Shown: piece by piece, positions 1 to 64,000 of the stretch | How positions within the stretch are numbered: position 1 is the first letter of the stretch | Layout: every line of letters starts with the position of its first letter | IMG/VR virus record: IMGVR_UViG_3300028888_001839 | Span: 185,001-249,000 of that record | From: a virus | Taxonomy: Duplodnaviria; Heunggongvirae; Uroviricota; Caudoviricetes | DNA: 64,000 bases | Direction: 5' to 3' (one strand) | Program-made: the position numbers and the translations under genes | Notes under the pieces: generated by a model | The model's input: only the letters and a program-made list of their open reading frames with translations | Told to the model about the DNA's origin: nothing | The model's database searches: none

Positions 1-2
1 AG

Positions 3-209
3 CATATAGAGAAGTGGTGTGAGAAGAATCTTGGATTCGTGCCAGAAATTACTCATGAGAAGGATTCGTTAATGGAGAAGCTATATGACGACAGAGTTGT
101 ACAGGTGATTCCAGATACTGGTATTACAATTGAAGAGGCGGCAAGGAAAGTCCTATGGGATAAGAAATCACCAGATGTGAAAGCATTAATGGACTATCTG
201 ACGGAATGA
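3..209 (+). CDS. hypothetical protein (C-terminal fragment, 5' end outside window)
   Basis: Open frame from window edge to TGA at 207-209, no internal stops. Confidence 0.4.
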   Translation, partial: HIEKWCEKNLGFVPEITHEKDSLMEKLYDDRVVQVIPDTGITIEEAARKVLWDKKSPDVKALMDYLTE

Positions 210-409
210 AAAACCTTCCTTTTATAGTGCAGACATGCGATGCGGGAAACCATAGGCGTAAAGACCGACCCAATGGTGGGATGTACATTGGAGAAGGGAA
301 GGTTAGCTTAACCATAGCCGCAATGCAGCCACAGGAAACTCTAGTGGTGAGGATGCGGAAAAAGAAAACGATTTCGGATAGACTTCCACCTGCAAGTGTG
401 GTATAATCA

Positions 410-1636
410 ATGTCGCAAATGAGAAGCAAAGAAGGCAAAAGCAAAATGGGTGAAATCATAAGACACAAGTTCGACCTGAACGACAAGCCCGGATGGTTGA
501 AAATTAGAACAGAACTAGCTAACCAAGGAAGACTTGGCGGTTCAGACATAGGAGCGGCCGTAGGTGATAACCCTTACAAGTCGCCTTATGCGCTCTGGTG
601 TGAGATGGTTGGATTATATGAGCCAGAGGATATTTCCGACAAGGAGGCTATCAAGCAGGGGGTGATGTTTGAGGCGGCAGTTGCGGAACGATTTGCAAAA
701 GAGTCGGGAATTGGAGTTGAGGAAGTACCTTACATCTTTACCAACACTGATGCACCGCATCTTTTCGCAACTCCAGACCGTCTTTGCCTTGATGGAGAAT
801 CTGGATTGGAGTGCAAGACGGCTAAAGAGATTGTAATGAAGAAGTTTCCAAGAGGAGACTTCCCGCAGCAGTATTTCGACCAGTGCTGCTGCTATCTCAA
901 GGTGACTGAGCGCAAGCGGTGGTATATCGCAATCCTCATCTACGGAGTAGCCTTCAACATATACATGATGACTACCATCAAGGAAGAGGCAGATAGATTC
1001 AACTATCTAAAGACGAAAGTAGACGGCGGAGAAATCCTTACGCCAGAAGAGAGTGAGGAATGGCAGAAACAGAACTGGCTAGTTGCCGCATACTATATTG
1101 ACAAGGAAGCACTCGATGCAGTAGAACTAGCGGCGGCAAACTTCATTCATAGGGTGAATGAGGGCAAGAAAGGCAACATGGAGGTCTGGCCCATAGAGGA
1201 AATCGACGGCTCGGAATCCACGGCAAGGGCACTCGCTTACTCTAATCCTAGGCCAAAGCCGTCTTCTGTCGTGACGTTTGACAGCGCAGAGATTTATGGT
1301 GTGCAGGACGATGGGAATGCGTTTGTAGATGCGAAAGGTGACGAAGTTTGCCGTCTCGTTGCGCAAAGGCTGGAGTACGACAACACAATCAAGATGCTCG
1401 AGACGGAGAAGGACGAATGCGACAACAAACTTGCTGCCATCATGAAAGATAAGGAGAAGTTTGTTGTTCCAGGTTGTTCCGTAACCTACAAGATGGTCTC
1501 TGGGAGAGAGACGGCGAGCGTCAAGGCGGTGAAGGCTTATTTTGAGGCGAAGGGCGAGAAGATTCCAGATGGGATGATTACGAAGAGTGATGATTATAGA
1601 GGAATTCGCTTCTATCCTTCCCGCAAGAAAGCATAG
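410..1636 (+). CDS. YqaJ/lambda-exonuclease-like recombination exonuclease (PD-(D/E)XK) with C-terminal extension
   Basis: 408 aa ORF; N-terminal region with GSDIGAAVG...SPYALWCEMVG pattern typical of YqaJ viral recombinase exonucleases; sits immediately upstream of a RecT gene. Confidence 0.6.
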   Translation: MSQMRSKEGKSKMGEIIRHKFDLNDKPGWLKIRTELANQGRLGGSDIGAAVGDNPYKSPYALWCEMVGLYEPEDISDKEAIKQGVMFEAAVAERFAKESGIGVEEVPYIFTNTDAPHLFATPDRLCLDGESGLECKTAKEIVMKKFPRGDFPQQYFDQCCCYLKVTERKRWYIAILIYGVAFNIYMMTTIKEEADRFNYLKTKVDGGEILTPEESEEWQKQNWLVAAYYIDKEALDAVELAAANFIHRVNEGKKGNMEVWPIEEIDGSESTARALAYSNPRPKPSSVVTFDSAEIYGVQDDGNAFVDAKGDEVCRLVAQRLEYDNTIKMLETEKDECDNKLAAIMKDKEKFVVPGCSVTYKMVSGRETASVKAVKAYFEAKGEKIPDGMITKSDDYRGIRFYPSRKKA

Positions 1637-1678
1637 GATTTGTTTCAGTAAACAAAGAAAGACGAAAGGAAAAACAAA

Positions 1679-3640
1679 ATGGCAATGGATACAAGTTCAT
1701 TGAAAGCGGCCGCAAAGCCGACAACTGCTGTCGCGACGCAGACACAGCAGAAAGCCCTAACTCCAGCACAGCGAGTGAAGGGGATGCTAGAGAAGAGGAT
1801 TGGAGAAATCGCCAATGCGCTTCCTAAAGGTTGGGACGAAAAGAGATTCGTCAGAATTGCACTGACTGCAATCTCCTCCAACCCGAAGCTCGCACAGGCA
1901 TGTGCTCTGTCGCCAGCAACATTCCTCGGTTCCATGATGAATGCAGCCCAGTTGGGCCTAGAGCCTAACACTCCGATGGGCAAGGCATACCTTCTCCCCT
2001 ACAACAACATCGACAAGAACACCGGGAAGAAAGTCCCGATGGTTCAGTTCCAGATTGGCTATCTGGGATATATCGACCTCGCATTCCGTTCTGGGAAAGT
2101 GAAGTCGATTACGGCGGAAGTCCGCTATGCAAAGGACTTCTGGGAGTATGAGAAGGGCATCAATGAGAAGTTGAAGCACATTCCTTATGACGAGGGTGAC
2201 CCCGGCGAAGCGGTGGGCTATTATGCCGTAATCCACATGAAGGATACAATCAATCCAGACGGAAGCAAGACGGAAGGAGCGGTAATCACCGCATACATGC
2301 CTAAGTTTCGTGTCATAGAGCATGCGAAGAAGTTCTCAAAGTCTTACAACAAGAAGACTGGAACATTCTCAGGCCCTTGGGCTTCGGACTTCGATAGCAT
2401 GGCGAAGAAAGGGCTATCTCTTGATACAGAGATTCCAACAGCAGAGGGTTGGACAACTATGGGTGAGATAGAGAAGGGCATGACTGTTTATGATATGGAC
2501 GGCAATCCTACACGGGTTATTGCGGTATCTGAAGAGAAGAATCTCGATTGCTTTGAGATTGTATTTTCGAATGGAAGGAAAGTTGTTTGCGATGATGAAC
2601 ATCGGTGGGTAGCGAAAATCGGGCTAAATGCTCGGAGAAAAGTTCGCGGGAAAGGATGGAGCACACATACTATCAATGAACTATTTGATGCGAAACAAAG
2701 GGGAGAGCTTATTATTGTCCCATTGATTCCAGGTATAAAGGCAAAGAAAGCAACACTTCCAATAGACCCATGGTTGTTGGGATTCTGGATTGGAGATGGA
2801 AGCCACACGAACGGCTGCGTGTGTTGTAGTGATGAAGACCTTCCTCATATCAAAGCAATGATAGATAAGTCTGGACTTAAGATTGGTGCCATACGGAAGG
2901 ATCCTCGTGCTAATGTCAATCAAGTGATGGTTCGGGGGTTGAAGGCTCTACTCAAACAAAATAAACTTTTTGGGAATAAGCATATTCCTCAAGAGTATCT
3001 AAGGGCGAGTGCCGAACAACGTCTTGCACTACTTCGTGGTCTTATGGATTCCGATGGTTGTATGGAGAAGAGTAGGGGGCGTGCTATATTTACAAATACT
3101 AGCAGTGTCATTGCAGATGGAGTTAGGGAACTTGCTTCCTCTTTAGGAGAAGTTGTGTGTGACTCTACTCATATTTGCAAGGGATTCGGGAAGTCGGTTC
3201 GTTGTCGTTACTTGATGTGGCAACCAATTCTTAACCCATGTACTCTGCCAAGGAAAGCAGACCGCTTTAGAGAGCGTGAGGTTATTCCGTATCGTAGTAT
3301 TAAGTCTATTAAGAGGATTCCTTCTGTGACAACCAAATGTATCGCAGTAGATTCTCCTACAAATACATACCTCTGTACAAGGGACTTCATTCCAACACAT
3401 AACACCGTTCTTCTGCAGGCATTGAAGTATGCTCCGAAGGCTTCTGAGGATGCGATGTTCGCAAATGCCTTTACGATGGACAACACCGTGCGAGACGGCA
3501 TAGAGAAGGATGCCTCTACAATCAAGACGGAGGGAATCTTCGCAACAAATCCAGCGGATGGAGCGATAGAAGCGGATGTCGTTGAAGAGAACGACGGTGG
3601 AGAGGAAGAGGGAACCGAGTCCGAAGGTGGAGAGGATTAA
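1679..3640 (+). CDS. recT: RecT-family single-strand annealing protein interrupted by an intein (Hint + LAGLIDADG endonuclease)
   Basis: RecT-like N-terminal part (KAYLLPYNN, QFQIGYLGYIDLAFRSG); conserved RecT motif MAKK|TVLLQALKYAP is split by ~330 aa carrying LDTEIPTAEG (Hint block A), two LAGLIDADG motifs (LLGFWIGDGS, LALLRGLMDSDGC) and terminal ...IPTHN followed by T. Confidence 0.7.
   Translation: MAMDTSSLKAAAKPTTAVATQTQQKALTPAQRVKGMLEKRIGEIANALPKGWDEKRFVRIALTAISSNPKLAQACALSPATFLGSMMNAAQLGLEPNTPMGKAYLLPYNNIDKNTGKKVPMVQFQIGYLGYIDLAFRSGKVKSITAEVRYAKDFWEYEKGINEKLKHIPYDEGDPGEAVGYYAVIHMKDTINPDGSKTEGAVITAYMPKFRVIEHAKKFSKSYNKKTGTFSGPWASDFDSMAKKGLSLDTEIPTAEGWTTMGEIEKGMTVYDMDGNPTRVIAVSEEKNLDCFEIVFSNGRKVVCDDEHRWVAKIGLNARRKVRGKGWSTHTINELFDAKQRGELIIVPLIPGIKAKKATLPIDPWLLGFWIGDGSHTNGCVCCSDEDLPHIKAMIDKSGLKIGAIRKDPRANVNQVMVRGLKALLKQNKLFGNKHIPQEYLRASAEQRLALLRGLMDSDGCMEKSRGRAIFTNTSSVIADGVRELASSLGEVVCDSTHICKGFGKSVRCRYLMWQPILNPCTLPRKADRFREREVIPYRSIKSIKRIPSVTTKCIAVDSPTNTYLCTRDFIPTHNTVLLQALKYAPKASEDAMFANAFTMDNTVRDGIEKDASTIKTEGIFATNPADGAIEADVVEENDGGEEEGTESEGGED
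2411..3403 (+). mobile_element. Intein (Hint domain with embedded LAGLIDADG homing endonuclease) inside recT
   Basis: Boundaries inferred from restoring the RecT MAKK-TVLL motif; ends in HN with +1 Thr. N-terminal junction residue is non-canonical (Gly/Ser), so the exact start is uncertain by 1-2 codons. Confidence 0.6.
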
Positions 3641-3643
3641 TCC

Positions 3644-3934
3644 TTGTCTATGGCGAATTCGGTACAGATAAAGTACCATGGGGAAGTTCTCTGCTGCCTT
3701 GACCAGACGGAGGTCAAGGCAGTGGAGCCCTATGTGTTCTGCAAGCCTCCTATCAGAAACGTGTTCCAGCGGATAGCCGATTGGACGTATCGGTTTGTGA
3801 CAGGAAAGCGAACAAACGTTATGGTTGGGGATAACGGAAGTTCGTGCGACTCTGGCACGAAAATCCTATTCAAGGACGGTACTTGGATGCGCTTGAAGAT
3901 TCCCTTTATGGAGTTTGTGAATGGCTACTGCTAA
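3644..3934 (+). CDS. hypothetical small protein
   Basis: 96 aa ORF in a co-directional gene string; no recognisable motif. Confidence 0.3.
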   Translation: MSMANSVQIKYHGEVLCCLDQTEVKAVEPYVFCKPPIRNVFQRIADWTYRFVTGKRTNVMVGDNGSSCDSGTKILFKDGTWMRLKIPFMEFVNGYC

Positions 3935-4631
3935 TGAGACAACGCATAAGGAAATCTGGAAATCTCCTCCCTCTCTCAATTGTCAGAGGGTGGAGGTTTC
4001 TAATTTAGGGAGGGTAAGGACACTCCCTTATTATAGGAGTTTCATTCGGCTTGGCGTTCCCGTAACAAATAAGTGTAATGAAAAAATCCTCAAGTGCGGA
4101 AAGGATTCCAGAGGGAGGAGATTCATCTGCGGAGGAACCATAAAGAAGTCTCTATATGGGAAGGGGTTCTTGGTCCATCGGCTAGTAGCCGAATGCTTTG
4201 TTCCAAATCCAAAGCCAAAAGAGTATGACATGGTATTCTTCAAAGATGGGGATGTGGGAAACTGCAAGGCATCAAATCTCGAATGGGGTTGTAGGAGGGA
4301 TAGGAATTTGATGGCAAGGGGCAATCGTGCAATCTATAAGATTCTAGTCATCTCTAACGGGAAAAAGATTGGAGAATATATTGGATGTGGAGAAACAGGT
4401 AGAGCCCTAGGGTGTACAAAACAGTCGGTTCATGCTGCGATAATGAATGGCACTCTATGCAAAGGATATGAACTAGTAGCATTGAAGGGAGATGGAGACA
4501 AGCCATATCATTCGCTCGAAGAGGCAAGAAAAGCTGATAGCTTCAAGCCTATAAGCAATGGGTTCTTGATTCCAGACGAAATATATTCCAAGAAGGATGT
4601 TGAGATACCGATGGAGGCTGTGTTCAAGTGA
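3921..4631 (+). CDS. HNH homing endonuclease (HNH_3-like)
   Basis: 236 aa; NLEWGCRRDRN and HRLVAECFVPNP motifs typical of phage HNH_3 endonucleases. Confidence 0.6.
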   Translation: MATANETTHKEIWKSPPSLNCQRVEVSNLGRVRTLPYYRSFIRLGVPVTNKCNEKILKCGKDSRGRRFICGGTIKKSLYGKGFLVHRLVAECFVPNPKPKEYDMVFFKDGDVGNCKASNLEWGCRRDRNLMARGNRAIYKILVISNGKKIGEYIGCGETGRALGCTKQSVHAAIMNGTLCKGYELVALKGDGDKPYHSLEEARKADSFKPISNGFLIPDEIYSKKDVEIPMEAVFK

Positions 4632-4649
4632 AAGAAAATATTACAAGTT

Positions 4650-4682
4650 GATGCCGTGCGGTTGTCTGCACGGCATTTTTTG
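4650..4682 (+). terminator. rho-independent terminator
   Basis: GATGCCGTGC-GGTTGTCT-GCACGGCAT hairpin followed by TTTTTT. Confidence 0.6.
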
Positions 4683-4710
4683 CATATAGGGCAATAGATT
4701 AAGGTGCATT

Positions 4711-5523
4711 ATGCAAGAGAATACCGAGCAGAAAACGGAAAAGGTGGCGCTTGACCAAGACACGGTCATCGGAGATGCCATGTGCGAGGCGTCGCAGTTG
4801 TTCTATGAAGCGGCGAACCAGATAGCGAGGTGCATCAGCGAAAATGCACAATGCTGCATTGACAATGCATTGTTGAGAAGGGCTGAACTCGCCTTGGCTT
4901 ATATGCAAGGGGTGTCTTTTGGGTTGGCTATGGACGATGCCGTGCAGAAGTGGTATTTGACTGAAATGGAAAAGAGCATGGCTTCCATATTGAACAGTCA
5001 GTCTCTAGCCTTTCAGCCACAGATATACGTTCCGCCAGCACCTGGCCCGATTATGGGTTTTGATAGTCGCAGGTGTTGTTCCCATTTTACATTCCTTCAT
5101 TGTCTCAATAACAACACACCTCCAAATAAGGAGTATGAGAAATCGGTGAAAGAAGACATCGTAAAGGACGATGGGCTCAAGTATCTGTTTGAGAAGGGTT
5201 TGCTCGACCCGACTGAGTTTGAGGGGGTGCTCAAGAAATATCCAGATTTGGCAGGAGAAAAGTCTGAAGAAGCACCAATGCCTGCAGAAGACAAGGCACC
5301 TAAAACTGATGTTAGCACTCCTATTCCTCCCTCTGGGATACTGCAGATTAGGGAAGAGGATGAGAAATCCACCGAAGATGATAATGCGAGTGTTCTCAAT
5401 CTCCGCAACCTATTTCGTGGTGGAAAAATAAACAAGAGCCAATATGTAGGAGGGCTCGCAACCCTTGTAGCGACAGGGCTTATTTCAAAGTCTGAATTTA
5501 CACGACTAAAGGCATCTTGCTAG
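4711..5523 (+). CDS. hypothetical protein
   Basis: 270 aa ORF, acidic C-terminal half, no recognised domain. Confidence 0.45.
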   Translation: MQENTEQKTEKVALDQDTVIGDAMCEASQLFYEAANQIARCISENAQCCIDNALLRRAELALAYMQGVSFGLAMDDAVQKWYLTEMEKSMASILNSQSLAFQPQIYVPPAPGPIMGFDSRRCCSHFTFLHCLNNNTPPNKEYEKSVKEDIVKDDGLKYLFEKGLLDPTEFEGVLKKYPDLAGEKSEEAPMPAEDKAPKTDVSTPIPPSGILQIREEDEKSTEDDNASVLNLRNLFRGGKINKSQYVGGLATLVATGLISKSEFTRLKASC

Positions 5524-5559
5524 TTGTTAGTTTCGGCATAGTTCAAGGAGACGGATAGG

Positions 5560-7662
5560 ATGTTCGGATTATTCCATAAGGGCAGCAAGAAAGACCAGCC
5601 GAAATACAAGAAGCATGGGAGGTCGGAGGGTGAGCCATCTGCTATCCAGAAGATGAGGAAGGCTATCGAGGACGGCATAGGGTTCTCTCCTGATTCTAGT
5701 TCTGGAGAGTTCCCCGTCATGGATGAATCCGCCATGACAGATGAGGAGTACACTGAGGCAATCGACAAGTTGTTTCCAGTTAGACTTACAGACTTCTTCA
5801 AGGCGGTGCAGGATGGGGCTGACCCATTTCCAATAAAAACCGACATGGTTGATATGAGCGTCCCTACAATGGACGATGTTACTGGAGGCAAGGGAGATGG
5901 TGTGCCAACGGGGAAGCCGTCCGTTCTTCCGAGGAACATAAGCGGGAATCTTCCGGGAGCCGTTCCGAGAAGTTCTCAGAGGTGTTATCCGCCACGGCAG
6001 GGGCTTCATGCTGGGTTAGAGGGTGGCGGATTTGCGATGCTTCCCGATCCTCTTCTACGCTTCCCGATAAACCCAAGAGTTCTCAAACACTTCCAATCGC
6101 GTATTTGGATTACATATACGGGATGCGCAATCATAGCAACACATGAGTTTGTGAATCGTGCCTGCATGATTCCAGCAGAAGATGCCATGGCGCATGGTTA
6201 CAAGGTCGTCTGCTCATCTACAAAGCATGAACATAGCAATGAGCATGATGCAGCGGAAGCAGATTTCCTGACGGAGATTAAGAAAGCCGCCGATAGGATG
6301 GGGTTGAACGAAGCATGTATTCGCTTAAATTACAAGAAGAAGGTGTTTGGAGTTGGTGTAGCAATTCCATGGGTAAGGTTTAGGGATGATTATAGATCCC
6401 CATCAGACAAGTCAGGTAAAACCCCATATAGCTATGCAGACCCTTACGACCCTAAAGCCATAAAACCAGGTTCGTTCAAAGGATTTGCTGTCATAGACCC
6501 ACACTGGCTTACTTACCAGTGGGACAAGGACAGCCGAACCAATCCACTCTCCCCGCACTTCCTAGAGCCGACATGGATAAAGGTAGGAGAAGAGAGAGTC
6601 CATCGCTCATGGGTGATAAGGAAAATAAACTCAGAGTTGCCAGACATCTTCAAGCCGGTGTATCTCTATGGCGGGCTGTCTTTGACGCAGATGATTTATG
6701 AAAGAGTGTGGGCCGCAGACAAGCTAGCAAATGAAGCACCGCTTCTAGCAATGACAAAGAGGCTTCTGATTGCAGACGGAAACCTCGAGCAGTTGCAGTC
6801 AGACCCGGCCCGTACAAACAAGTTCTTCAATGCCATAAACTTCTTCCGCGACAACTTCTCCATATTCGTGAAGAAGCCGTCTTCGAACGTGACGCAGTTG
6901 GATACGAACCTGTCGGAACTCACACCTCTTACGATGTCGCAGTATCAGTTGGTTGCTGCCATTGCACAGATTCCTGTCACTAAGTTGCTGAAAAACGTTC
7001 CTTCTGGCCTGCAGGCAACAGGGCAATACGAATGGGACGACTATGCCCAATCTCTAAAGGCTATCCAGAATAACGACTATACTCCTTTGTGCAAGATGTT
7101 CTACGAACTTTATTGTGCGTCGAACTATCCGGACAAGGATGACATGAAGCTAGACATAGAATGGAATCCTATTGACGTGCCGAAGGAGTCCGAAGTGGCA
7201 CAGATGAGTTCGCAGACGGCACAGTATGTTGCTCACCTTATCAATACCGGACTCATTGACATTGCGGAAGGTCGTGCGATGCTCCGCAAGACAAATCTCC
7301 CAGTTTTCCAGACGATTCCGACAGACATTCCAGAAATCCTCACCAAGATAGAGGAAGCAAAAGACCCTTCAGCCCAACAAGGAGGAATGCCTGGAATGCC
7401 GGGAGGGATGGACGGCGGCATGGGAGGCGGAATCCCTGCTCAGGGAGGAGAACAGCCCCCACCAGAACTGCCGCCAGAAGTCCAGAAGAACGACGAAATT
7501 TTCAAGAGCGTGATGAGGGACTTCCTTAAGAAGACTGGGCAGGAAGTACCAGCACCAGCCGAGCAGCAGCCACAGGCACAGCAGGGGCAACAACCTCAAG
7601 CACATGCCCAGCAGCCCCAACAAGCCCCCTCGGCACAACCACAACCTCCACCTAGAGGGTAG
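5560..7662 (+). CDS. putative portal protein with Q/P/G-rich low-complexity C-terminal tail
   Basis: 700 aa; size and position fit a portal protein; C-terminus is GMPGMPGGMDGG then QQPQ repeats. Family assignment is tentative. Confidence 0.35.
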   Translation: MFGLFHKGSKKDQPKYKKHGRSEGEPSAIQKMRKAIEDGIGFSPDSSSGEFPVMDESAMTDEEYTEAIDKLFPVRLTDFFKAVQDGADPFPIKTDMVDMSVPTMDDVTGGKGDGVPTGKPSVLPRNISGNLPGAVPRSSQRCYPPRQGLHAGLEGGGFAMLPDPLLRFPINPRVLKHFQSRIWITYTGCAIIATHEFVNRACMIPAEDAMAHGYKVVCSSTKHEHSNEHDAAEADFLTEIKKAADRMGLNEACIRLNYKKKVFGVGVAIPWVRFRDDYRSPSDKSGKTPYSYADPYDPKAIKPGSFKGFAVIDPHWLTYQWDKDSRTNPLSPHFLEPTWIKVGEERVHRSWVIRKINSELPDIFKPVYLYGGLSLTQMIYERVWAADKLANEAPLLAMTKRLLIADGNLEQLQSDPARTNKFFNAINFFRDNFSIFVKKPSSNVTQLDTNLSELTPLTMSQYQLVAAIAQIPVTKLLKNVPSGLQATGQYEWDDYAQSLKAIQNNDYTPLCKMFYELYCASNYPDKDDMKLDIEWNPIDVPKESEVAQMSSQTAQYVAHLINTGLIDIAEGRAMLRKTNLPVFQTIPTDIPEILTKIEEAKDPSAQQGGMPGMPGGMDGGMGGGIPAQGGEQPPPELPPEVQKNDEIFKSVMRDFLKKTGQEVPAPAEQQPQAQQGQQPQAHAQQPQQAPSAQPQPPPRG

Positions 7663-7664
7663 CG

Positions 7665-7898
7665 ATGGAAGCGGATGAAGTCCTTACTGGCAAAAAGAAG
7701 GATGAGAGCACGATAGAAGATGCTCTCTATTCTTCGTTGGGGAAGCCAGTTTCAGAAGACATAATCAAAGAGGCATTCAAAAGGAAGCCTCTAATTCCAG
7801 AACTCAACCCAGAACCATACATCAAAATAGTGGAGTTGAAGGGCAAGGATAGGAAGTCCCATCAAGGAGTGGAAATAGGATTGAAATTCTCATTCTAA
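7665..7898 (+). CDS. hypothetical small protein
   Basis: 77 aa ORF directly abutting neighbouring genes. Confidence 0.3.
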   Translation: MEADEVLTGKKKDESTIEDALYSSLGKPVSEDIIKEAFKRKPLIPELNPEPYIKIVELKGKDRKSHQGVEIGLKFSF

Positions 7899-7901
7899 AA
7901 T

Positions 7902-8645
7902 ATGGATATTGTTTATGTCATAGGAACGGAAAGCAGACATGGCAACCTTGAACTGAGGATGTCTCTCCGGTCCATAGCAATGTATGGAAATAACATCGGG
8001 AAGGTGATTGTTGTAGGTACTCCCCCGAACTGGCTTTCTGATGAAGTCATAAAAGTACCTGTAGCGGATAAGTATGTCTACAAGCACTCTAATATATTGA
8101 TGTGCATCGAGAAAGTGGTTGACCTTGGATTAGTCGATGGTGATTTTCTATATTCCTCGGACGATCATTTCTATTGTAGGTATGTTGATTTCAATAACTA
8201 TCCATATTATCTAAAGGGGCCACTCCGCAAGAGGGTAAACGAACTAGACCCTTTCTACAACTATCACAAGTCACTCTATGACACGAGAATGCTTTGCGAG
8301 AAGCATGGCTTCCCTACTAGAAACTATTCACAGCACTGCAACACTCATATGCATGCAGACGTGATAAGGCGAATAAAGCCCATACTCCGTGAATCCTATG
8401 GACTTCCATTTGGGGTAGAACCTACTTCGATCGTGATGAATGCTTGGCAGACTTTTCCTAATGCTCCCAAGGTTACAAAAAGAGAAGACGTGAAGATACT
8501 TCAAGCGAAGAGCCTAGCGGACATCTGGGAGCAGATTGGCGACAGGGATTGCTTTAGCATAGGTGATTCTGCTTTCTCTGGAAAGGCAATGATGTCATTC
8601 TTCAAGGAAGAATACGGGATCAAGTCAATTTACGAGAACGACTAA
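7902..8645 (+). CDS. Stealth-family (CR2-like) putative sugar phosphotransferase
   Basis: NLELRMSLRSIAMYGNNIGKVIVVGTPPNWL closely resembles the Stealth conserved region 2 signature (ELRYSLRS...P.WL); CR1 is absent. Confidence 0.4.
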   Translation: MDIVYVIGTESRHGNLELRMSLRSIAMYGNNIGKVIVVGTPPNWLSDEVIKVPVADKYVYKHSNILMCIEKVVDLGLVDGDFLYSSDDHFYCRYVDFNNYPYYLKGPLRKRVNELDPFYNYHKSLYDTRMLCEKHGFPTRNYSQHCNTHMHADVIRRIKPILRESYGLPFGVEPTSIVMNAWQTFPNAPKVTKREDVKILQAKSLADIWEQIGDRDCFSIGDSAFSGKAMMSFFKEEYGIKSIYEND

Positions 8646-8673
8646 AAAATCTTTCTTTTTATTCTACCCCCCA

Positions 8674-8702
8674 TTGAAAGCCGTCTGACTCTATGGTATA
8701 CT
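8674..8702 (+). promoter_or_regulatory. sigma70-type promoter with extended -10 (TTGAAA-17-TGgTATACT), copy 1 of a conserved promoter family
   Basis: TTGAAA at 8674-8679, TG-N-TATACT at 8694-8702; the same motif CCATTGAAAGCCG...TGGTATA recurs at 27901 and 35029. Confidence 0.55.
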
Positions 8703-8793
8703 ATACGGCGTTTCGAGGAACAAGGCCCTGAACCTAGATGGGCAAGAAAGAGATTCCTCCTAATGGTTCTTTGACAATTGGACGTTGAATTTC

Positions 8794-8836
8794 GGTAGCC
8801 GCCGAATGGGGTTGGTTCGAGTCCCCACGGCTACCA
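8794..8836 (+). ncRNA. tRNA-like minihelix (acceptor stem + T-arm only)
   Basis: GGTAGCC ... GGGGTTGGTTCGAGTCCCCAC ... GGCTACC-A: perfect 7-bp acceptor-like stem enclosing a TPsiC-like arm, no D or anticodon arm. Confidence 0.4.
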
Positions 8837-9774
8837 CAAGTTTCTGTGGAGCAATCGGCAGAGTAACATCGGCCGTACCACATAAAGACCTTCCTTCTAT
8901 GTCTTTGAGGGAATTTAACCAGGGGCCAAGAATAGTGGCAAAAGACTTCGATTTCCCAATCTTACATAATCAGTTAGGTTGGGGGAGCGGTGTGTGAAGC
9001 GCAGACTGCCAGAAAAAATTAACAACTAATAAAACGTCTGGTCGTGGAGTGCAGTCGGACGATAAACAAAAAGGCGAGGAGGCGATAGCATTTGCTATGT
9101 CAATGAACCGCTAAAGCATACAACATCTAGTTGTAGGGCTACTCACACTCTGGAAAAGAGCCAATCGTACTACCGCTCTATTCTGTTTGCTGCCCGATTC
9201 CTAATCAGTCTAACGGGTAGAGTGGGTGTGAGTCTGCTGGGGAGTAGCCTTCCATGATTGTTAGGCGAATCTTGGCGGAGGAAGCCCACAAGTGTTGTGA
9301 CAAGGTAGCCGTTGCCAAAAACATCTAAACGGCAGTTAGTCATCTAAGGAGGCTGTTGGAAACAAGGCAAGGATGGATGCTGGCTGGAGTGGCAGCCAAT
9401 ATGTTATCGTCTATGCGTCGGTCACATGAGGTAAGACGATAGCCAAGAGGTGTCAGGCATCTCACCATCTCAATTTCAATGGGTCTAAATCGGTTTCGAC
9501 GTGGTGACGGCAGTTGCATATGCAGGACGGTGATGTATCCTACACCGCAACGACGGATGCGAAACTCAAATGCCAACGATTAAGAACAATCTTCTGGGAG
9601 GGGCATCTTCCAGTTGGTGAGGTTCATGTAAGACCAAGAACTCCATAGAGGGGTTAGTGGCATGAACCGCTTGCAGCCAAGAATCCCGACAGCCTTAGCG
9701 TTGGGAGTATGTCAAAAGCAGCAGGAATGAACATTGCACTCTGCGGTGCCTGTTGCTTTCAATTTCAGCGAAGC

Positions 9775-9850
9775 GGGGATGTAGCTCAGATGGCAGAGCG
9801 ATTCCTTTACACGGAATATGTCGGCGGTTCGATTCCGTCCGTCCCTACCA
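9775..9850 (+). tRNA. tRNA-Val (anticodon TAC)
   Basis: Cloverleaf: acceptor GGGGATG/CGTCCCT, D GCTC/GAGC, anticodon stem ATTCC/GGAAT with loop TTTACAC, T-loop TTCGATT, CCA encoded. Confidence 0.8.
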
Positions 9851-9853
9851 GAA

Positions 9854-9931
9854 GAGGCTATAGCTCAATGGACAGAGCGCTACCCTCCGAAGGTAGGTCT
9901 TGTGTGGGTTCGATTCTCACTAGCCTCACCA
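9854..9931 (+). tRNA. tRNA-Arg (anticodon CCG)
   Basis: Acceptor GAGGCTA/TAGCCTC, anticodon stem CTACC/GGTAG with loop CTCCGAA, T-loop TTCGATT, CCA encoded. Confidence 0.75.
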
Positions 9932-9933
9932 AT

Positions 9934-10010
9934 GCGGGTGTAGCTCAATCGGACAGAGCGGCAGTTTCCTAAACTGTAGGTTGCTGGTTCGATCCCAGTC
10001 TCCCGCACCA
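9934..10010 (+). tRNA. tRNA-Arg (anticodon CCT)
   Basis: Acceptor GCGGGTG/CTCCCGC (one mismatch), anticodon stem GCAGT/ACTGT with loop TTCCTAA, T-loop TTCGATC, CCA encoded. Confidence 0.7.
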
Positions 10011-10019
10011 TTTCCAAGA

Positions 10020-10094
10020 GGGGCTATAGCTCAACGGATAGAGCAGTTGCCTTCTAAGCTACTGATGTGGTTTCGATTACCGCTAGCCCCACCA
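10020..10094 (+). tRNA. tRNA-Arg (anticodon TCT)
   Basis: Acceptor GGGGCTA/TAGCCCC, loop CTTCTAA, T-loop TTCGATT, CCA encoded. Confidence 0.7.
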
Positions 10095-10099
10095 ATTTT

Positions 10100-10187
10100 G
10101 CCAAGGTCGCATAGTCTGGCTGATTGCACGGGTTTTGTAAACCCGCTCCGAAAGGACACAGCGGTTCAAATCCGCTCCTTGGCTCCA
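10100..10187 (+). tRNA. type II (long variable arm) tRNA; anticodon ambiguous: TGT in a 7-nt loop, or GTA (Tyr) if the loop is 9 nt
   Basis: Acceptor GCCAAGG/CCTTGGC, 3-bp D stem with long D loop, variable hairpin TCC-GAAA-GGA, T-arm AGCGG/CCGCT, discriminator T, CCA encoded; anticodon arm CGGGT-TTTGTAA-ACCCG. Confidence 0.6.
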
Positions 10188-10195
10188 TGAGACTT

Positions 10196-10270
10196 GCCTC
10201 CGTAGGTGTAATGGCAAACCGCCACTTTCGTAAAGTGGATTTCCTAGTTCGAGTCTAGGCGGGGGCTCCA
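10196..10270 (+). tRNA. tRNA-Thr (anticodon CGT)
   Basis: Acceptor GCCTCCG/CGGGGGC, anticodon stem CCACT/AGTGG with loop TTCGTAA, CCA encoded. Confidence 0.75.
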
Positions 10271-10273
10271 GAT

Positions 10274-10346
10274 GCCCCCTTAGTTCAGTGGTAGAACGCC
10301 ATCTTGGTAAGATGGAGGTCGTCGGTTCGTTTCCGACAGGGGGCTT
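10274..10346 (+). tRNA. tRNA-Thr (anticodon GGT)
   Basis: Acceptor GCCCCCT/AGGGGGC, anticodon stem CCATC/GATGG with loop TTGGTAA, T-loop TTCGTTT; CCA not encoded. Confidence 0.75.
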
Positions 10347-10349
10347 TAA

Positions 10350-10436
10350 GCGGAGTGTAGACCGTAGCCTGGTACCGGGTCTGCTTTGGGAGCAGATGAG
10401 AAATCCTCGGGGGTTCGAATCCCTCCACTCCGACCA
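10350..10436 (+). tRNA. tRNA-like, type-II-like with variable hairpin; anticodon loop TTTGGGA (TGG?) and irregular D-arm
   Basis: Acceptor CGGAGTG/CACTCCG, T-arm GGGGG-TTCGAAT-CCCTC, CCA encoded, variable hairpin GAG-AAATC-CTC; D region does not fold canonically. Confidence 0.45.
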
Positions 10437-10441
10437 TTTTC

Positions 10442-10518
10442 GGACCCTTAGCTCAATTGGTTAGAGCATCTGGCCCATACCCAGACGGTTGTAGGATCGT
10501 TCCCTACAGGGTCCACCA
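10442..10518 (+). tRNA. tRNA with CAT anticodon (Met/fMet/Ile2), unusual C33
   Basis: Perfect acceptor GGACCCT/AGGGTCC, D GCTC/GAGC, anticodon stem TCTGG/CCAGA with loop CCCATAC (C at position 33), CCA encoded. Confidence 0.7.
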
Positions 10519-10531
10519 AAACGATTTCAAT

Positions 10532-10605
10532 GGGCCGATAGTTCAACGGTAGAATGCTTCTCCGGCAGAGAAGAGATGCAGGTTCAATTTCTGCCGTGTC
10601 CACCA
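10532..10605 (+). tRNA. tRNA-like, possibly Ala (GGC); acceptor stem has 3 mismatches, possible pseudogene
   Basis: D and T arms fold (T-arm GCAGG-TTCAATT-TCTGC), anticodon arm CTTCT-CCGGCAG-AGAAG, but acceptor GGGCCGA versus CGTGTCC pairs at only 4 of 7 positions. Confidence 0.4.
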
Positions 10606-10748
10606 TTTCCAGGGCGGTTGTGACAAAATCAGTGTTTATCATTTCCCAATTCCAATGATTTCGTTGGGGTGAATAATTGGGGAAAGAAAGCGTGATGGGC
10701 ATTAATGGAAATACGATGTCCTTCTTGACAATCGTCCTTTATTTTCAT

Positions 10749-10823
10749 GGGCCGGTAGCACAACAGTAGTGCAACTCCTTTGCAAGGAGTAGGTTGTCCG
10801 TGCGAATCGGATTCGGTCCACCA
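10749..10823 (+). tRNA. tRNA-Ala (anticodon TGC)
   Basis: Acceptor GGGCCGG/TCGGTCC (two G-U pairs), anticodon stem ACTCC/GGAGT with loop TTTGCAA, T-loop TGCGAAT, CCA encoded. Confidence 0.7.
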
Positions 10824-10831
10824 ATTTTAAT

Positions 10832-10910
10832 GAGGCATGTAGCTTAAGATTAATGAGCGGGCGGTGATGAGCCGCCTATGTGTCGGTGCGAATCCGTCCA
10901 TGCTTCACCA
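10832..10910 (+). tRNA. tRNA with non-canonical anticodon loop TGATGAG (no U33; GAT/Ile-like or ATG) and a 3-nt acceptor-D connector
   Basis: Acceptor GAGGCAT/ATGCTTC, anticodon stem GGCGG/CCGCC, T-loop TGCGAAT, CCA encoded. Confidence 0.5.
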
Positions 10911-10918
10911 ATTTTATC

Positions 10919-10992
10919 GCACTGATGATGTAGCGGTAACATAAGGGCTTCCCAAGCCTTTCTCACGGGTTCGAGTCCCGTTCAGTGCTCCA
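10919..10992 (+). tRNA. tRNA-Gly (anticodon CCC)
   Basis: Acceptor GCACTGA/TCAGTGC, D ATGT/ACAT, anticodon loop TTCCCAA, T-arm ACGGG-TTCGAGT-CCCGT, CCA encoded. Confidence 0.75.
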
Positions 10993-11083
10993 TTTAGAAG
11001 CCTCTCCGCCAGAGTCCCGATCTGTCGGTCTGTATAAGGGAACGAGGTAGCCCCCGCTGAAAGCAGTAGGATAAGGGGCAAAT

Positions 11084-11159
11084 GCGGACTTAGTACAGTT
11101 GGTAGTACGTATCCTTGCCAAGGATGAGGTCACGGGTTCGAGTCCCGTAGTTCGCTCCA
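11084..11159 (+). tRNA. tRNA-Gly (anticodon GCC)
   Basis: Acceptor GCGGACT/AGTTCGC, D GTAC/GTAC, anticodon stem TATCC/GGATG with loop TTGCCAA, T-arm ACGGG-TTCGAGT-CCCGT, CCA encoded. Confidence 0.8.
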
Positions 11160-11163
11160 TTTT

Positions 11164-11238
11164 GCAAGATTGGCAGAGAAGTTATGCGCCACCCTTCCAA
11201 GGTGGTTTACGCCGATGCGAGTTCGGCATCTTGCTCCA
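11164..11238 (+). tRNA. tRNA-Gly (anticodon TCC)
   Basis: Acceptor GCAAGAT/ATCTTGC, anticodon stem CCACC/GGTGG with loop CTTCCAA, T-arm GCCGA-TGCGAGT-TCGGC, CCA encoded. Confidence 0.7.
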
Positions 11239-11495
11239 TCTTGAAAAGCGTCCCGAATGCGTCGGCCCAGAAGTACAATGGGTGCAAGGGCTCGCAAGCA
11301 ACGGCAGAAGATTCGGGTGCTCGTTCCGCATAGGACGTGAAGGTCCACCCAAGAAGGGGCGAACTCGGTTGCAAGTGTTATCAAGTTCTGCAACAACGGA
11401 TAGGCGAGAATCTGACTTGCAGGCGCAAGTGCAACCCAAAGGTTCGGTGAGGCGCAACACGGGAAAGGGCGCATGTGATTTTTTAGTGGCATACG
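11239..11495 (+). ncRNA. GC-rich ~250-nt structured element after the tRNA array, ending in a U-tract; candidate small RNA
   Basis: Roughly 55% GC versus ~45% for the window; no credible ORF; ends ...GGGCGCATGTGATTTTTTAG. Confidence 0.3.
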
Positions 11496-11599
11496 AGGTT
11501 CCTATTCAATAACTTGTTTGGGTATAAGTCAAATACCTCCCGCCACTTCTCCATTTGTGAGACATAGAGAGTTCCTATTCAATCGATCATACGACGAAG

Positions 11600-11619
11600 C
11601 ACGGGGCAACAACCCTGTG
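11600..11619 (+). other. acceptor-like hairpin CACGGGG-CAACAA-CCCTGTG inside a repeat unit
   Basis: 7-bp stem with one G-U pair, 6-nt loop; same architecture as the junctions of the permuted tRNA-like elements. Confidence 0.3.
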
Positions 11620-11677
11620 TAGTTTCTACTCTCCGTCTCATTTCCCTTTCAGGGGCAGAGGAAGTTCCTATTGATTT

Positions 11678-11753
11678 GAGAAGCTAGCTCAATGGAAGAG
11701 CGCCTTGGAGGAATCCAAGGAGATTACGGGTTCGAGTCCCGTGCCTTTCACCA
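11678..11753 (+). tRNA. tRNA-like gene with full cloverleaf but non-canonical 6/8-nt anticodon loop (CCTTGG-AGGAAT-CCAAGG)
   Basis: Acceptor GAGAAGC/GCCTTTC (one mismatch), D GCTC-AATGGAA-GAGC, T-arm ACGGG-TTCGAGT-CCCGT, CCA encoded; no U33. Confidence 0.45.
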
Positions 11754-11802
11754 ATACTTTCCGCCCCGCTTTTTTGCGGCACAGAATGTTCCTATAAAAA
11801 TG

Positions 11803-11880
11803 CTTGGTAAGCAGGAGGTCGTGGGTTCAAATCCCACTGCGGAGGGCTTGCACCTCCGTATAGCTCAGTCTGGTAGAGCG
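11803..11880 (+). ncRNA. Permuted/split tRNA-like element: 3' half (anticodon loop 3' side TTGGTAA, T-arm GTGGG-TTCAAAT-CCCAC, acceptor 3' strand) then linker then 5' half (acceptor 5' strand + D-arm TAGCTCAGTCTGGTAGAGC)
   Basis: 3' strand TGCGGAGG is complementary to the downstream CCTCCGTA with one G-U pair, forming an acceptor hairpin closed by a GCTTGCA loop. Confidence 0.45.
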
Positions 11881-12057
11881 CCTAAATAATACATTCCGCC
11901 GCTTTTCCAATTTCAATGTGGCAAAAGACGTTCCTATTACTTTGGTTGGTCTTCTATCCTCCAAAGGGATGGAAGATGGGGTTCAAATCCCCGTTAATAC
12001 GTCTCGCCACTGATTCTTCAGAGGCATATTGAGTTCCTATAAAAAGACACGCAGAGT

Positions 12058-12120
12058 GATTGGGTTCGACTCCCAACGACGGGGCAAAACCCGTTGTAGC
12101 TCAACGGTAGAGCATTTGCC
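12058..12120 (+). ncRNA. Second permuted/split tRNA-like element: T-arm TTGGG-TTCGACT-CCCAA + acceptor 3' CGACGGG, linker GCAAAA, acceptor 5' CCCGTTG + D-arm TAGCTCAACGGTAGAGC
   Basis: 7/7 complementarity (one G-U) between the 3' acceptor strand and the downstream 5' acceptor strand; canonical D-arm follows. Confidence 0.45.
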
Positions 12121-12549
12121 TTACAATACTCATCGCCTCACATTTTTCTGGAGCATTGGAAGTTCCTATTAGCATCTGCGGATGCAATTGACTGTAAATC
12201 AATCCAAATACTTCCCGCTCCTTTCCCTTTTCAGGTTGCATAATGGAGTTCCTATCAAACCCTTGGACCTGGGGACAATCAGGTCCACCATGAAAAATCG
12301 TACTCCCCGCAACCATAACAAAACAAAGTCGCATAGGCGGTTCCTATAATGGCGAAAGCCAACTTGCTGATAACGAGAAAATACTGCCCGCGACAAACTC
12401 TTGACCGCATATGGGGTTCCTATTACGCTTTCTCCACATTTCGGAGGATTCTCCACCTTTCGGGGAATCTAGCAATACCCTTCGCGGAACTTTTCCGTCC
12501 GTGTGGACGGTCTAAACGACAACAAAAACCAACCAAAGGGAAAACGACA

Positions 12550-14436
12550 ATGCAAATGCACACTGCACTGATCGACTACTTCAAGAGGGGGTTCATCGCC
12601 TCCGACAAGGCGGATAACCGTGACTTCGCCGCCATCAACAAGAAGTCCGTTAAGCTCGGGTACATCATCAGTCCCGAATGCTGCAACAAGTTCGTGGACG
12701 AGTGGCTTGACACCCTCACTGCGAATTACAATTCCACTTTCTACAAGGAGTGGAACGATGTGATTTCCAAGTCACGATACGAGATTTTCGTTGACCAGAT
12801 TCGCCACTATGCCTCTACATACGGAAAGGTGCTTGAGGGCAAGGAGGTAGAGGGGAACGGATGGCTTCCGAACGACGGAGGCATCGTCCCTCGCTTTGAA
12901 GACCTCAAGGTCATTGAGCCTATCACGAACGACGAAATGGCCACCAAGTGCTTTGAGGTTCTTAAGGCTGGCATCGCCCTCAAGGATAGCACGATGAAGG
13001 TCATGTGCGATTTCTGGTATGCAATTAGGGTTGACGGAATCAACTGGAAGAAGAATGATTTGTCTGAAGCACTTTCTCTTGTGAAGAACAAGGAGGCTAT
13101 GGCATACCTCTCGCAGAAGATGAAGATTCTTCCTGCAGACGAGTTCGGGATGCTCCGTTGCATTGCCCTTGCTTATGTTGGCAAGCCTGCTCTCATCAAG
13201 AGCCGTGCAACGATTGCGACAATCAAGAAGAAGTCCGAAGAGAGCGGTTTCCGCTCTCCGCTCCTTGACCTTGAGGATGTTCAGATTGAGCGCCTTTCCC
13301 GCATCTTCCTCCGCTTCAAGCCAATCTTCCTCGCTATGAAGGGCGGTGAGAAGAAGGACAGGAAGGTTGCTGGAATCGTGAATCGTCTCCGCCGTCTTGC
13401 GGAGAAGAACCACAAGCCTTTCAAGATTGGGTTCTGGGAGAACATCATAAAGGAAGCACAGCCAGTGGATGAAGTCAAGAAGCGCCTTGGCGAACTTGAC
13501 AACTTCCGCAAGGTTCGTCTTATGATGCTCTGCAAGGAGCGCATGGACTTCCCGACAACTACCGGTGTGTTCAACATTCGGAACGGGAAGCAGTTCGTCC
13601 GCGAGCAGTATTCTCCGAAGTACGACAAGAACTGGATTGCACGTCTTTACTTCCTCCTTGAGGAATCGCTTTGCGAGTCCATCAAGGGCAAGTCCTGCAA
13701 GGTCCGTCTGCCGGAGCATTACGAACTTGTACTTCCGACATCGGAGAAGAATTTCGTTGGAAACTTCCCCTACGGAACATCTTTTGGGATGACGAAGAAC
13801 AATGTCGTTGGCATCTACTGGCGTAACGAATGGGGTACGAGGGACTACGATCTCTCTATGACCGACCTGCGCGGAAATCGTATCGGATGGAACTCGTCAT
13901 GGTACAATGGGACTCGGAACGGAGACAACAACTCTGTAATCTACTCTGGTGACATCACCAATGCGAATCCAGAGGCTGCTGAACTCCTCTTCATGAGGAA
14001 CGATGCTCCTGACGGAATTGTGATGGTGAACCAGTATTGGGGTGAGCCTAAGTCTAAGTTCCGCTTCTTCTTCGCCAATGAGTGCCTTGATGTTAACCAC
14101 ATGAAGAACCATATGGTAGACCCGAACAACATTCGGTTTGATACCATGATGGAACATGAGGCTGATGAGACAGGTCGGCAGATGACTATCGGTATGATGC
14201 TCGATAATCGCTTCTACTTGATGCAGATGGGGACGGGCAATCGCCGTGTTTCAACAGGCAAGTATGCCCCTGTCATCATCGAAGGTCTGAAGAAGAAAGC
14301 CAAGTGCTTCATCGGGCTGAAGGAAATCCTCTATCGTGCGGGGTTTGAGGTTCTTGACAAGGATTCGGAAGAGAAGCCAGATATCGACTTTACGAATCTC
14401 GAGAAGGACACTCTTATCAACCTTCTTGCGAAGTAG
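12550..14436 (+). CDS. hypothetical protein (628 aa) with atypical, C-ending, GC-rich codon usage
   Basis: Long ORF; the first convincing ATG with an upstream AAGGGAAAA is at 12550. The ORF-track start at 12349 would read through the repeat array. Codon usage (AAG, CTC, TTC, GAC, ATC) differs from neighbouring genes. Confidence 0.6.
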   Translation: MQMHTALIDYFKRGFIASDKADNRDFAAINKKSVKLGYIISPECCNKFVDEWLDTLTANYNSTFYKEWNDVISKSRYEIFVDQIRHYASTYGKVLEGKEVEGNGWLPNDGGIVPRFEDLKVIEPITNDEMATKCFEVLKAGIALKDSTMKVMCDFWYAIRVDGINWKKNDLSEALSLVKNKEAMAYLSQKMKILPADEFGMLRCIALAYVGKPALIKSRATIATIKKKSEESGFRSPLLDLEDVQIERLSRIFLRFKPIFLAMKGGEKKDRKVAGIVNRLRRLAEKNHKPFKIGFWENIIKEAQPVDEVKKRLGELDNFRKVRLMMLCKERMDFPTTTGVFNIRNGKQFVREQYSPKYDKNWIARLYFLLEESLCESIKGKSCKVRLPEHYELVLPTSEKNFVGNFPYGTSFGMTKNNVVGIYWRNEWGTRDYDLSMTDLRGNRIGWNSSWYNGTRNGDNNSVIYSGDITNANPEAAELLFMRNDAPDGIVMVNQYWGEPKSKFRFFFANECLDVNHMKNHMVDPNNIRFDTMMEHEADETGRQMTIGMMLDNRFYLMQMGTGNRRVSTGKYAPVIIEGLKKKAKCFIGLKEILYRAGFEVLDKDSEEKPDIDFTNLEKDTLINLLAK

Positions 14437-14450
14437 GGTGACAAAGTTTT

Positions 14451-14528
14451 GCATACAGGGGTGGTAGGTTCCACCGGCCGAGAGGTTGTGCGACGGCACT
14501 TGATTGGGTTCGATTCCCAACGTATGCA
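14451..14528 (+). tRNA. tRNA-like element; canonical T-arm and 6-bp acceptor, non-canonical core
   Basis: GCATACA ... TTGGG-TTCGATT-CCCAA CGTATGC-A; interior has a GGTGG-TAGGTT-CCACC hairpin, a GGCCGAGAGG motif and a GTGC-GACG-GCAC hairpin. Confidence 0.35.
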
Positions 14529-16930
14529 ATTTCATTGTGAATCGACCGAGGCGAAAAAGTCCTCCTCGGAGTAAACTCAGGCTGCGAAGGGTGTTCCGTC
14601 TGTCTTACGGAATGTCGGTGATTGGGAGTCCGTGTTCACAAAGAATCCCATGAGGCAAGAGTTGGTGAAGAGCAGAGTAGCTAATGCGAAAATCTTCATT
14701 GACATAGACTTATTTACTTTGCTAGGTCGTTCCCCTCGACCTCCAATGGCAAATGGGAAAATATGGGGACAACTCAGTTCAGAAGAACCTCCTAAGTCAG
14801 CACACAGGATTGGGAAACCATAAAAGATGCTGATAGCCAAAGGGTAGCCTTGAAAGGCGAAATCATGCGACCCCAAAAGAGGCCACTGTCACTGTCTTTG
14901 ACTGTGAGTAGCAGTACCGAGGCATCGGGAAAATACGGCTGCTAAAGCTCTCCGCAAGAGGGATAGACTTAACAATTTCTTCTGTGCGTAAATTCAACAG
15001 TCAGAATCCCCGCCGATTCCATTTTCGTATGAAGATGCGATAAGCGAGGAGTTGCTGGTGCGAATCCAGCCGCACAGACCATTTCCTTCCGTGCAGAGAG
15101 GGAGTAAAACCTTGACGGCTAGACAATCGAATGACGAGTCTTTTGTGGACAGAACGGGATGATGTCATGACTGACCCTCGTTTCAGTTCGGTTTGAGTTT
15201 CAACGACCAAGGCCGTCCCGAAACAATCAATGTGATAATCTAGGAGAGAGCGCACTTCTAGGAATAGACTGGGGAAGTCCTCGTAGCTATTGGACAGCCC
15301 TGAAACATGGCACCTGTCAGTAGTCCAGTCGGATGCACGGAAGATTTGATGATTTCCGCTCATGAGCACAATTGGCGAACTTCCTTTCCTCTGTCAGCGC
15401 AGTAGGAGGATAAGAGCCTACGATAAGCATGTAAATCGAACAGTAACCCGATTTAGAGCGGGGGCAACCTTCGCATGCGGCGGTCATTGCAAATGTCACG
15501 GCAATAAGGGAGAAGGAAGAGCTCAAATCCTTTCCCCAGTGGCCCTATTTCCGCTATGGCATTTTTTGCTATGGCAACCAATGAAGAGAAAAGCGACCTC
15601 GAGTTGTATCTTGCTGACGAACCGTATATGCCTGACTTGGCTGAAGAAGACTATACTGCTGCCGCAGTCGTGAAGCCTGCAAGTTTTAGCAATGTCAATG
15701 TAACGGAAGAAATGTTCAAAAGCAAAGTAGATGAGGCATTCCGAAAGAGGATGGCTAAGACCTTATCTCCCAAGGCGATTGAGGAATGCATATTAAGTCC
15801 AGTATATGCAAGATGCATACAGAACAAGTTCAAGGAAGTGCAGAATGACAACAACAATCTTTCCCTGTCGCAGGAGAAGGTATTGAGGGGACATATCGCT
15901 TCGTTGATGCACTGTCTCTTTTTGGTGTTTAGTTGATTTAGATTGCGGGCTGGTGTAAAAGCAGCATAATAGGCTCATACCCTTTAGGAAGCCGTGCGAT
16001 TCGGTTGCCCGCTACCAATTTTCGCTAGGATGCGGAGAGAAAAACTCCCAGTCTACACAACTCTACTCTGGTGCTGCAGAGGTTAGGCAGACTAGCGAAA
16101 TCATTTTCCGCCAAGTGAGCGATGGACTATGGAAGATTAAGGTATCGGCCCTTAACTCACTAGTTGAGTCCCGTGTGTCGGTCTGACTAATTGACGTGAA
16201 GCAAGATTCTTGGCGGACACTTTTTCGATGGAGTCCACATGGTTGTGTCATAGGTTGATGGCGATGTTGGCGGAAAAGCCGCTCCTGACGGTTGGGGAAT
16301 GCCTCCTAACGAAACAGCCCCGACCCGAAAAAAGCATACCTTGGAGAGCACGGCAGGCGGTCGAGTATCTTCTGTAACACAAGAAGGGTTAACTTAGTTC
16401 CGTCCGCGAAAGTAAATCCAGTAGTCATCGCATAGAGGTGGGGAAAACACTTTCCGTTGACCTTCGTAGTCCCAGTCCGATTCTGGGAGGACTCCGCAAT
16501 TTAGGAAGGGTCCATGCCTAATGTGCTGAACGACAAAATCGCTCCCGAGAATGTGGAGATGAGAGTAATCAATCGGGCATTTCGCTCCGTATAGAGAGCG
16601 GCTTCCTAATGTGCGAAAGCACAAAACTCTAGTGTTCTTTGCGGGGTTCCGACCTACCCCTCTTCCAGAGGGTTGAGTGTCGGGTTGAGCGAGCTAGAGG
16701 CGGTATTCGGCAAAAAACACTAGCCGACCCTGTCATAGGATGCGGAGGTAGGGGGAGCTCACCCGAAACCGAATCGGCAGCCCCGCTCCATTTCTCTTTC
16801 CATTCATCGGTGCAAACGTTTGAGTTGGTGGATACATATGACAATTCCTTTTCGGAGACGGGTGATTGGTTTTAGGCTTGCTATTGTCTAATTGCACCTA
16901 CGGCGGCCGATTCAATTTATAGGCGGAGAT

Positions 16931-16968
16931 GTGGGTTCGAGCCCCACCATGCTACCCGAAAGGGTAGC
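16931..16968 (+). other. T-arm-like motif GTGGG-TTCGAGC-CCCAC followed by GCTACCC-GAAA-GGGTAGC hairpin
   Basis: Perfect 7-bp stem with GAAA tetraloop; resembles the GGTAGCC/T-arm minihelix at 8794. Lies ~70 bp upstream of a strong promoter. Confidence 0.3.
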
Positions 16969-17034
16969 CTCGTCTAATAGGAAGGATACCGCCTCCCATC
17001 TAAAAAATTCAACGTCCAATTGTTGTCACCCCCC

Positions 17035-17064
17035 TTTACAGCCATGCCAATTCTGTGGTATAAT
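17035..17064 (+). promoter_or_regulatory. sigma70-type promoter TTTACA-18-TGgTATAAT
   Basis: TTTACA 17035-17040, TATAAT 17059-17064 with upstream TG. Confidence 0.5.
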
Positions 17065-17096
17065 TTTCTTTGCTTTCGGACAGGAAGGACAAGACG

Positions 17097-17432
17097 ATGC
17101 AACGAACGAAAAAGACAGCAAAGCCTATATCCCAAAAGGCATATCCATGGCGGAAGAACAAGAAGAAATGGACTGACACTCTCTTTGAAAGCAAGCTTCT
17201 TTCCAATCCATCTTTGATGACTAATGCAGAACTTGCAAAGGCATTAGAAGAGCATCAGGAGTGGCGAAGAGGGGAAGGTAAATACTTCTGGAAAGATGAC
17301 CCCATAAAGGAGAAATCAGAGACTGATGCTCCATTCTCTCCCGCTATCCTATCCAATCTGATTATGGAGACGATTGCTCGTCTTAAGATTGGCGGAGACT
17401 TGGCAATGGGGAGATTCAAGGATCATGTTTGA
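17097..17432 (+). CDS. hypothetical small basic protein
   Basis: ORF 17070-17432; the first ATG with an RBS (GGAAGGA) is at 17097. Confidence 0.4.
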   Translation: MQRTKKTAKPISQKAYPWRKNKKKWTDTLFESKLLSNPSLMTNAELAKALEEHQEWRRGEGKYFWKDDPIKEKSETDAPFSPAILSNLIMETIARLKIGGDLAMGRFKDHV

Positions 17433-18222
17433 AGGAATCAACAACCCATTAATTCTCGCTGCTACTAGCGATATTCATGGACACTTAGAGGGCATACAGG
17501 AAGTATGCTTTTCGAGAAATGTTGACATACTTGTAATAGCAGGAGACATCGAGCCAGCAGACCTCTTTACTAGCAAGCCTTACTGGTTTGAGCGCAAGTT
17601 CTTCCCGCTTATATCGAAACTAAATTGTGAAGTGGTAGCGATTCCTGGCAATCACGACTTCTATCTGTCTAGCAAGTATAAAGCAATCAAGAGAGGCGAA
17701 TACTCACGTGTTCCAAAGAACTTCCATCTTCTGATTGACGAGGAAGTGACGATAAAAGGCATAAGGTTCTATGGCACTCCTTGGGTGCCATACATAAACG
17801 GAAGATGGTGCTTTGAAGCTGATGATGAAGACCTTGCAGACAGGTTTTTGCAGATGCCTGCAAGAGTAGATGTTCTCATAACACATTCTCCGCCTCTAAT
17901 GAAGTATCATGAGGCTGACATGAGTCTAGACTATCCTCCTGAATATCGTCGTCACTTCGGGAGCAATAGTCTTGCTAGAGTGATTGATGCTAAAGCACCT
18001 AGGATGGTTGTCTTTGGCCATATCCATAGCGGCAACCATAGATGCACTACGCTGCATGCGAATCTCGAAAACTCAATAGTCCATATGTGGAACGTATCCC
18101 GAGTGAACGAAGAATACAATATCGCATATAAGATAAAATTGCTAGAACTAAACCCAAACAGTATAAGGGAGATGTCGTTTAATGAGCCATTTCCGACAGG
18201 AAAGGACAAGGTGGTGGGGTAA
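17425..18222 (+). CDS. calcineurin-like metallophosphoesterase
   Basis: DIHGH, GDIEP, GNHD and GHIH motifs; ATG at 17425 overlaps the upstream stop (ATGTTTGA). Confidence 0.65.
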   Translation: MFEGINNPLILAATSDIHGHLEGIQEVCFSRNVDILVIAGDIEPADLFTSKPYWFERKFFPLISKLNCEVVAIPGNHDFYLSSKYKAIKRGEYSRVPKNFHLLIDEEVTIKGIRFYGTPWVPYINGRWCFEADDEDLADRFLQMPARVDVLITHSPPLMKYHEADMSLDYPPEYRRHFGSNSLARVIDAKAPRMVVFGHIHSGNHRCTTLHANLENSIVHMWNVSRVNEEYNIAYKIKLLELNPNSIREMSFNEPFPTGKDKVVG

Positions 18223-20078
18223 TGGCTATTTCTGAAGAACAGAAGGAAGAGGTAAGAGCAAAGGTTGACATAGCCGACCTTATATCCTCTTATGGATTCT
18301 CATTAAAGCCAAGAGGAAGCGAACTTTGGTGCTGCTGCCCATTTCACAACGAAAAGACCCCTAGTTTCAAGGTGGATGTGACACGTGGCACATATCACTG
18401 CTTCGGCTGCGGTGAGAGTGGGGATGTGTTCTCTTTTGTGATGAAGCAGGAGGGGCTTTCTTTTGGAGATGCGATACGGAAGCTCGCAGCATCTGTCGGG
18501 ATAGAACTTCATGCGGCAGAAAATCCAGCAGTGAAGACTAGGAAACGGCTCTATGCAATCATGTCGGAGCTAGCCTTAGACTTTAACAAGATGCTCAAGT
18601 CTACACGATGCAAGGATGCTGACATAGCAAGAGAATATATTAAGGGGAGGGAACTAGATGCAGCCATAGTGGACAAGTTCCTCATAGGGTATGCTCCGAA
18701 AGAGGTGGACAAGATTCTAGCATGGGCTGGGAGACACGGATACTCATATCAAGACCTCGCAGCAGCGGGAATAATAAAGGTTAGCGGTACTGCAAGCCGT
18801 CCACCATATTTCTATTTCGCGAATCGTCTCGTGTTCGCAATCAAGGATAAGAATGGGCAGGTGGTGGCTTTCTCTGGGCGCCAGTTGGTTGAAGACAAGA
18901 AAAGCGGGAAGTACGTCAACTCGCCAGAGACGATGATATTCAAAAAATCAAGAACATTCTTTGCATTCGACGAAGCCCGCAAGAACATCGTGAGGGCTCC
19001 GAACAGAGAAGCGATAATATGCGAGGGGCAGATAGATTGCATACGGCTTCATGCAAATGGGTTCAATACGGCTATAGCTCCATTGGGTACAGCGTTCACG
19101 GAAGACCATGCCGTTATGCTCCATAGGGTTGCCGACAATGCCCTTCTGTGTTTCGACGACGATGGTGCGGGGCACAAGGCAACGATAAAAGCCGCACAGT
19201 TGCTTCTTGCCGAGGGTATGCCAATCAGAGTGCTGGCCCTTCCAGATGGAGACGATCCAGATTCCTATATCTTGAAACATGGGAAGGACTCTTTTTCTAA
19301 CCTCATAGCTTCCAATGCTGAATCTATCGTTCAGTTCCAGATAAGAGCGGCGAGAGCAGCGGAGCAGAATCCAGATGAGACAAATGCAGCAGTGCGGATT
19401 ACTAGAGCCGTACTAGAGACTATAGCGAAATGCAAAGACAAGGTACATCGTTCATTGCTTCTTAAGGAGGCAGCAAAACGATTAGGAGTCGAGTATTCTA
19501 CCTTGGCTAGTGAGATTGCTAAGACAACGAAAGCAGAAGAGGAAGACCAGAGCAAATCGGCGGAACAGCTCATAGAGCCGATTGTTGCTGGTAATGCCGC
19601 CGATGTGAATGCACCTCCTTCCGTAACCGAAGGGGCTTTGATAAACTTTCTTCTCAATAAGAAGGGGGATGTAACCGTCAAGTCTTGCTTGGAAAAATTG
19701 ATTCCAATTGAAATCATCGGTTCCAACACTTCTAGGAAAATTATCAAGAGCATATTGTACTACAAGGAAAGCGAGACAGATAGCATCAGGGAAGCCGTAG
19801 AATCGTTGTCTACAGATGAGTACAAGTCGTTCATAACGATAATGTCTAACTTTGATTCCTCAGACTTCTCTACTGTCTCAGACAAAATACGGATGTTGTA
19901 TTTTGCGAGACAACTCTGGCATGACTATCTTACACGGCTTCTCATAAGAATCGGGAATGGGGGAGAGGATGTAGCTATTGTTGTCAATGCGATAAAGGTT
20001 CTGCATACGGCAACGGCAAAGGGCATAGTGAATCTTATTCGTTCGTTCCCAATAAACAAGTTTGCAAAGGTGGCATAG
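18222..20078 (+). CDS. DnaG-like DNA primase (zinc-binding + TOPRIM domains)
   Basis: CHC2 zinc finger CCCPFHNEKTPSF...HCFGCGESGD; TOPRIM EGQIDCIRL ... DDDGAG. Confidence 0.75.
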   Translation: MAISEEQKEEVRAKVDIADLISSYGFSLKPRGSELWCCCPFHNEKTPSFKVDVTRGTYHCFGCGESGDVFSFVMKQEGLSFGDAIRKLAASVGIELHAAENPAVKTRKRLYAIMSELALDFNKMLKSTRCKDADIAREYIKGRELDAAIVDKFLIGYAPKEVDKILAWAGRHGYSYQDLAAAGIIKVSGTASRPPYFYFANRLVFAIKDKNGQVVAFSGRQLVEDKKSGKYVNSPETMIFKKSRTFFAFDEARKNIVRAPNREAIICEGQIDCIRLHANGFNTAIAPLGTAFTEDHAVMLHRVADNALLCFDDDGAGHKATIKAAQLLLAEGMPIRVLALPDGDDPDSYILKHGKDSFSNLIASNAESIVQFQIRAARAAEQNPDETNAAVRITRAVLETIAKCKDKVHRSLLLKEAAKRLGVEYSTLASEIAKTTKAEEEDQSKSAEQLIEPIVAGNAADVNAPPSVTEGALINFLLNKKGDVTVKSCLEKLIPIEIIGSNTSRKIIKSILYYKESETDSIREAVESLSTDEYKSFITIMSNFDSSDFSTVSDKIRMLYFARQLWHDYLTRLLIRIGNGGEDVAIVVNAIKVLHTATAKGIVNLIRSFPINKFAKVA

Positions 20079-20081
20079 TTT

Positions 20082-21299
20082 ATGAAAAGATTCTTTGCTT
20101 CAGTTCTCCCCGCATTTCTGCTTGCTGTTTCTGTCGGACAGATTTATGCTTTCACTAACTTCTCTTCGGAGATAGCATCTTACATAGGGGAGACGCAGCA
20201 GGCGGTGCAGTTCGCATTCTCATTGGGGATATTCTTTCTAGGGATGGGGGCTGCATTCTTCGGTAAGATTGTGGAGAAGAACATTCATCGTTCCACCATG
20301 ATAGGAATGGCTCTATTCATAACGGGACTAGCCGTAACCTCTGTCGGAATATACTTCAAGTCACTCTGGTCTATCTATCTTGGCTATGGTTTTCTTCTAG
20401 GGCTAGGGACTGGAGTTATCTATATAACCCCAGTGAAGACGATGATGCTATGGTTCCCAGACAATAAGGCCATCGCCGCCGCAGTCCCAATCATTTCATT
20501 TGGGTTGGGTTCTACTCTTTCGACAATCATATACAAAGGGTGTTGCGGAATCGGAGGACTTTATGACTTGTTCAATGTAGCAACCGACAGCAAGGGAATG
20601 TTTTTCGTGATGATGTCTTTTGCCGTCATCTACCTTGTCACGATGGGTATTGCATCTACGATGCTTCGGAAGCCAGATGCAGCCAATAATGCAGACATAG
20701 TTAATCCGAAAATCAGTTCTTTCTCTTATGTTCGCTTGCTAGGTGATAGGTTCTTTCTGCAGTCTTGGCTTTTTATGTTCCTTAACATCTCTGCTGGTCT
20801 CTGTCTAATCCCATTGGCAAAGCAGATGATGGATGCCCCAGACATAGGTTATCGTGCATCTACTATCACCTTGGTGATAGGGCTATGTGGACTAATGAAT
20901 GGCGGAGGTAGGTTCTTCTTTGCATGGTGGAGCGATAGACTGACTATTAGGAAGCATATCCTAATTTATATATCTCTTATCTCATTCTTGACGATGGCGG
21001 TTAGCCTTAAGTTCGCCGTGGTAATAGGCATAGCCCTACTCATCATAAATGCCTGTTATGGTGCGGGATTCTCCGTCATACCGGGTATTTTGGCAGACCA
21101 CTATGGCATGTCGGACATATCTAAGATCCACGGAGCGGTTCTGTCTGCATGGGGAGTGGCAGGCCTTGTCGGGAATCAGGCGGCACTCTATGTTGGAAGC
21201 AATTTTGGAGGGTATAAGGCCGTCATAAGTATGCTTATCATTGTCTATTTGTTGAATATGCTAAACTCTGGGTATATGCTAAAGAAGCACGAAAGATGA
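20082..21299 (+). CDS. MFS-type membrane transporter (oxalate/formate-antiporter-like)
   Basis: 405 aa with about 12 predicted hydrophobic helices; MFS motif-A-like WWSDRLTIRK between helices. Confidence 0.55.
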   Translation: MKRFFASVLPAFLLAVSVGQIYAFTNFSSEIASYIGETQQAVQFAFSLGIFFLGMGAAFFGKIVEKNIHRSTMIGMALFITGLAVTSVGIYFKSLWSIYLGYGFLLGLGTGVIYITPVKTMMLWFPDNKAIAAAVPIISFGLGSTLSTIIYKGCCGIGGLYDLFNVATDSKGMFFVMMSFAVIYLVTMGIASTMLRKPDAANNADIVNPKISSFSYVRLLGDRFFLQSWLFMFLNISAGLCLIPLAKQMMDAPDIGYRASTITLVIGLCGLMNGGGRFFFAWWSDRLTIRKHILIYISLISFLTMAVSLKFAVVIGIALLIINACYGAGFSVIPGILADHYGMSDISKIHGAVLSAWGVAGLVGNQAALYVGSNFGGYKAVISMLIIVYLLNMLNSGYMLKKHER

Positions 21300-21348
21300 G
21301 GTTTAACTGCAAGGCAAATATTGGTAAGGCAAGGAGCGGCAAAAGAGT

Positions 21349-21966
21349 ATGGCGGACAACTACTATAGTTTCGTGTTCGATGAGAGAGCAAGAACTGAGA
21401 AGTTCTACAAAGACCTTTCAGATGACGACATAACATATCTTGAGGCAGCCGCTAGGCATGACTACGAAACTACTTCAACCCTCCTAGACAAGTATTTCAG
21501 GCAGAAGATGCCTGACACAAGGGCTAAAAAGGTAGTATGGCGTAGAGACAACAAAAGGGACATCTGGGTATACCAGATTCACCGAAAGAACAAGTCTGAT
21601 GCAGGTTGGCTTGGAGAGGGAGTCTATTTCTACGGAGCAGAAGAGGAAGCATGGAAGGCCGTGGAATACGGATATTGGATGCAGGGCTTCTACATCAATG
21701 TGACAGCCCCATTCATTATGGACAGAGACCTGCATGATGCAGTCATTCATGCTAATGACGGAAAGGTATCCGCGAGACTTACCGCATACCTAGGTGGAGG
21801 GAAGTTGAAGATGGATGGAGTGTTCTGGGCTGGCGACATGCGAGAAGAGTGGTGCATTTTCGATGCAAAGCAGATGAAGAGGGCAGAAGTAACCAGAGAT
21901 AATGAGGGTAGGGTTATCCCTCTGTCTCGCAGATTCGATTTGGACAACCCAGACAATCGGTATTAA
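21349..21966 (+). CDS. hypothetical protein
   Basis: 205 aa ORF with RBS; weak resemblance to ART-like H...GxYF...E patterns (RHDYET, GEGVYFYG, EEWCIFD), not established. Confidence 0.45.
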   Translation: MADNYYSFVFDERARTEKFYKDLSDDDITYLEAAARHDYETTSTLLDKYFRQKMPDTRAKKVVWRRDNKRDIWVYQIHRKNKSDAGWLGEGVYFYGAEEEAWKAVEYGYWMQGFYINVTAPFIMDRDLHDAVIHANDGKVSARLTAYLGGGKLKMDGVFWAGDMREEWCIFDAKQMKRAEVTRDNEGRVIPLSRRFDLDNPDNRY

Positions 21967-21992
21967 TAGGATTTTCAAACAGGAGAAAGACT

Positions 21993-22280
21993 ATGGCAGA
22001 CAATTACTTTGATTACCTATATGGCGTAAACGGCAAAGAGGAGAAAACCGTGACGGATGAGAAGCCGACTCCCCCCGATACTGTGGCGCAGGATGAGGCT
22101 ATCGGCAAGCCGTGGACGCACCGCATTACTATTTACTGTGCAAATCCATCAAAGGATTTCCTTGATGGGCTGAAGCAGAATGAGTGCGTTGTTGCGGTCT
22201 ATGAGAAAGCAAAGGAAACCGAAAGCGCTCCTGCCGACAAGACCGAATCTAAGGCGGACGACGCCCCTTCCAACGAATAG
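21993..22280 (+). CDS. hypothetical small acidic protein
   Basis: 95 aa ORF with GGAG RBS. Confidence 0.4.
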   Translation: MADNYFDYLYGVNGKEEKTVTDEKPTPPDTVAQDEAIGKPWTHRITIYCANPSKDFLDGLKQNECVVAVYEKAKETESAPADKTESKADDAPSNE

Positions 22281-22376
22281 AATAGGCTCCGGGAACTTTT
22301 AGTCTCGGAGCTTGCCTTTGTCCCGCAAAAGCGGAGCAACGGTGTCCCCCACTATGTCCAGAAAGGTTTTAGACAA

Positions 22377-24623
22377 ATGAACATCATCAAGAGAAACGGC
22401 GAGGAAGCGGCATTCAACAAGGCTAAGATAGTGGCCGCTATATCCAAGGCGAACAAAACCGTAGCGGATAGCGAACGGTTAACGGTGGAACAAATTAACG
22501 GGATAGCGGAGCATATACAGGAATATGCAAAGGAAGTAGGAAGGGCTTTGTCTGTAGAGGAAATCCAGGACTTAGTAGAGACGAAGATACAGCAATGCGG
22601 TGCTTTTAATGTAGCTAAAAACTATATCAAGTATAGGTTCACACGAGAACTCCAAAGGCGGAAAAACACAACGGATGACAATATTCTATCGCTTGTCGGG
22701 AACTCTAACGAAGAGGCGAAACAAGAGAATTCCAACAAAAACCCAACTATAGCATCGACACAACGGGACTACATCGCTGGTGAAGTAAGCAAGGATATTT
22801 CAAGGCGGATTCTTCTCCCAGAGTGCGTGACTAAAGCACACGACGAAGGTATTATCCACTTCCACGACCTCGATTACTACATTGAAAAAATTTTTAACTG
22901 CTGTTTAGTGAATCTGGAGGATATGCTTCAGAACGGGACGGTAATATCTGGGACGATGATAGAGAAGCCGCATTCGTTCTCCACAGCCTGCAACGTGGCA
23001 ACACAGATTATAGCACAGGTTGCCTCTAACCAATATGGTGGACAATCAATTTCTCTTACTCATCTTGCACCCTTTGTAGATGTGTCCCGACAGAGAATTA
23101 GGAAGGAACTTCAGAAGGAATTTGAACTGCTAGGAGTTACAGATGAGGGTAAATTCAATACTATCTTGGAAGATAGGGTTAGAGAGGAAATCAAGAGGGG
23201 AGTACAGACTATCCAGTATCAGGTCATCACTCTGATGACTACCAATGGGCAGGCTCCGTTCATTACAGTTTTCATGTATCTTGGGGAAGCCCGTAATGAG
23301 CAGGAGAAGAAAGACCTTGCGATTATCATAGAGGAAGTCCTAAAACAGAGGATAGAGGGTGTGAAGAATGAGAAGGGCGTCTGGATTACGCCTGCATTCC
23401 CGAAGCTCATATATGTACTTGAAGAACAGAACATTACAAAGGGTGCTCCATACTGGTATCTCACGGAACTTGCCGCCGAATGCACCGCTAAGAGGATGGT
23501 TCCTGACTACATCTCAGAGAAGATAATGAAGCGGCTGAAACTCTCAAAGGGCGAGACTGTAGGCAACGGAGACGTATATACCTGCATGGGTTGCCGTTCG
23601 TTCCTTACGCCAGACAGGTCTGGAAACGGGTTTGACAATGTTTCAAAGGCAAAAAACTATGAGACTGGCAAGCCAAAGTATTATGGGAGATTTAATCAGG
23701 GTGTGGTGACAATCAACCTTCCCGACATTGCACTTTCGGCATGTGCTGAGACTAAGGAAGGCGACAATCCAATGCTTCCGTTCTGGAACATCTTTGATGA
23801 GCGGATGGAACTTTGCCATGTTGCATTGCAGTGTAGGCATGAACGCCTTAAGGGGACGCTTTCCGATACGTCGCCTATCCATTGGCAGTACGGAGCACTT
23901 GCAAGACTGAAGAAAGGCGAGAAGATTGACAAGCTCCTTTATGGCGGATATTCTACAATTTCTCTTGGGTATGCAGGACTTTGGGAGTGCGTGTATGCCC
24001 TTATAGGAAAGAAACTTACTGAACCAGAGGGCGAGGAACTTGGCTTAGAGATTATGAGGAAGCTCAATGAGTACACGGCAAAGTGGAAAGCAGCAGAAGA
24101 TATTGACTACTCGCTCTACGGGACTCCTTTGGAATCGACAACCTACAAGTTTGCAAAGGCATTGCAGAAGAGGTTCGGAATCGTGAAGGGCGTCTCCGAC
24201 AAGGGTTACATTACGAATAGTTACCATATTCATGTGACTGAGAAGATAGATGCATTTAGGAAACTCGCATTGGAGGCAAAGTTCCAGCAGTTGTCTCCAG
24301 GCGGGGCTATTTCGTATGTTGAAGTGCCGAATATGCAGAACAATGTTGCTGCCATACTTTCCATGATGCAGTTCATGTACGACACGATTCTGTATAGTGA
24401 AATAAACTCAAAGCATGACTACTGCCAGAAGTGCGGATATGATGGAGAAATTGAAATCAAGGAGGATACAAACGGCAAACTCATTTGGAAGTGTCCGAAC
24501 TGCGGGAACGAAGATCAGAACACGATGAATGTTGCAAGGCGTACATGCGGATACATTGGTACTCAATACTGGAATCAGGGAAGAACGCAGGAAATAAGAG
24601 AACGAGTGATCCATGTGGATTGA
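22377..24623 (+). CDS. nrdD: anaerobic ribonucleoside-triphosphate reductase NrdD
   Basis: N-terminal ATP cone; C-terminal Cys4 zinc ribbon CQKCGY...CPNCGN; glycyl-radical motif RTCGYIGT at the C-terminus. Confidence 0.85.
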   Translation: MNIIKRNGEEAAFNKAKIVAAISKANKTVADSERLTVEQINGIAEHIQEYAKEVGRALSVEEIQDLVETKIQQCGAFNVAKNYIKYRFTRELQRRKNTTDDNILSLVGNSNEEAKQENSNKNPTIASTQRDYIAGEVSKDISRRILLPECVTKAHDEGIIHFHDLDYYIEKIFNCCLVNLEDMLQNGTVISGTMIEKPHSFSTACNVATQIIAQVASNQYGGQSISLTHLAPFVDVSRQRIRKELQKEFELLGVTDEGKFNTILEDRVREEIKRGVQTIQYQVITLMTTNGQAPFITVFMYLGEARNEQEKKDLAIIIEEVLKQRIEGVKNEKGVWITPAFPKLIYVLEEQNITKGAPYWYLTELAAECTAKRMVPDYISEKIMKRLKLSKGETVGNGDVYTCMGCRSFLTPDRSGNGFDNVSKAKNYETGKPKYYGRFNQGVVTINLPDIALSACAETKEGDNPMLPFWNIFDERMELCHVALQCRHERLKGTLSDTSPIHWQYGALARLKKGEKIDKLLYGGYSTISLGYAGLWECVYALIGKKLTEPEGEELGLEIMRKLNEYTAKWKAAEDIDYSLYGTPLESTTYKFAKALQKRFGIVKGVSDKGYITNSYHIHVTEKIDAFRKLALEAKFQQLSPGGAISYVEVPNMQNNVAAILSMMQFMYDTILYSEINSKHDYCQKCGYDGEIEIKEDTNGKLIWKCPNCGNEDQNTMNVARRTCGYIGTQYWNQGRTQEIRERVIHVD

Positions 24624-24668
24624 CAGAAAGAATCTTAATTAGTATTATATCAATGTCCCTAAAGATTA

Positions 24669-24718
24669 GCTACCTTTAGGATGGCTAACGGCAAGTTCCG
24701 CAACTGTCTTGCCGTTGG
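24669..24718 (+). terminator. long hairpin downstream of nrdD (possible terminator or processing site)
   Basis: GGCTAACGGCAAG-ttccgcaactgt-CTTGCCGTTGGCC, 12 of 13 bp stem, weak T-run. Confidence 0.3.
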
Positions 24719-24756
24719 CCTAAATCAAAGTTCAGTTGCTCAAAGGAACAGTTGCA

Positions 24757-25452
24757 ATGGAAGAAGTTTTTTTAGAAGATGAAGAAACTGGATATTTAGT
24801 CTCTAATATAGGAAGGGTTGTAAGCAAGAGAGGTAAGATACTTAATTGCAGGCCCTATGATAATGGATATGTAGTAGTAGGCTACTGGGATAGTATAAGA
24901 CATGTACATTCTAGTATAGGTCTCCATAGGTTAGTTGCACGTAATTTTATATCTAATCCATGCGGATTACAACAGATCAATCATAAGGATGAGAATAAGG
25001 CGAATAATAGACTAGATAATTTGGAATGGTGTGATTCTTGCTATAATCAGAGGTATGGCACAACTAATAGTAGAAGACTGAAAACGCGGACAGATAAAGG
25101 CTGTAAGAATGCATGCAAGCACATTATATTGGTGAAAGGTGAAGAAACCAGAGTATTTAGTTCAATCCATGAAGCAGCTTCTGTATTGGGATTACGACAG
25201 GCACATCTTAGTAGCATGGTATCAAAGAAAAAAGGACATCGGTCAGTCAATGGGTGGAAATTACCAGAAGATAGATTCTTTTCTAAAGAGAAGCCAATTA
25301 CGATTATAGATATTTCAACAGGAAATAAAAAAGAATTTCCTTCATGTACTGATGCGGCGCGATTCTTACAATGTGATAGTTCTAATCTAATCCGTATCCT
25401 TAAAAAGGATAATGGGACTAGAAGTTATAAAGGATGGAGGTTAGCACAATGA
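24757..25452 (+). CDS. HNH homing endonuclease (HNH_3/NUMOD-like) inserted between nrdD and nrdG
   Basis: NGYVVVGY...HRLVARNFISNP...NHKDENKANNRLDNLEWCD motifs. Confidence 0.6.
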   Translation: MEEVFLEDEETGYLVSNIGRVVSKRGKILNCRPYDNGYVVVGYWDSIRHVHSSIGLHRLVARNFISNPCGLQQINHKDENKANNRLDNLEWCDSCYNQRYGTTNSRRLKTRTDKGCKNACKHIILVKGEETRVFSSIHEAASVLGLRQAHLSSMVSKKKGHRSVNGWKLPEDRFFSKEKPITIIDISTGNKKEFPSCTDAARFLQCDSSNLIRILKKDNGTRSYKGWRLAQ

Positions 25453-25943
25453 AAGTGGCAGAAATAAAAGGATGTGACATAGCAGATGGATATGGCGTAC
25501 GTGTTGGATTGTATGTAAGCGGATGTTCCAGGAAGTGCCGTGGCTGTCACAATATGCAAGCTCAGTCTTTTGACTACGGGAAGCCTTTTAATAGAGCAGT
25601 CAAAGAAGAGATTCTTTCCTTAGTAGGGAAACCATACTGTGCAGGATTATCGGTGTTGGGTGGCGAGCCAATGGAAGGAGATAACCGCAAGACGGTAATA
25701 TCGCTCTGCAAAGAGGTGAAAGAGAAGTTCCCCGACAAGGATATCTGGATGTGGACTGGGTACAGATATGAGGAGCTTCTCGCAGATGAAACGGCAAGGG
25801 AGATATTTGACTACATAGACTATGTAGTAGATGGGCCTTTTGTAGAGGAGATGAAGGACTTGTCGCTACGGTTTTGCGGGAGTAGCAACCAGAGGATTTT
25901 GAAGTTGCACCCTATGGTGGAAGAACTTCCAAACCATAATTAG
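25449..25943 (+). CDS. nrdG: anaerobic ribonucleotide reductase activating protein NrdG (radical SAM)
   Basis: CxxxCxxC cluster GCSRKCRGCHN, about 165 aa, adjacent to nrdD. Confidence 0.75.
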   Translation: MKVAEIKGCDIADGYGVRVGLYVSGCSRKCRGCHNMQAQSFDYGKPFNRAVKEEILSLVGKPYCAGLSVLGGEPMEGDNRKTVISLCKEVKEKFPDKDIWMWTGYRYEELLADETAREIFDYIDYVVDGPFVEEMKDLSLRFCGSSNQRILKLHPMVEELPNHN

Positions 25944-25992
25944 CATCAATGTGTCCCCTCGGCATTTCCTAGAGATTGAAGAGGAAATGTAG

Positions 25993-27882
25993 ATGAAGAA
26001 GAAATGGTTTCGAACTGTACTGATGGCTGGCGGAGTTGCTGCTCTTGCCGCTGGCACAGCAGTTACTGTCGCAGTATTGAGGGGAAGAGATACTGGCATC
26101 ATTACTGTTAGCAATGTGTTAGAACTAATAGATGCGGTTGCTACTGGACGGCAGGGTGATACTATAATTGTAAGTGAGGTAGGTTCGCCTTATCATCTCG
26201 ATGAGCAACCTTGCATGAGTAGGGTTGGACATTTATATATTACAAAAGGACTAAGCCTTAGAGGGAGGACGGGGAGACCGGAAGATGTTGTATTAGTAGG
26301 TTCCACGAATAGGCTCATATACATAAATGCCCCCGGATGCAAGATTAGTAGCATGATGCTTATTGGTGGGAACTGCATCAATAACATAAATACAACAAAC
26401 AAGCCCAAGGATTCTCTATGGGGAGGAGGAATATATTTAGGACTAGCATCAAACGAATGTAGGATTGCCAACTGCATATTTACTAACAACACTGCTTTTA
26501 GAGGCGGAGCAATTGCAGCGCTCAAATCTTCTGACAGCACTTCTACTATAGTAGGGTGCAAGTTCTTTGGGAACAAAGCCATGTCTCATGGTGGAGCTAT
26601 CTACAATGGGAGCAGAGTCTATAGCGCCCTATTCGCAGGGAATGTGGCCCAGACAAACGGCGGTGCTATTGCAAACGGATATGTAGAAGATAGTGTTAGC
26701 AAGGGGAATAAGGCCAGAAAAGGGAGCGACCTGTCTGAATGTAAAGCATATAGATATGTATTATCTGATATTGGAGAACCGAATATCAGCAGGTTCTACA
26801 ATTGTGAGATTGACAGAGGTCGGATTATATCCACGAATGGAATAGTGTTTACGGGTTTTTTCGATGTAAGGAATTCACTAGTAGCGGACGGGAAAGATAT
26901 AATCTTGGCCAAAAACTTGGAATACAAAGGAGAAGAAGAACCAAGGATCTTATGCTCTACTATAGTAAGCAATATCGGATATAGATTAATATCACCTCCT
27001 ATAAACTATGATCCAGGGATGTCGGCTAGTCTCATCATCTCAAACTGCCTATTCTATGGCAATAGCATTGAGGGGATGAAGGTCAACAAGGAGGCTGCTA
27101 CGAATGGGACATATAAGACGATGCAATTGACAAAAGGGCAGCGGCTTGTAGCATTTGGGTGGGACGGGTATTTCCCAGAAAGAGGAACAAAAAACTATTA
27201 TAAATCATATAATCAAGAGGAATACCCAGACGGCTATAGCATCTCTCTTGACATAGAAGCATTGGATGAAAACTATAGAAGTGTAACAACTCAAGTTTCG
27301 GATGGGTATCAACCGGCAACATACTCTTTGACATGGAGGGAATATTATTATGCGCTAGGATGGGATGGAGTTAATAAGATGACATTTCAAGTTAAGTATC
27401 GTGAGGCCGCCCTATCACCATTGTCTGCCGGCTCTTTAAGTTCCTTGAACGATTACATAAGTAGCAGTCTAACGTGGGATCAGTTTTATAGGGATAACGG
27501 ATGGGATGGAATAGGAGACTTTATTGGGACTCTCAATTATGACATAAGCAAGAAAGACCTACAATATCTGAAACTATCAAATAGCATAGCAGGAATAGAG
27601 GATGGAGGTGATTCGACTTTGGTCAACACCTATGTGTATGATAGGGCAATCTTCAATCCGAAGTTCGCATTGAGCCTTGATGCTAGCAATCCCTATGCAA
27701 TCGACAAGTCTTCTCCTGCTTGCCACTTGAGTTTTGGCAGCTTAATAGAGCAGATACCAATTGATAATTGGATGCTCAACTCAAAAGATTTACGTGGTTC
27801 TCCAAGGACATATGGTGGCGGACTTGACATAGGAGCCTATCAGGCAGCAGTGTTCTACCCCTTCGTGATGTTTATTCGCTAA
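25993..27882 (+). CDS. secreted right-handed beta-helix protein with Pmp-like GGAI repeats (possible tail spike or adhesin)
   Basis: N-terminal hydrophobic signal; repeats FRGGAIAAL, SHGGAIYNG, TNGGAIANG, WGGGIYLG. Confidence 0.5.
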   Translation: MKKKWFRTVLMAGGVAALAAGTAVTVAVLRGRDTGIITVSNVLELIDAVATGRQGDTIIVSEVGSPYHLDEQPCMSRVGHLYITKGLSLRGRTGRPEDVVLVGSTNRLIYINAPGCKISSMMLIGGNCINNINTTNKPKDSLWGGGIYLGLASNECRIANCIFTNNTAFRGGAIAALKSSDSTSTIVGCKFFGNKAMSHGGAIYNGSRVYSALFAGNVAQTNGGAIANGYVEDSVSKGNKARKGSDLSECKAYRYVLSDIGEPNISRFYNCEIDRGRIISTNGIVFTGFFDVRNSLVADGKDIILAKNLEYKGEEEPRILCSTIVSNIGYRLISPPINYDPGMSASLIISNCLFYGNSIEGMKVNKEAATNGTYKTMQLTKGQRLVAFGWDGYFPERGTKNYYKSYNQEEYPDGYSISLDIEALDENYRSVTTQVSDGYQPATYSLTWREYYYALGWDGVNKMTFQVKYREAALSPLSAGSLSSLNDYISSSLTWDQFYRDNGWDGIGDFIGTLNYDISKKDLQYLKLSNSIAGIEDGGDSTLVNTYVYDRAIFNPKFALSLDASNPYAIDKSSPACHLSFGSLIEQIPIDNWMLNSKDLRGSPRTYGGGLDIGAYQAAVFYPFVMFIR

Positions 27883-27900
27883 AATTTTTTCTATCCCCTA

Positions 27901-27930
27901 TTGAAACCCGGAACGAGGGTGTGGTATAAT
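27901..27930 (+). promoter_or_regulatory. sigma70-type promoter TTGAAA-18-TGgTATAAT (conserved family copy 2)
   Basis: TTGAAA 27901-27906, TATAAT 27925-27930; shares CTATTGAAACCCG...GTGTGGTATAAT with the copies at 8674 and 35029. Confidence 0.55.
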
Positions 27931-27954
27931 ATCCCGCGTCAAGGACAATAGGCG

Positions 27955-28302
27955 ATGAGAAGAAAAAGCAGACACAAAAGGCATATTGAACTTCTAAACA
28001 AGTTAGTTAAGAAGACTGACTACTATATTGCCCATGTTTGGAATGGGCAAGGGATATCGTTACATGGTAAGATTGACAATCTTGGCCGACAAAGGTTTGT
28101 TCGGTTTGGAGATTGCACACAAGAGTGGCATACCCCTTGGCTTAGACATTATTCTGTTGCTGGAAAGGTTTATTTTGCTTTAATGCCTAGAACAAAGGTT
28201 CGTTTTGGGATTGTCCTCACAGGGTGGAACGAACTGAAATGGTTTGTTCAAGAAGAGATTGCAAAGAAGGAGCGCAATGAGACGGACAAAGGATCTTTGT
28301 GA
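27955..28302 (+). CDS. hypothetical protein
   Basis: 115 aa, first gene after the promoter. Confidence 0.4.
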   Translation: MRRKSRHKRHIELLNKLVKKTDYYIAHVWNGQGISLHGKIDNLGRQRFVRFGDCTQEWHTPWLRHYSVAGKVYFALMPRTKVRFGIVLTGWNELKWFVQEEIAKKERNETDKGSL

Positions 28303-28603
28303 CAACAACTGCAATGAATGCGAGGCAATCCAGAACAAGCAAGTTGCTTTGCTTCTTAATGTGTTGGCATTGCGGTTTGGTGGTGAGGTGTGGGGTATAA
28401 CAAACAGAATCTGCCCAAATCTGACTTGCTGCCCGATATGTCACATAGATGACTTCTGCCACGATAGCCCAGATGCTAAAAGCGGAATAATCTGCATAGA
28501 TGCATTGGGGCTGGAGAATGAGACTTGCGAAGTGGCGACAGAGGCTTTGAAGGTTTTTGAGGCTATCAAGAAGGAAAAAGCGGAATGCGAATCCAAGGGC
28601 TAA
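28277..28603 (+). CDS. hypothetical Cys-rich small protein
   Basis: Start chosen at the ATG after AAGGAG; multiple CxxC pairs. Confidence 0.35.
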   Translation: MRRTKDLCDNNCNECEAIQNKQVALLLNVLALRFGGEVWGITNRICPNLTCCPICHIDDFCHDSPDAKSGIICIDALGLENETCEVATEALKVFEAIKKEKAECESKG

Positions 28604-28770
28604 TCAGAAAGCTTCGGGAAATCAAGGAAAAGTATGGCAATGTTGAAGTAGTCACATTGCAGCAAGGTGAGTTTGCACCACCTAATCCCTCATGGCTAAT
28701 TGATGGGGGACGATGGAGCCTAGAAGGATTTTCAAACGATTTCGGGGAACAAAAGAGAATTGTACTATAA
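28585..28770 (+). CDS. hypothetical small protein
   Basis: 61 aa ORF. Confidence 0.25.
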   Translation: MRIQGLIRKLREIKEKYGNVEVVTLQQGEFAPPNPSWLIDGGRWSLEGFSNDFGEQKRIVL

Positions 28771-28782
28771 AGGAGAAGAAAA

Positions 28783-30039
28783 ATGGCTAGAAAACTAGCG
28801 AGCATAGTAGAGATTGAATCGTGCGACCCGATTCCAGACACGGAACGTCTTTCAGTCGCAACGATGAAGGGCAAGGGATGGAAGGTAGTCACTGGGCGTG
28901 ATGAGTTCCATCGCGGCGACTTAGCCGTGTACTTCGAGATTGACAGTTACCTCCCAAGTGAAGATGAGCGGTATGCTTTTCTCAAAGATCGTTGCTTGAA
29001 GCGGTTTGTTTCGAAGAGCGGAAATGTCCTCCGTGAGGGAATCCGCATCAAGACGATTAAACTCCGTGGAGTCATATCGCAGGGGCTTCTGATGCCGCTT
29101 TCCGCTTTCGTTGGCAAGGAAATCCTCGTCAAGAATCATCTTGCAAAACCAGAAGATGTTATTGCAGAGGATGGGAAGCCAGTATCGCAGGAAGAGTTGG
29201 CGGATGTATATATCAGCACTCTCTACTACCTCAAGGACATAACAGAAGAGGGTGGAGCCCCTACTATCAAGGAGGTAGAGGTCGGAGTTGACTCCGATTT
29301 GACTGAACTTCTTCATGTTGAGCACTATGATGAAGTGAAGGAGTCTTTGCAGCCGCAGATGGGGTGTGCAATCTCTGCGGATGCGCTGGGCAACTTCCCT
29401 TCCGCTTTCGTGCCGAAGACAGATGAGGAGCGTATCCAGAACCTTGGAGACTGGTTCGAGACCATGAAGGGGCGCAAGTGGCAGGTGACTGTCAAGGCAG
29501 ACGGAACGAGTTGCACAATTGCTTTCTCCCCGAAGATTGACTTTGATAATCCTCAAATCGTGTGCTCGAGGAATCTTCGCCTTAAGAGTGTAACTGCCGC
29601 AGGAGAGGTGCCTGTTTACTGGCAGGTTGCTGAAAAGTATAAAATTCTCGAAAAACTTTCAGAGGCTCTTGTTGGAGGCATGGAATATGCTCTACAGGGA
29701 GAGGTTGTCGGCCCCGGAATCCAGAAGGACAGGAACAAGGAAAGCGAGTACATGTTCAAGTGCTTCCGCATCTATGACATCGCAAACCAGAAGTTCCTCA
29801 ATCCGAATGAGACGGTTGCTTTCTGCAAGGAGTTCGATATTCCGCATGTAGAAGTCCTCAAGACGGATTTTCCGTTCTTCGATGAGATTACGACGATGGA
29901 GGATGCCTTGAAGTTTGCGGAGGGCAAGACAAAGGAAGGGAATGAGCGTAAGGGAGTAGTCTGCAAGACATGCGACGATGGCCTGTATGCGAGCTTCAAG
30001 ATTGTGAGCAACAAGTACCTGATGAAACAGGAAGACTAA
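28783..30039 (+). CDS. ATP-dependent RNA ligase (Rnl-like nucleotidyltransferase)
   Basis: AGGAGA RBS; motif I KADGTS (lysine nucleotidyltransferase), downstream EGVV and K-x-K motifs; typical phage tRNA-repair function. Confidence 0.55.
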   Translation: MARKLASIVEIESCDPIPDTERLSVATMKGKGWKVVTGRDEFHRGDLAVYFEIDSYLPSEDERYAFLKDRCLKRFVSKSGNVLREGIRIKTIKLRGVISQGLLMPLSAFVGKEILVKNHLAKPEDVIAEDGKPVSQEELADVYISTLYYLKDITEEGGAPTIKEVEVGVDSDLTELLHVEHYDEVKESLQPQMGCAISADALGNFPSAFVPKTDEERIQNLGDWFETMKGRKWQVTVKADGTSCTIAFSPKIDFDNPQIVCSRNLRLKSVTAAGEVPVYWQVAEKYKILEKLSEALVGGMEYALQGEVVGPGIQKDRNKESEYMFKCFRIYDIANQKFLNPNETVAFCKEFDIPHVEVLKTDFPFFDEITTMEDALKFAEGKTKEGNERKGVVCKTCDDGLYASFKIVSNKYLMKQED

Positions 30040-30056
30040 CCTATAGGAGACTACGG

Positions 30057-30839
30057 ATGAAGAAGAAGCAAAATAATTCTCCGCTGACGGAGCCCCAGAT
30101 AGCCAAACTTGGCGAGACTCTTGCGAAAGGAATTTTCAAAGGGATTTCGCAGGACACATTCAAGTCGTTTGAAGTGAAGGATGCTATAGATACCATCTCC
30201 ACTCTGATTTCAGAGAGGGAGAAGTATCACGGCTACCTTGACGAGTTGAGGGCGAAGCATAAGAAAGATTATGAGTACAGCAAGCGATACTTCAATGCGA
30301 AGACTAAGGCTAGCAACAAGTCAGTAAAGGGAATCGTGAAGATTCTCAATGCCTATGATTCGGATAGTCTGATTTCCCTATATCTGTTCTTGAAGGAACT
30401 TCCTACCCGAAGCAATTGCATTGCAATCTACAGGCGGATAATAGCGGAGGCGAACAAAGACTGGGGTTCTCCCTCTTACATCGTCAGGAATGTCCTTAAT
30501 GGAACTAAGCAGGAACTCGTTTCTAAGAGGTCCAAGGCTTACCAGAAGATTGCGGCTGCCGTAGAGAAGACAAAGGAGAAGTTCGGGAAGGGCAATAGGC
30601 ATCTGCATCTGTCTGGGGTTGTAAGCGTCCGTGACGGAGACCATTACATAGCATTCGTGAGCGGAGGGAACAACGGTCATAGCAACTGGCGAGCTTACTT
30701 CGAGAGCATGATGATGATACTTGAAGAGTGCAAGCATGCCTGGATCATTGACATAGACAATGACTGCTGCGATGATGTACATTATGCGCTCATAGGATTT
30801 CGCATTAGCAACAAAACAAAAACAAGAAAGGAAAACTAA
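30057..30839 (+). CDS. hypothetical protein
   Basis: 260 aa; ATG at 30057 in the 29970 ORF. Confidence 0.45.
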   Translation: MKKKQNNSPLTEPQIAKLGETLAKGIFKGISQDTFKSFEVKDAIDTISTLISEREKYHGYLDELRAKHKKDYEYSKRYFNAKTKASNKSVKGIVKILNAYDSDSLISLYLFLKELPTRSNCIAIYRRIIAEANKDWGSPSYIVRNVLNGTKQELVSKRSKAYQKIAAAVEKTKEKFGKGNRHLHLSGVVSVRDGDHYIAFVSGGNNGHSNWRAYFESMMMILEECKHAWIIDIDNDCCDDVHYALIGFRISNKTKTRKEN

Positions 30840-31147
30840 TGTTCGAGAAGACAATGGACTTTTCCGAAGCCTTGAAGAACCTCAAGGCGGGGAAGAAGCT
30901 AACAAGGAAGGGATGGAACGGAAACATCGTTTCTTTCGACCCTAACATGTACATCTGGCTTGAACCTTCATGCAAGATTCCGAGGATGGATGCGATGAGC
31001 GAAAACCTCAAGTCCGCATTCGGGCGCAATGCCTCTATGGAGAAGTTGGGGACATTCATCATGAAGACCCGCGACAACAAGTTGATGGTTGGATGGCTTG
31101 CCACGAACACGGACCTTTTGGCCGAAGACTGGGTTGTGGTAGAATAG
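30839..31147 (+). CDS. DUF2829 / Tad2-like (Thoeris anti-defence 2-like) small protein
   Basis: 102 aa with the characteristic EALKNLKAGKKLTRKGWNG N-terminal motif of DUF2829 proteins. Confidence 0.5.
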   Translation: MFEKTMDFSEALKNLKAGKKLTRKGWNGNIVSFDPNMYIWLEPSCKIPRMDAMSENLKSAFGRNASMEKLGTFIMKTRDNKLMVGWLATNTDLLAEDWVVVE

Positions 31148-31192
31148 CTATTTCTGGTTGAACAAATCAAACAAGAAAGGTAAAAAACAAAA

Positions 31193-32821
31193 ATGCACAC
31201 ACTAGTATTCGCTGCTGCAGATGCGGCATCGTCAACAGGCGGTTTCCCTTGGGGAATCGTTGGTATCGCTATTGGGGTTCTGTTCCTCATTGGCGTGTTC
31301 GCGCTCGGGTATTGCAAGGCACCGCCCGATAAAGCCTATATTATATCCGGTCTCCGAAAGCGGACTCTCATCGGGAGGGCTGGTTTTAGGATTCCGTTCT
31401 TCGAGCGCCTTGACGTGGTGACGCTCGAACTCATTCAGGTTGACGTGAAGACGAAGCAGAAGGTCCCCAACAAGGACTTCATCAACGTCAATGTGGATGC
31501 AGTCGTGAACATCAAGGTGAGCCGTGAAGAGCAGATGCTCGCACTTGCGGCGATGAACTTCCTCAATGCCTCACCAGAATACATTAGCGAAAATGCCAAA
31601 GAAGTTCTCGAAGGCAATATGCGTGAGATTGTTGGTGAAATGACAACCAAGGAGATGGTTCTCAATCGCCAGCAGTTTGCAGAGGCGGTAAAGAAGAATG
31701 CCGCACCCGACTTGGAGAGGATGGGTTTGGAAATCGTCTCGTTCAATGTCCAGAACTTCACGGACGATGACAAGGCGATCGAGAACCTTGGTATCGACAA
31801 CATTGCAACCATCTCCAAGGATGCGGCAATCGCTCGTGCGAATGCGGAGGCGCAGGTGGAGCAGGCCAAGGCAAAGGCTGCAAAGGAAGCCAATGATGCC
31901 CGCGTAGCGGCCGAGACGGAGATTGCGATTCGCAACAACGAACTCGAAATCAAGAAAGCCGACCTCAAGAAGCAGGCCGACATTCAGATTGCGATAGCAG
32001 AGGCCGCCAAGGGAATCCAGGCGGAAGAACAGCGTAAGATTCTCGAAGCAACGAAGGGTGATGCGAGCATCATAGAACTCGAGAAGAAGACCGAACTCTC
32101 GCAGAGGAAGGTGGCAATCACCGAAAAGGAACTCGATGCCGAAATCCGCAAGAAGGCGGAAGCGGAGAAGTTCGCCGCACAGCAGGAGGCCGATGCTCGT
32201 CTCTACACCACACAGAAGAATGCGGAGGCGGAACTTGCTGAGCGAACCCGCAAGGCTGAAGCCGTCCAGATAGAGGCGGAGCGCGAGGCTGATGCTACAA
32301 AGGCCGCTGCGGATGCCGCACTTTTCCAGCAGGCGAAGGAAGCAGAGGCGAAGCAGATTGCAGCAGAGCGCGAAGCCGCCGCAATCAAGGCAATCGCAGA
32401 CGCCAACAAGGTGCAGGGTGAGAATGAGGCTTATGTCATCAAGGCGAAGGGCGATGCGGAGGCAGAGGCTATCCGCGCCAAGGCAATCGCAGAGGCAGAG
32501 GGTCTGGAAAAGAAAGCCGATGCCATGGCGAAGTACGGAGAAGCGGCAAAGATGGACTTGCAGTTGCAGGTAGCAAAGGAGTTCGTCAAGGTTCTCCCCG
32601 CAATCGCAACTGGAGTGGCTTCCGCTTACACGAAGGTCGGAAACATCACGATGTATGGCGATCAGTCAGGGAAGATTGCCGCAGGGGTTATCGACCACAC
32701 CACGCAGTTGTTCGATGGACTTTCCAAGTCTCTTGGCTTTGATGTGAAATCCGCAATCGGAGGAGCACTCGCAACCAAGTTGCTTGGGAGCAACGGCGGC
32801 GATTCCAAGAAGAAGGCTTAA
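31193..32821 (+). CDS. SPFH/band-7 (flotillin-like) membrane protein with long Ala/Glu/Lys-rich coiled coil
   Basis: N-terminal TM helix, PHB-like domain, then about 250 aa of AEAEA/KAKA coiled coil. Confidence 0.65.
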   Translation: MHTLVFAAADAASSTGGFPWGIVGIAIGVLFLIGVFALGYCKAPPDKAYIISGLRKRTLIGRAGFRIPFFERLDVVTLELIQVDVKTKQKVPNKDFINVNVDAVVNIKVSREEQMLALAAMNFLNASPEYISENAKEVLEGNMREIVGEMTTKEMVLNRQQFAEAVKKNAAPDLERMGLEIVSFNVQNFTDDDKAIENLGIDNIATISKDAAIARANAEAQVEQAKAKAAKEANDARVAAETEIAIRNNELEIKKADLKKQADIQIAIAEAAKGIQAEEQRKILEATKGDASIIELEKKTELSQRKVAITEKELDAEIRKKAEAEKFAAQQEADARLYTTQKNAEAELAERTRKAEAVQIEAEREADATKAAADAALFQQAKEAEAKQIAAEREAAAIKAIADANKVQGENEAYVIKAKGDAEAEAIRAKAIAEAEGLEKKADAMAKYGEAAKMDLQLQVAKEFVKVLPAIATGVASAYTKVGNITMYGDQSGKIAAGVIDHTTQLFDGLSKSLGFDVKSAIGGALATKLLGSNGGDSKKKA

Positions 32822-32830
32822 CCGCCCCAG

Positions 32831-32869
32831 CCCCTATCGGTTGAGAATGAGGAGAGCGACCGATAGGGG
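32831..32869 (+). terminator. hairpin after the flotillin gene (terminator and/or IS left-end structure)
   Basis: CCCCTATCGG ... CCGATAGGGG perfect 10-bp stem followed by CTTTCTCTC. Confidence 0.4.
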
Positions 32870-32889
32870 CTTTCTCTCACAATAGAAAA

Positions 32890-34440
32890 CACGAGGAAGA
32901 TGCCGAATCTTCATTCGGCATAAGAATCGGGCAGTAGAAATAAAAAAATGAAGAAATTCTGTCATTCTTTTTATCCGCAGGCATATCATAGAGTGTTCGC
33001 TTAATAGTGAAGCGTTATCATGCTAACCTACAAGACAAAACTGATTTTCGAGTCTCAGAAGGTTAAAGACTTCTGGAAGGAGCAGATGTGTTTTGTTCGG
33101 GACTGCTACAACTTTGTATCAAAGATAGCCTTTGAAGAGAAAATCCCATTAAACATCAAACTCTATCATGCAAGGCTCTATAGGGCTGAAAGGGAAGCAT
33201 TTCCCGCTCTTCCGGCCCAGATGTGCATCAAGGTTTATAAGCAGGTGCTGGCGAACTATCGCACGGCAAGAGAGAACAATGTGGAACTAGTGAAGCCGTT
33301 GGAGATGAAGAGACCTTCAATCGGGCTTGACAAGCGACTTTATTCCAGAATGACAAGGGAATCGTTCTGCCTATCCAATGGGGACGGAAACAGAAGATCG
33401 GAAGTCAAGTTCGTTCTCTATCCAAAGTTCAACGAGATGGCGGCGAAATACAGAATGTGCGATCCTATTCTTCAATACGATGAGAGGACTGATACCTTCT
33501 ATGCCTGCATACCATTCTTGGCTATAGAAACCACTCCTTGCCCTGAAGAATACCTTGGAGTGGATTTGGGCATCAAGAGGATTGCGACACTTTCAGATGG
33601 AACGGCGATAACAGACAAAGCATATCTAGCAAGACGGCGCAGAATCCGCCACAACAAGCGGATATTCCAGAGGCACAAGTCCCATTCCCATTCCGCAAGG
33701 AGGAAACTGAAAAGACTTAGGCGGAAGGAGTTCAACTACTCAAAGGAGTTCTGCCACAAGGTAGCCAATGAGATTCTTTCCCACCACGGTTCTGTCATCG
33801 TGATGGAGGACTTGTCTAAAATCAAGCAGACGACATCGAAAACGAAGGAAGGGTTCAAAAAGAAGCGGCACAACAACATGATGTCGCAAGTTCCCTTCTC
33901 CCACTTGAAGCAAATTTTAACCTACAAGGCACCACTCCTGGGCAAGAGAGTGGAAACAGTTTCGCCCCAGTACACGAGCCAGATTGATTGCAGAACAAAA
34001 TCCAAGGAAGGGTGTATTAGAAAGGGGTGTAGGTTGTACACGGCGGACGGCAAGGTGTTTGATGCGGACTGGAATGCCGCAATCAACATCGCCAACCGCA
34101 AACACCCGACTCCGTTCGGCTTGCCGCTAGACGGCACGCTGAACTTTGTCGGCAGGCATCGTCAACAGGTCGATAGTAGGAAGGGGCAACCCGACCTGCA
34201 AGCCGCCATGTCTTCAGCATGGAGGTAGTTGACAATGAACAACCCAAAGTACAAGAAGCTGGCGAAGTCAGAAACCGATGCGATGAATCGGTTTCGGAGA
34301 CTAAATCCTAACAAATACCATAATGCGCCCAATGTATATTGGTCGGTTATTTGGATATCCATTGGCATTATTTTCATCACAAAAGGGATTGTAAGAATCA
34401 TCTGGAGACTATTACATTGAACCTATTCGATTTAGCAAGA
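32890..34440 (+). mobile_element. IS605-family (IS1341-like) element carrying solo tnpB; approximate ends
   Basis: TnpB ORF with no adjacent tnpA; flanking noncoding segments of ~130 bp and ~210 bp between phage genes; ends not determined. Confidence 0.45.
33020..34228 (+). CDS. tnpB: TnpB (OrfB) RuvC-like RNA-guided nuclease of IS200/IS605 family
   Basis: 402 aa; RuvC motifs and C-terminal zinc finger CRTKSKEGCIRKGCRLYTADGKVFDADWNAAINIANR. Confidence 0.75.
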   Translation: MLTYKTKLIFESQKVKDFWKEQMCFVRDCYNFVSKIAFEEKIPLNIKLYHARLYRAEREAFPALPAQMCIKVYKQVLANYRTARENNVELVKPLEMKRPSIGLDKRLYSRMTRESFCLSNGDGNRRSEVKFVLYPKFNEMAAKYRMCDPILQYDERTDTFYACIPFLAIETTPCPEEYLGVDLGIKRIATLSDGTAITDKAYLARRRRIRHNKRIFQRHKSHSHSARRKLKRLRRKEFNYSKEFCHKVANEILSHHGSVIVMEDLSKIKQTTSKTKEGFKKKRHNNMMSQVPFSHLKQILTYKAPLLGKRVETVSPQYTSQIDCRTKSKEGCIRKGCRLYTADGKVFDADWNAAINIANRKHPTPFGLPLDGTLNFVGRHRQQVDSRKGQPDLQAAMSSAWR

Positions 34441-34458
34441 GTGCCGCTTTATTCGGTT

Positions 34459-35010
34459 ATGGCTGACAATGGCACTGTCATTGTGTTTGACACAGAGACT
34501 ACGGGATTAACCGACAACGACGACGTGGTGCAGTTGGCGGTTGTGGCAATGAGGAAGAGGAAAGAACTCTTTTCCAAGGCAGTTTACCTAAAAAATCAAG
34601 TGCCGATTGATGGGACTGAGGCGCAGAAGGTTAATGGTATAACTGATGAACTTTTACGGAAGTCTGGTCTTGATCCAGTAGATGTGCTTTCGGACTTCCT
34701 CGCACTCATAGAGAAGACAATATCCGAAGAGGGTATGGCATTGCTTGTTGCTCACAATATGTCTTTCGACTATCGGATGATTGTGAACATGATGAGGAAG
34801 TACGGCATTGCAGACGATTTGCCTGAAAGGGCGATGGGATGTTGCACAAAGGAATTCGTGAAATCTCTTCAATTGCCTAAGTCGATTCTCCCCGGCAATC
34901 ATCTTCGCAACTGCATTAGGGTGTTTCAGTTGGATGCGAAGAATTCACATGATGCCCTTGACGATGCAAAGGCCTGTTGGGAGCTTTTCAACTTCCTCAC
35001 CAAAGAGTGA
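34459..35010 (+). CDS. DnaQ-like 3'-5' exonuclease (DEDDh)
   Basis: Exo motifs VFDTETTGL, HNMSFD, HDALDDA. Confidence 0.7.
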   Translation: MADNGTVIVFDTETTGLTDNDDVVQLAVVAMRKRKELFSKAVYLKNQVPIDGTEAQKVNGITDELLRKSGLDPVDVLSDFLALIEKTISEEGMALLVAHNMSFDYRMIVNMMRKYGIADDLPERAMGCCTKEFVKSLQLPKSILPGNHLRNCIRVFQLDAKNSHDALDDAKACWELFNFLTKE

Positions 35011-35028
35011 GAAAAAAACTACACCCTC

Positions 35029-35058
35029 TTGAAAGCCGAGTCAAGAGTGTGGTATAAT
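35029..35058 (+). promoter_or_regulatory. sigma70-type promoter TTGAAA-18-TGgTATAAT (conserved family copy 3)
   Basis: TTGAAA 35029-35034, TATAAT 35053-35058. Confidence 0.55.
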
Positions 35059-35109
35059 ACACTCCGCAAGGACAAAACAAGACAACAAAGACAACAAGCG
35101 GAGAAAACC

Positions 35110-35295
35110 ATGAGAAAGTTATTACTGTCAATCTCGAAGATTACGGCACTAGAGGTGCCGCTGTCGCCGATTCTTCTTTGCGGAGCGGTAGCATCATCTA
35201 ATGTTAGCACTTACTACCACAACCTTATGGTCTTGACGGTAGCATGTGCGATAATATCGTTCGTCACGTTCTTGGCTGCACAGGTTATGGATTGA
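35110..35295 (+). CDS. small membrane protein
   Basis: 61 aa, one hydrophobic helix, GGAGAAAA RBS; the upstream part of ORF 35029 overlaps the promoter. Confidence 0.4.
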   Translation: MRKLLLSISKITALEVPLSPILLCGAVASSNVSTYYHNLMVLTVACAIISFVTFLAAQVMD

Positions 35296-35296
35296 C

Positions 35297-35860
35297 ATGA
35301 GTGTGGATGAGAACAAGAAGGACTTGCCGTTGGTAGAGGATACGGCTATAGACCTTCCTCTTGTCAATATCGACAAGACGGATGTTCTAGGAGCCTTGTT
35401 TGTCCATACGGACAACATGGATGAACTCTACCACGATGCGCTTCTCAAACTCCAGACTTGGATAATCAATTTCGCAGAAGAGCAGATTGCGCCATTGCGG
35501 GATTCTGGATGCTTCTCAGATGAGGAATTGGAACAGATAAAGAGGCAAACTTGCGTCATATCACCGATAACGCTTACCTTGTATCTACATTGGCTTCAGA
35601 TGGAGGAGTTCTCTAGGCTGACAGATTCTGAGAAGGAGAAGCGGCTATTAGAGAAACTTCCAGACCAGTTCAAGGCAAGATATAAAGGGAATGCAGCCTG
35701 CAGAAATGCCAGAGAGGTTTCACCAGAAGAGGAACTAGCGAAGGAAGAGAATCCTGACAGTGCGGAGAGCAAAGAGAAGAGACTGCATATGTCATTTGCG
35801 GAGTTCATAGAGGATTTCGGGAAGAGGTTGCAGGCAGAATTGGAGGAGAGAGGGAAATAG
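35297..35860 (+). CDS. hypothetical protein
   Basis: 187 aa acidic protein. Confidence 0.45.
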   Translation: MSVDENKKDLPLVEDTAIDLPLVNIDKTDVLGALFVHTDNMDELYHDALLKLQTWIINFAEEQIAPLRDSGCFSDEELEQIKRQTCVISPITLTLYLHWLQMEEFSRLTDSEKEKRLLEKLPDQFKARYKGNAACRNAREVSPEEELAKEENPDSAESKEKRLHMSFAEFIEDFGKRLQAELEERGK

Positions 35861-35864
35861 GCTT

Positions 35865-36182
35865 ATGGGTGAGAACGACAATACGAACAAGAAGTTTCTT
35901 CTAAAGAACGGACGGCAGGTAATAGACTACATCTTCGATGCAGGGTTCGGGCTAGGCGGATGCATCTTTGCCGCTGTGAAGTGCAGATACAAGGCAAGGT
36001 TAGAGATAGACCCTGCTAAGCAGGAGCAGTTGATGAAAGCATGCAACTGGTATATAGACAGCCTTGCACGAAGGGGAAACATCGTCCGTGAAGAGATTGT
36101 AACGATAGTAAGGACGATTGTTTCAAAGATAGAGGCGGATATGATTGTCAAGGAAGTCGTTCCAGATGGGAGTGTCGTGTAA
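35865..36182 (+). CDS. hypothetical protein
   Basis: 105 aa. Confidence 0.4.
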   Translation: MGENDNTNKKFLLKNGRQVIDYIFDAGFGLGGCIFAAVKCRYKARLEIDPAKQEQLMKACNWYIDSLARRGNIVREEIVTIVRTIVSKIEADMIVKEVVPDGSVV

Positions 36183-36964
36183 TGGATTACCCGATAGACA
36201 ATTTTAATGAAGTAAAAGACAACATTCTTCGTTTCGAAGGATACGGAGAATTCTATATGGTTCTTGTCCTTAAGCGTAGAAAGGACACGAAAGGTAAGAT
36301 GGCCGAGGAGGTGAATGAGGACAATCGGCTAATCAAGCACTACTTTGTATACGATAAAGAGTATCTTGACAAGAAAACGAATGCTATTATGACCCTTTGT
36401 GAGCAGAACAATGCTAGGGCATACATAATTCCGCAGAGGCGTTCTTGTCGGCTTGTGCTATGGTCTTTACATGACAAGGTTTCGGATACATTGAAAGATG
36501 GGGCGATGAATGTTCATTTTGATCATCTGATTCGCACCTGTGTGGCTGGAATTCATGAGACTGAAGAAAAATGGCATAAGCGGTGGGTAATAGATATTGA
36601 TGAAGATAATGATGCAACATTCAAGAAAGCTATCGCTTGGAGAGAACAACATTTCAATACAACATCAGATAACTTTGTCGTAAGGGAGTATACTTCTTGG
36701 ATTGCCTACAAGATTCGACGTGCTCTAGTGTTGAAGTTTGGAAATAGAACAGATGAAGAAAAGGAATTCATGCAGAAGGTCAGTACGAAGTATGTGCCAG
36801 AGGATGTGACTTTTCTTAAGACTCCGCATGGATTCCATATCGTTACCCCTCCGTTCAATCGTGAACCAAAGGCGATGGAAAAGTATTTTGGGGTAGGATG
36901 CCCATCAACCGACTGGATAAAGCCTGATGCAATGGCTTTGCTATATGCACCCGCAACAATTTAG
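36182..36964 (+). CDS. hypothetical protein
   Basis: 260 aa, no recognised domain. Confidence 0.45.
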   Translation: MDYPIDNFNEVKDNILRFEGYGEFYMVLVLKRRKDTKGKMAEEVNEDNRLIKHYFVYDKEYLDKKTNAIMTLCEQNNARAYIIPQRRSCRLVLWSLHDKVSDTLKDGAMNVHFDHLIRTCVAGIHETEEKWHKRWVIDIDEDNDATFKKAIAWREQHFNTTSDNFVVREYTSWIAYKIRRALVLKFGNRTDEEKEFMQKVSTKYVPEDVTFLKTPHGFHIVTPPFNREPKAMEKYFGVGCPSTDWIKPDAMALLYAPATI

Positions 36965-36982
36965 AAAAGGAGGAAATAACAA

Positions 36983-37339
36983 ATGCTAGTAAATCTTGGA
37001 CGGGCTATTGACAACTTATTGAAAAACAATGGGCATTCTAGAGAAGAAATAGTTTGTGTCCTATGGGGAGATGATGACATTGGGAATGAGCCTGATACTG
37101 CGCTCTCCATTGATGTGCAGTCTTTTTGGAAATATGCAGATGCTACGGAATGGGATAATGATGTATGGGTATCTGGGCCACACTATCCTATGTGGCTACT
37201 AAGCGGGGGAGAATGGTGGCTTGAGGCTACGGAATACGACTGTCGGACTGGAATTAGATTCATGTCAAAGCCAAAAGAAAAGCAGGCTAGAATTGGCATA
37301 AACGAAAGAGGTTGTTTTTTTCAGTTGGAGGAGAAGTGA
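36983..37339 (+). CDS. hypothetical protein
   Basis: 118 aa, strong RBS AAGGAGG. Confidence 0.45.
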   Translation: MLVNLGRAIDNLLKNNGHSREEIVCVLWGDDDIGNEPDTALSIDVQSFWKYADATEWDNDVWVSGPHYPMWLLSGGEWWLEATEYDCRTGIRFMSKPKEKQARIGINERGCFFQLEEK

Positions 37340-37342
37340 GTC

Positions 37343-37840
37343 ATGAAAGCATTCAATGTTATACTTATTACGAGGAACCCCAATAGCAGCATGAGAGTCA
37401 AGCAGACGCTGCAAGACATGGGGAAGATGGTGGAAGAGGATTCTGGAATACCTTATGTGTCAGTGATGAAGGTTCTGCCAGACAATCAGAACAACACATG
37501 TGCTACAATAAGGAATTTGCTTAGAGCCGATGTGGATGTGTTTTCGGACAAGGTGATGGTGTCGCTCATATCCCGCGACTATGTGAGCTACATCAATTGG
37601 GATGATGGTGAGAAACTGCTAAAAGACAATGATTCTGGTGAAAGTCCGATGAGGAACTTCCAGCGGTTTGAGAATCGTCATGAGGCTTCTTTGGCTTTCG
37701 AACTAGAGAAGCCAAGATGGGTGTACGATGATGGTGTGAACATGTCCATCAAGATGGAACTAGACGATTGGTGCTGGTTGCCGATAAAGGGAGACGGCAT
37801 CTATGAACGTAGCAAGTACGAAAAGTATCTTTTGGGTTAA
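37343..37840 (+). CDS. hypothetical protein
   Basis: 165 aa. Confidence 0.45.
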   Translation: MKAFNVILITRNPNSSMRVKQTLQDMGKMVEEDSGIPYVSVMKVLPDNQNNTCATIRNLLRADVDVFSDKVMVSLISRDYVSYINWDDGEKLLKDNDSGESPMRNFQRFENRHEASLAFELEKPRWVYDDGVNMSIKMELDDWCWLPIKGDGIYERSKYEKYLLG

Positions 37841-37864
37841 ACACACAAAGAAAGGAAAAAGACA

Positions 37865-38068
37865 ATGCCACACAAGGTAGAAGGCGGATGGAAGTGGGGG
37901 AACATAGAGCGAGACACGAAGGGTGAACTCGTGAAAGTTGTTTACGGCATCTGGCAGAAGAACGGAGCGAAGGGTAAGTTCGAGGATTTTTGGGAGACTG
38001 GGAAGACTACAGGATCGGCAAAGGACACGGCAGATGAATTGAGGGCTTATCTGGAGAAGGAGGATTGA
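37865..38068 (+). CDS. hypothetical small protein
   Basis: 67 aa. Confidence 0.35.
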   Translation: MPHKVEGGWKWGNIERDTKGELVKVVYGIWQKNGAKGKFEDFWETGKTTGSAKDTADELRAYLEKED

Positions 38069-38307
38069 TACCTATGAAGGTTTTGTTAGTGCTGCTGCTA
38101 GGGGGCTTCCTAACTGGATGTAGCGAAGGGCGGAAAGTAGAAGAGCAACCAGAAGTTCCTATTATAAACTGGACATGGGTTCACTATAGTGGGAGACTTT
38201 CAACTTGTGAATTTGAAGGACACAAGTATGTACTCTATTCGTATGATAGAGGTTGTGGAATCGTCCACCACCCAGATTGCAAATGCAAAGAAAGGAAAGC
38301 AAAATGA
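38065..38307 (+). CDS. small lipoprotein
   Basis: Lipobox LLGGFLTGC after a hydrophobic N-terminus. Confidence 0.4.
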   Translation: MIPMKVLLVLLLGGFLTGCSEGRKVEEQPEVPIINWTWVHYSGRLSTCEFEGHKYVLYSYDRGCGIVHHPDCKCKERKAK

Positions 38308-38789
38308 AACTCGGATTCAAGAAAATCCACCCCGATGCTAAACTCCCATCTTATGCACATGAGGGAGATGCGGGGATGGATGTGTATGCGGTAGAAAATG
38401 TTGAACTTAATCCTTTTACTCCAACACTTGTAAAGACAGGACTAATCGCTGAAATCCCAACTGGATACGAGATTCAAGTTCGCCCACGGAGCGGTCTTGC
38501 TTTGAAGCAGGGCATTACAGTTTTTAACTCACCAGGCACGGTAGATGCTGGGTATCGAAATGAGATAGGGGTCATTCTTATTTGGGAACCGAAATGTTTG
38601 TATAGGCCGGTGGAAGGATATGGGGTGCTCGAAATAGATAGTACAGAGTTTGCTTCAAAGATGATTCATAAAGGAGACCGCATAGCACAATTAGTGCTTA
38701 CACCTGTTACACGGTGTGAGCCAGTTGAAATCAGCGAAGTGTCTGACACGGAGCGTGGAACTGGTGGGTTCGGTAGCACAGGCATTTAA
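38304..38789 (+). CDS. dut: dUTP diphosphatase
   Basis: Motifs AGMDVYA, RPRSGLA, GTVDAGYRNEIGV; ATG overlaps the upstream stop (AATGA). Confidence 0.8.
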   Translation: MKLGFKKIHPDAKLPSYAHEGDAGMDVYAVENVELNPFTPTLVKTGLIAEIPTGYEIQVRPRSGLALKQGITVFNSPGTVDAGYRNEIGVILIWEPKCLYRPVEGYGVLEIDSTEFASKMIHKGDRIAQLVLTPVTRCEPVEISEVSDTERGTGGFGSTGI

Positions 38790-38820
38790 CAAACTCGCAG
38801 AACAAAATTAGGAGAATAAA

Positions 38821-39120
38821 ATGAAATCATTCATCATAGTTTACAAAGGAGTAGAAGAAGCAGATGCAAAGGTAGCATTTAAGTGGCTTAAATTAAAACG
38901 AGAATGGGAAACAAATAGTATATTACAAGATGGAACTAACTTAGTAGCTTTTGTGGATGTCAAAGGGAACGACAAAACGTCAGCAGACGACATCTGCTTT
39001 TGGATGGACTCTATCATAGAGGAGGGGCACAAGGTTTTCGTTTCAGAGATTAGTCATTCAGGGCATGCAAATCGGGGGACCTTGGTTAGTCGCAAGCCTA
39101 AGAACTCTGAACACAGATAA
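38821..39120 (+). CDS. hypothetical protein
   Basis: 99 aa, AGGAGA RBS. Confidence 0.4.
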   Translation: MKSFIIVYKGVEEADAKVAFKWLKLKREWETNSILQDGTNLVAFVDVKGNDKTSADDICFWMDSIIEEGHKVFVSEISHSGHANRGTLVSRKPKNSEHR

Positions 39121-39139
39121 AAGTAAGTAGGAAGAAGAA

Positions 39140-39685
39140 ATGAAAAAGGAAACAACAAAGAAAACGAAAAAGGTCGCACTTCAAGTAGATTCCAAGAAGA
39201 AGCGCTCATACGTTAGCGACATGATGCGCCGTGATATGGAATCCTGCATCGAGAAGGACAAGGAACTCACCAAGGCAGGAGTACAGAAGCCGAAGAAAGA
39301 CATCATCAAGGACGACCCATGCTACGGGTGTAAGTTCTCCTTGGAGAACAAGGATATTTCCGGGCCGTTCGACAGGAGGTTCAAGTGCAACGGCTTTCCT
39401 CGGATTGTCAACGAGCTCAAACAGGCAATTGATATTGTCTGGAAATGCGGAATCGGTAATCAGAAGTTCATTTCGTCAATGTCGAGTTGTCCGATTTCAA
39501 AGTATGGTCATGTTACGGAGGCGGAAGTTGTCAAGCATCTCCTCCATGCGCAGAATTCAATGCTCTGTGCGGCATCGCTCATAGGAGAAAGGGTGGCGAA
39601 CGGACATCTTGAATGTGTCAACACTACTGGGAAGCCCTCATGTTTTGTCGGTGCTGACCTAGACGAATACCTTAATGCGAAGTAG
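39140..39685 (+). CDS. hypothetical Cys-rich protein
   Basis: 181 aa, basic N-terminus, several Cys pairs. Confidence 0.4.
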   Translation: MKKETTKKTKKVALQVDSKKKRSYVSDMMRRDMESCIEKDKELTKAGVQKPKKDIIKDDPCYGCKFSLENKDISGPFDRRFKCNGFPRIVNELKQAIDIVWKCGIGNQKFISSMSSCPISKYGHVTEAEVVKHLLHAQNSMLCAASLIGERVANGHLECVNTTGKPSCFVGADLDEYLNAK

Positions 39686-39691
39686 CATAGG

Positions 39692-39895
39692 ATGGAAGAA
39701 GAGAAAAGGAAGCCCGCTAATGTCACCTGCGGATGTAGTTGCTTCGGCTGCTTAACCGCAGTAGTGTCATTCATACTTTTGTGCTACATCTTGAACTGCC
39801 AGTGGGCGAAGGATGTTGTGCATAGGTGCATAAGGGATGTGACGGCAGCGATCCAAGAAGGAGAACAGAACGATGGCATCAAACCAGCAAATTAA
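39692..39895 (+). CDS. small membrane protein
   Basis: 67 aa with a hydrophobic segment. Confidence 0.3.
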   Translation: MEEEKRKPANVTCGCSCFGCLTAVVSFILLCYILNCQWAKDVVHRCIRDVTAAIQEGEQNDGIKPAN

Positions 39896-40187
39896 CCAGA
39901 CCTCATATTACTTGCTCCCTTGCGGGAAGTACCTGGAGGACTTCATCTATGAGAAGAAGTTGAACTTCAACATGGGTTCGGCTCTTAAGTACCTCTGGCG
40001 AGCAGGATACAAGGACGGAGAATCCGAAGAGAAGGATTTGAAGAAAGCAGAGCACTACATCAAGTTTGAGGCTAAATGCCGTGGAGTTGATGAGGCAATT
40101 GTTGATGATGAGGTGAAGTCTCTTCTTGAGGAAGCCTATGCTTGGCGGCAGCATGAAGAACTCGAGGACGGAGAGCCTGCAAAGTGA
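39873..40187 (+). CDS. hypothetical protein
   Basis: 104 aa. Confidence 0.35.
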   Translation: MASNQQINQTSYYLLPCGKYLEDFIYEKKLNFNMGSALKYLWRAGYKDGESEEKDLKKAEHYIKFEAKCRGVDEAIVDDEVKSLLEEAYAWRQHEELEDGEPAK

Positions 40188-40975
40188 AGACGGCTGTTTT
40201 CAGCGACATTCATGCAAACCCTGCCGCCTTTCGGAGAGCAATCAACTCCGCTAGGCGGCTAGGGTGCAAGAACATCATCTGCTGCGGTGACATCGTTGGG
40301 TACGGATACGACCCGAACGAGTGCATTGAAATCTGCAAGCGGTACAACATAGAGTGCGTCAAGGGGAACCACGATGCGGCTCTTGTAGGAGAGTTGTCTC
40401 TTGACTGGTTCAACTACACGGCCGCACAGGGTATCATCTCTAATCGGCAGTTGGTGACGGAGGAAAACAAGAAATGGCTAGCTAACCTTCCGTACAAGAT
40501 CGAGAAGCAGTTCGGAGATACAAAGGTTGCATTTAGCCACGGAACCTATGCCCTACCGGAGCAGTTCAGGTATATTGACGGCATGTACTCTGCAATTGTG
40601 GAGATGGACTTGATTCGCAAGAACGGGATAGATGCTCTCTTCATAGGGCATACTCACAATGCGGAGTTGTATGCTAGGAACACATCTGATGACCGCAATC
40701 TTACCTACGGGACATTACCTAAAAGTATTAGGAAAAGACTTGCACAACCTCTAAACGGATGGAGTGAGGCGATATTCAATGTAGGTAGCGTTGGTTATCC
40801 GAGACGGTGCAGGTATAGCACTTATGCAATCATAGACGATTCCATACCAAGGGTGACGTGGAGACAGTCGCCTTTTGATTATGTTGGGTACACGGAGAAG
40901 ATAGTGGCTATGGGAAGGGAGATCCCAGTTTGGCTGCAGGCACGGCTAGTTTTTCTTAAAGGGAATGAGGAATGA
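40184..40975 (+). CDS. calcineurin-like metallophosphoesterase
   Basis: Motifs FSDIHAN, GDIVGYG, GNHD, GHTH. Confidence 0.65.
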   Translation: MKTAVFSDIHANPAAFRRAINSARRLGCKNIICCGDIVGYGYDPNECIEICKRYNIECVKGNHDAALVGELSLDWFNYTAAQGIISNRQLVTEENKKWLANLPYKIEKQFGDTKVAFSHGTYALPEQFRYIDGMYSAIVEMDLIRKNGIDALFIGHTHNAELYARNTSDDRNLTYGTLPKSIRKRLAQPLNGWSEAIFNVGSVGYPRRCRYSTYAIIDDSIPRVTWRQSPFDYVGYTEKIVAMGREIPVWLQARLVFLKGNEE

Positions 40976-41379
40976 AAATCGGGACTGGATATTTCGCAAA
41001 AGCGAAAGCATATTCTGATAAGGGATATGCTCTTGTAAGCATTGCGAGAACTAGGCCATGGTTTCTTTCCAAAGACCTTCTTGTATGGTATCTTTCCGAC
41101 CTTGCGCCAACAGGAGAAATCATTGGAGCGAAGAACAATCCAGGTGTGTACGAAGAGAAGTACAACAAGGAGATTCTTTCAAGGGCTTCTGCACCCGAAA
41201 TCATGCTCAAATTGGGGAGGTATGCAGAGAGGAGTGCAACAGACAAAGTGGCGCTTATGTGTTATGAGTCCCCAGACAAATTCTGTCATCGTCATATCGT
41301 TGCTAGATGGCTTGGTGACAAGATAGGGCAGACGATAGAGGAGATTGATGTCAATCCCAAAGAGGAGACATTGTTTTGA
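40972..41379 (+). CDS. DUF488-family protein
   Basis: 135 aa; GYF...CYESPDKFCHRHIVARWL C-terminal signature of DUF488. Confidence 0.45.
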   Translation: MKIGTGYFAKAKAYSDKGYALVSIARTRPWFLSKDLLVWYLSDLAPTGEIIGAKNNPGVYEEKYNKEILSRASAPEIMLKLGRYAERSATDKVALMCYESPDKFCHRHIVARWLGDKIGQTIEEIDVNPKEETLF

Positions 41380-42197
41380 GGAAGAGTCAGCAGAATGGGG
41401 TGACGGTCCGCAAGGTAGATGAGCCTACAACTTGGGACGGATACTTTAAGGCATTCCTAAAACTTCTGCCTTCCGTCTCGCAGTCTATAGACCAGCGGAC
41501 TATTTTCTGCGACACCTGCAGGATATTCTCTCTTTCCATTCGCGGGGCGGTGACACTAGACGAAAAAGAAAAGGGAGAGATCGAAAAGCAGTATATGTCT
41601 TTCGTGTCTAAATACGGCAATGATGGAATGGGAAAGATTGCCGTGTTGCTATCCTATGTGGTACAGGCGCTAGAATTGAGGAGAAGCGATTTTCTAGGGC
41701 ATGTGTATGAAGCATTGAGTGCGACAAACAAGCATTTTGGCCAGTATCTAACCCCCGATTGCGTTGCTAGGATGATGGCGAGAATGTCCATGTCTAGTGA
41801 ATCTCCAAAGGCGGGAAAGATAATAAGGATGAACGACTGCTCTTGCGGAGCAGGCGCATTGCTCATCGAAGCGGCGGAGGCTTTCATTGATAGTGGCGGT
41901 CGGCAATGCGACTTGATTCTGTATGGGGAAGACTTAGACCCTACGGCGAGCTACATTTCGTATGTCCAGTTCTCTCTTTTAGGATATGCTGCGGTAGTGA
42001 CTCATCAGGATTCTCTATCAAGGGAGGTGTATGAGGGGCCGTGGTATACTCCGTGCTACTTTGCGCATGGGATGCCGATAAGGTTGATGGCGGAAGAGAT
42101 GGCGGAGAAGAGCGCCGAGACAAAGGGAGAAGTCGTGCCGAGAGATGACAAGCCGATAGATGTTAGGGGGCTTGTCCAAGGGGAGTTCGCTTTCTAA
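41376..42197 (+). CDS. putative SAM-dependent DNA N6-adenine methyltransferase
   Basis: GQYLTPD (motif-X-like) and DCSCGAGALL (SAM motif I-like); catalytic motif IV not clearly identified. Confidence 0.4.
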   Translation: MRKSQQNGVTVRKVDEPTTWDGYFKAFLKLLPSVSQSIDQRTIFCDTCRIFSLSIRGAVTLDEKEKGEIEKQYMSFVSKYGNDGMGKIAVLLSYVVQALELRRSDFLGHVYEALSATNKHFGQYLTPDCVARMMARMSMSSESPKAGKIIRMNDCSCGAGALLIEAAEAFIDSGGRQCDLILYGEDLDPTASYISYVQFSLLGYAAVVTHQDSLSREVYEGPWYTPCYFAHGMPIRLMAEEMAEKSAETKGEVVPRDDKPIDVRGLVQGEFAF

Positions 42198-43078
42198 TGC
42201 TACTCGAGCCGATAGTCAAATGGAGTGGCAGCAAGCGAAGCCAGGCGGCTGAAATCGTTGCTAGGATGCCTAGGGAGATTGCCACATATTATGAGCCGTT
42301 CTGTGGTGGATGCTCCGTACTATACAGGCTTCTTAATACACCTTCTATGAAGGTTTCTAGGTATGTTGCATCAGATGTAAACAGAGACCTTATCGGGTTG
42401 TGGAACATGATAAGGGACTATCCAGAACACCTATGTGAAGGGTATGCAAGGTTGTGGGAAGAATTTAATTCAGACCCTTATAAAGACGAACGTCTCTATC
42501 AGTGGTCGACTTCTGAATGTTATGATCATAGGAAGAAATACTTTGCTAACGTGAGAGCTAGATACAACAAGTTTCCTTCACCAATAGATTTCCTATTTAT
42601 TATGCGAACTGTAATGAATGGAATGCCGCGCTATAATAAGAATGGTAAATTTAACAGTTCCTGTCATTTCACACGTTCCGGCATCAATCCTGATAGACTA
42701 AAACAGATATGTATGGAATGGAGTAGGTTGCTAAAAGAAAAAAAAGTCGAGTTCCGCATATGCTCATATGAGGAGTTGAGCACTAGTTGTCAAGACTTTA
42801 TATATCTCGACCCGCCATATATCAACACGAAAGGGATGTACTATGGGGGGATTGACATAGATAACTTCTTTGCATGGTTGCGAAAGCAGAAGTGCAAGTG
42901 GCTGATGTCTTTTGATGGGAAGGCGGGAGGACAGGACATGACTTACGATGTCCCAAACGATGTCTTTTCATACCACGAATATATCCATAGTGGGCATTCC
43001 TCTTTTAGAAGGATTGTAAGTAAAAACGGGCATGTAGATGTCATGGAATCCTTGTACGGAAACTATATGCCTTTTTGA
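42197..43078 (+). CDS. dam: Dam-family DNA adenine methyltransferase
   Basis: N-terminal KWSGSKR...YYEPFCGG and DPPY motif (YLDPPYINT). Confidence 0.7.
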   Translation: MLLEPIVKWSGSKRSQAAEIVARMPREIATYYEPFCGGCSVLYRLLNTPSMKVSRYVASDVNRDLIGLWNMIRDYPEHLCEGYARLWEEFNSDPYKDERLYQWSTSECYDHRKKYFANVRARYNKFPSPIDFLFIMRTVMNGMPRYNKNGKFNSSCHFTRSGINPDRLKQICMEWSRLLKEKKVEFRICSYEELSTSCQDFIYLDPPYINTKGMYYGGIDIDNFFAWLRKQKCKWLMSFDGKAGGQDMTYDVPNDVFSYHEYIHSGHSSFRRIVSKNGHVDVMESLYGNYMPF

Positions 43079-43173
43079 GCAGCAACAATTGACGGTTTTA
43101 TAGTTCGATCTCCTCATCAACTATCTCCTTCTGTTTCCGTATCGGCATTTGGTGAAAATGACGATTTCGGAAT

Positions 43174-43632
43174 ATGCAGGAGAGCCTATCTATGGGTGAG
43201 ACGAATTTCTACTCATATCTGTATGCTCAATCGGGGGTTGTGGCATTCGACGAACTTGCAGAAGTGGTCGAACTATGGAATCCCGATAGCATACAGAGGG
43301 CATTCGTATCTTACTTGGATGATTATGCTCCTCCGCTGGACATAAAGGAAGACCTTCTCGAAGAGAAGTTCTATAGAAGTCCAGACGAGGGGAAGATGGG
43401 GGATGAAACATACATTCGCTACGACATGGCGATACCGGGGATGCAGGAAGAGGTTTCGGCGGAAGACCTTCAGACTTACTTCGAGGACTTCTTGGAGAAG
43501 ATTGGGGCCGAAAACAATTCCGCTAATGGGTATGGGGTAGAGGTTGACACGAGGGATAATGAGAGGGGCGGGACGGACTTAGACATCTACATTTACTTGA
43601 AGGGAAACCAGATAGTAGAGCCAAAGGAATAA
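43174..43632 (+). CDS. hypothetical acidic protein
   Basis: 152 aa; an alternative start at 43192 has a better RBS. Confidence 0.4.
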   Translation: MQESLSMGETNFYSYLYAQSGVVAFDELAEVVELWNPDSIQRAFVSYLDDYAPPLDIKEDLLEEKFYRSPDEGKMGDETYIRYDMAIPGMQEEVSAEDLQTYFEDFLEKIGAENNSANGYGVEVDTRDNERGGTDLDIYIYLKGNQIVEPKE

Positions 43633-43654
43633 CGAAGGCAAGGAGACCAGAAAG

Positions 43655-44440
43655 ATGAAGAAGCATGTAATGGCATTTCTAGTTGCGCTTGGAATGTGTC
43701 TAGGATTCGGCGGATGCAAGTCCGATGGAACTATACAGCCAGAAGCGAAATCAACCAACACCTATGTTGTTGTTGTTGGAATGGAGAACTCTAAGTTTGC
43801 AGGTGCTTGTCCTGGCGCAGGATACGATGCTGATAGGATGTATAAATTGCTTGCCGCATATACCCCTAACATTGTCCTGTATAAAGATGCTAATGCAACA
43901 AAAGCAAATGTGACGGCTGCATTGAACAAGGCCGTTGCAAGCACAACGGATGGGCTTGTGATATTCTGCTATTCCGGACACGGAGGAAGCGAGCCGTTCC
44001 CAAATACTGGCATTGAAGAAGTGGATGGGAAGGATGAGTTTCTATGTCTATGGGATACTTACTTGAAGGACAATGAAATATGGGACATCATAAGCAAGAG
44101 TAGTGGACGTATTATGTTTATAGTGGATGCATGTCATAGCCAAAGCATTATGAGAAATAGCGGATTCAGATTGAAAGTCCCTTTGTCGTGGGATCATGAA
44201 ATGTCAAGCGATTGTATGTTTTCGCTTCTCTGTTGGTCTGGGTGTCCTGATAATGCTTATTCGTATGGGTCAGTTTCAGGAGGTCAGTTGACTAATGCTT
44301 TGTTGCGTCATTATAATCATCAAGAGACATATCAAGACCTTTGGAATAAAATAAAGAATGACAAAACATTGAGAACTTATGAAAATCCACAAAGCACAAA
44401 CCTAGGCAAAGGTTTTATAAATAAATTGGTTTTTAAGTAA
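43655..44440 (+). CDS. secreted lipoprotein with caspase-like (peptidase C14) domain
   Basis: Lipobox LGFGGC; His/Cys dyad context YSGHGG ... VDACHSQS typical of caspase/HetF folds. Confidence 0.55.
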   Translation: MKKHVMAFLVALGMCLGFGGCKSDGTIQPEAKSTNTYVVVVGMENSKFAGACPGAGYDADRMYKLLAAYTPNIVLYKDANATKANVTAALNKAVASTTDGLVIFCYSGHGGSEPFPNTGIEEVDGKDEFLCLWDTYLKDNEIWDIISKSSGRIMFIVDACHSQSIMRNSGFRLKVPLSWDHEMSSDCMFSLLCWSGCPDNAYSYGSVSGGQLTNALLRHYNHQETYQDLWNKIKNDKTLRTYENPQSTNLGKGFINKLVFK

Positions 44441-45654
44441 TGAGTAAATGGCCAGAAACATACGAAGAGGTCAAAGCACTATTTCTTCGGAGGGGGTGTG
44501 TCCTTCTTTCAACTAATTACCAGGGATTGCACTCAAAGTTGGAGTATATAGCCTCTTGTGGTCATAAATGTACAGTAATAGCCTACAACTTTTTCAGGGG
44601 GGCTGGAACTTTATGTAGAAGATGTAACCCTAGTTGGAAAAGGAGACATAAATGTATTCCAATAGAGAAATTACAAGAAGAATATGAGTTGGCTGGGTGT
44701 AAATTATTATCAAGTTCATATTGCGGTAGTCTCGGATATCTAGTTTATATTGCACAATGTGGACACCAACACAAGATGCCGTATTATTGTTTCCATAGAG
44801 GTCAAGGGCGAAAATGTCCCAGATGTGCAGGTGGGGTGCGAAAAACTTTAGATGAAGTAAGGGAATTATTTCTGCGAGAAGGGTGTCAACTACTATCAAC
44901 AGAATACAAGTGGAATAGACAAAAGGTAGATTACATTGCTCAGTGTGGTCATCGTCATACTATCAAAGCCTTAGCTTTCTTTGAAGGAGAGGGGCGGTTA
45001 TGCCCAAAGTGCCAGAAAAAAGAAGATAGTGATAAGCGAATTAAATACACAGAAAAAGATCAGCAAGATTTATTGAATAGTTTTGGATGTAAGTTGATTC
45101 TTCCAGCGAGAACTACAAATGACAAAATGTTGTATGTGGCAAAATGTGGGCATCAAGTATCAATGCGTATTGAATTTTTCAAGCAGGGATATGGCCACGT
45201 ATGTAAAAAGTGTTACCAGAAATGCATATCTCTTGGTGAAAGAGCGGTTAAGATAGTATTGGACAAACTTAATATAGACTATGCACCTCAATATGTAATA
45301 CACACGGCACCAGGTAAAAGGCAACGCCTAGATTTCTATATCCCATCTGAAAGAATTGCAATAGAATTTAATGGACGGCAACACTATGAAGAAGTCCATT
45401 TCTTTCACAGACATAGAAACGGCAAGAATACATATGATTTTGAATATTCAAAGAAACAAGATGAGAGAAAAAGGGAATGGTGCATAAATAACGCCGTGCA
45501 TCTAATCGAAATAGACGGAAGAATATGGACTCACGATAAGACAAACAAAGACGAGTTTGAGAATTATCTGAAAAAGGAGATTTGCAATGGGAGATTCAAA
45601 AACCTACATTCCCTACGGTCATGTCCGCATTCAGTGCAAGGGATGCGGTGCTAA
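44440..45654 (+). CDS. protein with four tandem CGH-type zinc-ribbon repeats and a C-terminal DUF559 (Vsr/PD-(D/E)XK-like) endonuclease domain
   Basis: Repeats of about 60 aa each containing (A)xCGHxxxx...CxxC; C-terminal RLDFYIPSERIAIEFNGRQHYE matches DUF559. Confidence 0.5.
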   Translation: MSKWPETYEEVKALFLRRGCVLLSTNYQGLHSKLEYIASCGHKCTVIAYNFFRGAGTLCRRCNPSWKRRHKCIPIEKLQEEYELAGCKLLSSSYCGSLGYLVYIAQCGHQHKMPYYCFHRGQGRKCPRCAGGVRKTLDEVRELFLREGCQLLSTEYKWNRQKVDYIAQCGHRHTIKALAFFEGEGRLCPKCQKKEDSDKRIKYTEKDQQDLLNSFGCKLILPARTTNDKMLYVAKCGHQVSMRIEFFKQGYGHVCKKCYQKCISLGERAVKIVLDKLNIDYAPQYVIHTAPGKRQRLDFYIPSERIAIEFNGRQHYEEVHFFHRHRNGKNTYDFEYSKKQDERKREWCINNAVHLIEIDGRIWTHDKTNKDEFENYLKKEICNGRFKNLHSLRSCPHSVQGMRC

Positions 45655-45772
45655 CTACTTGGTCGGGCAGAGAGACTTGAAGTACAAATCCGTAGCCAAC
45701 AACGGATACTACCCATGCGACAAATGCGGGTCGCATGACACGACATGGGATTTCCGCAAGATTGATGATTAA
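45587..45772 (+). CDS. small zinc-ribbon protein (overlaps 3' end of previous gene in another frame)
   Basis: 61 aa, CKGCG...CDKCG, AAGGAG RBS. Confidence 0.35.
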   Translation: MGDSKTYIPYGHVRIQCKGCGANYLVGQRDLKYKSVANNGYYPCDKCGSHDTTWDFRKIDD

Positions 45773-45783
45773 GGAGGTTTCCA

Positions 45784-46626
45784 ATGAAATCATATTACCA
45801 GTTCTGCGAAGACGAACAGGTTAGGCTCAAGGTGGAAGGGATGCCTGTCCATAGGTTCTTTGCACCTGAAGGATTTATGCTATGGGGGCTAGAGCCAAAG
45901 AGCGGAAACTACAAGGGCTATGCGCAGATAGTTGATATGCCGATAGATGAGTTCTTAGGTTTGGCAGAGCCTATACCCGAAGACGATGAGAAACGTCATG
46001 CACCGCAGGAAGAGTTCAAGAAGGATGTTCTTGCAGGCAAGCCGACAAAGTGGGACATTCCATATCTCTTATGCAAAGAGAATGAGGACGGAATCTGGAA
46101 GGTGATAGGACATGATGGACGGCATCGCGGAATGCTGCTTAAGTCTCTCGGCTTCTCATCTATGCCAGTTCTACTGCAGATGCCCGATGCAGAGTTAAAC
46201 GAAGAATTGCTGCCAGAGATTCTATGGAGCCAGAACGACAAGGCGGTTGATAGGGAGAAGGACTACTATCCTTTCCCCGTCACGGAAGACAACTTCATGC
46301 AGCCGTATGTTGCCGTAGGTGATGGAGTTGTTGTTGTAGGAAGTAAGGATAACGGAATGACCATCGCTATGGACGCCATTGAGTATGGGCAGCAATGCGA
46401 CAGCAAGAAGTTTCTTAAAGACTACATGGGGGAAGTGGCACAAGAAGTTGAAACGGAAGACAGGTTAGACGGAAGAACTTTCTCTTCTCTCGGCAAGGCA
46501 CCGGATTCTTGCATAAAAGCAAAAAAGAACTTTGCTAAGAACTTTGTGCCGAATGTCCCATACCGTAATGATAACACGATGCCTGCTAGCACACTTAAGG
46601 AATATCTCGCAAAGAAAGGGAAATAA
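45784..46626 (+). CDS. hypothetical protein
   Basis: 280 aa, AAGGAGG RBS. Confidence 0.5.
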   Translation: MKSYYQFCEDEQVRLKVEGMPVHRFFAPEGFMLWGLEPKSGNYKGYAQIVDMPIDEFLGLAEPIPEDDEKRHAPQEEFKKDVLAGKPTKWDIPYLLCKENEDGIWKVIGHDGRHRGMLLKSLGFSSMPVLLQMPDAELNEELLPEILWSQNDKAVDREKDYYPFPVTEDNFMQPYVAVGDGVVVVGSKDNGMTIAMDAIEYGQQCDSKKFLKDYMGEVAQEVETEDRLDGRTFSSLGKAPDSCIKAKKNFAKNFVPNVPYRNDNTMPASTLKEYLAKKGK

Positions 46627-46694
46627 GAAATCAGAATCTCGAATCAATGCAAGTTGGCATATATTGGAAGAAGAGAAAGCAAACGGAGGATTCT

Positions 46695-47045
46695 ATGATT
46701 CGCTTCATCGAAGGACAGCCGGCTACGATAAAGGTGACAGTTTCTAGTTCTATCGACACTACTGGATTTTCGGTCTCACTTATCATCGGAGCAGAGACCA
46801 AGTCCATCAGTTCTATCAAGGATGGTGGTATATATTTTGTGGATTTCTCTGCGTCTGACATAGAGGAAGTCCCTCAAAAACCAATATACGGGACTATTCA
46901 AGTTCTCGATTCGAATGGTGATTTGTACCAGAAGATGCTAGTAGAGGTCGTGAAGGTGGGTGCAGAGACACAGACCTTGCAGCAGACGTCAGACACATTG
47001 CCAATAGTCATTGCGGCTAATTGGGTAGGGAAAAACAGCGTATGA
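46695..47045 (+). CDS. hypothetical virion-associated protein
   Basis: 116 aa, GGAGGA RBS; precedes fibre-like genes. Confidence 0.4.
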   Translation: MIRFIEGQPATIKVTVSSSIDTTGFSVSLIIGAETKSISSIKDGGIYFVDFSASDIEEVPQKPIYGTIQVLDSNGDLYQKMLVEVVKVGAETQTLQQTSDTLPIVIAANWVGKNSV

Positions 47046-47107
47046 GTGTGTAGAGAGTTTCCATTCTGATTAAGGCATGTTGAACAATTAAAATTACGGG
47101 AGGCATT

Positions 47108-47974
47108 ATGGCTTTTGTTAATCCAGATTCAGGTCCATATCTGTCGCATCTCACGATGAAGAACACCACTTATACAATTAAGGATAAGTGGGCAAGGGAA
47201 GAAATCGCTGAAATAGAGGCTGCGATTGCAGGAGGGGTCAGGTTTAGAGGTGTATTGGCTTCAGGGGCTTCAATCACAGAGGGAGAATCAGTAAAAGACC
47301 TTGATGTGGTAGATGGCTCTTCTACAAAGACCATAACAGCCGCCCAACAGACGGACGGAGATTTATTCATATACAATAACGGCACGAGCAATCTTGAATT
47401 CATAGTCAGCAATGGAACTTATTCTGAGCTTGGTTCGACAGGAAGCCTAGGGACATTCGCATTTGCAGATTCAGGTTCTGGTTCGTGTGAAGTCCCCATC
47501 TCGTCTGCGATTACTTTTAATCCATTAACTCCAAACGTTACAAAGGGTACTCTTGACATAACATATCAGTCTGGCTCTACCTCTATTACGACAACACCGA
47601 CAACGGCTTCTGGGTCTTTTTCACCTGCGGCGATAACGATAGCAGCCTCGTCAGTGACGATAACTCCAACGAAAGCTTCATTTACAGCCCTAACGGGAGT
47701 AACTTATAATTCTGAGACAGCCACTTTAACAATAACGGATGGAACATCTGATGAATACTGGACTGGATATTCGGCTGCTCAGGCGGCTTCTCAAATGGTA
47801 ACTCCAGCAGCAAACCAGACAATTAGCGTGACATACGACAAAGTGAACTCGGCTTCTATTTCTACTATAACTGGAGTTAGTCTGATAGGGGACATATCTG
47901 TTACCGCATCTACTCCGACTGCGACGATAACTAACCCAACAATAACGGTCACGGTTTCGCCTGTGTCTAGCTAG
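47108..47974 (+). CDS. Ser/Thr-rich fibre-like structural protein
   Basis: 288 aa, very T/S-rich C-terminal two thirds (TPTTASGSFSPAAITIAASSVTITPT...). Confidence 0.45.
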   Translation: MAFVNPDSGPYLSHLTMKNTTYTIKDKWAREEIAEIEAAIAGGVRFRGVLASGASITEGESVKDLDVVDGSSTKTITAAQQTDGDLFIYNNGTSNLEFIVSNGTYSELGSTGSLGTFAFADSGSGSCEVPISSAITFNPLTPNVTKGTLDITYQSGSTSITTTPTTASGSFSPAAITIAASSVTITPTKASFTALTGVTYNSETATLTITDGTSDEYWTGYSAAQAASQMVTPAANQTISVTYDKVNSASISTITGVSLIGDISVTASTPTATITNPTITVTVSPVSS

Positions 47975-48220
47975 TGGAAGAATAAAACCAAAGAAAGGAC
48001 ATTTTCGGAATGGCTAGGAAGATAGTCAGGCGGGAAGCATCTAAGAGAGATACTATCCCTAATGTCAATTTTCTTACAATAGGAGGATTGACTGTATCTT
48101 TAGGTGATATTAGGAAATCAGACTTTTCTTCCATAAGGAACCCAAAGGCATCTGTCAAGAGCTGCCAAGACACATTGATTGCGATACTGGACGTGCTTAG
48201 AGGATTTTCGGAGACGTAAG

Positions 48221-49558
48221 ATGTCAAAGTTTTTAGTAAAATCTATATTCTTGGTAGTATTGTTTTCGAAGGGCACCACAATGCTTTTTGGTGGACTTGT
48301 AGATACGGAAGGGAATGTGGCAACGAACCAGACTCTCCTTGGGGACATAGACATGGGGGTCGGGACTTTAGGTGACTTGTCAACGTTTATCGCTCCTTAC
48401 TATTGGAATGTGTCTAATGCCGCAATGACAGCGGAATCGAAGATTTCGACGGAATCTCAGAACAGCACCAACTTCACTATGTTTGTAATAGGGAAGTTTG
48501 CAGAGACGGGAACTGTAGCAAATGCTACTTATGCAACAGAAGCAGGAAGTGCTAGGGATGCATCTACTGCGGGGACGGCAAATTTTCTTGCAAGTAAAGA
48601 CGATGGGGCTGAGCAATACGATGCAACAGACCTGATTAGAGAATCGACAAATGCGGCAAACCATTCTGTATCGGAATTTGCAAGGACCAACTCGGTTCTT
48701 TCGGGAGGACCCTATCTGACGGAGCATCAGTCTTTAGAGCCGTCTACAAACTATACTGACTATGCGGTTATAGAACTTGCACGGACAAATTCTGTTCTTG
48801 CTAACGGTCCGTATGTGCAGTCTGCCAGCATGACCAATACGGTCAGGGACATCGTTACCAATACGGTGACAATCGGCTATACGGATTGGGTATATAGCGG
48901 AAACACGACTGTAGGAGTTACCTATACGATAAACGTGACTGAAAGCGGTTCTGACTATGTGTTTACGCTATACAATCCTTCCGAGATTGGGTCTGTGACT
49001 ACTAATATCCTCCACCCTACAAGGCTAGAATTTACTGGAGTTGGAATCATTGCAGAATGTACACCAATTATACGAAACGTCAATGGGCTTGCAATGTATT
49101 CTGATGTACAGGCTTTGGAGACTAAGATAGACACGATGGATACGTCTTACTATCGTGTTGTCGGGATAACAAACAAGAACCAGTCCGTGCAGTTCGTAGA
49201 GACGGATGCCAATACAACCTCCCTTCAAATTCTTATGCCTGAAAGCGGCATGACAAAAGACTGGCTTGTTTATGTTAAGGCACTGACAAATCTGACGCTA
49301 GTTCTGCCGCCAGCGGACTATTGGGTTGTCAACGAATCAGTCACCAACGAGATTCCTCCGCTAGTTCCTACCGCATTGTACTTCTCGCAGATTTCAGACA
49401 ACACGTATAGCATCGGCAGACAGGAACTGATACCAATAACGGTTCTCTCACAGAGGGAAATAGAGAATCAATTAATAAGGGCGAAGATGAGGAAGGCGGG
49501 GTTGGCTTCTAGGAATGCAAAGAGAACAGTCACGACTTCAAAAGGCATAGTGAAGTAA
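48221..49558 (+). CDS. putative tail fibre / structural protein
   Basis: 445 aa, N-terminal hydrophobic segment, T/N/S-rich. Confidence 0.45.
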   Translation: MSKFLVKSIFLVVLFSKGTTMLFGGLVDTEGNVATNQTLLGDIDMGVGTLGDLSTFIAPYYWNVSNAAMTAESKISTESQNSTNFTMFVIGKFAETGTVANATYATEAGSARDASTAGTANFLASKDDGAEQYDATDLIRESTNAANHSVSEFARTNSVLSGGPYLTEHQSLEPSTNYTDYAVIELARTNSVLANGPYVQSASMTNTVRDIVTNTVTIGYTDWVYSGNTTVGVTYTINVTESGSDYVFTLYNPSEIGSVTTNILHPTRLEFTGVGIIAECTPIIRNVNGLAMYSDVQALETKIDTMDTSYYRVVGITNKNQSVQFVETDANTTSLQILMPESGMTKDWLVYVKALTNLTLVLPPADYWVVNESVTNEIPPLVPTALYFSQISDNTYSIGRQELIPITVLSQREIENQLIRAKMRKAGLASRNAKRTVTTSKGIVK

Positions 49559-50340
49559 TGGCAAATGAAAGTTGCACAAGACGGCAGATGATGACTGGAT
49601 GTATGGCGGCGGTAGGATATGGTCTTGCCGCAAAGGCATCTTTAATACATTCTAACATTGGGGCAAGGCATCTTTTACATGAGTATGTTCCAATGGATGA
49701 GATGGTAGAGGTAGATTGGATAGCTTCTGATGGAGAGGCTTGGATAGATACTGGTTTTGTCCCTTATAACGGGTTCTATCCGTTCTCTATGGAGTGTGTA
49801 CTGGGTACTAGGTTTGTTAACACTCCTTTCTTTGGATGCAGTAGTTCAAGCGAAATTAGTAATTGGATTGATTCAAAAACGTTGATTTTTGGGTTTGGGA
49901 TGGCTCGCAATGACCGCAGGTATGCATGCAAGTCAAAGGTTCAGAGAAATTGGGTGTGCTGGGGAACGTCTTATACTGGAAACGAGTATTATGATGGTGA
50001 GATGCATGAGGTGGATGTCAATGCGGACAGCGGGGCTGGATCCTCTGATGGGTATAGTCTTTATGTGGATGATGTCAAGATTCCACTGCAAGTGATATAT
50101 TTGGGGTCTCAAGTCACCACTAATTCTGAATCTCTAGGTTTGTTTTGTACTAAAGCTGATGGTAAAGCATGTCAAGTGACAGACCCCTCTGTGGGATTCA
50201 AATTGCGCACTTTTGCCATAGGGAATGTTTTATTGAAGGCTGTCCGCATTGGAGATTTCGGGTTCATGTACGATGTCAACAGCGGCAATCTCTTTGGAAA
50301 TAACGGAGGTGGACGAATTCTTTTTGGTCCAGACTTGTGA
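49558..50340 (+). CDS. hypothetical secreted protein
   Basis: 260 aa, N-terminal hydrophobic segment; lacks the LamG C-terminal motif of the downstream family. Confidence 0.45.
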   Translation: MANESCTRRQMMTGCMAAVGYGLAAKASLIHSNIGARHLLHEYVPMDEMVEVDWIASDGEAWIDTGFVPYNGFYPFSMECVLGTRFVNTPFFGCSSSSEISNWIDSKTLIFGFGMARNDRRYACKSKVQRNWVCWGTSYTGNEYYDGEMHEVDVNADSGAGSSDGYSLYVDDVKIPLQVIYLGSQVTTNSESLGLFCTKADGKACQVTDPSVGFKLRTFAIGNVLLKAVRIGDFGFMYDVNSGNLFGNNGGGRILFGPDL

Positions 50341-50348
50341 GGGACGAT

Positions 50349-51173
50349 ATGCGGATAACCATAGCCATATTTGCGGCACTTGTGCTGACATGCTTCTCCA
50401 AGCCAATCTCATCTTCTGTTGGGGCACGTCATGTGTTCGCGGCAGAAGCGAATGAGAAGACCTATACTGCGGCGGACTATGTGCAAGATGGACTCATATG
50501 CATGTGGGATGCCATAGAGAATGCAGGATGGAAGACGCATAGTCCAGATGCATCAGCATGGATGAACTTAGCCGATGGCAGGCAGTTCAACATTATCAAG
50601 AATACTGATTCAGACTATGCTTGGACAGATGTCTCATTCGTAAGGACAGCTGTATCGTATGGATATTTTCTTGCAGACTACACAGATGAGCTGCAGCAAC
50701 CAGTAAGAGACGGAACATTTACTTTTGAGATTGTGACATCATCGCCAGTACAGTCTTCGAATTGGCAGACTCAAGTCATCAACATTTGCCAAGCCAAAGA
50801 TGTATCATTATATAGCAGAGCAATATGTTGTCTATATAGGAGAGAAGACAATGGGCGAATTGATTGTCCATCACTCTCTACATACTGGGCCTCTAATATG
50901 TTTGCTGGCTATTATGCTCCAACACGTGAAGCTCTAGTTACTGCTGCCATCAGCCTTGATGGCAAGAACATGTACTGCTATGCAAATGGAGAACTGATTC
51001 GGCCTCCTTCGTTTACTCCAAACCAGGATTTGGAAGGAATAATAGTAAGGCTTGGATCTACGGCATATGGGTTTAGAGGCTCTTACCACTGTCTGAGAGT
51101 CTACAACAGGCCATTGAGCGCAAGCGAGATAAAGAAGAACTACAAGATTGACAAAGAAAGGTTCGGGCTATGA
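50349..51173 (+). CDS. secreted LamG/ConA-like jellyroll protein, family member 1
   Basis: Signal peptide; N-motif DYVQDGLICMWDAIENAGW; C-motif CLRVYNRPLSASEIKKNYKIDKERFGL (LamG_3-type signature). Confidence 0.6.
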   Translation: MRITIAIFAALVLTCFSKPISSSVGARHVFAAEANEKTYTAADYVQDGLICMWDAIENAGWKTHSPDASAWMNLADGRQFNIIKNTDSDYAWTDVSFVRTAVSYGYFLADYTDELQQPVRDGTFTFEIVTSSPVQSSNWQTQVINICQAKDVSLYSRAICCLYRREDNGRIDCPSLSTYWASNMFAGYYAPTREALVTAAISLDGKNMYCYANGELIRPPSFTPNQDLEGIIVRLGSTAYGFRGSYHCLRVYNRPLSASEIKKNYKIDKERFGL

Positions 51174-51838
51174 GGAACGGATTCGCATTCTCTATCTTGT
51201 TTTCTTCTTTAGCAATCATCGGCGGATGTTGCAATTGTAAGGGGAAAATAGAATACAAGTATTTTCATGATGCAAACCTCGTGGCATTTTATGATACAAC
51301 TGGAAAGCAAGTAGGAGTAGCAAGAATGTTAAAGAACAAAAATTACTGTAAGCCTACAGAAGACCATCGGGGCATAGAGTATGCGCCTGTGATTCTTCCC
51401 AAAACAATGGGTGCGCCTACGGAAGACGATTATAACGAGGGGGGATGGTTCCGCAATGCGATACAGCCGCCTTCCCCGCCAGAGGGGCAGTATGTCGCAT
51501 CTACGTCGTATTGGTATGACGAAGAAGAGAATGCCATTGTTGCCAGATACGACTATGACGACATACAGTATGGGATAGATGACTTTGATGCCGCCATGGA
51601 AGAACATCTGAGGGTGGAAAGGGAAGCACGAGGATATACGACTAGAGAGCCTGATTCTTATTTGACTTCTAATCACCCAAGATGGAAGAGAGATGCGGAA
51701 GACTGGGTGGCTCACCGTGATGCGGTCATGGAGTATGCGTTGCAGCTGATAAACGACGTGCAGCAAGGGCTTAGACCTCCGCCCACGATGGATGAGTTCA
51801 AGGCGGGGCTTCCTGTTATACATTGGAGCATTGAATAG
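51170..51838 (+). CDS. hypothetical lipoprotein-like protein
   Basis: N-terminal SILFSSLAIIGGCC. Confidence 0.4.
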   Translation: MRNGFAFSILFSSLAIIGGCCNCKGKIEYKYFHDANLVAFYDTTGKQVGVARMLKNKNYCKPTEDHRGIEYAPVILPKTMGAPTEDDYNEGGWFRNAIQPPSPPEGQYVASTSYWYDEEENAIVARYDYDDIQYGIDDFDAAMEEHLRVEREARGYTTREPDSYLTSNHPRWKRDAEDWVAHRDAVMEYALQLINDVQQGLRPPPTMDEFKAGLPVIHWSIE

Positions 51839-51851
51839 ACGGAGAACAGAA

Positions 51852-52562
51852 GCCATGCATAGGAGAGAGTTTATTGCTGGAATGATTTCCTCCTTGGCGG
51901 GGACGGCGGCAGTTGCAGATGCCGCTCGGTCTGCCATAGGTGCGAGGAACGTGTCATTGTCTGGAGGAAGCGGAGCTGATGCGGAAGCCAAGCTCCAGAA
52001 CTGGTTGGATTTCTTTGCGAACGGGTATTTGATGACACAGTTTGAGGATGATTCTATTGTAGAACTTGGCGTGCCTCTGTTCCAAGCAAATGCAGGTATG
52101 TCTCATATTTCTATTCTATTTTCCAGTCTCAAGAGGGTTCTGGCTAGAAACGTGTTTTATGGTAGCAGAATAGTAAGTTTGTCATGTCCGATGCTGACGG
52201 AAGTATATGGAATGCAACAATTTCAGGGATCGTCGTACTTAGAAACCTTAGATTTCCCATCTTTAGCCTACATAGAAAATTTTAGTTGGTGGTTTTGGAA
52301 TTGTCCAAGACTAAAAGCCATTAATTTAGGGCAAGTAACAGAAATTCATGGTGCATCGAATGTCTCTTTTGGGCAAGTTGATTCTGCTTTAGAGGATGTA
52401 TATCTTCTCGCAATGAATACTTCAACATTACTCTCTTATACGGGGATGCTAACTCCCGCGACAACGGGCAATTATACACCGCATCAGATAGTGTTCCATT
52501 GCGCCGATGGGAACGTTGTGTGGAGCGACGATGCTAACAACTGGGTTAAGATACAAGTTTAA
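51852..52562 (+). CDS. hypothetical secreted protein (possible Tat signal)
   Basis: MHRREFIAGMISSLAGTAAVADA N-terminus. Confidence 0.4.
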   Translation, partial: AMHRREFIAGMISSLAGTAAVADAARSAIGARNVSLSGGSGADAEAKLQNWLDFFANGYLMTQFEDDSIVELGVPLFQANAGMSHISILFSSLKRVLARNVFYGSRIVSLSCPMLTEVYGMQQFQGSSYLETLDFPSLAYIENFSWWFWNCPRLKAINLGQVTEIHGASNVSFGQVDSALEDVYLLAMNTSTLLSYTGMLTPATTGNYTPHQIVFHCADGNVVWSDDANNWVKIQV

Positions 52563-52581
52563 CTAGAAGGAGAGTTTAGGC

Positions 52582-53358
52582 ATGAGGCTTTCCATATCTC
52601 TCATGATCGCATGTGTTGCCCTATTTGCAATGGGATATGTAGAGAGGGCAATCGTTGCCGCAAGGCAGGCTTCATTCTGGAACCATTCAAATGAATACAT
52701 ACCTGCTAGTGAATATGTTCGGGACGGGTTGCATACGATGTTCGACGCTATAGAGAACGTAGGTGCGGGCGTTCACGATTCTTCTTCTCTATTATGGGTA
52801 GACCTTATAGGCGGTCTTGAAATGGAGATGTCGGCTGCGGCATGGACAGATTCCTCGTATTCGTGTGCAGGAGTAAATAGTGGACACGTCTATTGGAAGA
52901 CGATGCCAGAGTATCCATACTATCCAAAATACATGACTATAGAAGTAGTGTTCAAAAATTGCTCTGGGAATGTGTTTGGAAGAAATTCTCTTGCCTTTGG
53001 AGGACGGGAGTATCAGCGAATGAATATCGTCAGAAGTACCATTGGCAATGTCTGGGCCATGTCTTACCAAAAAGACGGATTCATTTTCGAGGATGCAGGA
53101 ACGATTTCTGCCTTGTTTCAAGATACTTCTTCTGCTTCGGAGAGGATTATATTCGTAAATGGAACACTAGCAGAGACAACAGATGCTTACAAGGAGGGTT
53201 TCGGTATCTCTGGTGTTCAGGCAATTTCTGTTAATCCTAGAGGTGATTACCCGTTCAACGGCGAAATCTGCTGCATAAGGCTATATACGAGGAGACTGGA
53301 TGCGGAAGAGGTCGTCAGAAATGCTGAAATAGACAAGGCGAGGTTTTCGTTGCCATGA
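52582..53358 (+). CDS. secreted LamG-like protein, family member 2
   Basis: SEYVRDGLHTMFDAIENVG ... CCIRLYTRRLDAEEVVRNAEIDKARFSLP. Confidence 0.6.
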   Translation: MRLSISLMIACVALFAMGYVERAIVAARQASFWNHSNEYIPASEYVRDGLHTMFDAIENVGAGVHDSSSLLWVDLIGGLEMEMSAAAWTDSSYSCAGVNSGHVYWKTMPEYPYYPKYMTIEVVFKNCSGNVFGRNSLAFGGREYQRMNIVRSTIGNVWAMSYQKDGFIFEDAGTISALFQDTSSASERIIFVNGTLAETTDAYKEGFGISGVQAISVNPRGDYPFNGEICCIRLYTRRLDAEEVVRNAEIDKARFSLP

Positions 53359-54086
53359 AACAAGCAGTAATTTTTATTCTATCTGTAATCTGCATGGCTT
53401 CCGTTGCTAGACAGATAAAGTCAGCATCGGCGGCCAGGAAGGCTATTTCAGCCATCGATTGTGAAAGAGATGAGATTCCCTATGTCACGTCTGGACTAAT
53501 TGCGATGTGGGATGGCGAATGGAATGCTGGAATTGGGCAACACGATTCAGATGCAATAATTTGGAAAGACCTTGTTGGAGATTTCGACTTGGTAATATAT
53601 GGGTCTGTGTTTCATAATTTCATAAGGAACTCTAACACCTCAGCAGCTGAAGCTACTGGAACGATTGAAGGGATAGGCACGATAGAGGTATGTTATCGGT
53701 ATTCAGGTTCAAAGAATTCATCTTATGGACTATTGTTCTATTCAGGACCGATAAATGCCACGCGCCTTGGGCTGGTTTTATATCTAGATGGATTCCAGAC
53801 TTTCTCAAATGTATATTGGAAATACTCAGATGTGCGGTCTCATTCTTTGATGACGATATCAGCCACCAAAGAATTGTGTTATGTAGATGGTACTCCTCTA
53901 GATCCAATATCACGTGCAACAGACCAGTGGAACAACTACGGGCATGTCGGAATTGGAGGAAGAGCATGGCAAAACACATGGCAGACATACGGTGATTGGC
54001 ATTGCATTAGGATATACAATCGTACTCTTTCAGAAGAAGAGATAGCTTTTAATTCTTCTATAGACAAAGAAAGGTTCGGTCCATGA
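53355..54086 (+). CDS. secreted LamG-like protein, family member 3
   Basis: PYVTSGLIAMWDGEWNAG ... CIRIYNRTLSEEEIAFNSSIDKERFGP. Confidence 0.6.
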   Translation: MKQAVIFILSVICMASVARQIKSASAARKAISAIDCERDEIPYVTSGLIAMWDGEWNAGIGQHDSDAIIWKDLVGDFDLVIYGSVFHNFIRNSNTSAAEATGTIEGIGTIEVCYRYSGSKNSSYGLLFYSGPINATRLGLVLYLDGFQTFSNVYWKYSDVRSHSLMTISATKELCYVDGTPLDPISRATDQWNNYGHVGIGGRAWQNTWQTYGDWHCIRIYNRTLSEEEIAFNSSIDKERFGP

Positions 54087-54913
54087 GAATGGAATTTTTT
54101 ATAGCCTCATTCCTTTTGATGGGGATATGTTTTGGTAGTCCGACCCGCTCTTCTATAGGAGCAGTTCATTCAAGGTTCTCTTCTGTTGCCGAAGAAAGTG
54201 TTTCTGCTAAGGATTACGTTCAAGACGGGTTAGTTGCAATGTGGGACGGCATCTGGAACGCCGGATGGGGTCGGCATAACGATCATGCAAAAATCTGGAA
54301 GAACTTGATGGAGGATTCAAGACTAGATTTTATCATTGATGGAATGGTTGTAGGAGATAATTTTGTCAACTCGAATCGTTTGGCAAGTGAAACTGATGCA
54401 ATACTTCCACAGACTGACTTCACAATAGAAGTCGTTGGTTGCAACTCTGATGTGATCGGCGCGAATAACCAGAACACGCCATTGTTAGCATATGGCGCCG
54501 CTGGCAACAACCAATTTGGGTTTGGCTTCACACGTTCATGGGCAATGATGCTCTTCTACTCCTATGGGACGACTGACGGAAAAAATGATGCTTGGGCATA
54601 TGGACAAGCATATGAAGAAGATTCTTTCAGTATTCCACGTAGTTGGAGTGGTCAAAGCGCTATGTCTGGCGGGCGCCTATTCTACAAGAATGGTGTTAGA
54701 TTTGTGAATGATTCTTGGCGTCCTCGTCAAGGAACATACTATCCATCTGATGCTAATTCTTTGAAAATTGGATATGGTGAAGAAGCTGACATGTCGCGAG
54801 CAGGTGCTAGTGGAAAACGAACTTACTATTGCATCAGGTTCTACAACAGGTGTCTTTTGGATGACGAAGTGAAGTACAATTGCAGCATAGATGAAGAAAG
54901 GTTTGGGCTGTAA
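54083..54913 (+). CDS. secreted LamG-like protein, family member 4
   Basis: DYVQDGLVAMWDGIWNAGWG ... CIRFYNRCLLDDEVKYNCSIDEERFGL. Confidence 0.6.
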   Translation: MRMEFFIASFLLMGICFGSPTRSSIGAVHSRFSSVAEESVSAKDYVQDGLVAMWDGIWNAGWGRHNDHAKIWKNLMEDSRLDFIIDGMVVGDNFVNSNRLASETDAILPQTDFTIEVVGCNSDVIGANNQNTPLLAYGAAGNNQFGFGFTRSWAMMLFYSYGTTDGKNDAWAYGQAYEEDSFSIPRSWSGQSAMSGGRLFYKNGVRFVNDSWRPRQGTYYPSDANSLKIGYGEEADMSRAGASGKRTYYCIRFYNRCLLDDEVKYNCSIDEERFGL

Positions 54914-54915
54914 GG

Positions 54916-55683
54916 ATGACGAGACGAGACTTCATAAAATTGAGCATTCCCTTCGCCTTGCCAAGCGGGACGGCAGACGGGGCATTAACACGGTCGCTGA
55001 TAGGCGGCAACTTGATAGGCAGGGGTGCGGCTTATGTCCCTTCCGAATATTCGGCGATAGACTATGTGCAGGACGGGCTCATCGCAATGTGGGATGGCAT
55101 CGAGAACGCAGGGTGGGGGACTCACGACCCGAACGCGACGACGTGGAAGAATTTAGTAGGGAAAAATTACGATATAAACTGCGGCAACACGGGCTACTTT
55201 TCGGGCGATGCTTTTATTTTTACCGGAGCCGCAGGAACTATTCAAAATTGGGAAATTGGCAGCGAAAGCATTGGGAATTTGTCCGTCTGTGGACTTTCTG
55301 AACTCAATTCGTTTTTCGCTTTTACATCGAGTCGGTATTGCGGCAGAATGTTTGCAATTCTTCCGACGAGTAATAGAGGTTTCCAATTCCAGACAGGTCA
55401 TGCCGCTATGTTCCAGGACTGGTACTCTGATCCGTGGAGTGTCGCGGCGAATTACGACACAAGACTGTCAGACACGTTCTACAACGGCGAGCTGAAACCC
55501 CATACAGCCGGAACTTCCACATGGGCTTCTTCGTCTTATGGCGCATATATTGGTCATTATGGCGCCAGCCAATATCCATACAGAGGCAGAATCTACAACC
55601 TCCGCCTCTACTCCCGCGCCCTCACCGCCGCCGAAATCGCGGCCAACTACGCAATCGACAAAGCGAGGTTCAATTTACCATGA
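54916..55683 (+). CDS. secreted LamG-like protein, family member 5
   Basis: DYVQDGLIAMWDGIENAGWG ... NLRLYSRALTAAEIAANYAIDKARFNLP. Confidence 0.6.
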   Translation: MTRRDFIKLSIPFALPSGTADGALTRSLIGGNLIGRGAAYVPSEYSAIDYVQDGLIAMWDGIENAGWGTHDPNATTWKNLVGKNYDINCGNTGYFSGDAFIFTGAAGTIQNWEIGSESIGNLSVCGLSELNSFFAFTSSRYCGRMFAILPTSNRGFQFQTGHAAMFQDWYSDPWSVAANYDTRLSDTFYNGELKPHTAGTSTWASSSYGAYIGHYGASQYPYRGRIYNLRLYSRALTAAEIAANYAIDKARFNLP

Positions 55684-56435
55684 AATACAAACTCATTGCT
55701 ATATCGTTCATGATGCTAATCCTTTCATGCCTTGCCAACGTTGTAAGGTCTGTCAATGGCGCGGTTCATTCAAGGTTCTCTTCTGTTGTCGAGGAAAGCG
55801 TGACAGCGAAGGACTACATACAGAACGGTCTGATTGGACATTGGGATGGCATTGAAAATGTTGGATACGGAAGACATGACAGTGATTCAAGTGAATGGAT
55901 AGACCTAACTGGGTCTGGAAACAACATGACGCTAACTAAAGGCGCTTATTTTTTAGAAAACCGTTTTGAGACGGGCACGGCAAATTCCCCATTTGCAAAG
56001 GTAAATGAACTCGTCAGGCTACCAATATATTCCGTTGAGTTCATTGTTGACGCATCTCGGACGTCAGGTTTTCAACTGTTCGGGAAGTGTTCTTCTTCTA
56101 AAACGAAAATATTTTGGTTTGGCATAAGGGCTAATGATACAATAAATTTTTGGAGCAATGGAGATTGCATGCAGGGAACTAGAAAAGGTATAAATAGTTA
56201 TGCTGTGTCAATCGAAGGAAATTTTGTTAGGTTATTCATGAATGGGGAAGAGATGCCTAATCTCGGGCCAGGACTGACTGGAGTAAACGAAGCAAATATA
56301 ACGATTGGAATTGGTTCAGGAGTATCATATCGTGATTATTCAATCTATTCGATTAGGTTATACTCTCGTCCTTTGTCACCAGATGAGATTGCACTTAATC
56401 ACTCAATTGATCAAATAAGGTTCAATGTGCCATGA
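55680..56435 (+). CDS. secreted LamG-like protein, family member 6
   Basis: ATG overlapping the upstream stop; DYIQNGLIGHWDGIENVGYG ... SIRLYSRPLSPDEIALNHSIDQIRFNVP. Confidence 0.6.
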   Translation: MKYKLIAISFMMLILSCLANVVRSVNGAVHSRFSSVVEESVTAKDYIQNGLIGHWDGIENVGYGRHDSDSSEWIDLTGSGNNMTLTKGAYFLENRFETGTANSPFAKVNELVRLPIYSVEFIVDASRTSGFQLFGKCSSSKTKIFWFGIRANDTINFWSNGDCMQGTRKGINSYAVSIEGNFVRLFMNGEEMPNLGPGLTGVNEANITIGIGSGVSYRDYSIYSIRLYSRPLSPDEIALNHSIDQIRFNVP

Positions 56436-57238
56436 GAAACATTCTAGCACTAGTTTTCATCGGAGCATCGATAAGCATTTTTGGTTCTCCCGTTCGCTCT
56501 GTTGTTGGGTACAAGCATATTTCAATGTCTAATGGCAGAGGTGAAGTTTCCTATTCCGCGAAGGACTATGTTCAAGACGGTCTGGTAGCCATGTGGGATG
56601 GTATAGAGAATGTGGGATGGGGAATACATGATGCAAATACAACGACATGGATAGACCTTGTAGGGGGAAGGACTTTCTTGCTCACACATGGAGTCGTGAC
56701 GCCGAATGCCGTGTCTGTGTTGGGGCAGATGTCATCGTCTAAAATTTCATACGATACTACGAAAACCTATTCCGTGTTCCATACATGCAAATTTTCCAAC
56801 CCGACACACATGCGAGCAAACGTATTCATGTTATTGACGACATCTACGGCATTTTCCGTTGGGGCGTATTCATTCGATGCGAATGTTCCTGTTAGGTTGT
56901 TTCGCGCTGTCAATTGGAAGAATGTCGTAACTGCTTCAACATGGCCTGACAATGATATTTATGCAGGGCAGTTCGGCATCACCTATTCCGTATTGAAAAG
57001 TGGGGAGTCCCCTAAGAATATAGTTGTGCTATATCTTGATGGAGTGGAAGTGTATAGGCTGGAAGGGGCGGCATCTTCTTTCGGATATGCGCTTGGGGAC
57101 AGCGGCAACTATTATATCGATGTGTCAAGCTCACAACTTGAACAAGAGGTATACAATATCAGGCTGTACGACAGGGAACTTACGTCCGACGAGATTGCGG
57201 CGAACTATGAAATAGACAAAGTGAGGTTCGGGCTATGA
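56432..57238 (+). CDS. secreted LamG-like protein, family member 7
   Basis: DYVQDGLVAMWDGIENVGWG ... NIRLYDRELTSDEIAANYEIDKVRFGL. Confidence 0.6.
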   Translation: MRNILALVFIGASISIFGSPVRSVVGYKHISMSNGRGEVSYSAKDYVQDGLVAMWDGIENVGWGIHDANTTTWIDLVGGRTFLLTHGVVTPNAVSVLGQMSSSKISYDTTKTYSVFHTCKFSNPTHMRANVFMLLTTSTAFSVGAYSFDANVPVRLFRAVNWKNVVTASTWPDNDIYAGQFGITYSVLKSGESPKNIVVLYLDGVEVYRLEGAASSFGYALGDSGNYYIDVSSSQLEQEVYNIRLYDRELTSDEIAANYEIDKVRFGL

Positions 57239-58011
57239 AGAGAGTAATATTTATAGTAGTATCCTCGATTTGGGTTATGGGCATTGGCTATCCAACAAGA
57301 AGCAATGTAGGTGGAGCTCATATCTTACATGGAGCAACAGAAGATGAGCAAAAGTTCACTGTTTCTGACTATGTTCAAGATGGCCTTGTGGCGGTATGGG
57401 ACGGCATTGAAAATGCTGGGTGGGGTGTACATGACAGACAAGCAACAGAATGGAGAGAACTGATAAATGGGACTTATACTGTTCTTGGAAGGAAAGGATA
57501 TTTTGACGGAAATGCAATGTGTGTTCCATTAAGAAGTCAGATACCCCTTGTTTCCGTCCAATTTGATAATCTAACGGCAAGAACAATAGAATATTGTTTT
57601 GGCGATTTCGGTAACAACCTAAATATTGAGAGGAATTTCGTATACTTGGAAGATAACCGAAACAATAGTAGTTTCTCAATGCAACTGAATTGGGAGCGGA
57701 AATGGCGAATAACCACGAATGTGGCAGGTACGCATACCAAGGATATTTCTATGGAAGAGATTGGACCATTAGAACTTATAGACATGATGACTTATTCTTT
57801 TTCTCAAGGGCTTACCTCCAAAACCTATGTTAATGGTGTTTTTTCAAAAGAGCTCCTTAAAAGGCCATTTACTTCGTTCACAAGCATTGGACTTGGTTTG
57901 CGCACAGGAATGTCACAAAAGGCATATTGCATTAGAGTGTATGATAGAGTATTGACAGATGAGGAAATCGCCTTCAACCATGATATAGACGTAGAAAGGT
58001 TTGGCAATTAA
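57235..58011 (+). CDS. secreted LamG-like protein, family member 8
   Basis: DYVQDGLVAVWDGIENAGWG ... CIRVYDRVLTDEEIAFNHDIDVERFGN. Confidence 0.6.
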   Translation: MKRVIFIVVSSIWVMGIGYPTRSNVGGAHILHGATEDEQKFTVSDYVQDGLVAVWDGIENAGWGVHDRQATEWRELINGTYTVLGRKGYFDGNAMCVPLRSQIPLVSVQFDNLTARTIEYCFGDFGNNLNIERNFVYLEDNRNNSSFSMQLNWERKWRITTNVAGTHTKDISMEEIGPLELIDMMTYSFSQGLTSKTYVNGVFSKELLKRPFTSFTSIGLGLRTGMSQKAYCIRVYDRVLTDEEIAFNHDIDVERFGN

Positions 58012-58025
58012 GCCTGCTGCTTCCT

Positions 58026-58652
58026 TTAATTCTCGAAATCTATCTTACGTTTCGGGTTGTATTCAAACACCCTTTGGAAGGCATCAGATTTCAAAAAAGA
58101 TTCCGCAAGGTAAACCTTTTTCTTTATCAGTCCAAACATGGCAGTCTTTCTAATTATCTTCACATTGAGTTCTTTGTAGCATTCCGCACATAGTTCAAAA
58201 CAATATAAAGCACTCGTGTCTCTCTTAAACCCAAAGTCATAAGGGACATCATTCTCTACGAACTCCAAGGCTCGTTTAATAGCGAGAGTTTGTCCTCCAC
58301 TTGGGCGGAGGATGCAAATTCTGTCACATTCGCAGAAGTCAACAACGTTGATTTTGGAAACTCCTTTTGCGACTGCATGCACTATGGTATCGTCACCCAC
58401 ATAGATTGCTCCGTGAGAATAGTCGCCGGGGACGAACATTCCGTCGAGATACATGGAGAACCCTCTTAATATGACATCTCCCGGCTGGAGCAAGTTTCTA
58501 ACTTCAAGAATCTTTTCCCCAGGCATTGAGAAAACTGTAGGGTCATAAATAATAAAGAGCGGCCATTTGAATACCTTGATATTACCAAACCATGTTAGAA
58601 AGGTAGCCTGTAGCCGATAAAAGAACTTTTTCATGTCAATTATTTCCCTCAT
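58026..58652 (-). CDS. NlpC/P60-like (permuted papain fold) peptidase, candidate cell-wall hydrolase
   Basis: Only substantial minus-strand gene; GDVILRG...GDYSHGAIYVGDDTIVHA and a downstream Cys (CFELC) consistent with a permuted His/Cys papain-like fold. Confidence 0.5.
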   Translation of the reverse strand: MREIIDMKKFFYRLQATFLTWFGNIKVFKWPLFIIYDPTVFSMPGEKILEVRNLLQPGDVILRGFSMYLDGMFVPGDYSHGAIYVGDDTIVHAVAKGVSKINVVDFCECDRICILRPSGGQTLAIKRALEFVENDVPYDFGFKRDTSALYCFELCAECYKELNVKIIRKTAMFGLIKKKVYLAESFLKSDAFQRVFEYNPKRKIDFEN

Positions 58653-58723
58653 TGTGCCTAGTCATTGCCAAAACATTTCTTATGCAAAGGAAAAATAAAA
58701 ACAAAAAAATGTGAATACCCACT

Positions 58724-58752
58724 TGCCATGGCACAGTATTCGTGATATTATA
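58724..58752 (+). promoter_or_regulatory. candidate sigma70 promoter TTGCCA-17-TATTAT in the divergent intergenic region
   Basis: Position upstream of 58788 gene; weaker match than the conserved family. Confidence 0.3.
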
Positions 58753-58787
58753 GTATCTGTTCTGGGAAAAATAGGAAAGAAAAGCAA

Positions 58788-59336
58788 GTGGAAACTAAAG
58801 AATCTGAGAGTTTGGTAGATGTGTTCTCCTGCGAAAGGGTGACTCCGTGGTCTCTTGTTTATGATGCGGCAAGAGCTACGCAGGGCAAGCATATATCTCA
58901 TAAGGAGCCGACGGACGAATGGAAGCGTAAGGCGATGCTATCTCCTCATTCACCGATAAGATGTCTACAGTTCTTCATACAGATGAGAATACCATATTTT
59001 GTGTCAACCCATCTTGTGAGGCACAAGATAGGAATAGAAAACTTTGTAGGGTCACAAAGGAATGATAGGCAGGACAATTACGATAGAAGAGCAGCACGAC
59101 AGGACACTCCAGTTCTACATTCTATGCTAGTAAATGCAGATGAGCTTCGCTTTATATCTCGTAGAAGACTATGTATGCAAGCGGCAAAAGAAACCAGAAC
59201 AGTGTGGAAAGCCGTTGTGGATTCGATAGGAAAGATCGACCCTATAGTAGCAGAGTTCTGTCAGCCTGAGTGCTGGTGGACTGGCGAAAGATGCCCAGAA
59301 TTCAGACCTTGCGGTAAGTGCAAAGCGATGATGTGA
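58788..59336 (+). CDS. ThyX-like (FAD-dependent thymidylate synthase family) protein, short form
   Basis: SPHSPIRCLQFF...STHLVRHKIGIENFVGSQR resembles the ThyX RHRx7SxR signature region; only 182 aa. Confidence 0.45.
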   Translation: METKESESLVDVFSCERVTPWSLVYDAARATQGKHISHKEPTDEWKRKAMLSPHSPIRCLQFFIQMRIPYFVSTHLVRHKIGIENFVGSQRNDRQDNYDRRAARQDTPVLHSMLVNADELRFISRRRLCMQAAKETRTVWKAVVDSIGKIDPIVAEFCQPECWWTGERCPEFRPCGKCKAMM

Positions 59337-59354
59337 TTGTAAAGGAGAAACACG

Positions 59355-59981
59355 ATGGAAGAGACAACGGAGAAAAATCAAGAAACTGTAGCGGCGGATG
59401 CAAATGCAAATGATGCTGCAGGACGGCTTCGCGACGAGAAGGGACACTTCCTCCCTAATCCTGACAAGAAGCCGAAGAGAACACGCAAGCAGAAAGACGA
59501 TGCGAACACCGTGAAGATTCGCATAGTGAAGGATGAAGTTCCTGCACCAGACAAGGATTACGAGGGGCGGCTAGAGGACATGAAGGAACGGACCGCAACG
59601 AACTTCATTAAGTCTGTCTGTTATCACAAGCCTCGTGTCATCAACATAGATGGGCTTCGCTACTACTCGCAGGCTGTTGTAGAGAACCTGAAACAGAAAC
59701 TTACAGATGAGCGGCTAGATGGAATAAGAGGGTTGGAAACATTGAACAAGACAATGGAAGCTCTCAAGAAAACAAGTAAGACGCTGGAAGACTGTTTTGA
59801 TTCAGCGCAGAAAGTTCGCAGGTCTCGCTTCATATGGAGGTGCATAGCTATTGCATCTTTGGCAACATTGATTTCGTTTTGCATCACTAAAGCAATAGAT
59901 AAGCGCAATGCGGAAAGGGCAATCGCAAAAGCGCCAGTTATACAGATGCCCGAAATCGGGACTCAGGTCATATCGAAGTAG
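59355..59981 (+). CDS. hypothetical protein with C-terminal transmembrane helix
   Basis: 208 aa, basic/acidic N-terminal region, hydrophobic IAIASLATLISFCI near the C-terminus. Confidence 0.45.
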   Translation: MEETTEKNQETVAADANANDAAGRLRDEKGHFLPNPDKKPKRTRKQKDDANTVKIRIVKDEVPAPDKDYEGRLEDMKERTATNFIKSVCYHKPRVINIDGLRYYSQAVVENLKQKLTDERLDGIRGLETLNKTMEALKKTSKTLEDCFDSAQKVRRSRFIWRCIAIASLATLISFCITKAIDKRNAERAIAKAPVIQMPEIGTQVISK

Positions 59982-59988
59982 AAGGAAT

Positions 59989-60765
59989 ATGTCCGCCCCG
60001 CGAATAAATCCCCTGCTTATGTCGGCAGCGACTAGGGCCAATCTGGAGAGGGCTAAATCCCAGATTGGCAACCTAGTTGTCTGTCATGACAATCCACCAT
60101 CGAAGACCACTCCGAAACAAAGGGCGAAGAAGAAGACCCTCACTCCAGACATGGCAGCAAGTCTCGTGAAGTCAGTTAGGGTGTCGGAAGATGGGAATGA
60201 GGTTAAAATCATTCTGTCCGTCAATCCAGGTGCTATTCCTACTGCACAGGGCAAAGGTGCATTTGTAGACAAAGGTGGGCATGTACATTTCTTTACAAAG
60301 CCAAAGCAAAGAAAAGCAGAACAGACATTCCAAGCGGCACTCGAACCTTATGCTATTAAATCAGGGCGATGGGGAGAAGTGCCGATAGATCTTGATTTCA
60401 GGCTTTTCTTTCCATATCCAGAGAGCATGCCCAAGAAGTTCCGTCATAAGATTGGGCCTCATTGCAAGAAGCCAGATGGAGACAATGTATGCAAAGGCCT
60501 GATAGATAGCATGACCAGAGCCGGTTTCTGGAAGGACGATAGTTTCATCAATACCTATCACATTTACAAGAGATACACTACCGGCCCTTCTTGCATAGTA
60601 GTAAAGATCACAAATCTCCAGCCCAAATTCGATGCCCTGTATCGTGAAACGGAGGAACACGATGCACCAACTCTTTTCAATGCTTCAGCCGCCAAACCAG
60701 AAGAGACGAACCCTCTCTCTGACCTGATGGCTGACGGAGGCGAAACAATCTCACAGAAAGGTTAA
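59989..60765 (+). CDS. rusA: RusA-like Holliday junction resolvase with N-terminal extension
   Basis: C-terminal about 120 aa carry RusA-like acidic motifs (IDLDFRLFFPYP ... KKPDGDNVCKGLIDSMTRAGFWKDDSFI). Confidence 0.55.
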   Translation: MSAPRINPLLMSAATRANLERAKSQIGNLVVCHDNPPSKTTPKQRAKKKTLTPDMAASLVKSVRVSEDGNEVKIILSVNPGAIPTAQGKGAFVDKGGHVHFFTKPKQRKAEQTFQAALEPYAIKSGRWGEVPIDLDFRLFFPYPESMPKKFRHKIGPHCKKPDGDNVCKGLIDSMTRAGFWKDDSFINTYHIYKRYTTGPSCIVVKITNLQPKFDALYRETEEHDAPTLFNASAAKPEETNPLSDLMADGGETISQKG

Positions 60766-60848
60766 TCAACTTGGAGTGTTCAAGATGCTGCCTGCAGCCC
60801 GTAATATTTGCCTTCACCCAGGCGAACCTAGACAATTCGCTTGGGAGA

Positions 60849-61940
60849 ATGAAGACAAAGGAAATCATAGCCGCCGTTAACAATCTTAAGGTTGTTTTTA
60901 AGAGCGTCTGTGAGAAATGCCAAGGGCTTGACCTCAAGTCGCCAGACTTAATCGACAGGCTAAACAAAGAATGGGCGACTAGAATAGACGACCTTATCAA
61001 AGCCGCAGATAGCGATGCGGACAAGATGGAAGCGGTTATTGACGAACTACGTCAGGCATTTCAGGTCGTGTGCCTGACATGTTCTAGCGTCTCCAACGAC
61101 GATAATCCGTCGAATCATGGGCAGACTTTCGTTTCTCTCGATAGCGGGAACTGCCAAGCCAATTCTGGAAGGGCGAAGTCAACGCATACAGACGATAACG
61201 TTGTACTCTCTCGCGCAGACTGGATAGGGATGCATAGAGCGCCCGAAGTTGATGAGAAGGCCTATGGACATGCTCCAGACGTTAGTCTTATGATGAAGGA
61301 GGAGCCAGAGGCTTTTGAGAACAGCGAACACAAGACCTCTACAATGCTCCCCCCAGAGGTAGAGGATAGGCTGCGCAAGGAGTTCGCCAACTTCGTGTCG
61401 CTAGACATCATAGACAAACTGCTGTTGTCTTGCCTCATGTCTGGAATGAACATAGCGGAGTTCGCCAAGATGCTCTGGTTCCCATATTCGATTGTAGACC
61501 CAAAGACAAGAAAGGTCAAGTCGATTACCAAGCAGGCTGCCCATGCACGATGGATCAACATCTGCAAGAAGTTTCCCGTGTTCATGGCAATTGCGGTGTC
61601 TTCCAATCGTGACAAGAAATCTCTGGAGAAGTTCAAGAAGTTCATTCTGAATCCTAATTCTGAAGAGCCTTGCGACAAGTTCCAGAACGGCAAGCTATCG
61701 CCTGCCTACATCAAGGCGGAGAAACGAGCGGCGGCGAATGCGGAGAAAAAGAAGGATGAGCGGATTCGCAGGCTAGAGAATGAGGCCATGGCACTTCGCA
61801 AGGCGAACGAGACGCTTAAGGAGAAGCTTCACAAGGCAAAGGGAACGCAAGGGTTGAACATTACCGACGAAAGGCTTGTTGGTGGAATGCCTAAGAAGTC
61901 CAAGAAGGTAGACAACACGGGGATTCTCCCTGGGTTCTAA
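60849..61940 (+). CDS. hypothetical protein with C-terminal coiled coil
   Basis: ATG with GGGAGA RBS within ORF 60771-61940. Confidence 0.45.
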   Translation: MKTKEIIAAVNNLKVVFKSVCEKCQGLDLKSPDLIDRLNKEWATRIDDLIKAADSDADKMEAVIDELRQAFQVVCLTCSSVSNDDNPSNHGQTFVSLDSGNCQANSGRAKSTHTDDNVVLSRADWIGMHRAPEVDEKAYGHAPDVSLMMKEEPEAFENSEHKTSTMLPPEVEDRLRKEFANFVSLDIIDKLLLSCLMSGMNIAEFAKMLWFPYSIVDPKTRKVKSITKQAAHARWINICKKFPVFMAIAVSSNRDKKSLEKFKKFILNPNSEEPCDKFQNGKLSPAYIKAEKRAAANAEKKKDERIRRLENEAMALRKANETLKEKLHKAKGTQGLNITDERLVGGMPKKSKKVDNTGILPGF

Positions 61941-61977
61941 TGATTCCGCTTTCACAAACAAAACAAGGAGGCCAGGC

Positions 61978-62472
61978 ATGGCAAAAGTTAAGGACAAGAA
62001 GAAAGACGACATCAAGCTGGCGGTGCGGTATGCCGTATCCGTTCCAGAGAAGGACTTGATGACGCTCATCAAGGATAATGGGGCTATGGCATTGAGGATG
62101 TTCTGTTCAACTGTCAAGTCTATCAAGAAGAGCGGAAGAATACCGCAGGGGTTCTTCGACGACATCGGCAAGTTCACTGACATTCTCGAAAGCATGGCAA
62201 ACATTGCTTGGGATGTGCAGATGGAATGGGGAGAAGCATTGAAGAAGTATGCGGATGAGGGCAAGTCTCCTTCGGATGACTTGAACAAATGGAACCCGCC
62301 GAAGGTGACAACAAAGAAGCCGAGCCTTTCGTTGGAAGAGAAAGCCAAGGTTGAACGTCTGCGCAGGAAGGGCTTTACCATCAAGGACATTGGGAAGGAA
62401 CTTCACCGTGCGGAAAAGGTTGTTTCGGACTATGTGCATCTTCTGGAGAAGAAAACCAAGAAGCGGAGATAG
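61978..62472 (+). CDS. hypothetical protein with C-terminal HTH-like segment (possible small terminase or regulator)
   Basis: 164 aa; RRKGFTIKDIGKELHRAEKVVSDYV resembles an HTH. Confidence 0.4.
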   Translation: MAKVKDKKKDDIKLAVRYAVSVPEKDLMTLIKDNGAMALRMFCSTVKSIKKSGRIPQGFFDDIGKFTDILESMANIAWDVQMEWGEALKKYADEGKSPSDDLNKWNPPKVTTKKPSLSLEEKAKVERLRRKGFTIKDIGKELHRAEKVVSDYVHLLEKKTKKRR

Positions 62473-62563
62473 CATTTGGTCTCTTCCAAACCTACTAGGC
62501 GGCCGCTCCTTTCCAAAAGGGGCGGCTTTTGTTCGTCTTGGCATTTGCTAGGAGACTATCTCG

Positions 62564-63517
62564 ATGGAGACAATGGAAGAATTGAAAGCCCGGTTGAATA
62601 GGGTAATCGCCCAAAAGGACAGATATGGGGAAGCCCTTGGTAGCATTCTCGATGCAATAAGGCATGGGAGGTATAACGGTCTCTTTGAATCTGGGTATCG
62701 CTATGAGGAGAAAGACAAGACCGAATGTCCGCTTGGGATGAAGTACAAGGACATTAGGTGGAGCGGATGCCGCAAGGTGCTTTCCTGTCCAACCTACAGA
62801 TGCCCGATGACTTTCGAGATGAGACACCTCACGGAAGCATACCAGAAGGGGATGGAGGTTTGCGAGGAACAGGATGCGGCCAAGATTCCGTTCAATACGG
62901 ATGAGATTCCACCATATGAGCCCAAGAAGTATTACTACAAGGTCTCTAAAAGGTGGTTCGCAAAGGAGATGGTGCGGATTATACAGGCCATGAGACTAGG
63001 CACGGACAACAAGGATGTTGGAGGAAGTGTTGCACTCGGAAAGGCATATAAGAGGCTTGTAGGTTTCGGGATGGAATCCATAGGGATGAGAAAGGCATGG
63101 CTCGCTTTTCTTGCGATAGAGCATGAGGCAATAGATAAGGAGAAGAAAGGGAATACCTCGAGAGAGATTGAAGAATGGTTTGAGAAGAAGTGCGAAGAAC
63201 AAAAGCACTTCATGGCGGCTGCTTATGCGACACACAAGTTGTTCGAGAAGCGAGATAAGGTGAGTACGATGATTCGGAAATCTCCTTCAAGGGCATTGAG
63301 GTATCTGGTTCTATTCGCCCTTCTTACGATGACCGAATTTGATTTCTCGCACGAATATTCTGGTGCTGACTTGGGGGTGTATTCGGATGCTTTTAGTTTC
63401 ATGGGAAGGCTATGTCTGATTGCGGTTAAGGTCAAGCCTGAAGATAGGCTTGCAATCTTGGAGTTTGGAAACTCTGACGATGACGTAGACGATTTTAAGA
63501 TGATGCCTATCGAATAG
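62564..63517 (+). CDS. hypothetical protein
   Basis: 317 aa. Confidence 0.45.
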   Translation: METMEELKARLNRVIAQKDRYGEALGSILDAIRHGRYNGLFESGYRYEEKDKTECPLGMKYKDIRWSGCRKVLSCPTYRCPMTFEMRHLTEAYQKGMEVCEEQDAAKIPFNTDEIPPYEPKKYYYKVSKRWFAKEMVRIIQAMRLGTDNKDVGGSVALGKAYKRLVGFGMESIGMRKAWLAFLAIEHEAIDKEKKGNTSREIEEWFEKKCEEQKHFMAAAYATHKLFEKRDKVSTMIRKSPSRALRYLVLFALLTMTEFDFSHEYSGADLGVYSDAFSFMGRLCLIAVKVKPEDRLAILEFGNSDDDVDDFKMMPIE

Positions 63518-63537
63518 GAATTAACCAATGAGCTTTG

Positions 63538-64000
63538 CGAACCACAACATTCTCGACATAGCATTAAGCCTCATTCCGCCTACCCTCGTGCAGATTCGGA
63601 AGAATCTTGGAACAAAGGTAAACAAGTATGGTCAGATGGAGGCAACCTATGGGGAGTGGGTTGAAGTGTACGGCATCGTGCAGCCCGGAAGTGAGCAGAA
63701 CGAGCATACGGAAGGAGTTGACTTCTCCAAGAAGCATGTTACTATCTGGCTGCGTGGCATAGCCCTAGACGGCACTCATATCCAGTGGGCACCAGACCAG
63801 ATTAGGTATGTCGGCAAGATTTTCAACGTGATTGGGGTGAAGGACTGGTATCCTTACGACAACTACAAGGAGTGCGAGTGCGTAGAGGTTCTAAACCTAG
63901 ACGAGAGCCAGCGCGGACGGCTTGCCTCTATCGCACAGAAAGCAAAGAGACAGGCGAGGAAGCCCAAGGTGGACAAGGCACAGGATTCCGCCCAGCAGAT
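63538..64000 (+). CDS. hypothetical protein (N-terminal fragment, continues beyond window)
   Basis: Open frame from ATG 63538 to the window edge. Confidence 0.4.

Follow-up and report, generated by a model that had tools for sequence, protein, structure and literature searches.

The window, a 64,000-nucleotide stretch of a tailed-phage genome, carries on its + strand (the strand of every feature given here) a run of genes that closes with a member of the Tad2 family and, directly behind it, a flotillin. At 27901..27930 lies a sigma-70-type promoter-like site with an extended -10 element (TTGAAA-N18-TGTGGTATAAT; 11 of 12 consensus positions, with the TG). TTGAAA-N18-TATAAT occurs twice in the window, where 0.03 matches are expected, and the extended -10, GTGTGGTATAAT, recurs as an exact 12-mer at 396, 27919 and 35047. 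Three small ORFs follow (27955-28302, 28244-28603 and 28585-28770, together spanning 27955..28770), which gave no match in Pfam, PHROG or PADLOC and are 91-93% conserved in the related genome L001. Next comes an ATP-dependent RNA ligase of the Rnl5/DraRnl type with an N-terminal OB-fold domain (28783..30039; PF21189 100 bits, PF09414 87 bits), which also matched phrog_968 (4.7e-77) and scored above the cut-off of TIGR02306 (156.1 bits vs 151.15). Identity of the ligase among clade members is only 51-68%, and its nucleotide match to L001 ends at 29109, the boundary of the OB domain; the gene forms the left border of a variable islet.

Behind the ligase, orf289 (30057..30839) encodes 260 aa from its probable true start at 30057, and its stop codon overlaps the start codon of the Tad2 gene (TAATG). 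Homologues of orf289, found in 138 representative clusters, align from about residue 30 onwards and share a conserved C-terminal alpha/beta domain, for which Pfam (34 homologues searched) and a profile search of the PDB returned no match; likewise, Foldseek gave no significant fold match for its AF2 model (pLDDT 72.6). When eight proteins of the unit were run through PADLOC, nothing relevant emerged, the only hit being a marginal homing-endonuclease match for orf289. The Tad2 ORF (30839..31147) is separated by 45 bp from the flotillin ORF (31193..32821). Directly 3' of the flotillin stop codon, folding revealed a hairpin with a 15-bp stem (32829..32871; dG -31.4 kcal/mol, z -4.33) followed by CUUUCUCUC; none of 200 shuffled sequences folded equally well, and the hairpin is kept in L001.

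Taken together, the 27901 site is probably the start, and the hairpin probably the terminator, of a transcription unit whose last gene is the flotillin. The preliminary description had named both this promoter and an RNA ligase, and both are present, the former as a promoter-like site and the latter upstream of Tad2. Its further proposal of co-transcription from 27901 is plausible given that the promoter motif is recurrent, that no convincing + strand terminator precedes the hairpin, and that the next promoter identical to the 27901 site lies only at 35029. A weak promoter-like site within the 3' end of the Tad2 gene (31118..31145; TTGGCC-N16-TAGAAT with TG, 9 of 12 positions, two mismatches to the recurrent extended -10) could possibly serve the flotillin separately, an assignment in which we place low confidence. 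Between the terminator and the downstream genes sits a TnpB-only element of the IS200/IS605 type (32884..34231, with ends ambiguous by 5 bp, ACAAT; TnpB ORF 33020-34228, NF040570 141 bits vs a cut-off of 100). It lies outside the Tad2/flotillin unit and is absent from L001-L003, with a clean empty site in L001. Rfam searches, one of the whole window and a permissive one of 30500-34600, yielded tRNAs only and no omega-RNA or riboswitch family.

The 102-aa product contains EALKNLKAGKKLTRKGWNG, in which the preliminary description had recognised the DUF2829 hallmark, and is a genuine Tad2-family member. As proposed there, we searched Pfam and compared the predicted structure with Tad2, and both comparisons agree. 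PF11195 (DUF2829) was matched over its full length (profile 1-73 of 73; 72.3 bits, cut-off 25); phrog_1048 and phrog_872 also matched (both E ~1e-20), and phmmer recovered seven solved Tad2/AcrIIA7 sequences, from HgmTad2/AcrIIA7, SPO1 Tad2, SptTad2 and ModTad2 (E 1e-11 to 1e-8). The AF2 monomer model (pLDDT 88.4) agrees with the Tad2 fold, which is characterised by an N-terminal helix and an antiparallel beta-sheet with a beta2-beta5 insertion: all of its top 24 Foldseek matches in the PDB are Tad2 structures (E 7e-9 to 3e-5, TM 0.60-0.78), the next match having an E value of 0.45. Besides, the gene is under purifying selection (dN/dS 0.06-0.12), and the identical protein is found on 23 public contigs, the longest of 251,769 bp. 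With thousands of Tad2 homologues known, the assignment itself is routine.

HgmTad2/AcrIIA7 (8kbi, 8kbj, 8kbk) and SptTad2 (8wjd), members of the same Pfam family, are the closest to the window protein both in sequence (best E 1.2e-11) and in fold (TM 0.75-0.78), and they share its long beta2-beta5 insertion as well as the W-N-G and S/T-x-T-D motifs of the gcADPR pocket. They differ in that identity is only ~33-40%, and in that the window protein lacks the cGG/cGAMP-binding residues, keeps two of the five tracrRNA-groove residues and has six extra residues between beta1 and beta2. SPO1 Tad2 (8sme/8smf/8smg), the founding anti-Thoeris sponge, is likewise a short single-domain phage protein of this family, with the same core fold and the GWNG and TD..LAEDW motifs, yet its source is a Bacillus phage, its beta2-beta5 insertion is far shorter (TM 0.60-0.66), and it is acidic, with a pI of 4.7 compared to 8.8 for the window protein. 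ModTad2 (9eib, 8v3e), a sponge for His-ADPR and cUMP, again shares family and fold (TM 0.72-0.73, sequence E 1e-8) but is shorter.

In HgmTad2, mutation of W21/N22 or of S90/T92/D93 abolishes gcADPR binding (PMC10680739). All of these positions are kept in the window protein as W26, N27, T89 (a conservative S-to-T change), T91 and D92, and G23 of HgmTad2 corresponds to G28. By analogy, we therefore predict a sponge function directed at a TIR-derived immune signal based on ADPR. Like its solved homologues, it would form a homotetramer with ligand pockets between dimers, which would sequester an ADP-ribose-derived alarm molecule made by a TIR protein, be it 3'cADPR/gcADPR or a relative (His-ADPR, N7-cADPR), so that the Thoeris-type effector of the host would never be activated. 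On the other hand, the subfamily to which the protein belongs, here called type A, carries a conserved six-residue insertion (IVSFDP) after GWNG, within the pocket-lining beta1-beta2 loop. Among members of this subfamily, the equivalent of HgmTad2 T92 (T91 in the window) varies between T, S, Y and A. The ligand may thus not be gcADPR. Also speaking against the sponge prediction, 19 of 84 sponge homologues (Acb2, Tad1 and Tad2 combined) inhibited none of seven systems tested (PMC12393519).

This leads to the question of whether the signal is a known Thoeris signal at all. Sequestration of another or yet undiscovered messenger instead, such as a CBASS cyclic dinucleotide, Pycsar cUMP/cCMP or a new signal, is a reading that we find conceivable but doubtful. 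The family is highly plastic: CBASS, Pycsar and Thoeris of types I, II and IV are each inhibited by some of its members (PMC12393519). Moreover, the beta2-beta5 insertion of the window protein (~40 aa) is as long as in the cyclic-dinucleotide binders HgmTad2 and SptTad2, the best structural matches; the conserved loop insertion beside the pocket is unique; and the pockets of sister paralogues from related phages are altered (GWHHG / NPLPCD), implying divergent specificities. However, the validated gcADPR-site residues are retained, whereas the cyclic-dinucleotide residues of HgmTad2 are lost (R31 to N36, S47 to A52, F70 to G71/T72, N85 to V84), a mapping that is less certain within the insertion. 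That the protein might rather be an AcrIIA7-type anti-CRISPR sequestering type II-A tracrRNA seems highly improbable to us. Its best PDB sequence matches are indeed AcrIIA7/HgmTad2 entries (8kbi, 9kzr), and its basic character would suit AcrIIA7, which holds tracrRNA via a basic groove (PMC13133391). Yet the two groove residues of pdAcrIIA7 that are kept, K58 and K66 (K16 and K24 in the window), both belong to the core motif of the whole family, the other three are replaced (K71 to N29, K93 to D51, R101 to S59), and in the hands of another group HgmTad2 showed no Acr activity (PMC10680739).

As to the downstream gene, in which the preliminary description had seen a 542-aa SPFH/flotillin protein, Band_7 (PF01145) was matched with 85.6 bits (cut-off 23.6) and Flot (PF15975) with 26.4 bits, slightly below its cut-off of 27. 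Flotillin-1 was recovered by phmmer (E 6.6e-44) in two stretches, 44-349 and 407-516, which span the SPFH domain, the coiled coil and the C-terminus and include the flotillin-specific region. A hydrophobic anchor at aa 17-42 (hydropathy peak 2.6), found in all phage and bacterial relatives, precedes the SPFH domain (46-235), a coiled-coil region of which 61% is A, E, K or Q (236-470) and a conserved C-terminal region. By these sequence features the product qualifies as a complete, genuine flotillin, and B. subtilis FloT as well as the eukaryotic flotillins 1 and 2 (9l3g, 9bq2) have the same SPFH plus flotillin coiled-coil architecture. The best NCBIfam model was FloT (NF058507), whose 220.9 bits fall short of the equivalog cut-off of 700; the protein may thus be called FloT-like, but orthology to B. 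subtilis FloT cannot be claimed. In many bacterial operons, a gene for an NfeD-family partner adjoins the SPFH gene. Unlike in those, no NfeD domain was found among the window neighbours of the flotillin, nor in the bacterial locus L037.

The closest cellular counterparts are chromosomal flotillins in metagenome-assembled genomes of gut bacteria of the PVC group (Kiritimatiellae, Lentisphaerae and 'Verrucomicrobia'; L037, L040-L043), with 82-86% identity over the full length and 83-90% in the core. They are collinear with the phage copy throughout, from the anchor through the GYCKAPPDKA junction, the SPFH domain and the coiled coil to the C-terminus. They differ from it in GC content (62-65%, vs 49-58% for phage flotillins, whose flanks have 40-52%) and in surroundings, having housekeeping neighbours (MutS, KsgA, ThiD/E/M, MgsA, HolA, ScpB, prephenate dehydrogenase) and no Tad2, where the phage has its operon. 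We considered whether these bacterial copies could be mis-binned phage contigs and rejected this, as they lie among housekeeping genes and agree in GC with the host genomes. In the phylogeny, the phage flotillins are monophyletic and nested among the bacterial ones. This nesting and the intermediate GC content show that the gene was captured by the phage from its host lineage, and the dN/dS of 0.03-0.09 that it has since been held under purifying selection. The locus thus offers a clean, datable case of a complete host flotillin captured by a phage and strongly constrained there. The PHROG collection contains no flotillin family, and tblastn found a flotillin relative in 9 of 50,697 deposited phage genome records, to which extent the rarity in phages that had been assumed at the outset holds; among metagenomic phages from gut and rumen, flotillins are less rare, and large gut phages seem to carry them recurrently.

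No deposited phage was matched when the 8-kb locus was searched with megablast. In seven of eight related jumbo-phage genomes, the flotillin is immediately preceded by a Tad2 gene. The islet to which this gene belongs holds one Tad2 gene or two, drawn from three or more types, and in some genomes orf289 as well. The contents found were A alone; A with C; B, orf289 and A; orf289 and B; B and A; an unclassified divergent copy with orf258 (an orf289 homologue) and A; and ORFs of 59 aa and 90 aa with A. Type A is marked by the loop insertion and type B by the GWHHG/NPLPCD pocket. Which paralogue stands directly upstream of the flotillin differs between genomes, L001 holds one whole extra Tad2 gene, and a mosaic boundary runs between Tad2 and flotillin, which are 85% and 96.5% identical to L001 in nucleotides. 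The islet is hypervariable and of fast turnover, with the RNA ligase on one side of it and the conserved flotillin on the other. Between the window and L001, dS is 0.97 for Tad2 and 0.11 for the flotillin, most other pairs being saturated synonymously. An arms race was considered as the cause of the high Tad2 value and dismissed, for 85% is the level of the backbone and it is the flotillin that is unusually conserved.

The preliminary description had suggested that the two genes may form an early anti-defence/host-membrane module and that flotillin co-occurrence in related phages be checked. The module found no support. The eighth clade member, L121, has the flotillin but neither Tad2 nor the RNA ligase; in a profile search, none of ten other phage flotillin loci (L004-L011, L038, L039) had a Tad2 nearby; none of 22 other Tad2 loci had a flotillin; and the pairing was absent from all 81 bacterial flotillin loci (L037, L040-L119). 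Since adjacency is confined to one clade and is lost in L121, and since both genes occur unpaired elsewhere, the pairing is lineage-specific synteny, and evidence for a functional module was not found; adjacency within a single clade, we caution, does not prove one. We consider it probable that the Tad2 sponge and the host-captured flotillin are unrelated accessory genes, which became neighbours through islet turnover rather than mutual need. The setting would be a phage of ~250 kb infecting anaerobic gut bacteria of the PVC group, with both genes at the end of one transcription unit, and they would be adjacent because Tad2 genes occupy the fast-turnover accessory islet between RNA ligase and flotillin. 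Copied almost unchanged from the host lineage, the flotillin would most likely act in the infected cell as the cellular protein does, that is, anchor in the inner membrane and build SPFH scaffolds, by which the membrane would be kept organised and stable over the long course of a jumbo-phage infection.

In the literature that we searched, no phage flotillin has been assigned a function, so the benefit to the phage is conjecture; nor does a survey of jumbo phages mention flotillin, Tad2 or PVC hosts (PMC13037316). A non-defensive role, be it in timing lysis, excluding superinfecting phages, modulating an FtsH-type protease or providing a platform for membrane-associated assembly, is a tentative option that would fit the apparently independent recurrence of flotillins among host-like auxiliary genes in several large gut phages (L004-L011, L038, L039) and the strong purifying selection; it overlaps with the reading we prefer, differing only in the benefit. 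We judge it unlikely that the pair provides two layers of counter-defence. Under this reading, Tad2 would remove the TIR signal, while the flotillin would strengthen the membrane, or mend it, when abortive infection acts through pore-forming or transmembrane effectors (type II Thoeris ThsA, CBASS/Pycsar transmembrane effectors), leakage through the sponge then being non-lethal. Adjacency and apparent co-transcription in the clade would agree with this, as would the transmembrane helices of type II Thoeris effectors, which are thought to impair the membrane (10.1101/2024.01.03.573942), the ability of Tad2 homologues to inhibit type II Thoeris (PMC12393519) and the effect on phage infection outcome of membrane-remodelling proteins genetically linked to flotillin (PMC8844932); besides, RNA-repair genes, themselves plausible counter-defence genes, also adjoin the flotillin in phage lineages independent of this one. 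However, co-occurrence is limited to the clade, in which L121 retains the flotillin alone; the flotillin neighbours in the L006-L010 phage clade are auxiliary genes (dUTPase, peptide deformylase, NrdD); the protein is essentially the cellular one, with no phage-specific domain; and PADLOC gave no match. Speculative, and in our view improbable, is that the flotillin is a membrane-protecting counter-defence against transmembrane abortive-infection effectors, deliberately co-expressed with a diversified set of Tad2 sponges whose types A and B would recognise undescribed PVC immune signals.

Returning to the islet, which we regard as a product of accessory-gene turnover, phage anti-defence loci such as the SPbeta-like anti-Gabija locus and anti-CRISPR loci similarly keep a fixed position for variable counter-defence genes, a concept discussed in 10.1101/2023.05.01.538930; here, by comparison, a single sponge family supplies the contents, with one paralogue or two, in addition to orf289. 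The clade thus keeps, at one locus, a repertoire in which Tad2 paralogues of three or more types, differing in their pocket residues, are variously combined. Signalling immunity has, to our knowledge, not been described for Kiritimatiellae or Lentisphaerae, and Tad2-like sponges have served as baits to find new bacterial immune signals. Two observations weigh against the reading we prefer: Tad2 and flotillin apparently share one transcription unit, and in seven of the eight clade genomes their adjacency persists even as the paralogue changes, the latter suggesting that a position beside the flotillin may be favoured.

The gene at 30839..31147 (+ strand, 102 aa) encodes a new member of the known and very large Tad2 family. 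Its product matched Pfam PF11195 (Tad2-like, formerly DUF2829) over the whole profile with 72.3 bits (cut-off 25) and, on sequence alone, seven distinct solved Tad2 proteins, including HgmTad2/AcrIIA7 (1.2e-11), SPO1 Tad2 (1.3e-10), pdAcrIIA7, SptTad2, and ModTad2. When its AlphaFold2 model (pLDDT 88.4; built from 23 homologues) was compared with the PDB using Foldseek, Tad2 structures made up all of the top 24 matches (TM 0.60-0.78), with the best TM to the long-insertion proteins HgmTad2 and SptTad2, after which the E-value jumped to 0.45. The gcADPR-pocket residues of HgmTad2 have been listed, and W21A/N22A and S90A/T92A/D93A exchanges abolish binding (PMC10680739). They align to W26, N27, (G28), T89, T91, and D92 of the window protein, i.e. 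this pocket is conserved with one conservative S-to-T replacement; the second, cyclic-dinucleotide pocket (R31, S47, F70, N85 in HgmTad2; N36, A52, G71/T72, V84 in the window) is not. The gene evolves under purifying selection (dN/dS 0.06-0.12 where synonymous sites are unsaturated). Profile, sequence, fold, and pocket thus clearly bear out the DUF2829/Tad2 identity that the preliminary description had proposed.

With the gcADPR pocket retained, a Tad2 tetramer would probably sequester an ADPR-derived TIR signal, and this sequestration would block a Thoeris-type effector. The window protein belongs to a subfamily (type A; 29 of the 90%-identity clusters in a set of 5.8 billion proteins) with a conserved 6-residue insertion in the beta1-beta2 loop (GWNG-N-IVSFDP) that occurred in none of the aligned reference proteins. 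It is mainly because of this insertion, in a loop that lines the gcADPR pocket of solved Tad2 structures (PMC10680739), that canonical 3'cADPR should not be assumed as the ligand. Besides, the family is plastic, with members inhibiting type I, II, and IV Thoeris, CBASS, and Pycsar, while about a quarter of sponges (19 of 84; Acb2, Tad1, and Tad2 families together) inhibited none of seven systems (PMC12393519). Set against the conserved pocket residues, a different or novel ligand appears rather unlikely. An AcrIIA7-like mode of action seems very improbable: pdAcrIIA7 grips tracrRNA with five basic residues (PMC13133391), of which the window protein keeps just two, both within the family-wide core motif.

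The flotillin gene (31193..32821, + strand, 542 aa) starts 45 bp downstream of the Tad2 gene, exactly where the preliminary description had placed the two ORFs, and a AAGAAAGG Shine-Dalgarno-like motif precedes each. Their reading as an anti-defence/host-membrane module found no support. The phage clade was represented by eight distinct genomes: the window, L001, L002, L003/L122, L035/L036, L120, L121, and L123. Seven carried a Tad2-like gene directly upstream of flotillin, yet the content of the islet between RNA ligase and flotillin differed in nearly every one: orf289 and a type A gene in the window, types A and C in L001, type B, orf289, and type A in L002, orf289 and type B in L003, a long type B and type A in L035, a divergent copy, orf258 (an orf289 homologue), and type A in L120, and two small ORFs and type A in L123. 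The flotillin-adjoining Tad2 is therefore not one orthologue throughout the clade. The remaining relative, L121, lacked the RNA ligase and yielded no Tad2 in a profile search run to E = 1. Its flotillin and its backbone, including the downstream exonuclease, were retained, with a TnpB gene in the place of Tad2 and RNA ligase. Nor did profile searches find a Tad2-like ORF within ~6 kb of flotillin at eight further IMG/VR loci or on the phage contigs L038 and L039. Flotillin was absent from 22 other Tad2 loci, and Tad2 from all 81 bacterial loci with a flotillin (L037, L040-L119). In another phage clade (L006-L010), a dUTPase or peptide deformylase gene precedes flotillin, with NrdD nearby, all host-like auxiliary genes. 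Nucleotide identity between the window and L001 was 84% in the left backbone, 85% in Tad2, 96.5% across flotillin and the following hairpin, and 91% in the right backbone; the 3' part of the RNA ligase gene and orf289 were unalignable, and L001 has an entire additional Tad2 gene at the Tad2-flotillin junction.

Together, the clade survey, outside loci, and L001 map describe an accessory islet of hypervariable content that borders on a conserved gene of host origin, rather than a co-evolving pair. The adjacency is clade-restricted, quite likely reflects islet position only, and does not constitute a new system. A genuine sponge-plus-membrane-protection module would fit the recurrent adjacency within the clade; given flotillin on its own in L121 and the lack of pairing at the outside loci, we consider it improbable. 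Flotillin itself would, with high confidence at the level of role though not of a specific benefit, perform its cellular membrane-scaffold function to the advantage of the phage. That flotillin helps the phage in another way, for instance in exclusion or the timing of lysis, is a tentative possibility that overlaps with the scaffold reading; the alternatives weighed here overlap in general, and their likelihoods need not add up to a whole.

Within the islet, type B paralogues (L002:1938-2222; L003:5646-5945; the long L035:5154-5618) differ at the validated positions N22, S90, and T92, where they read GWHHG and WNPLPCD, the type C pocket (L001:5681-5956) is canonical, and the fourth, divergent copy (L120:3440-3841) falls outside these types and lacks both motifs. 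Such differing repertoires suggest sponges of differing specificity. That phages infecting little-studied PVC bacteria hold several Tad2 paralogues, some with altered pockets, in one islet is of moderate interest.

The flotillin assignment likewise stood. The protein scored 85.6 bits for Band_7/SPFH and, just short of the cut-off of 27, 26.4 for the Flot domain; FloT was its best NCBIfam model, albeit under the equivalog cut-off. Phmmer matches to flotillin-1 (E 6.6e-44) and flotillin-2 (3.1e-37) in the PDB covered the SPFH domain, coiled coil, and C-terminal region, in line with a complete architecture: a single N-terminal hydrophobic anchor (aa 17-42), SPFH (46-235), a coiled-coil region (236-470; 61% A/E/K/Q), and a conserved tail. 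Across 185,579 species genomes, the top matches (82-86%) came from ruminant-gut MAGs labelled Kiritimatiellae, Lentisphaerae, or Verrucomicrobia, with 65-72% matches from these groups next and Lachnospiraceae and Treponema at ~50%. The top bacterial matches are truly chromosomal, lying next to MutS, KsgA, ThiD/E/M, sialidase, MacB/FtsX, MgsA, HolA, ScpB, and prephenate dehydrogenase genes and without any phage-locus genes at their loci. In a neighbour-joining tree, five phage flotillins formed one clade nested within those of PVC bacteria. Phage flotillin genes have 49-58% GC (GC3 50-76%), exceeding their own flanks by 5-9 points (4 in L121), whereas bacterial ones have 62-65% (GC3 87-93%), in agreement with their genomes; this intermediate GC is a signature of host-to-phage import, partly ameliorated. 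Phage flotillins are 85-98% identical (dN/dS 0.03-0.09), and flanking genes only 34-71% in more distant relatives (L002, L003, L035, L120, L121, L123). As the capture of a host gene, this is uncommon yet ordinary in concept; the recurrence of flotillins in large gut phages is of moderate interest.

Regarding transcription, the promoter-like sequence at 27901, TTGAAA-N18-TATAAT with TG, occurs twice in the window (0.03 expected). Its extended -10 12-mer recurs exactly at 396-407, 27919-27930, and 35047-35058 and with one mismatch at 17053-17064, each time ahead of gene blocks. This recurrent motif, (G/C)TGTGGTATAAT, probably marks a class of phage transcription units that the host polymerase reads. 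No convincing + strand terminator was found between 27930 and the flotillin stop, which is immediately followed by a hairpin with a 15-bp stem (dG -31.4 kcal/mol, z -4.3) kept in L001. A seven-gene transcript ending with flotillin is thus plausible from these features. A weak promoter-like site within the Tad2 gene end could also drive flotillin independently. The stop codon of orf289 runs into the Tad2 start codon, which ties orf289 to Tad2 more closely than flotillin is tied to it.

The window is phage DNA, encoding a portal protein, RecE/RecT, primase, NrdD, homing endonucleases, and 15 arrayed tRNA genes, almost all genes being on the + strand. Identical copies of its Tad2 protein on public contigs of up to 251,769 bp and a 223-kb contig as closest IMG/VR relative indicate a jumbo-class phage; no deposited phage genome matched the locus at the DNA level. 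In the tRNA array (9775-11753), ARAGORN called a tRNA with the 4-base anticodon ggaa ('tRNA-???', 11678-11753) and a tRNA-His with anticodon ATG, and Rfam an extra tRNA (10532-10602) absent from the ARAGORN list. An HNH/homing-endonuclease ORF lies at 44440-45654, and NrdD genes of relatives (L035:718-2904; L121:1-1155) are split by GIY-YIG or Hom_end_hint (intein/homing-endonuclease) modules.

As to the neighbouring genes, orf289 (30057-30839, within an ORF listed as 29970-30839) directly precedes Tad2 in four clade genomes. Its conserved C-terminal alpha/beta domain (GG.NG..W..Y ... W.I...NDC.DDV.Y..IGFR), common to ~138 representative clusters of chiefly 80-140-aa proteins, had no match in Pfam, PDB sequences, or fold search, and orf289 is a candidate accessory or counter-defence gene. 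In the RNA ligase (28783-30039), the 84% nucleotide similarity to L001 breaks off at ~29109, where the N-terminal OB-fold (PHA02142) domain finishes. No alignment is possible across the catalytic domain, and the whole protein is only 51% identical, which suggests a recombination breakpoint at the domain boundary. Just past the flotillin hairpin and ahead of a small ORF starting at 34235, a TnpB-only IS200/IS605-type element (32884-34231; TnpB ORF 33020-34228) is cleanly inserted relative to the empty site in L001, with a junction ambiguous by 5 bp (ACAAT) and no match to an Rfam omega-RNA family. Unrelated TnpB genes occur in L035 (12509+), L039 (1-1210), and L121 (3633-4910), the last directly upstream of flotillin where the islet is missing. 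In independent phage contigs, RNA-repair genes flank flotillin (L008 has a kinase-phosphatase-T4 Rnl1 fusion, L004 a Thg1-like enzyme), which on inspection echoes the RNA ligase near the window flotillin. Major-vault-protein-like proteins of ~820 aa are additionally encoded in L004 and L005; they have the MVP shoulder, which is SPFH-like, and the L005 protein has Vault repeats as well. These features lie at L008:7533-9743, L004:7887-8759 and 10030-12486, and L005:9836-12325.

Follow-up and report, generated by a model that had tools for sequence, protein, structure and literature searches.

Introduction

In the phages T4 and T2 (gp38) and Mu and lambda (Tfa), adhesin or assembly genes lie just downstream of the tail-fibre genes. 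Modular receptor-binding cassettes pair a conserved N-terminal dock with a C-terminal head that can be swapped. Phage T5 exports a lipoprotein, Llp, which blocks the receptor FhuA (PMC9586334). Like T5 Llp, Cor and Ltp, the products of the locus described here bear signal or lipoprotein leaders and would work at the infected cell's envelope, a role that we infer for them; the locus too includes a conserved lipoprotein. It differs from these systems in that no homology connects them and in being a multi-gene recombining family rather than a single small lipoprotein; unlike Llp-type proteins, it is built from binding modules whose like is found next to the tail-fibre genes of other phages.

We analysed a window of 64 kb (the whole stretch of DNA under study) out of a phage contig of at least 213 kb. 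Positions 48221-58011 of the window are a hypervariable accessory island of this rumen jumbo phage, which, judged from MAG labels, probably infects a Kiritimatiellae bacterium. In our preferred reading, which we hold at a probability of roughly 40%, it is an island of surface-binding modules that recombine, are exported and would probably mask or remodel the host envelope.

Results

Gene content of the island

The island lies on the + strand and contains 12 genes, and all 12 products carry a Sec, Tat or lipoprotein signal as called by a sequence heuristic (charge, hydrophobicity and motif). Behind a shared leader the cargo is a LamG module in eight genes, a beta module designated X in one and a BspA-type leucine-rich repeat (LRR) in one; the remaining two members are a conserved lipoprotein-like protein and a 445-aa signal-bearing protein. 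The genes are listed below, with a slash between signal and tag.

48221..49558, + strand: first island gene; 445 aa, Sec-type signal MSKFLVKSIFLVVLFSKG, without tag; body N/T-rich and beta-rich
49558..50340, + strand: module X gene; 260 aa, Tat signal (TRRQMM), tag HS/NIGARH
50349..51173, + strand: LamG paralog 1; 274 aa, Sec signal, tag SS/SVGARH, Laminin_G_3 32.2 bits
51170..51838, + strand: lipoprotein-like gene; 222 aa, lipobox-like ...LAIIGGC; conserved core member of the island
51855..52562, + strand: LRR gene; 235 aa, Tat signal (HRREFI), tag RS/AIGARN, BspA-type LRR cargo
52582..53358, + strand: LamG paralog 2; 258 aa, Sec signal, tag RA/IVAARQ
53355..54086, + strand: LamG paralog 3; 243 aa, Sec signal, tag KS/ASAARK
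54083..54913, + strand: LamG paralog 4; 276 aa, Sec signal, tag RS/SIGAVH
54916..55683, + strand: LamG paralog 5; 255 aa, Tat signal (TRRDFI), tag RS/LIGGNL, 33.6 bits; the modelled protein
55680..56435, + strand: LamG paralog 6; 251 aa, Sec signal, tag RS/VNGAVH
56432..57238, + strand: LamG paralog 7; 268 aa, Sec signal, tag RS/VVGYKH
57235..58011, + strand: LamG paralog 8, the final island gene; 258 aa, Sec signal, tag RS/NVGGAH

The original prediction had named eight LamG genes, and + strand ORFs of 243-276 aa were found at all eight starts (50349, 52582, 53355, 54083, 54916, 55680, 56432 and 57235). They are not consecutive, as had been claimed, because the lipoprotein-like gene (51170-51838) and the Tat-signal LRR gene (51855-52562) separate paralogs 1 and 2; an eight-gene unit is also too small, since the island takes in these two interposed genes together with 48221-49558 and 49558-50340. 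Of the six junctions between paralogs 2 and 8, five have the genes overlapping by 4 nt (ATGA), and at the other they are 2 nt apart.

The 445-aa protein had no match in Pfam, PHROG, NCBIfam or PDB; it is 97% identical in amino acids to its counterpart in strain L046 (dN/dS 0.13), and a signal-bearing homologue (29% identity) opens the L040 island too. Both ends of module X are conserved (VEVDWIASDGEAWIDTG at the start, GFMYDVNSGNLFGNNGGGRILFGPDL at the finish), and the AF2 model of its protein had a pLDDT of 40. The lipoprotein-like gene, for which profile searches matched no family, has homologues within the arrays of L040, L046, L047 and L124 and a dN/dS of 0.07-0.08 against L046 and L047. 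The LRR gene scored 22.1 bits with Pfam LRR_5, which is sub-threshold, and L047 has two Tat-LRR_5 homologues.

Sequence and fold of the LamG modules

Alignment of the eight LamG paralogs gave 24-33% identity and 21 invariant columns, and the predicted conserved N- and C-terminal blocks were present in all eight. The invariant columns are Y50, G54, L55, D60, N64, G66, H70, W77 and L80 in the N-block and R230, Y232, R234, L236, E240, N244, I247, D248, R251 and F252 in the C-block, with G191 between the two blocks; the polar invariant residues of the N-block are D60, N64, H70, D71 and W77, and either these or the variable core may form the binding site. The AF2 model of the 54916 protein (pLDDT 79.4, pTM 0.77) was a beta-sandwich with a C-terminal helix. 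Foldseek matched it to trans-sialidase lectin domains with an E of 3e-7 and also to AbnA domain 4, BoNT Hc and CBM40, the set ranging from 3e-7 to 1e-4; many phage ConA-like proteins (BFVD) were matched too. In profile comparison the LamG proteins matched the CBM40 of NanA (4c1w) with an E of 2.3e-5, and the nearest solved structures are carbohydrate-binding modules (CBMs). The proposed LamG assignment was thus upheld at the level of the fold, a LamG/ConA-like jelly-roll, whereas Pfam Laminin_G_3 (cut-off, 27.6 bits) matched six of the eight paralogs, two above the cut-off (33.6 and 32.2), three narrowly under it (25.3-27.2) and one weakly (14.4), and was absent in the other two. Paralog 4 is a clear family member, although a Pfam search with it alone matches nothing.

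Conserved ends around a variable core were indeed seen in the array, but this pattern is common to the whole subfamily (1,323 cluster representatives at E<=1e-30) and is not array-specific: the first strand and loop, the last strand and the C-terminal helix are conserved alike throughout. The best-scoring subfamily members are large multi-domain secreted proteins. Seven of the eight paralogs have their closest relative in another phage and not in their own array; the cores differ because the paralogs, at the identity given above, are anciently diverged lineages.

Signal and tag

Each LamG N-terminus has a positively charged n-region followed by an uncharged stretch of 15-18 residues, and the most hydrophobic 10-residue window averages 1.8-3.2 (Kyte-Doolittle), so the expected signal-like N-terminus was found on every one of the eight by the heuristic. 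Textbook Tat motifs occur on three island products (TRRQMM in 49558, HRREFI in 51855 and TRRDFI in 54916). The three genes upstream of the island have no signal-like N-termini, versus 12 of 12 island products. Ten of these 12 share a two-part leader of the form [RK]S/x[IVL][GA]A[RK], in which a Sec or twin-arginine signal closing with a signal-peptidase-like site, [AG]-x-P-[VIT]-[RK]-S, is followed by a tag, x-[IVL]-[GA]-A-[RK]-x. The leader would be cleaved at the [RK]S site, and the proteins are predicted to be exported. Tat leaders are also present on homologues in L010, L011, L040, L047 and L124. Two variants of LamG paralog 7, P0003 (96% identity) and P0004 (90%), have altered leader sequences with hydrophobicity kept, and hydrophobicity likewise persists despite sequence drift between P0002 and P0004. 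The conservation of the tag exceeds the needs of a signal-peptidase site.

Relatives in phages and bacteria

Smaller phages encode the same modules without a signal, starting exactly at the tag. These signal-less relatives directly follow, or sit a few genes after, fibre-like genes of 760, 1134 and 1399 aa, and the 1134-aa and 1399-aa proteins match tail-fibre PHROGs; the 1386-aa protein upstream in L042 has no tail match. The closest relative of paralog 1 is the signal-less P0015 (49% identity), which begins at the stop codon of the 1399-aa collagen-like tail-fibre gene, and the signal-less P0069 and P0050 are 55-56% identical to paralog 3. A signal-less protein is the nearest neighbour of 23 of 59 signal-bearing proteins. 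Arrays of at least 5 copies consist almost wholly of signal-bearing genes on contigs of 43-54% GC (8 copies in the window, 8 in L124, at least 6 in L046, 5 in L040 and 5 in L010); signal-less genes occur in one or two copies on contigs averaging ~60% GC. Fusion proteins with module X on the N-terminal side of LamG are encoded in L004, L006 and L042, and in L006, L009 and L017 the X module has a signal-less tag; one phage-contig protein (L013) is a LamG+LRR_5 fusion.

The subfamily LamG domain also repeats 2-8 or more times in proteins of 800-7000 aa, most of which open with a plain signal peptide; the phage-type tag is absent from the bacterial multi-LamG proteins. Contigs with the domain in a GTDB scan were labelled Kiritimatiellae (9/14) or Lentisphaerae (1/14). 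Both LamG and X modules recur as repeats in giant secreted Kiritimatiellae proteins, and some Kiritimatiellae module proteins are joined to GDPD, Flg_new_2 or ECF-sigma parts.

Recombination between strains and phages

Strain L046 is 98.3% identical to the window from 45045 to 49558..49631, where LamG cargo replaces X, so that a strain with a 98%-identical flank bears a different array. A further match to L046 (88% nt, 53497-54270) runs from the N-block of paralog 3 to the N-block of paralog 4. The breakpoint and an exchanged cassette are listed here.

49558..49631, + strand: recombination breakpoint within the signal-peptide coding region, window versus L046
55063..55681, + strand: recently exchanged LamG cassette, 92.3% nt and 89% aa identical to L001:1182-1800

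The L001 sequence is a signal-less gene on an unrelated 64%-GC phage contig; the identity opens at the DYVQDGL block and stops at the stop codon, with a dN/dS of 0.57. The island genes are under purifying selection (dN/dS 0.07-0.57), including paralog 2, which is 83% identical in amino acids to L047 5250-6026 (dN/dS 0.22). The examination of related phages thus revealed cassette shuffling, and the swap between 98%-identical strains and the 92% nt cassette in an unrelated phage bear out diversification by recombination. Because cassettes are both replaced and shared with an unrelated phage, we read the genes as alternative recombining binding modules. In our reading, the arrays are rebuilt as conserved sequences of the leader and the N-block recombine homologously.

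Genomic setting

The genes that flank the island were as follows.

47108..47974, + strand: left-flank gene; 288 aa, S/T-rich, without signal; the earlier "fibre-like" gene
58026..58652, - strand: Peptidase_C92 gene (YaeF/YiiX permuted papain-like); Pfam 65 bits, NCBIfam weak; convergent with the island
58788..59336, + strand: ThyX-like gene, conserved right flank; Pfam Thy1 29.6 bits

The 288-aa gene had no family or PDB match; it has a homologue at the equivalent position in L011, and L040 has a 286-aa gene at the matching place, a likeness of position and size. The ThyX-like gene comes after the LamG genes in L011 and L042 too. The original prediction had set the genes in the tail region, ahead of a lysin. 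However, the upstream genes of 280, 132, 288 and 445 aa matched no tail family in profile searches, and the conserved neighbours are HNH, ThyX and RusA genes; the reading of the locus as a tail module was therefore not supported. The supposed lysin is encoded on the opposite strand and is an enzyme of the Peptidase_C92/YiiX type, which the sister phage L011 lacks at this locus.

Discussion

The notion of alternative binding modules survived as recombining lectin-type cassettes, without the placement in the tail. Virions of tailed phages are assembled in the cytoplasm, and the Sec or Tat signal on every member argues against such assembly; as the LamG modules are predicted to be exported, they would probably act at the surface of the infected cell and not on the virus particle. 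During infection, the island proteins would cross the inner membrane, lose the signal and expose the tag, after which the modules would attach to glycans on the infected cell's envelope or surface. The likeliest role of the bound modules would be to mask or remodel phage receptors, which would block superinfection by competitors with the same binding modules or, alternatively, would spare progeny from loss on debris. We infer both the envelope binding and, by analogy, the receptor masking; sequence and profile searches found no homology to known superinfection-exclusion proteins.

A competing reading, which we consider unlikely, takes the products as virion receptor-binding cassettes that give the jumbo phage alternative adhesins or tips for its tail fibre and whose tag docks onto the fibre, with N-termini unused for export or with exported proteins joining virions at lysis. 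There are hints that the tag could dock for virion attachment, since it heads proteins encoded beside tail fibres elsewhere: signal-less relatives with the same tag lie directly downstream of tail-fibre genes, the predicted cleavage would give the N-terminus that these relatives have, and tags appear more similar within than between phages ([IV]GA.H in the window versus MLGA.G in L040). LamG virion components are known in cyanophages (BFVD match Q5GQW3, an S-PM2 virion structural protein), and the conserved S/T-rich 288-aa gene stands just upstream of the island. Nevertheless, all ten tagged genes have Sec/Tat signals, a feature conserved in L010, L011, L040, L046, L047 and L124, array expansion is restricted to the exported type, the adjoining HNH, ThyX and RusA genes are not a tail module, and the upstream genes matched no tail family.

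That the genes are morons of benefit to the host seems rather improbable. Extra secreted glycan-binding modules would then join the host surface repertoire in long or chronic infection and serve in polysaccharide capture, adhesion or glycan sensing, as the shared LamG and X subfamilies of the giant Kiritimatiellae proteins, the CBMs as closest solved relatives and the position in an accessory region adjoining mobile elements would suggest. Yet the bacterial proteins do not have the phage-specific tag, the cassettes are exchanged with phage tail-fibre-adjacent genes rather than host genes, and rapid strain-level array turnover is easier to reconcile with an arms race than with a metabolic role; the window contains no sign of lysogeny, with no integrase among the scanned ORFs. 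Targeted hypermutation of the lectin scaffold by a diversity-generating retroelement (DGR), whose targets the conserved ends and variable middle superficially resemble, is highly improbable and for this window close to refuted, since, as first proposed, no reverse transcriptase was matched in the 40 larger window ORFs scanned, no TR/VR-like repeat lies within the window (paralog DNA identity is just 60-77%, conserved blocks included), the variation is distributed across the entire core, and every paralog is a separate old lineage common to other phages.

Comparison with known systems

DGR targets of the BPP-1 Mtd type are, like the island products, phage proteins whose variable positions sit on a conserved scaffold, and they bind ligands, a property predicted for the island. 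In contrast to Mtd, the window has no reverse transcriptase among the scanned ORFs and no template repeat, the fold is LamG and not C-type lectin, and the diversity comes from old paralogy and recombination. With Pfam Laminin_G_3 (PF13385) and ConA-like jelly-rolls the modules share the beta-sandwich, the family-typical first strand and the C-terminal "R-hYxRxL-xxE-I", but within Laminin_G_3 at large their subfamily has its own signature, DYVQDGLxAMWDGIENxGWGxHD. Compared with CBM40 and sialidase lectin domains, they are stand-alone modules of ~205 aa behind an export leader, without a catalytic domain. The giant multi-LamG/Flg_new_2/BspA-LRR surface proteins of Kiritimatiellae and Lentisphaerae share both the LamG subfamily and the X module with the island; those are 800-7000 aa long with 2-8 or more copies, a plain signal and no tag, whereas the phage genes are single-module and tagged.

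No sequence relation of the LamG family to gp38 or Tfa was detected, and the window copies differ from those proteins in their Sec/Tat signals, their expanded array and the lack of a recognisable adjoining tail-fibre gene. From general knowledge of gp38 and Tfa, the likeness lies in the signal-less family members that overlap tail-fibre stop codons, in a short conserved N-terminus joined to an exchangeable binding domain, and in exchange between unrelated phages, here represented by the L001 cassette.

Composition and genomic setting of the island

The window was identical to a portion of the JGI rumen metagenome contig Ga0310697_10000023 (213 kb), other copies of which extend to 252 kb. Its gene content (RecE, RecT, portal protein, primase, NrdD, RNA ligase, methyltransferases, RusA, a TnpB element and about 15 tRNA genes) fits a jumbo phage. 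Searches against 50,697 GenBank phages gave no match, either by megablast of window positions 40000-64000 or by tblastn of the protein encoded at 54916. The original prediction described eight consecutive, secreted LamG paralogs in the tail region, as a cassette of alternative lectin or receptor-binding modules or as host-surface effectors. All eight ORFs were present at the predicted starts on the + strand (243-276 aa), in agreement with the gene calls of the source contig, and their stop and start codons overlapped as predicted, with ATGA at five of the six junctions from LamG2 to LamG8. The genes are not consecutive, however, as 51170-51838 and 51855-52562 separate paralogs 1 and 2, and they form only part of a unit to which 48221-49558 and 49558-50340 also belong.

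Genes of the island (48221-58011), with signal types assigned heuristically
48221-49558, +, 445-aa protein, Sec signal
49558-50340, +, module X (a beta module), Tat signal, motif TRRQMM
50349 (start), +, LamG1
51170-51838, +, lipoprotein-like protein, lipobox-like ...IIGGC
51855-52562, +, BspA-type LRR_5-like cargo (LRR_5 sub-threshold), Tat signal, motif HRREFI
52582 (start), +, LamG2
53355 (start), +, LamG3
54083 (start), +, LamG4
54916 (start), +, LamG5, Tat signal, motif TRRDFI
55680 (start), +, LamG6
56432 (start), +, LamG7
57235 (start), +, LamG8

The proposed tail position was not supported. The left flank consists of an HNH gene and unknown genes and the right flank of a convergent Peptidase_C92 gene followed by ThyX and RusA, with no tail module; the supposed lysin next to the array is this Peptidase_C92 gene, a YiiX-type enzyme that the sister phage L011 lacks at this locus. 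A location in or next to a tail-fibre gene was found only for signal-less relatives in other phages. The portal gene lies at 5560-7662 and a gene for an E217_gp28/head-completion (collar) protein begins at 63528 and runs off the window end (63528-64000), which shows that structural genes are scattered in this phage, as is usual in jumbo phages.

Several other features were recorded. ARAGORN called 15 genes in a dense tRNA array at 9775-11753, including one at 11678-11753 with a four-base anticodon ('ggaa'); Rfam supported 12 of the 15 and added one at 10532-10602. The TnpB/IS605 OrfB gene at 33020-34228 (OrfB_IS605 and Cas12f1-like TNB) shares 74% aa identity with a copy in the related contig L010, and three TnpB copies surround the LamG genes in the related phage contig L042. 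A caspase-like Peptidase_C14 gene at 43655-44440 (60 bits) has a counterpart of 67% aa identity in the sister phage. At 1679-3640, a RecT domain is followed by a LAGLIDADG_3 segment and a P-loop part matching terminase and primase PHROGs, which may represent an intein-containing fusion or a gene-call merge. In the sister phage, two HEARO RNAs (L011 4606-4849 and 6907-7148; Rfam RF02033, 115 and 118 bits) flank the homologue of window gene 47108 at the island's left edge, and an RRXRR+HNH (IscB-like) gene lies left of the island in the related contig L040. The Rfam scan of window positions 43000-59000 found no RNA family, HEARO included. Between 45000 and 59500, promoter-like sites (31 vs 29 expected) and terminator-like sites (8 vs 10 expected) occurred at chance levels.

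Predicted export signals and a shared tag

A simple analysis of n-regions and h-regions found signal-like N-termini on all twelve island products, including, as originally predicted, the eight LamG proteins, and on none of the three genes immediately upstream. All signal assignments are heuristic only. Tat signals were assigned from an N-terminal S/T-R-R-x-F-L-K-like motif, a moderately hydrophobic stretch and a small-x-small cleavage site; the motif and hydrophobicity were found in 49558, 51855 and 54916, and likewise in homologues. The nine other genes are predicted to carry Sec or lipoprotein signals, for which the criteria were a positively charged n-region, a hydrophobic core of 13-20 aa and either a small-residue site at -3/-1 or a lipobox. 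Ten of the twelve products share a leader in which the hydrophobic core is followed by [AG]-x-P-[VIT]-[RK]-S and then by a tag, x-[IVL]-[GA]-A-[RK]-x (for example RS/SIGAVH, RS/VVGYKH, RS/AIGARN and HS/NIGARH, the slash marking the predicted cleavage site). The predicted site, [VIT]-[RK]-S, has Pro at -4. The sequences of the tag profile were chosen by regular expression, so that the profile illustrates the motif and is no independent evidence for the tag.

A word-indexed homologue search with module X returned only 15 proteins, and an AlphaFold2 model based on a 15-sequence alignment reached a pLDDT of only 40. Neither the 288-aa product of the upstream gene 47108 nor the 445-aa protein had a significant match when its sequence was searched against the PDB, and comparison of the island proteins with PHROGs and NCBIfam gave no informative match. 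The product of 51855-52562 scored 22.1 bits against LRR_5 (PF13306; cut-off, 27.7), and two homologues in the related contig L047 have unmarked precomputed LRR_5 matches. The lipoprotein-like protein belongs to no known family in Pfam, PHROG or NCBIfam. It is strongly conserved and always follows the first few modules of an array (window 51170-51838; L040 7166-7675; L046 6132-6800; L047 3184-3852; L124 979-1650); in L040, the portion with the signal and lipobox is missing.

The final codons of the LamG genes (GAC AAA GAA AGG TTC GG) place a purine-rich GAAAGG 8-14 nt ahead of the following ATG (junctions 51125-51176, 54038-54089, 54865-54916, 55632-55683 and 57190-57241). The conserved C-terminal motif may thus also serve as the ribosome-binding site of the gene that follows.

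Fold of the LamG proteins

Alignment of the eight paralogs showed 24-33% identity and 21 invariant columns, located in the N-block (DYVQDGLxAMWDGIENxGWGxHD...W..L) and the C-block (R.Y.R.L...E...N..ID..RF). Pfam Laminin_G_3 (PF13385; gathering score, 27.6 bits) matched six of the eight, two above the gathering score (33.6 and 32.2) and four below it (three at 25.3-27.2 and one at 14.4); the remaining two had no Laminin_G_3 match in Pfam. Many homologues have a precomputed PF13385 match, and all eight paralogs are homologous to one another; they are assigned to the Laminin_G_3/ConA-like group.

An AlphaFold2 model of the 54916 protein, built from a 112-sequence alignment (pLDDT 79, pTM 0.77), consists of a disordered segment (residues 1-44) and an all-beta sandwich (45-255) that closes with a helix (238-252). 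Foldseek matched the model with a probability of 1.00 to lectin and CBM jelly-rolls, including trans-sialidase lectin domains, AbnA domain 4, botulinum Hc and CBM40. Many phage ConA-like proteins also matched; by such fold searches, LamG-type proteins are common in phages. Model and fold search together confirm the two-sheet beta-sandwich of the predicted jelly-roll/LamG type for this protein. Given this model and the fold and profile matches, the conserved ends of the paralogs are therefore elements of the LamG fold, namely its first strand and loop and its last strand and helix. A sequence profile resembled the CBM40 of NanA (4c1w; E 2.3e-5) over residues 111-239 only, and the Pfam 'Sialidase N-terminal' match was sub-threshold (17.1 bits; cut-off, 26). 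The LamG proteins stand alone, without a catalytic domain.

Bacterial proteins and signal-less phage relatives

An exhaustive HMMER search with the LamG subfamily yielded 23,901 cluster representatives at E<=1e-3 and 1,323 at E<=1e-30. The top matches were 800-7000-aa proteins with two to eight or more domain copies, most of them with a plain signal peptide; the tag was absent from all of these top matches. The large proteins scanned join the LamG domain to Flg_new_2 and, in one case, to an ECF-sigma N-terminus. The latter, bacterial protein P0140, combines ECF sigma-70 regions (r2 + r4_2) with repeats of this LamG subfamily, and two further bacterial proteins (P0160 and P0231) have similar N-termini. 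Such a protein could be a glycan sensor of the sigma/anti-sigma kind, or else an artefact of merged gene calls. A LamG+LRR_5 fusion was seen in phage contig L013. In GTDB genomes, the subfamily was found on contigs labelled Kiritimatiellae (9 of 14 loci) and Lentisphaerae (one), in proteins with two or three LamG domains each, some with Flg_new_2 or GDPD. Because the subfamily occurs on contigs with these labels, the phage host is probably a member of the Kiritimatiellae, an assignment based on MAG labels only.

Among the best 120 single-domain relatives, our classifier found about 43 with a signal and 67 without. The signal-less proteins start with M-[LIM]-[IL]-[AGN]-x-R, which is precisely the tag after the predicted cleavage site of the signal-bearing ones; several Tat versions retain the Met of the tag (e.g. 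KS-MIAARQ), and the same tag heads X modules and X-LamG fusions. On phage contigs of 25-75 kb, the signal-less genes are found within structural regions, where they often overlap the stop codon of a large fibre gene.

Large proteins in the context of signal-less LamG genes
L049, 1399-aa collagen-like protein beside the gene, many tail-fibre PHROG matches
L048, 760-aa protein beside the gene
L044, 1134-aa protein, tail-fibre PHROG match, internal virion protein nearby
L042, 1386-aa protein in the context of the gene

Turnover and diversification of the array

Related phages differed in array content. In the sister phage (L011, a 96.6-kb contig), the flanks are kept at 37-75% aa identity around two X and three LamG genes, each with a Sec or Tat leader. 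The L040 island (192-kb contig, with the same protein also on a 276-kb contig) holds a 435-aa signal protein, five LamG genes, about four X genes and the lipoprotein homologue. Contig L124 (Ga0310786_10017813, 8.6 kb, 54% GC) has a further array of eight LamG genes, all signal-bearing, along with the lipoprotein and another tagged cargo of 186-232 aa. Nearly all genes in arrays of at least five copies bear a signal, and these arrays are on contigs of 43-54% GC; signal-less genes occur in one or two copies, on contigs averaging about 60% GC.

Two comparisons located breakpoints. Strain L046, from a sample that also contained the window's own version, matches the window at 98.3% identity along a 4.6-kb stretch ending at window position 49631. 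The two have the first 13 codons of the Tat leader (MANESCTRRQMMT) in common and part ways inside the h-region, and L046 has a LamG gene in place of X; a further block, from the N-block of LamG3 to that of LamG4, is 88% identical. The body of LamG5 (55063-55681) has 92.3% nt identity to a signal-less gene of L001, a 64%-GC contig of an unrelated phage with nothing else in common with the window, and this match begins exactly at the DYVQDGL block and stops at the stop codon.

For seven of the eight paralogs, the nearest relative lies outside the array (34-89% identity, against 24-32% inside it), and signal-bearing and signal-less types are interleaved among the relatives. Of the predicted routes of diversification, duplication or recombination, recombination is borne out by the breakpoints, and simple local tandem duplication as the only source of the array is rejected because of the seven paralogs with closer relatives in other phages. 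The predicted absence of a DGR reverse transcriptase was confirmed among the scanned ORFs of the window, where no template/variable repeat and no repeat more than 77% identical was found, and a DGR origin of the variability is rejected for the window. Diversification reflects old paralogy combined with recombination at the conserved leader and N-block. For ortholog pairs, dN/dS was 0.22-0.57 for LamG cassettes, 0.07-0.08 for the lipoprotein and 0.13 for the 445-aa protein; therefore, the island genes are functional and under purifying selection, and flanks and cassettes have different histories.

Discussion

The recombining LamG modules of this island are related both to genes beside tail fibres and to host surface proteins. 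From their leaders, the island proteins would be exported and their signals cleaved after [RK]S; the modules could then attach to envelope glycans of the infected cell and so mask or remodel receptors. We prefer this envelope model because many diverged homologues have kept Tat and Sec signals, because copy-number expansion goes with the exported form and because the genomic neighborhood is accessory, not structural.

The main rival is use in the virion. The tag is conserved beyond the needs of signal peptidase, tags look more alike within one phage than between phages, and in other phages the tag heads proteins encoded beside tail fibres, all of which would suit a virion component. The predicted export signals argue against incorporation in the cytoplasm, so that attachment would have to follow lysis; an exposed tag may let exported modules arm virions only at that point. 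A role benefiting the host is a third option.

A further reading is receptor interference, which we regard as possible but rather unlikely. Here the jumbo phage would collect the receptor-binding modules of its competitors (up to 92% nt identity), add Sec or Tat leaders and export them as decoys, which would occupy the matching receptors of the infected cell from within. The array would then be a recombining library of decoy binding domains, in parallel to the superinfection resistance that Env confers in retroviruses.

Neither the modular swapping of receptor-binding domains nor the export of exclusion proteins is a new concept; the exclusion proteins of phages known to us are single, unrelated small proteins. 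Kiritimatiellae are uncultured, and we found no described phages of this group in the collections searched. The literature searched held no relevant paper on Kiritimatiellae phages, on jumbo-phage LamG proteins with signal peptides or on receptor masking by homologues of binding proteins. What appears to be new, as a combination undescribed in that literature, is a recombining island with a conserved lipoprotein and with single modules, up to eight or more in number, that have predicted Sec or Tat export and share a post-cleavage tag with tail-fibre-adjacent proteins. Rumen phages that differ widely in GC content and genome size exchange cassettes at the domain level, with mapped breakpoints. 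If the modules are indeed exported, they would represent a large, fast-evolving class of phage accessory genes acting on the host surface, whose building blocks other phages encode next to tail fibres, presumably for host recognition. In that case, every exported module should block phages carrying its signal-less twin. Further islands of this kind can be sought by their common leader and tag, and phage LamG proteins should be checked for export signals before they are named 'tail fibre'.

No homology to the exclusion proteins Llp, Cor and Ltp was found; in Pfam, PHROG and NCBIfam, the lipoprotein and tagged proteins matched only LamG/LRR. By analogy only, the closest functional parallel to the island proteins may be Llp of phage T5, an exported lipoprotein that blocks the receptor FhuA (PMC9586334).
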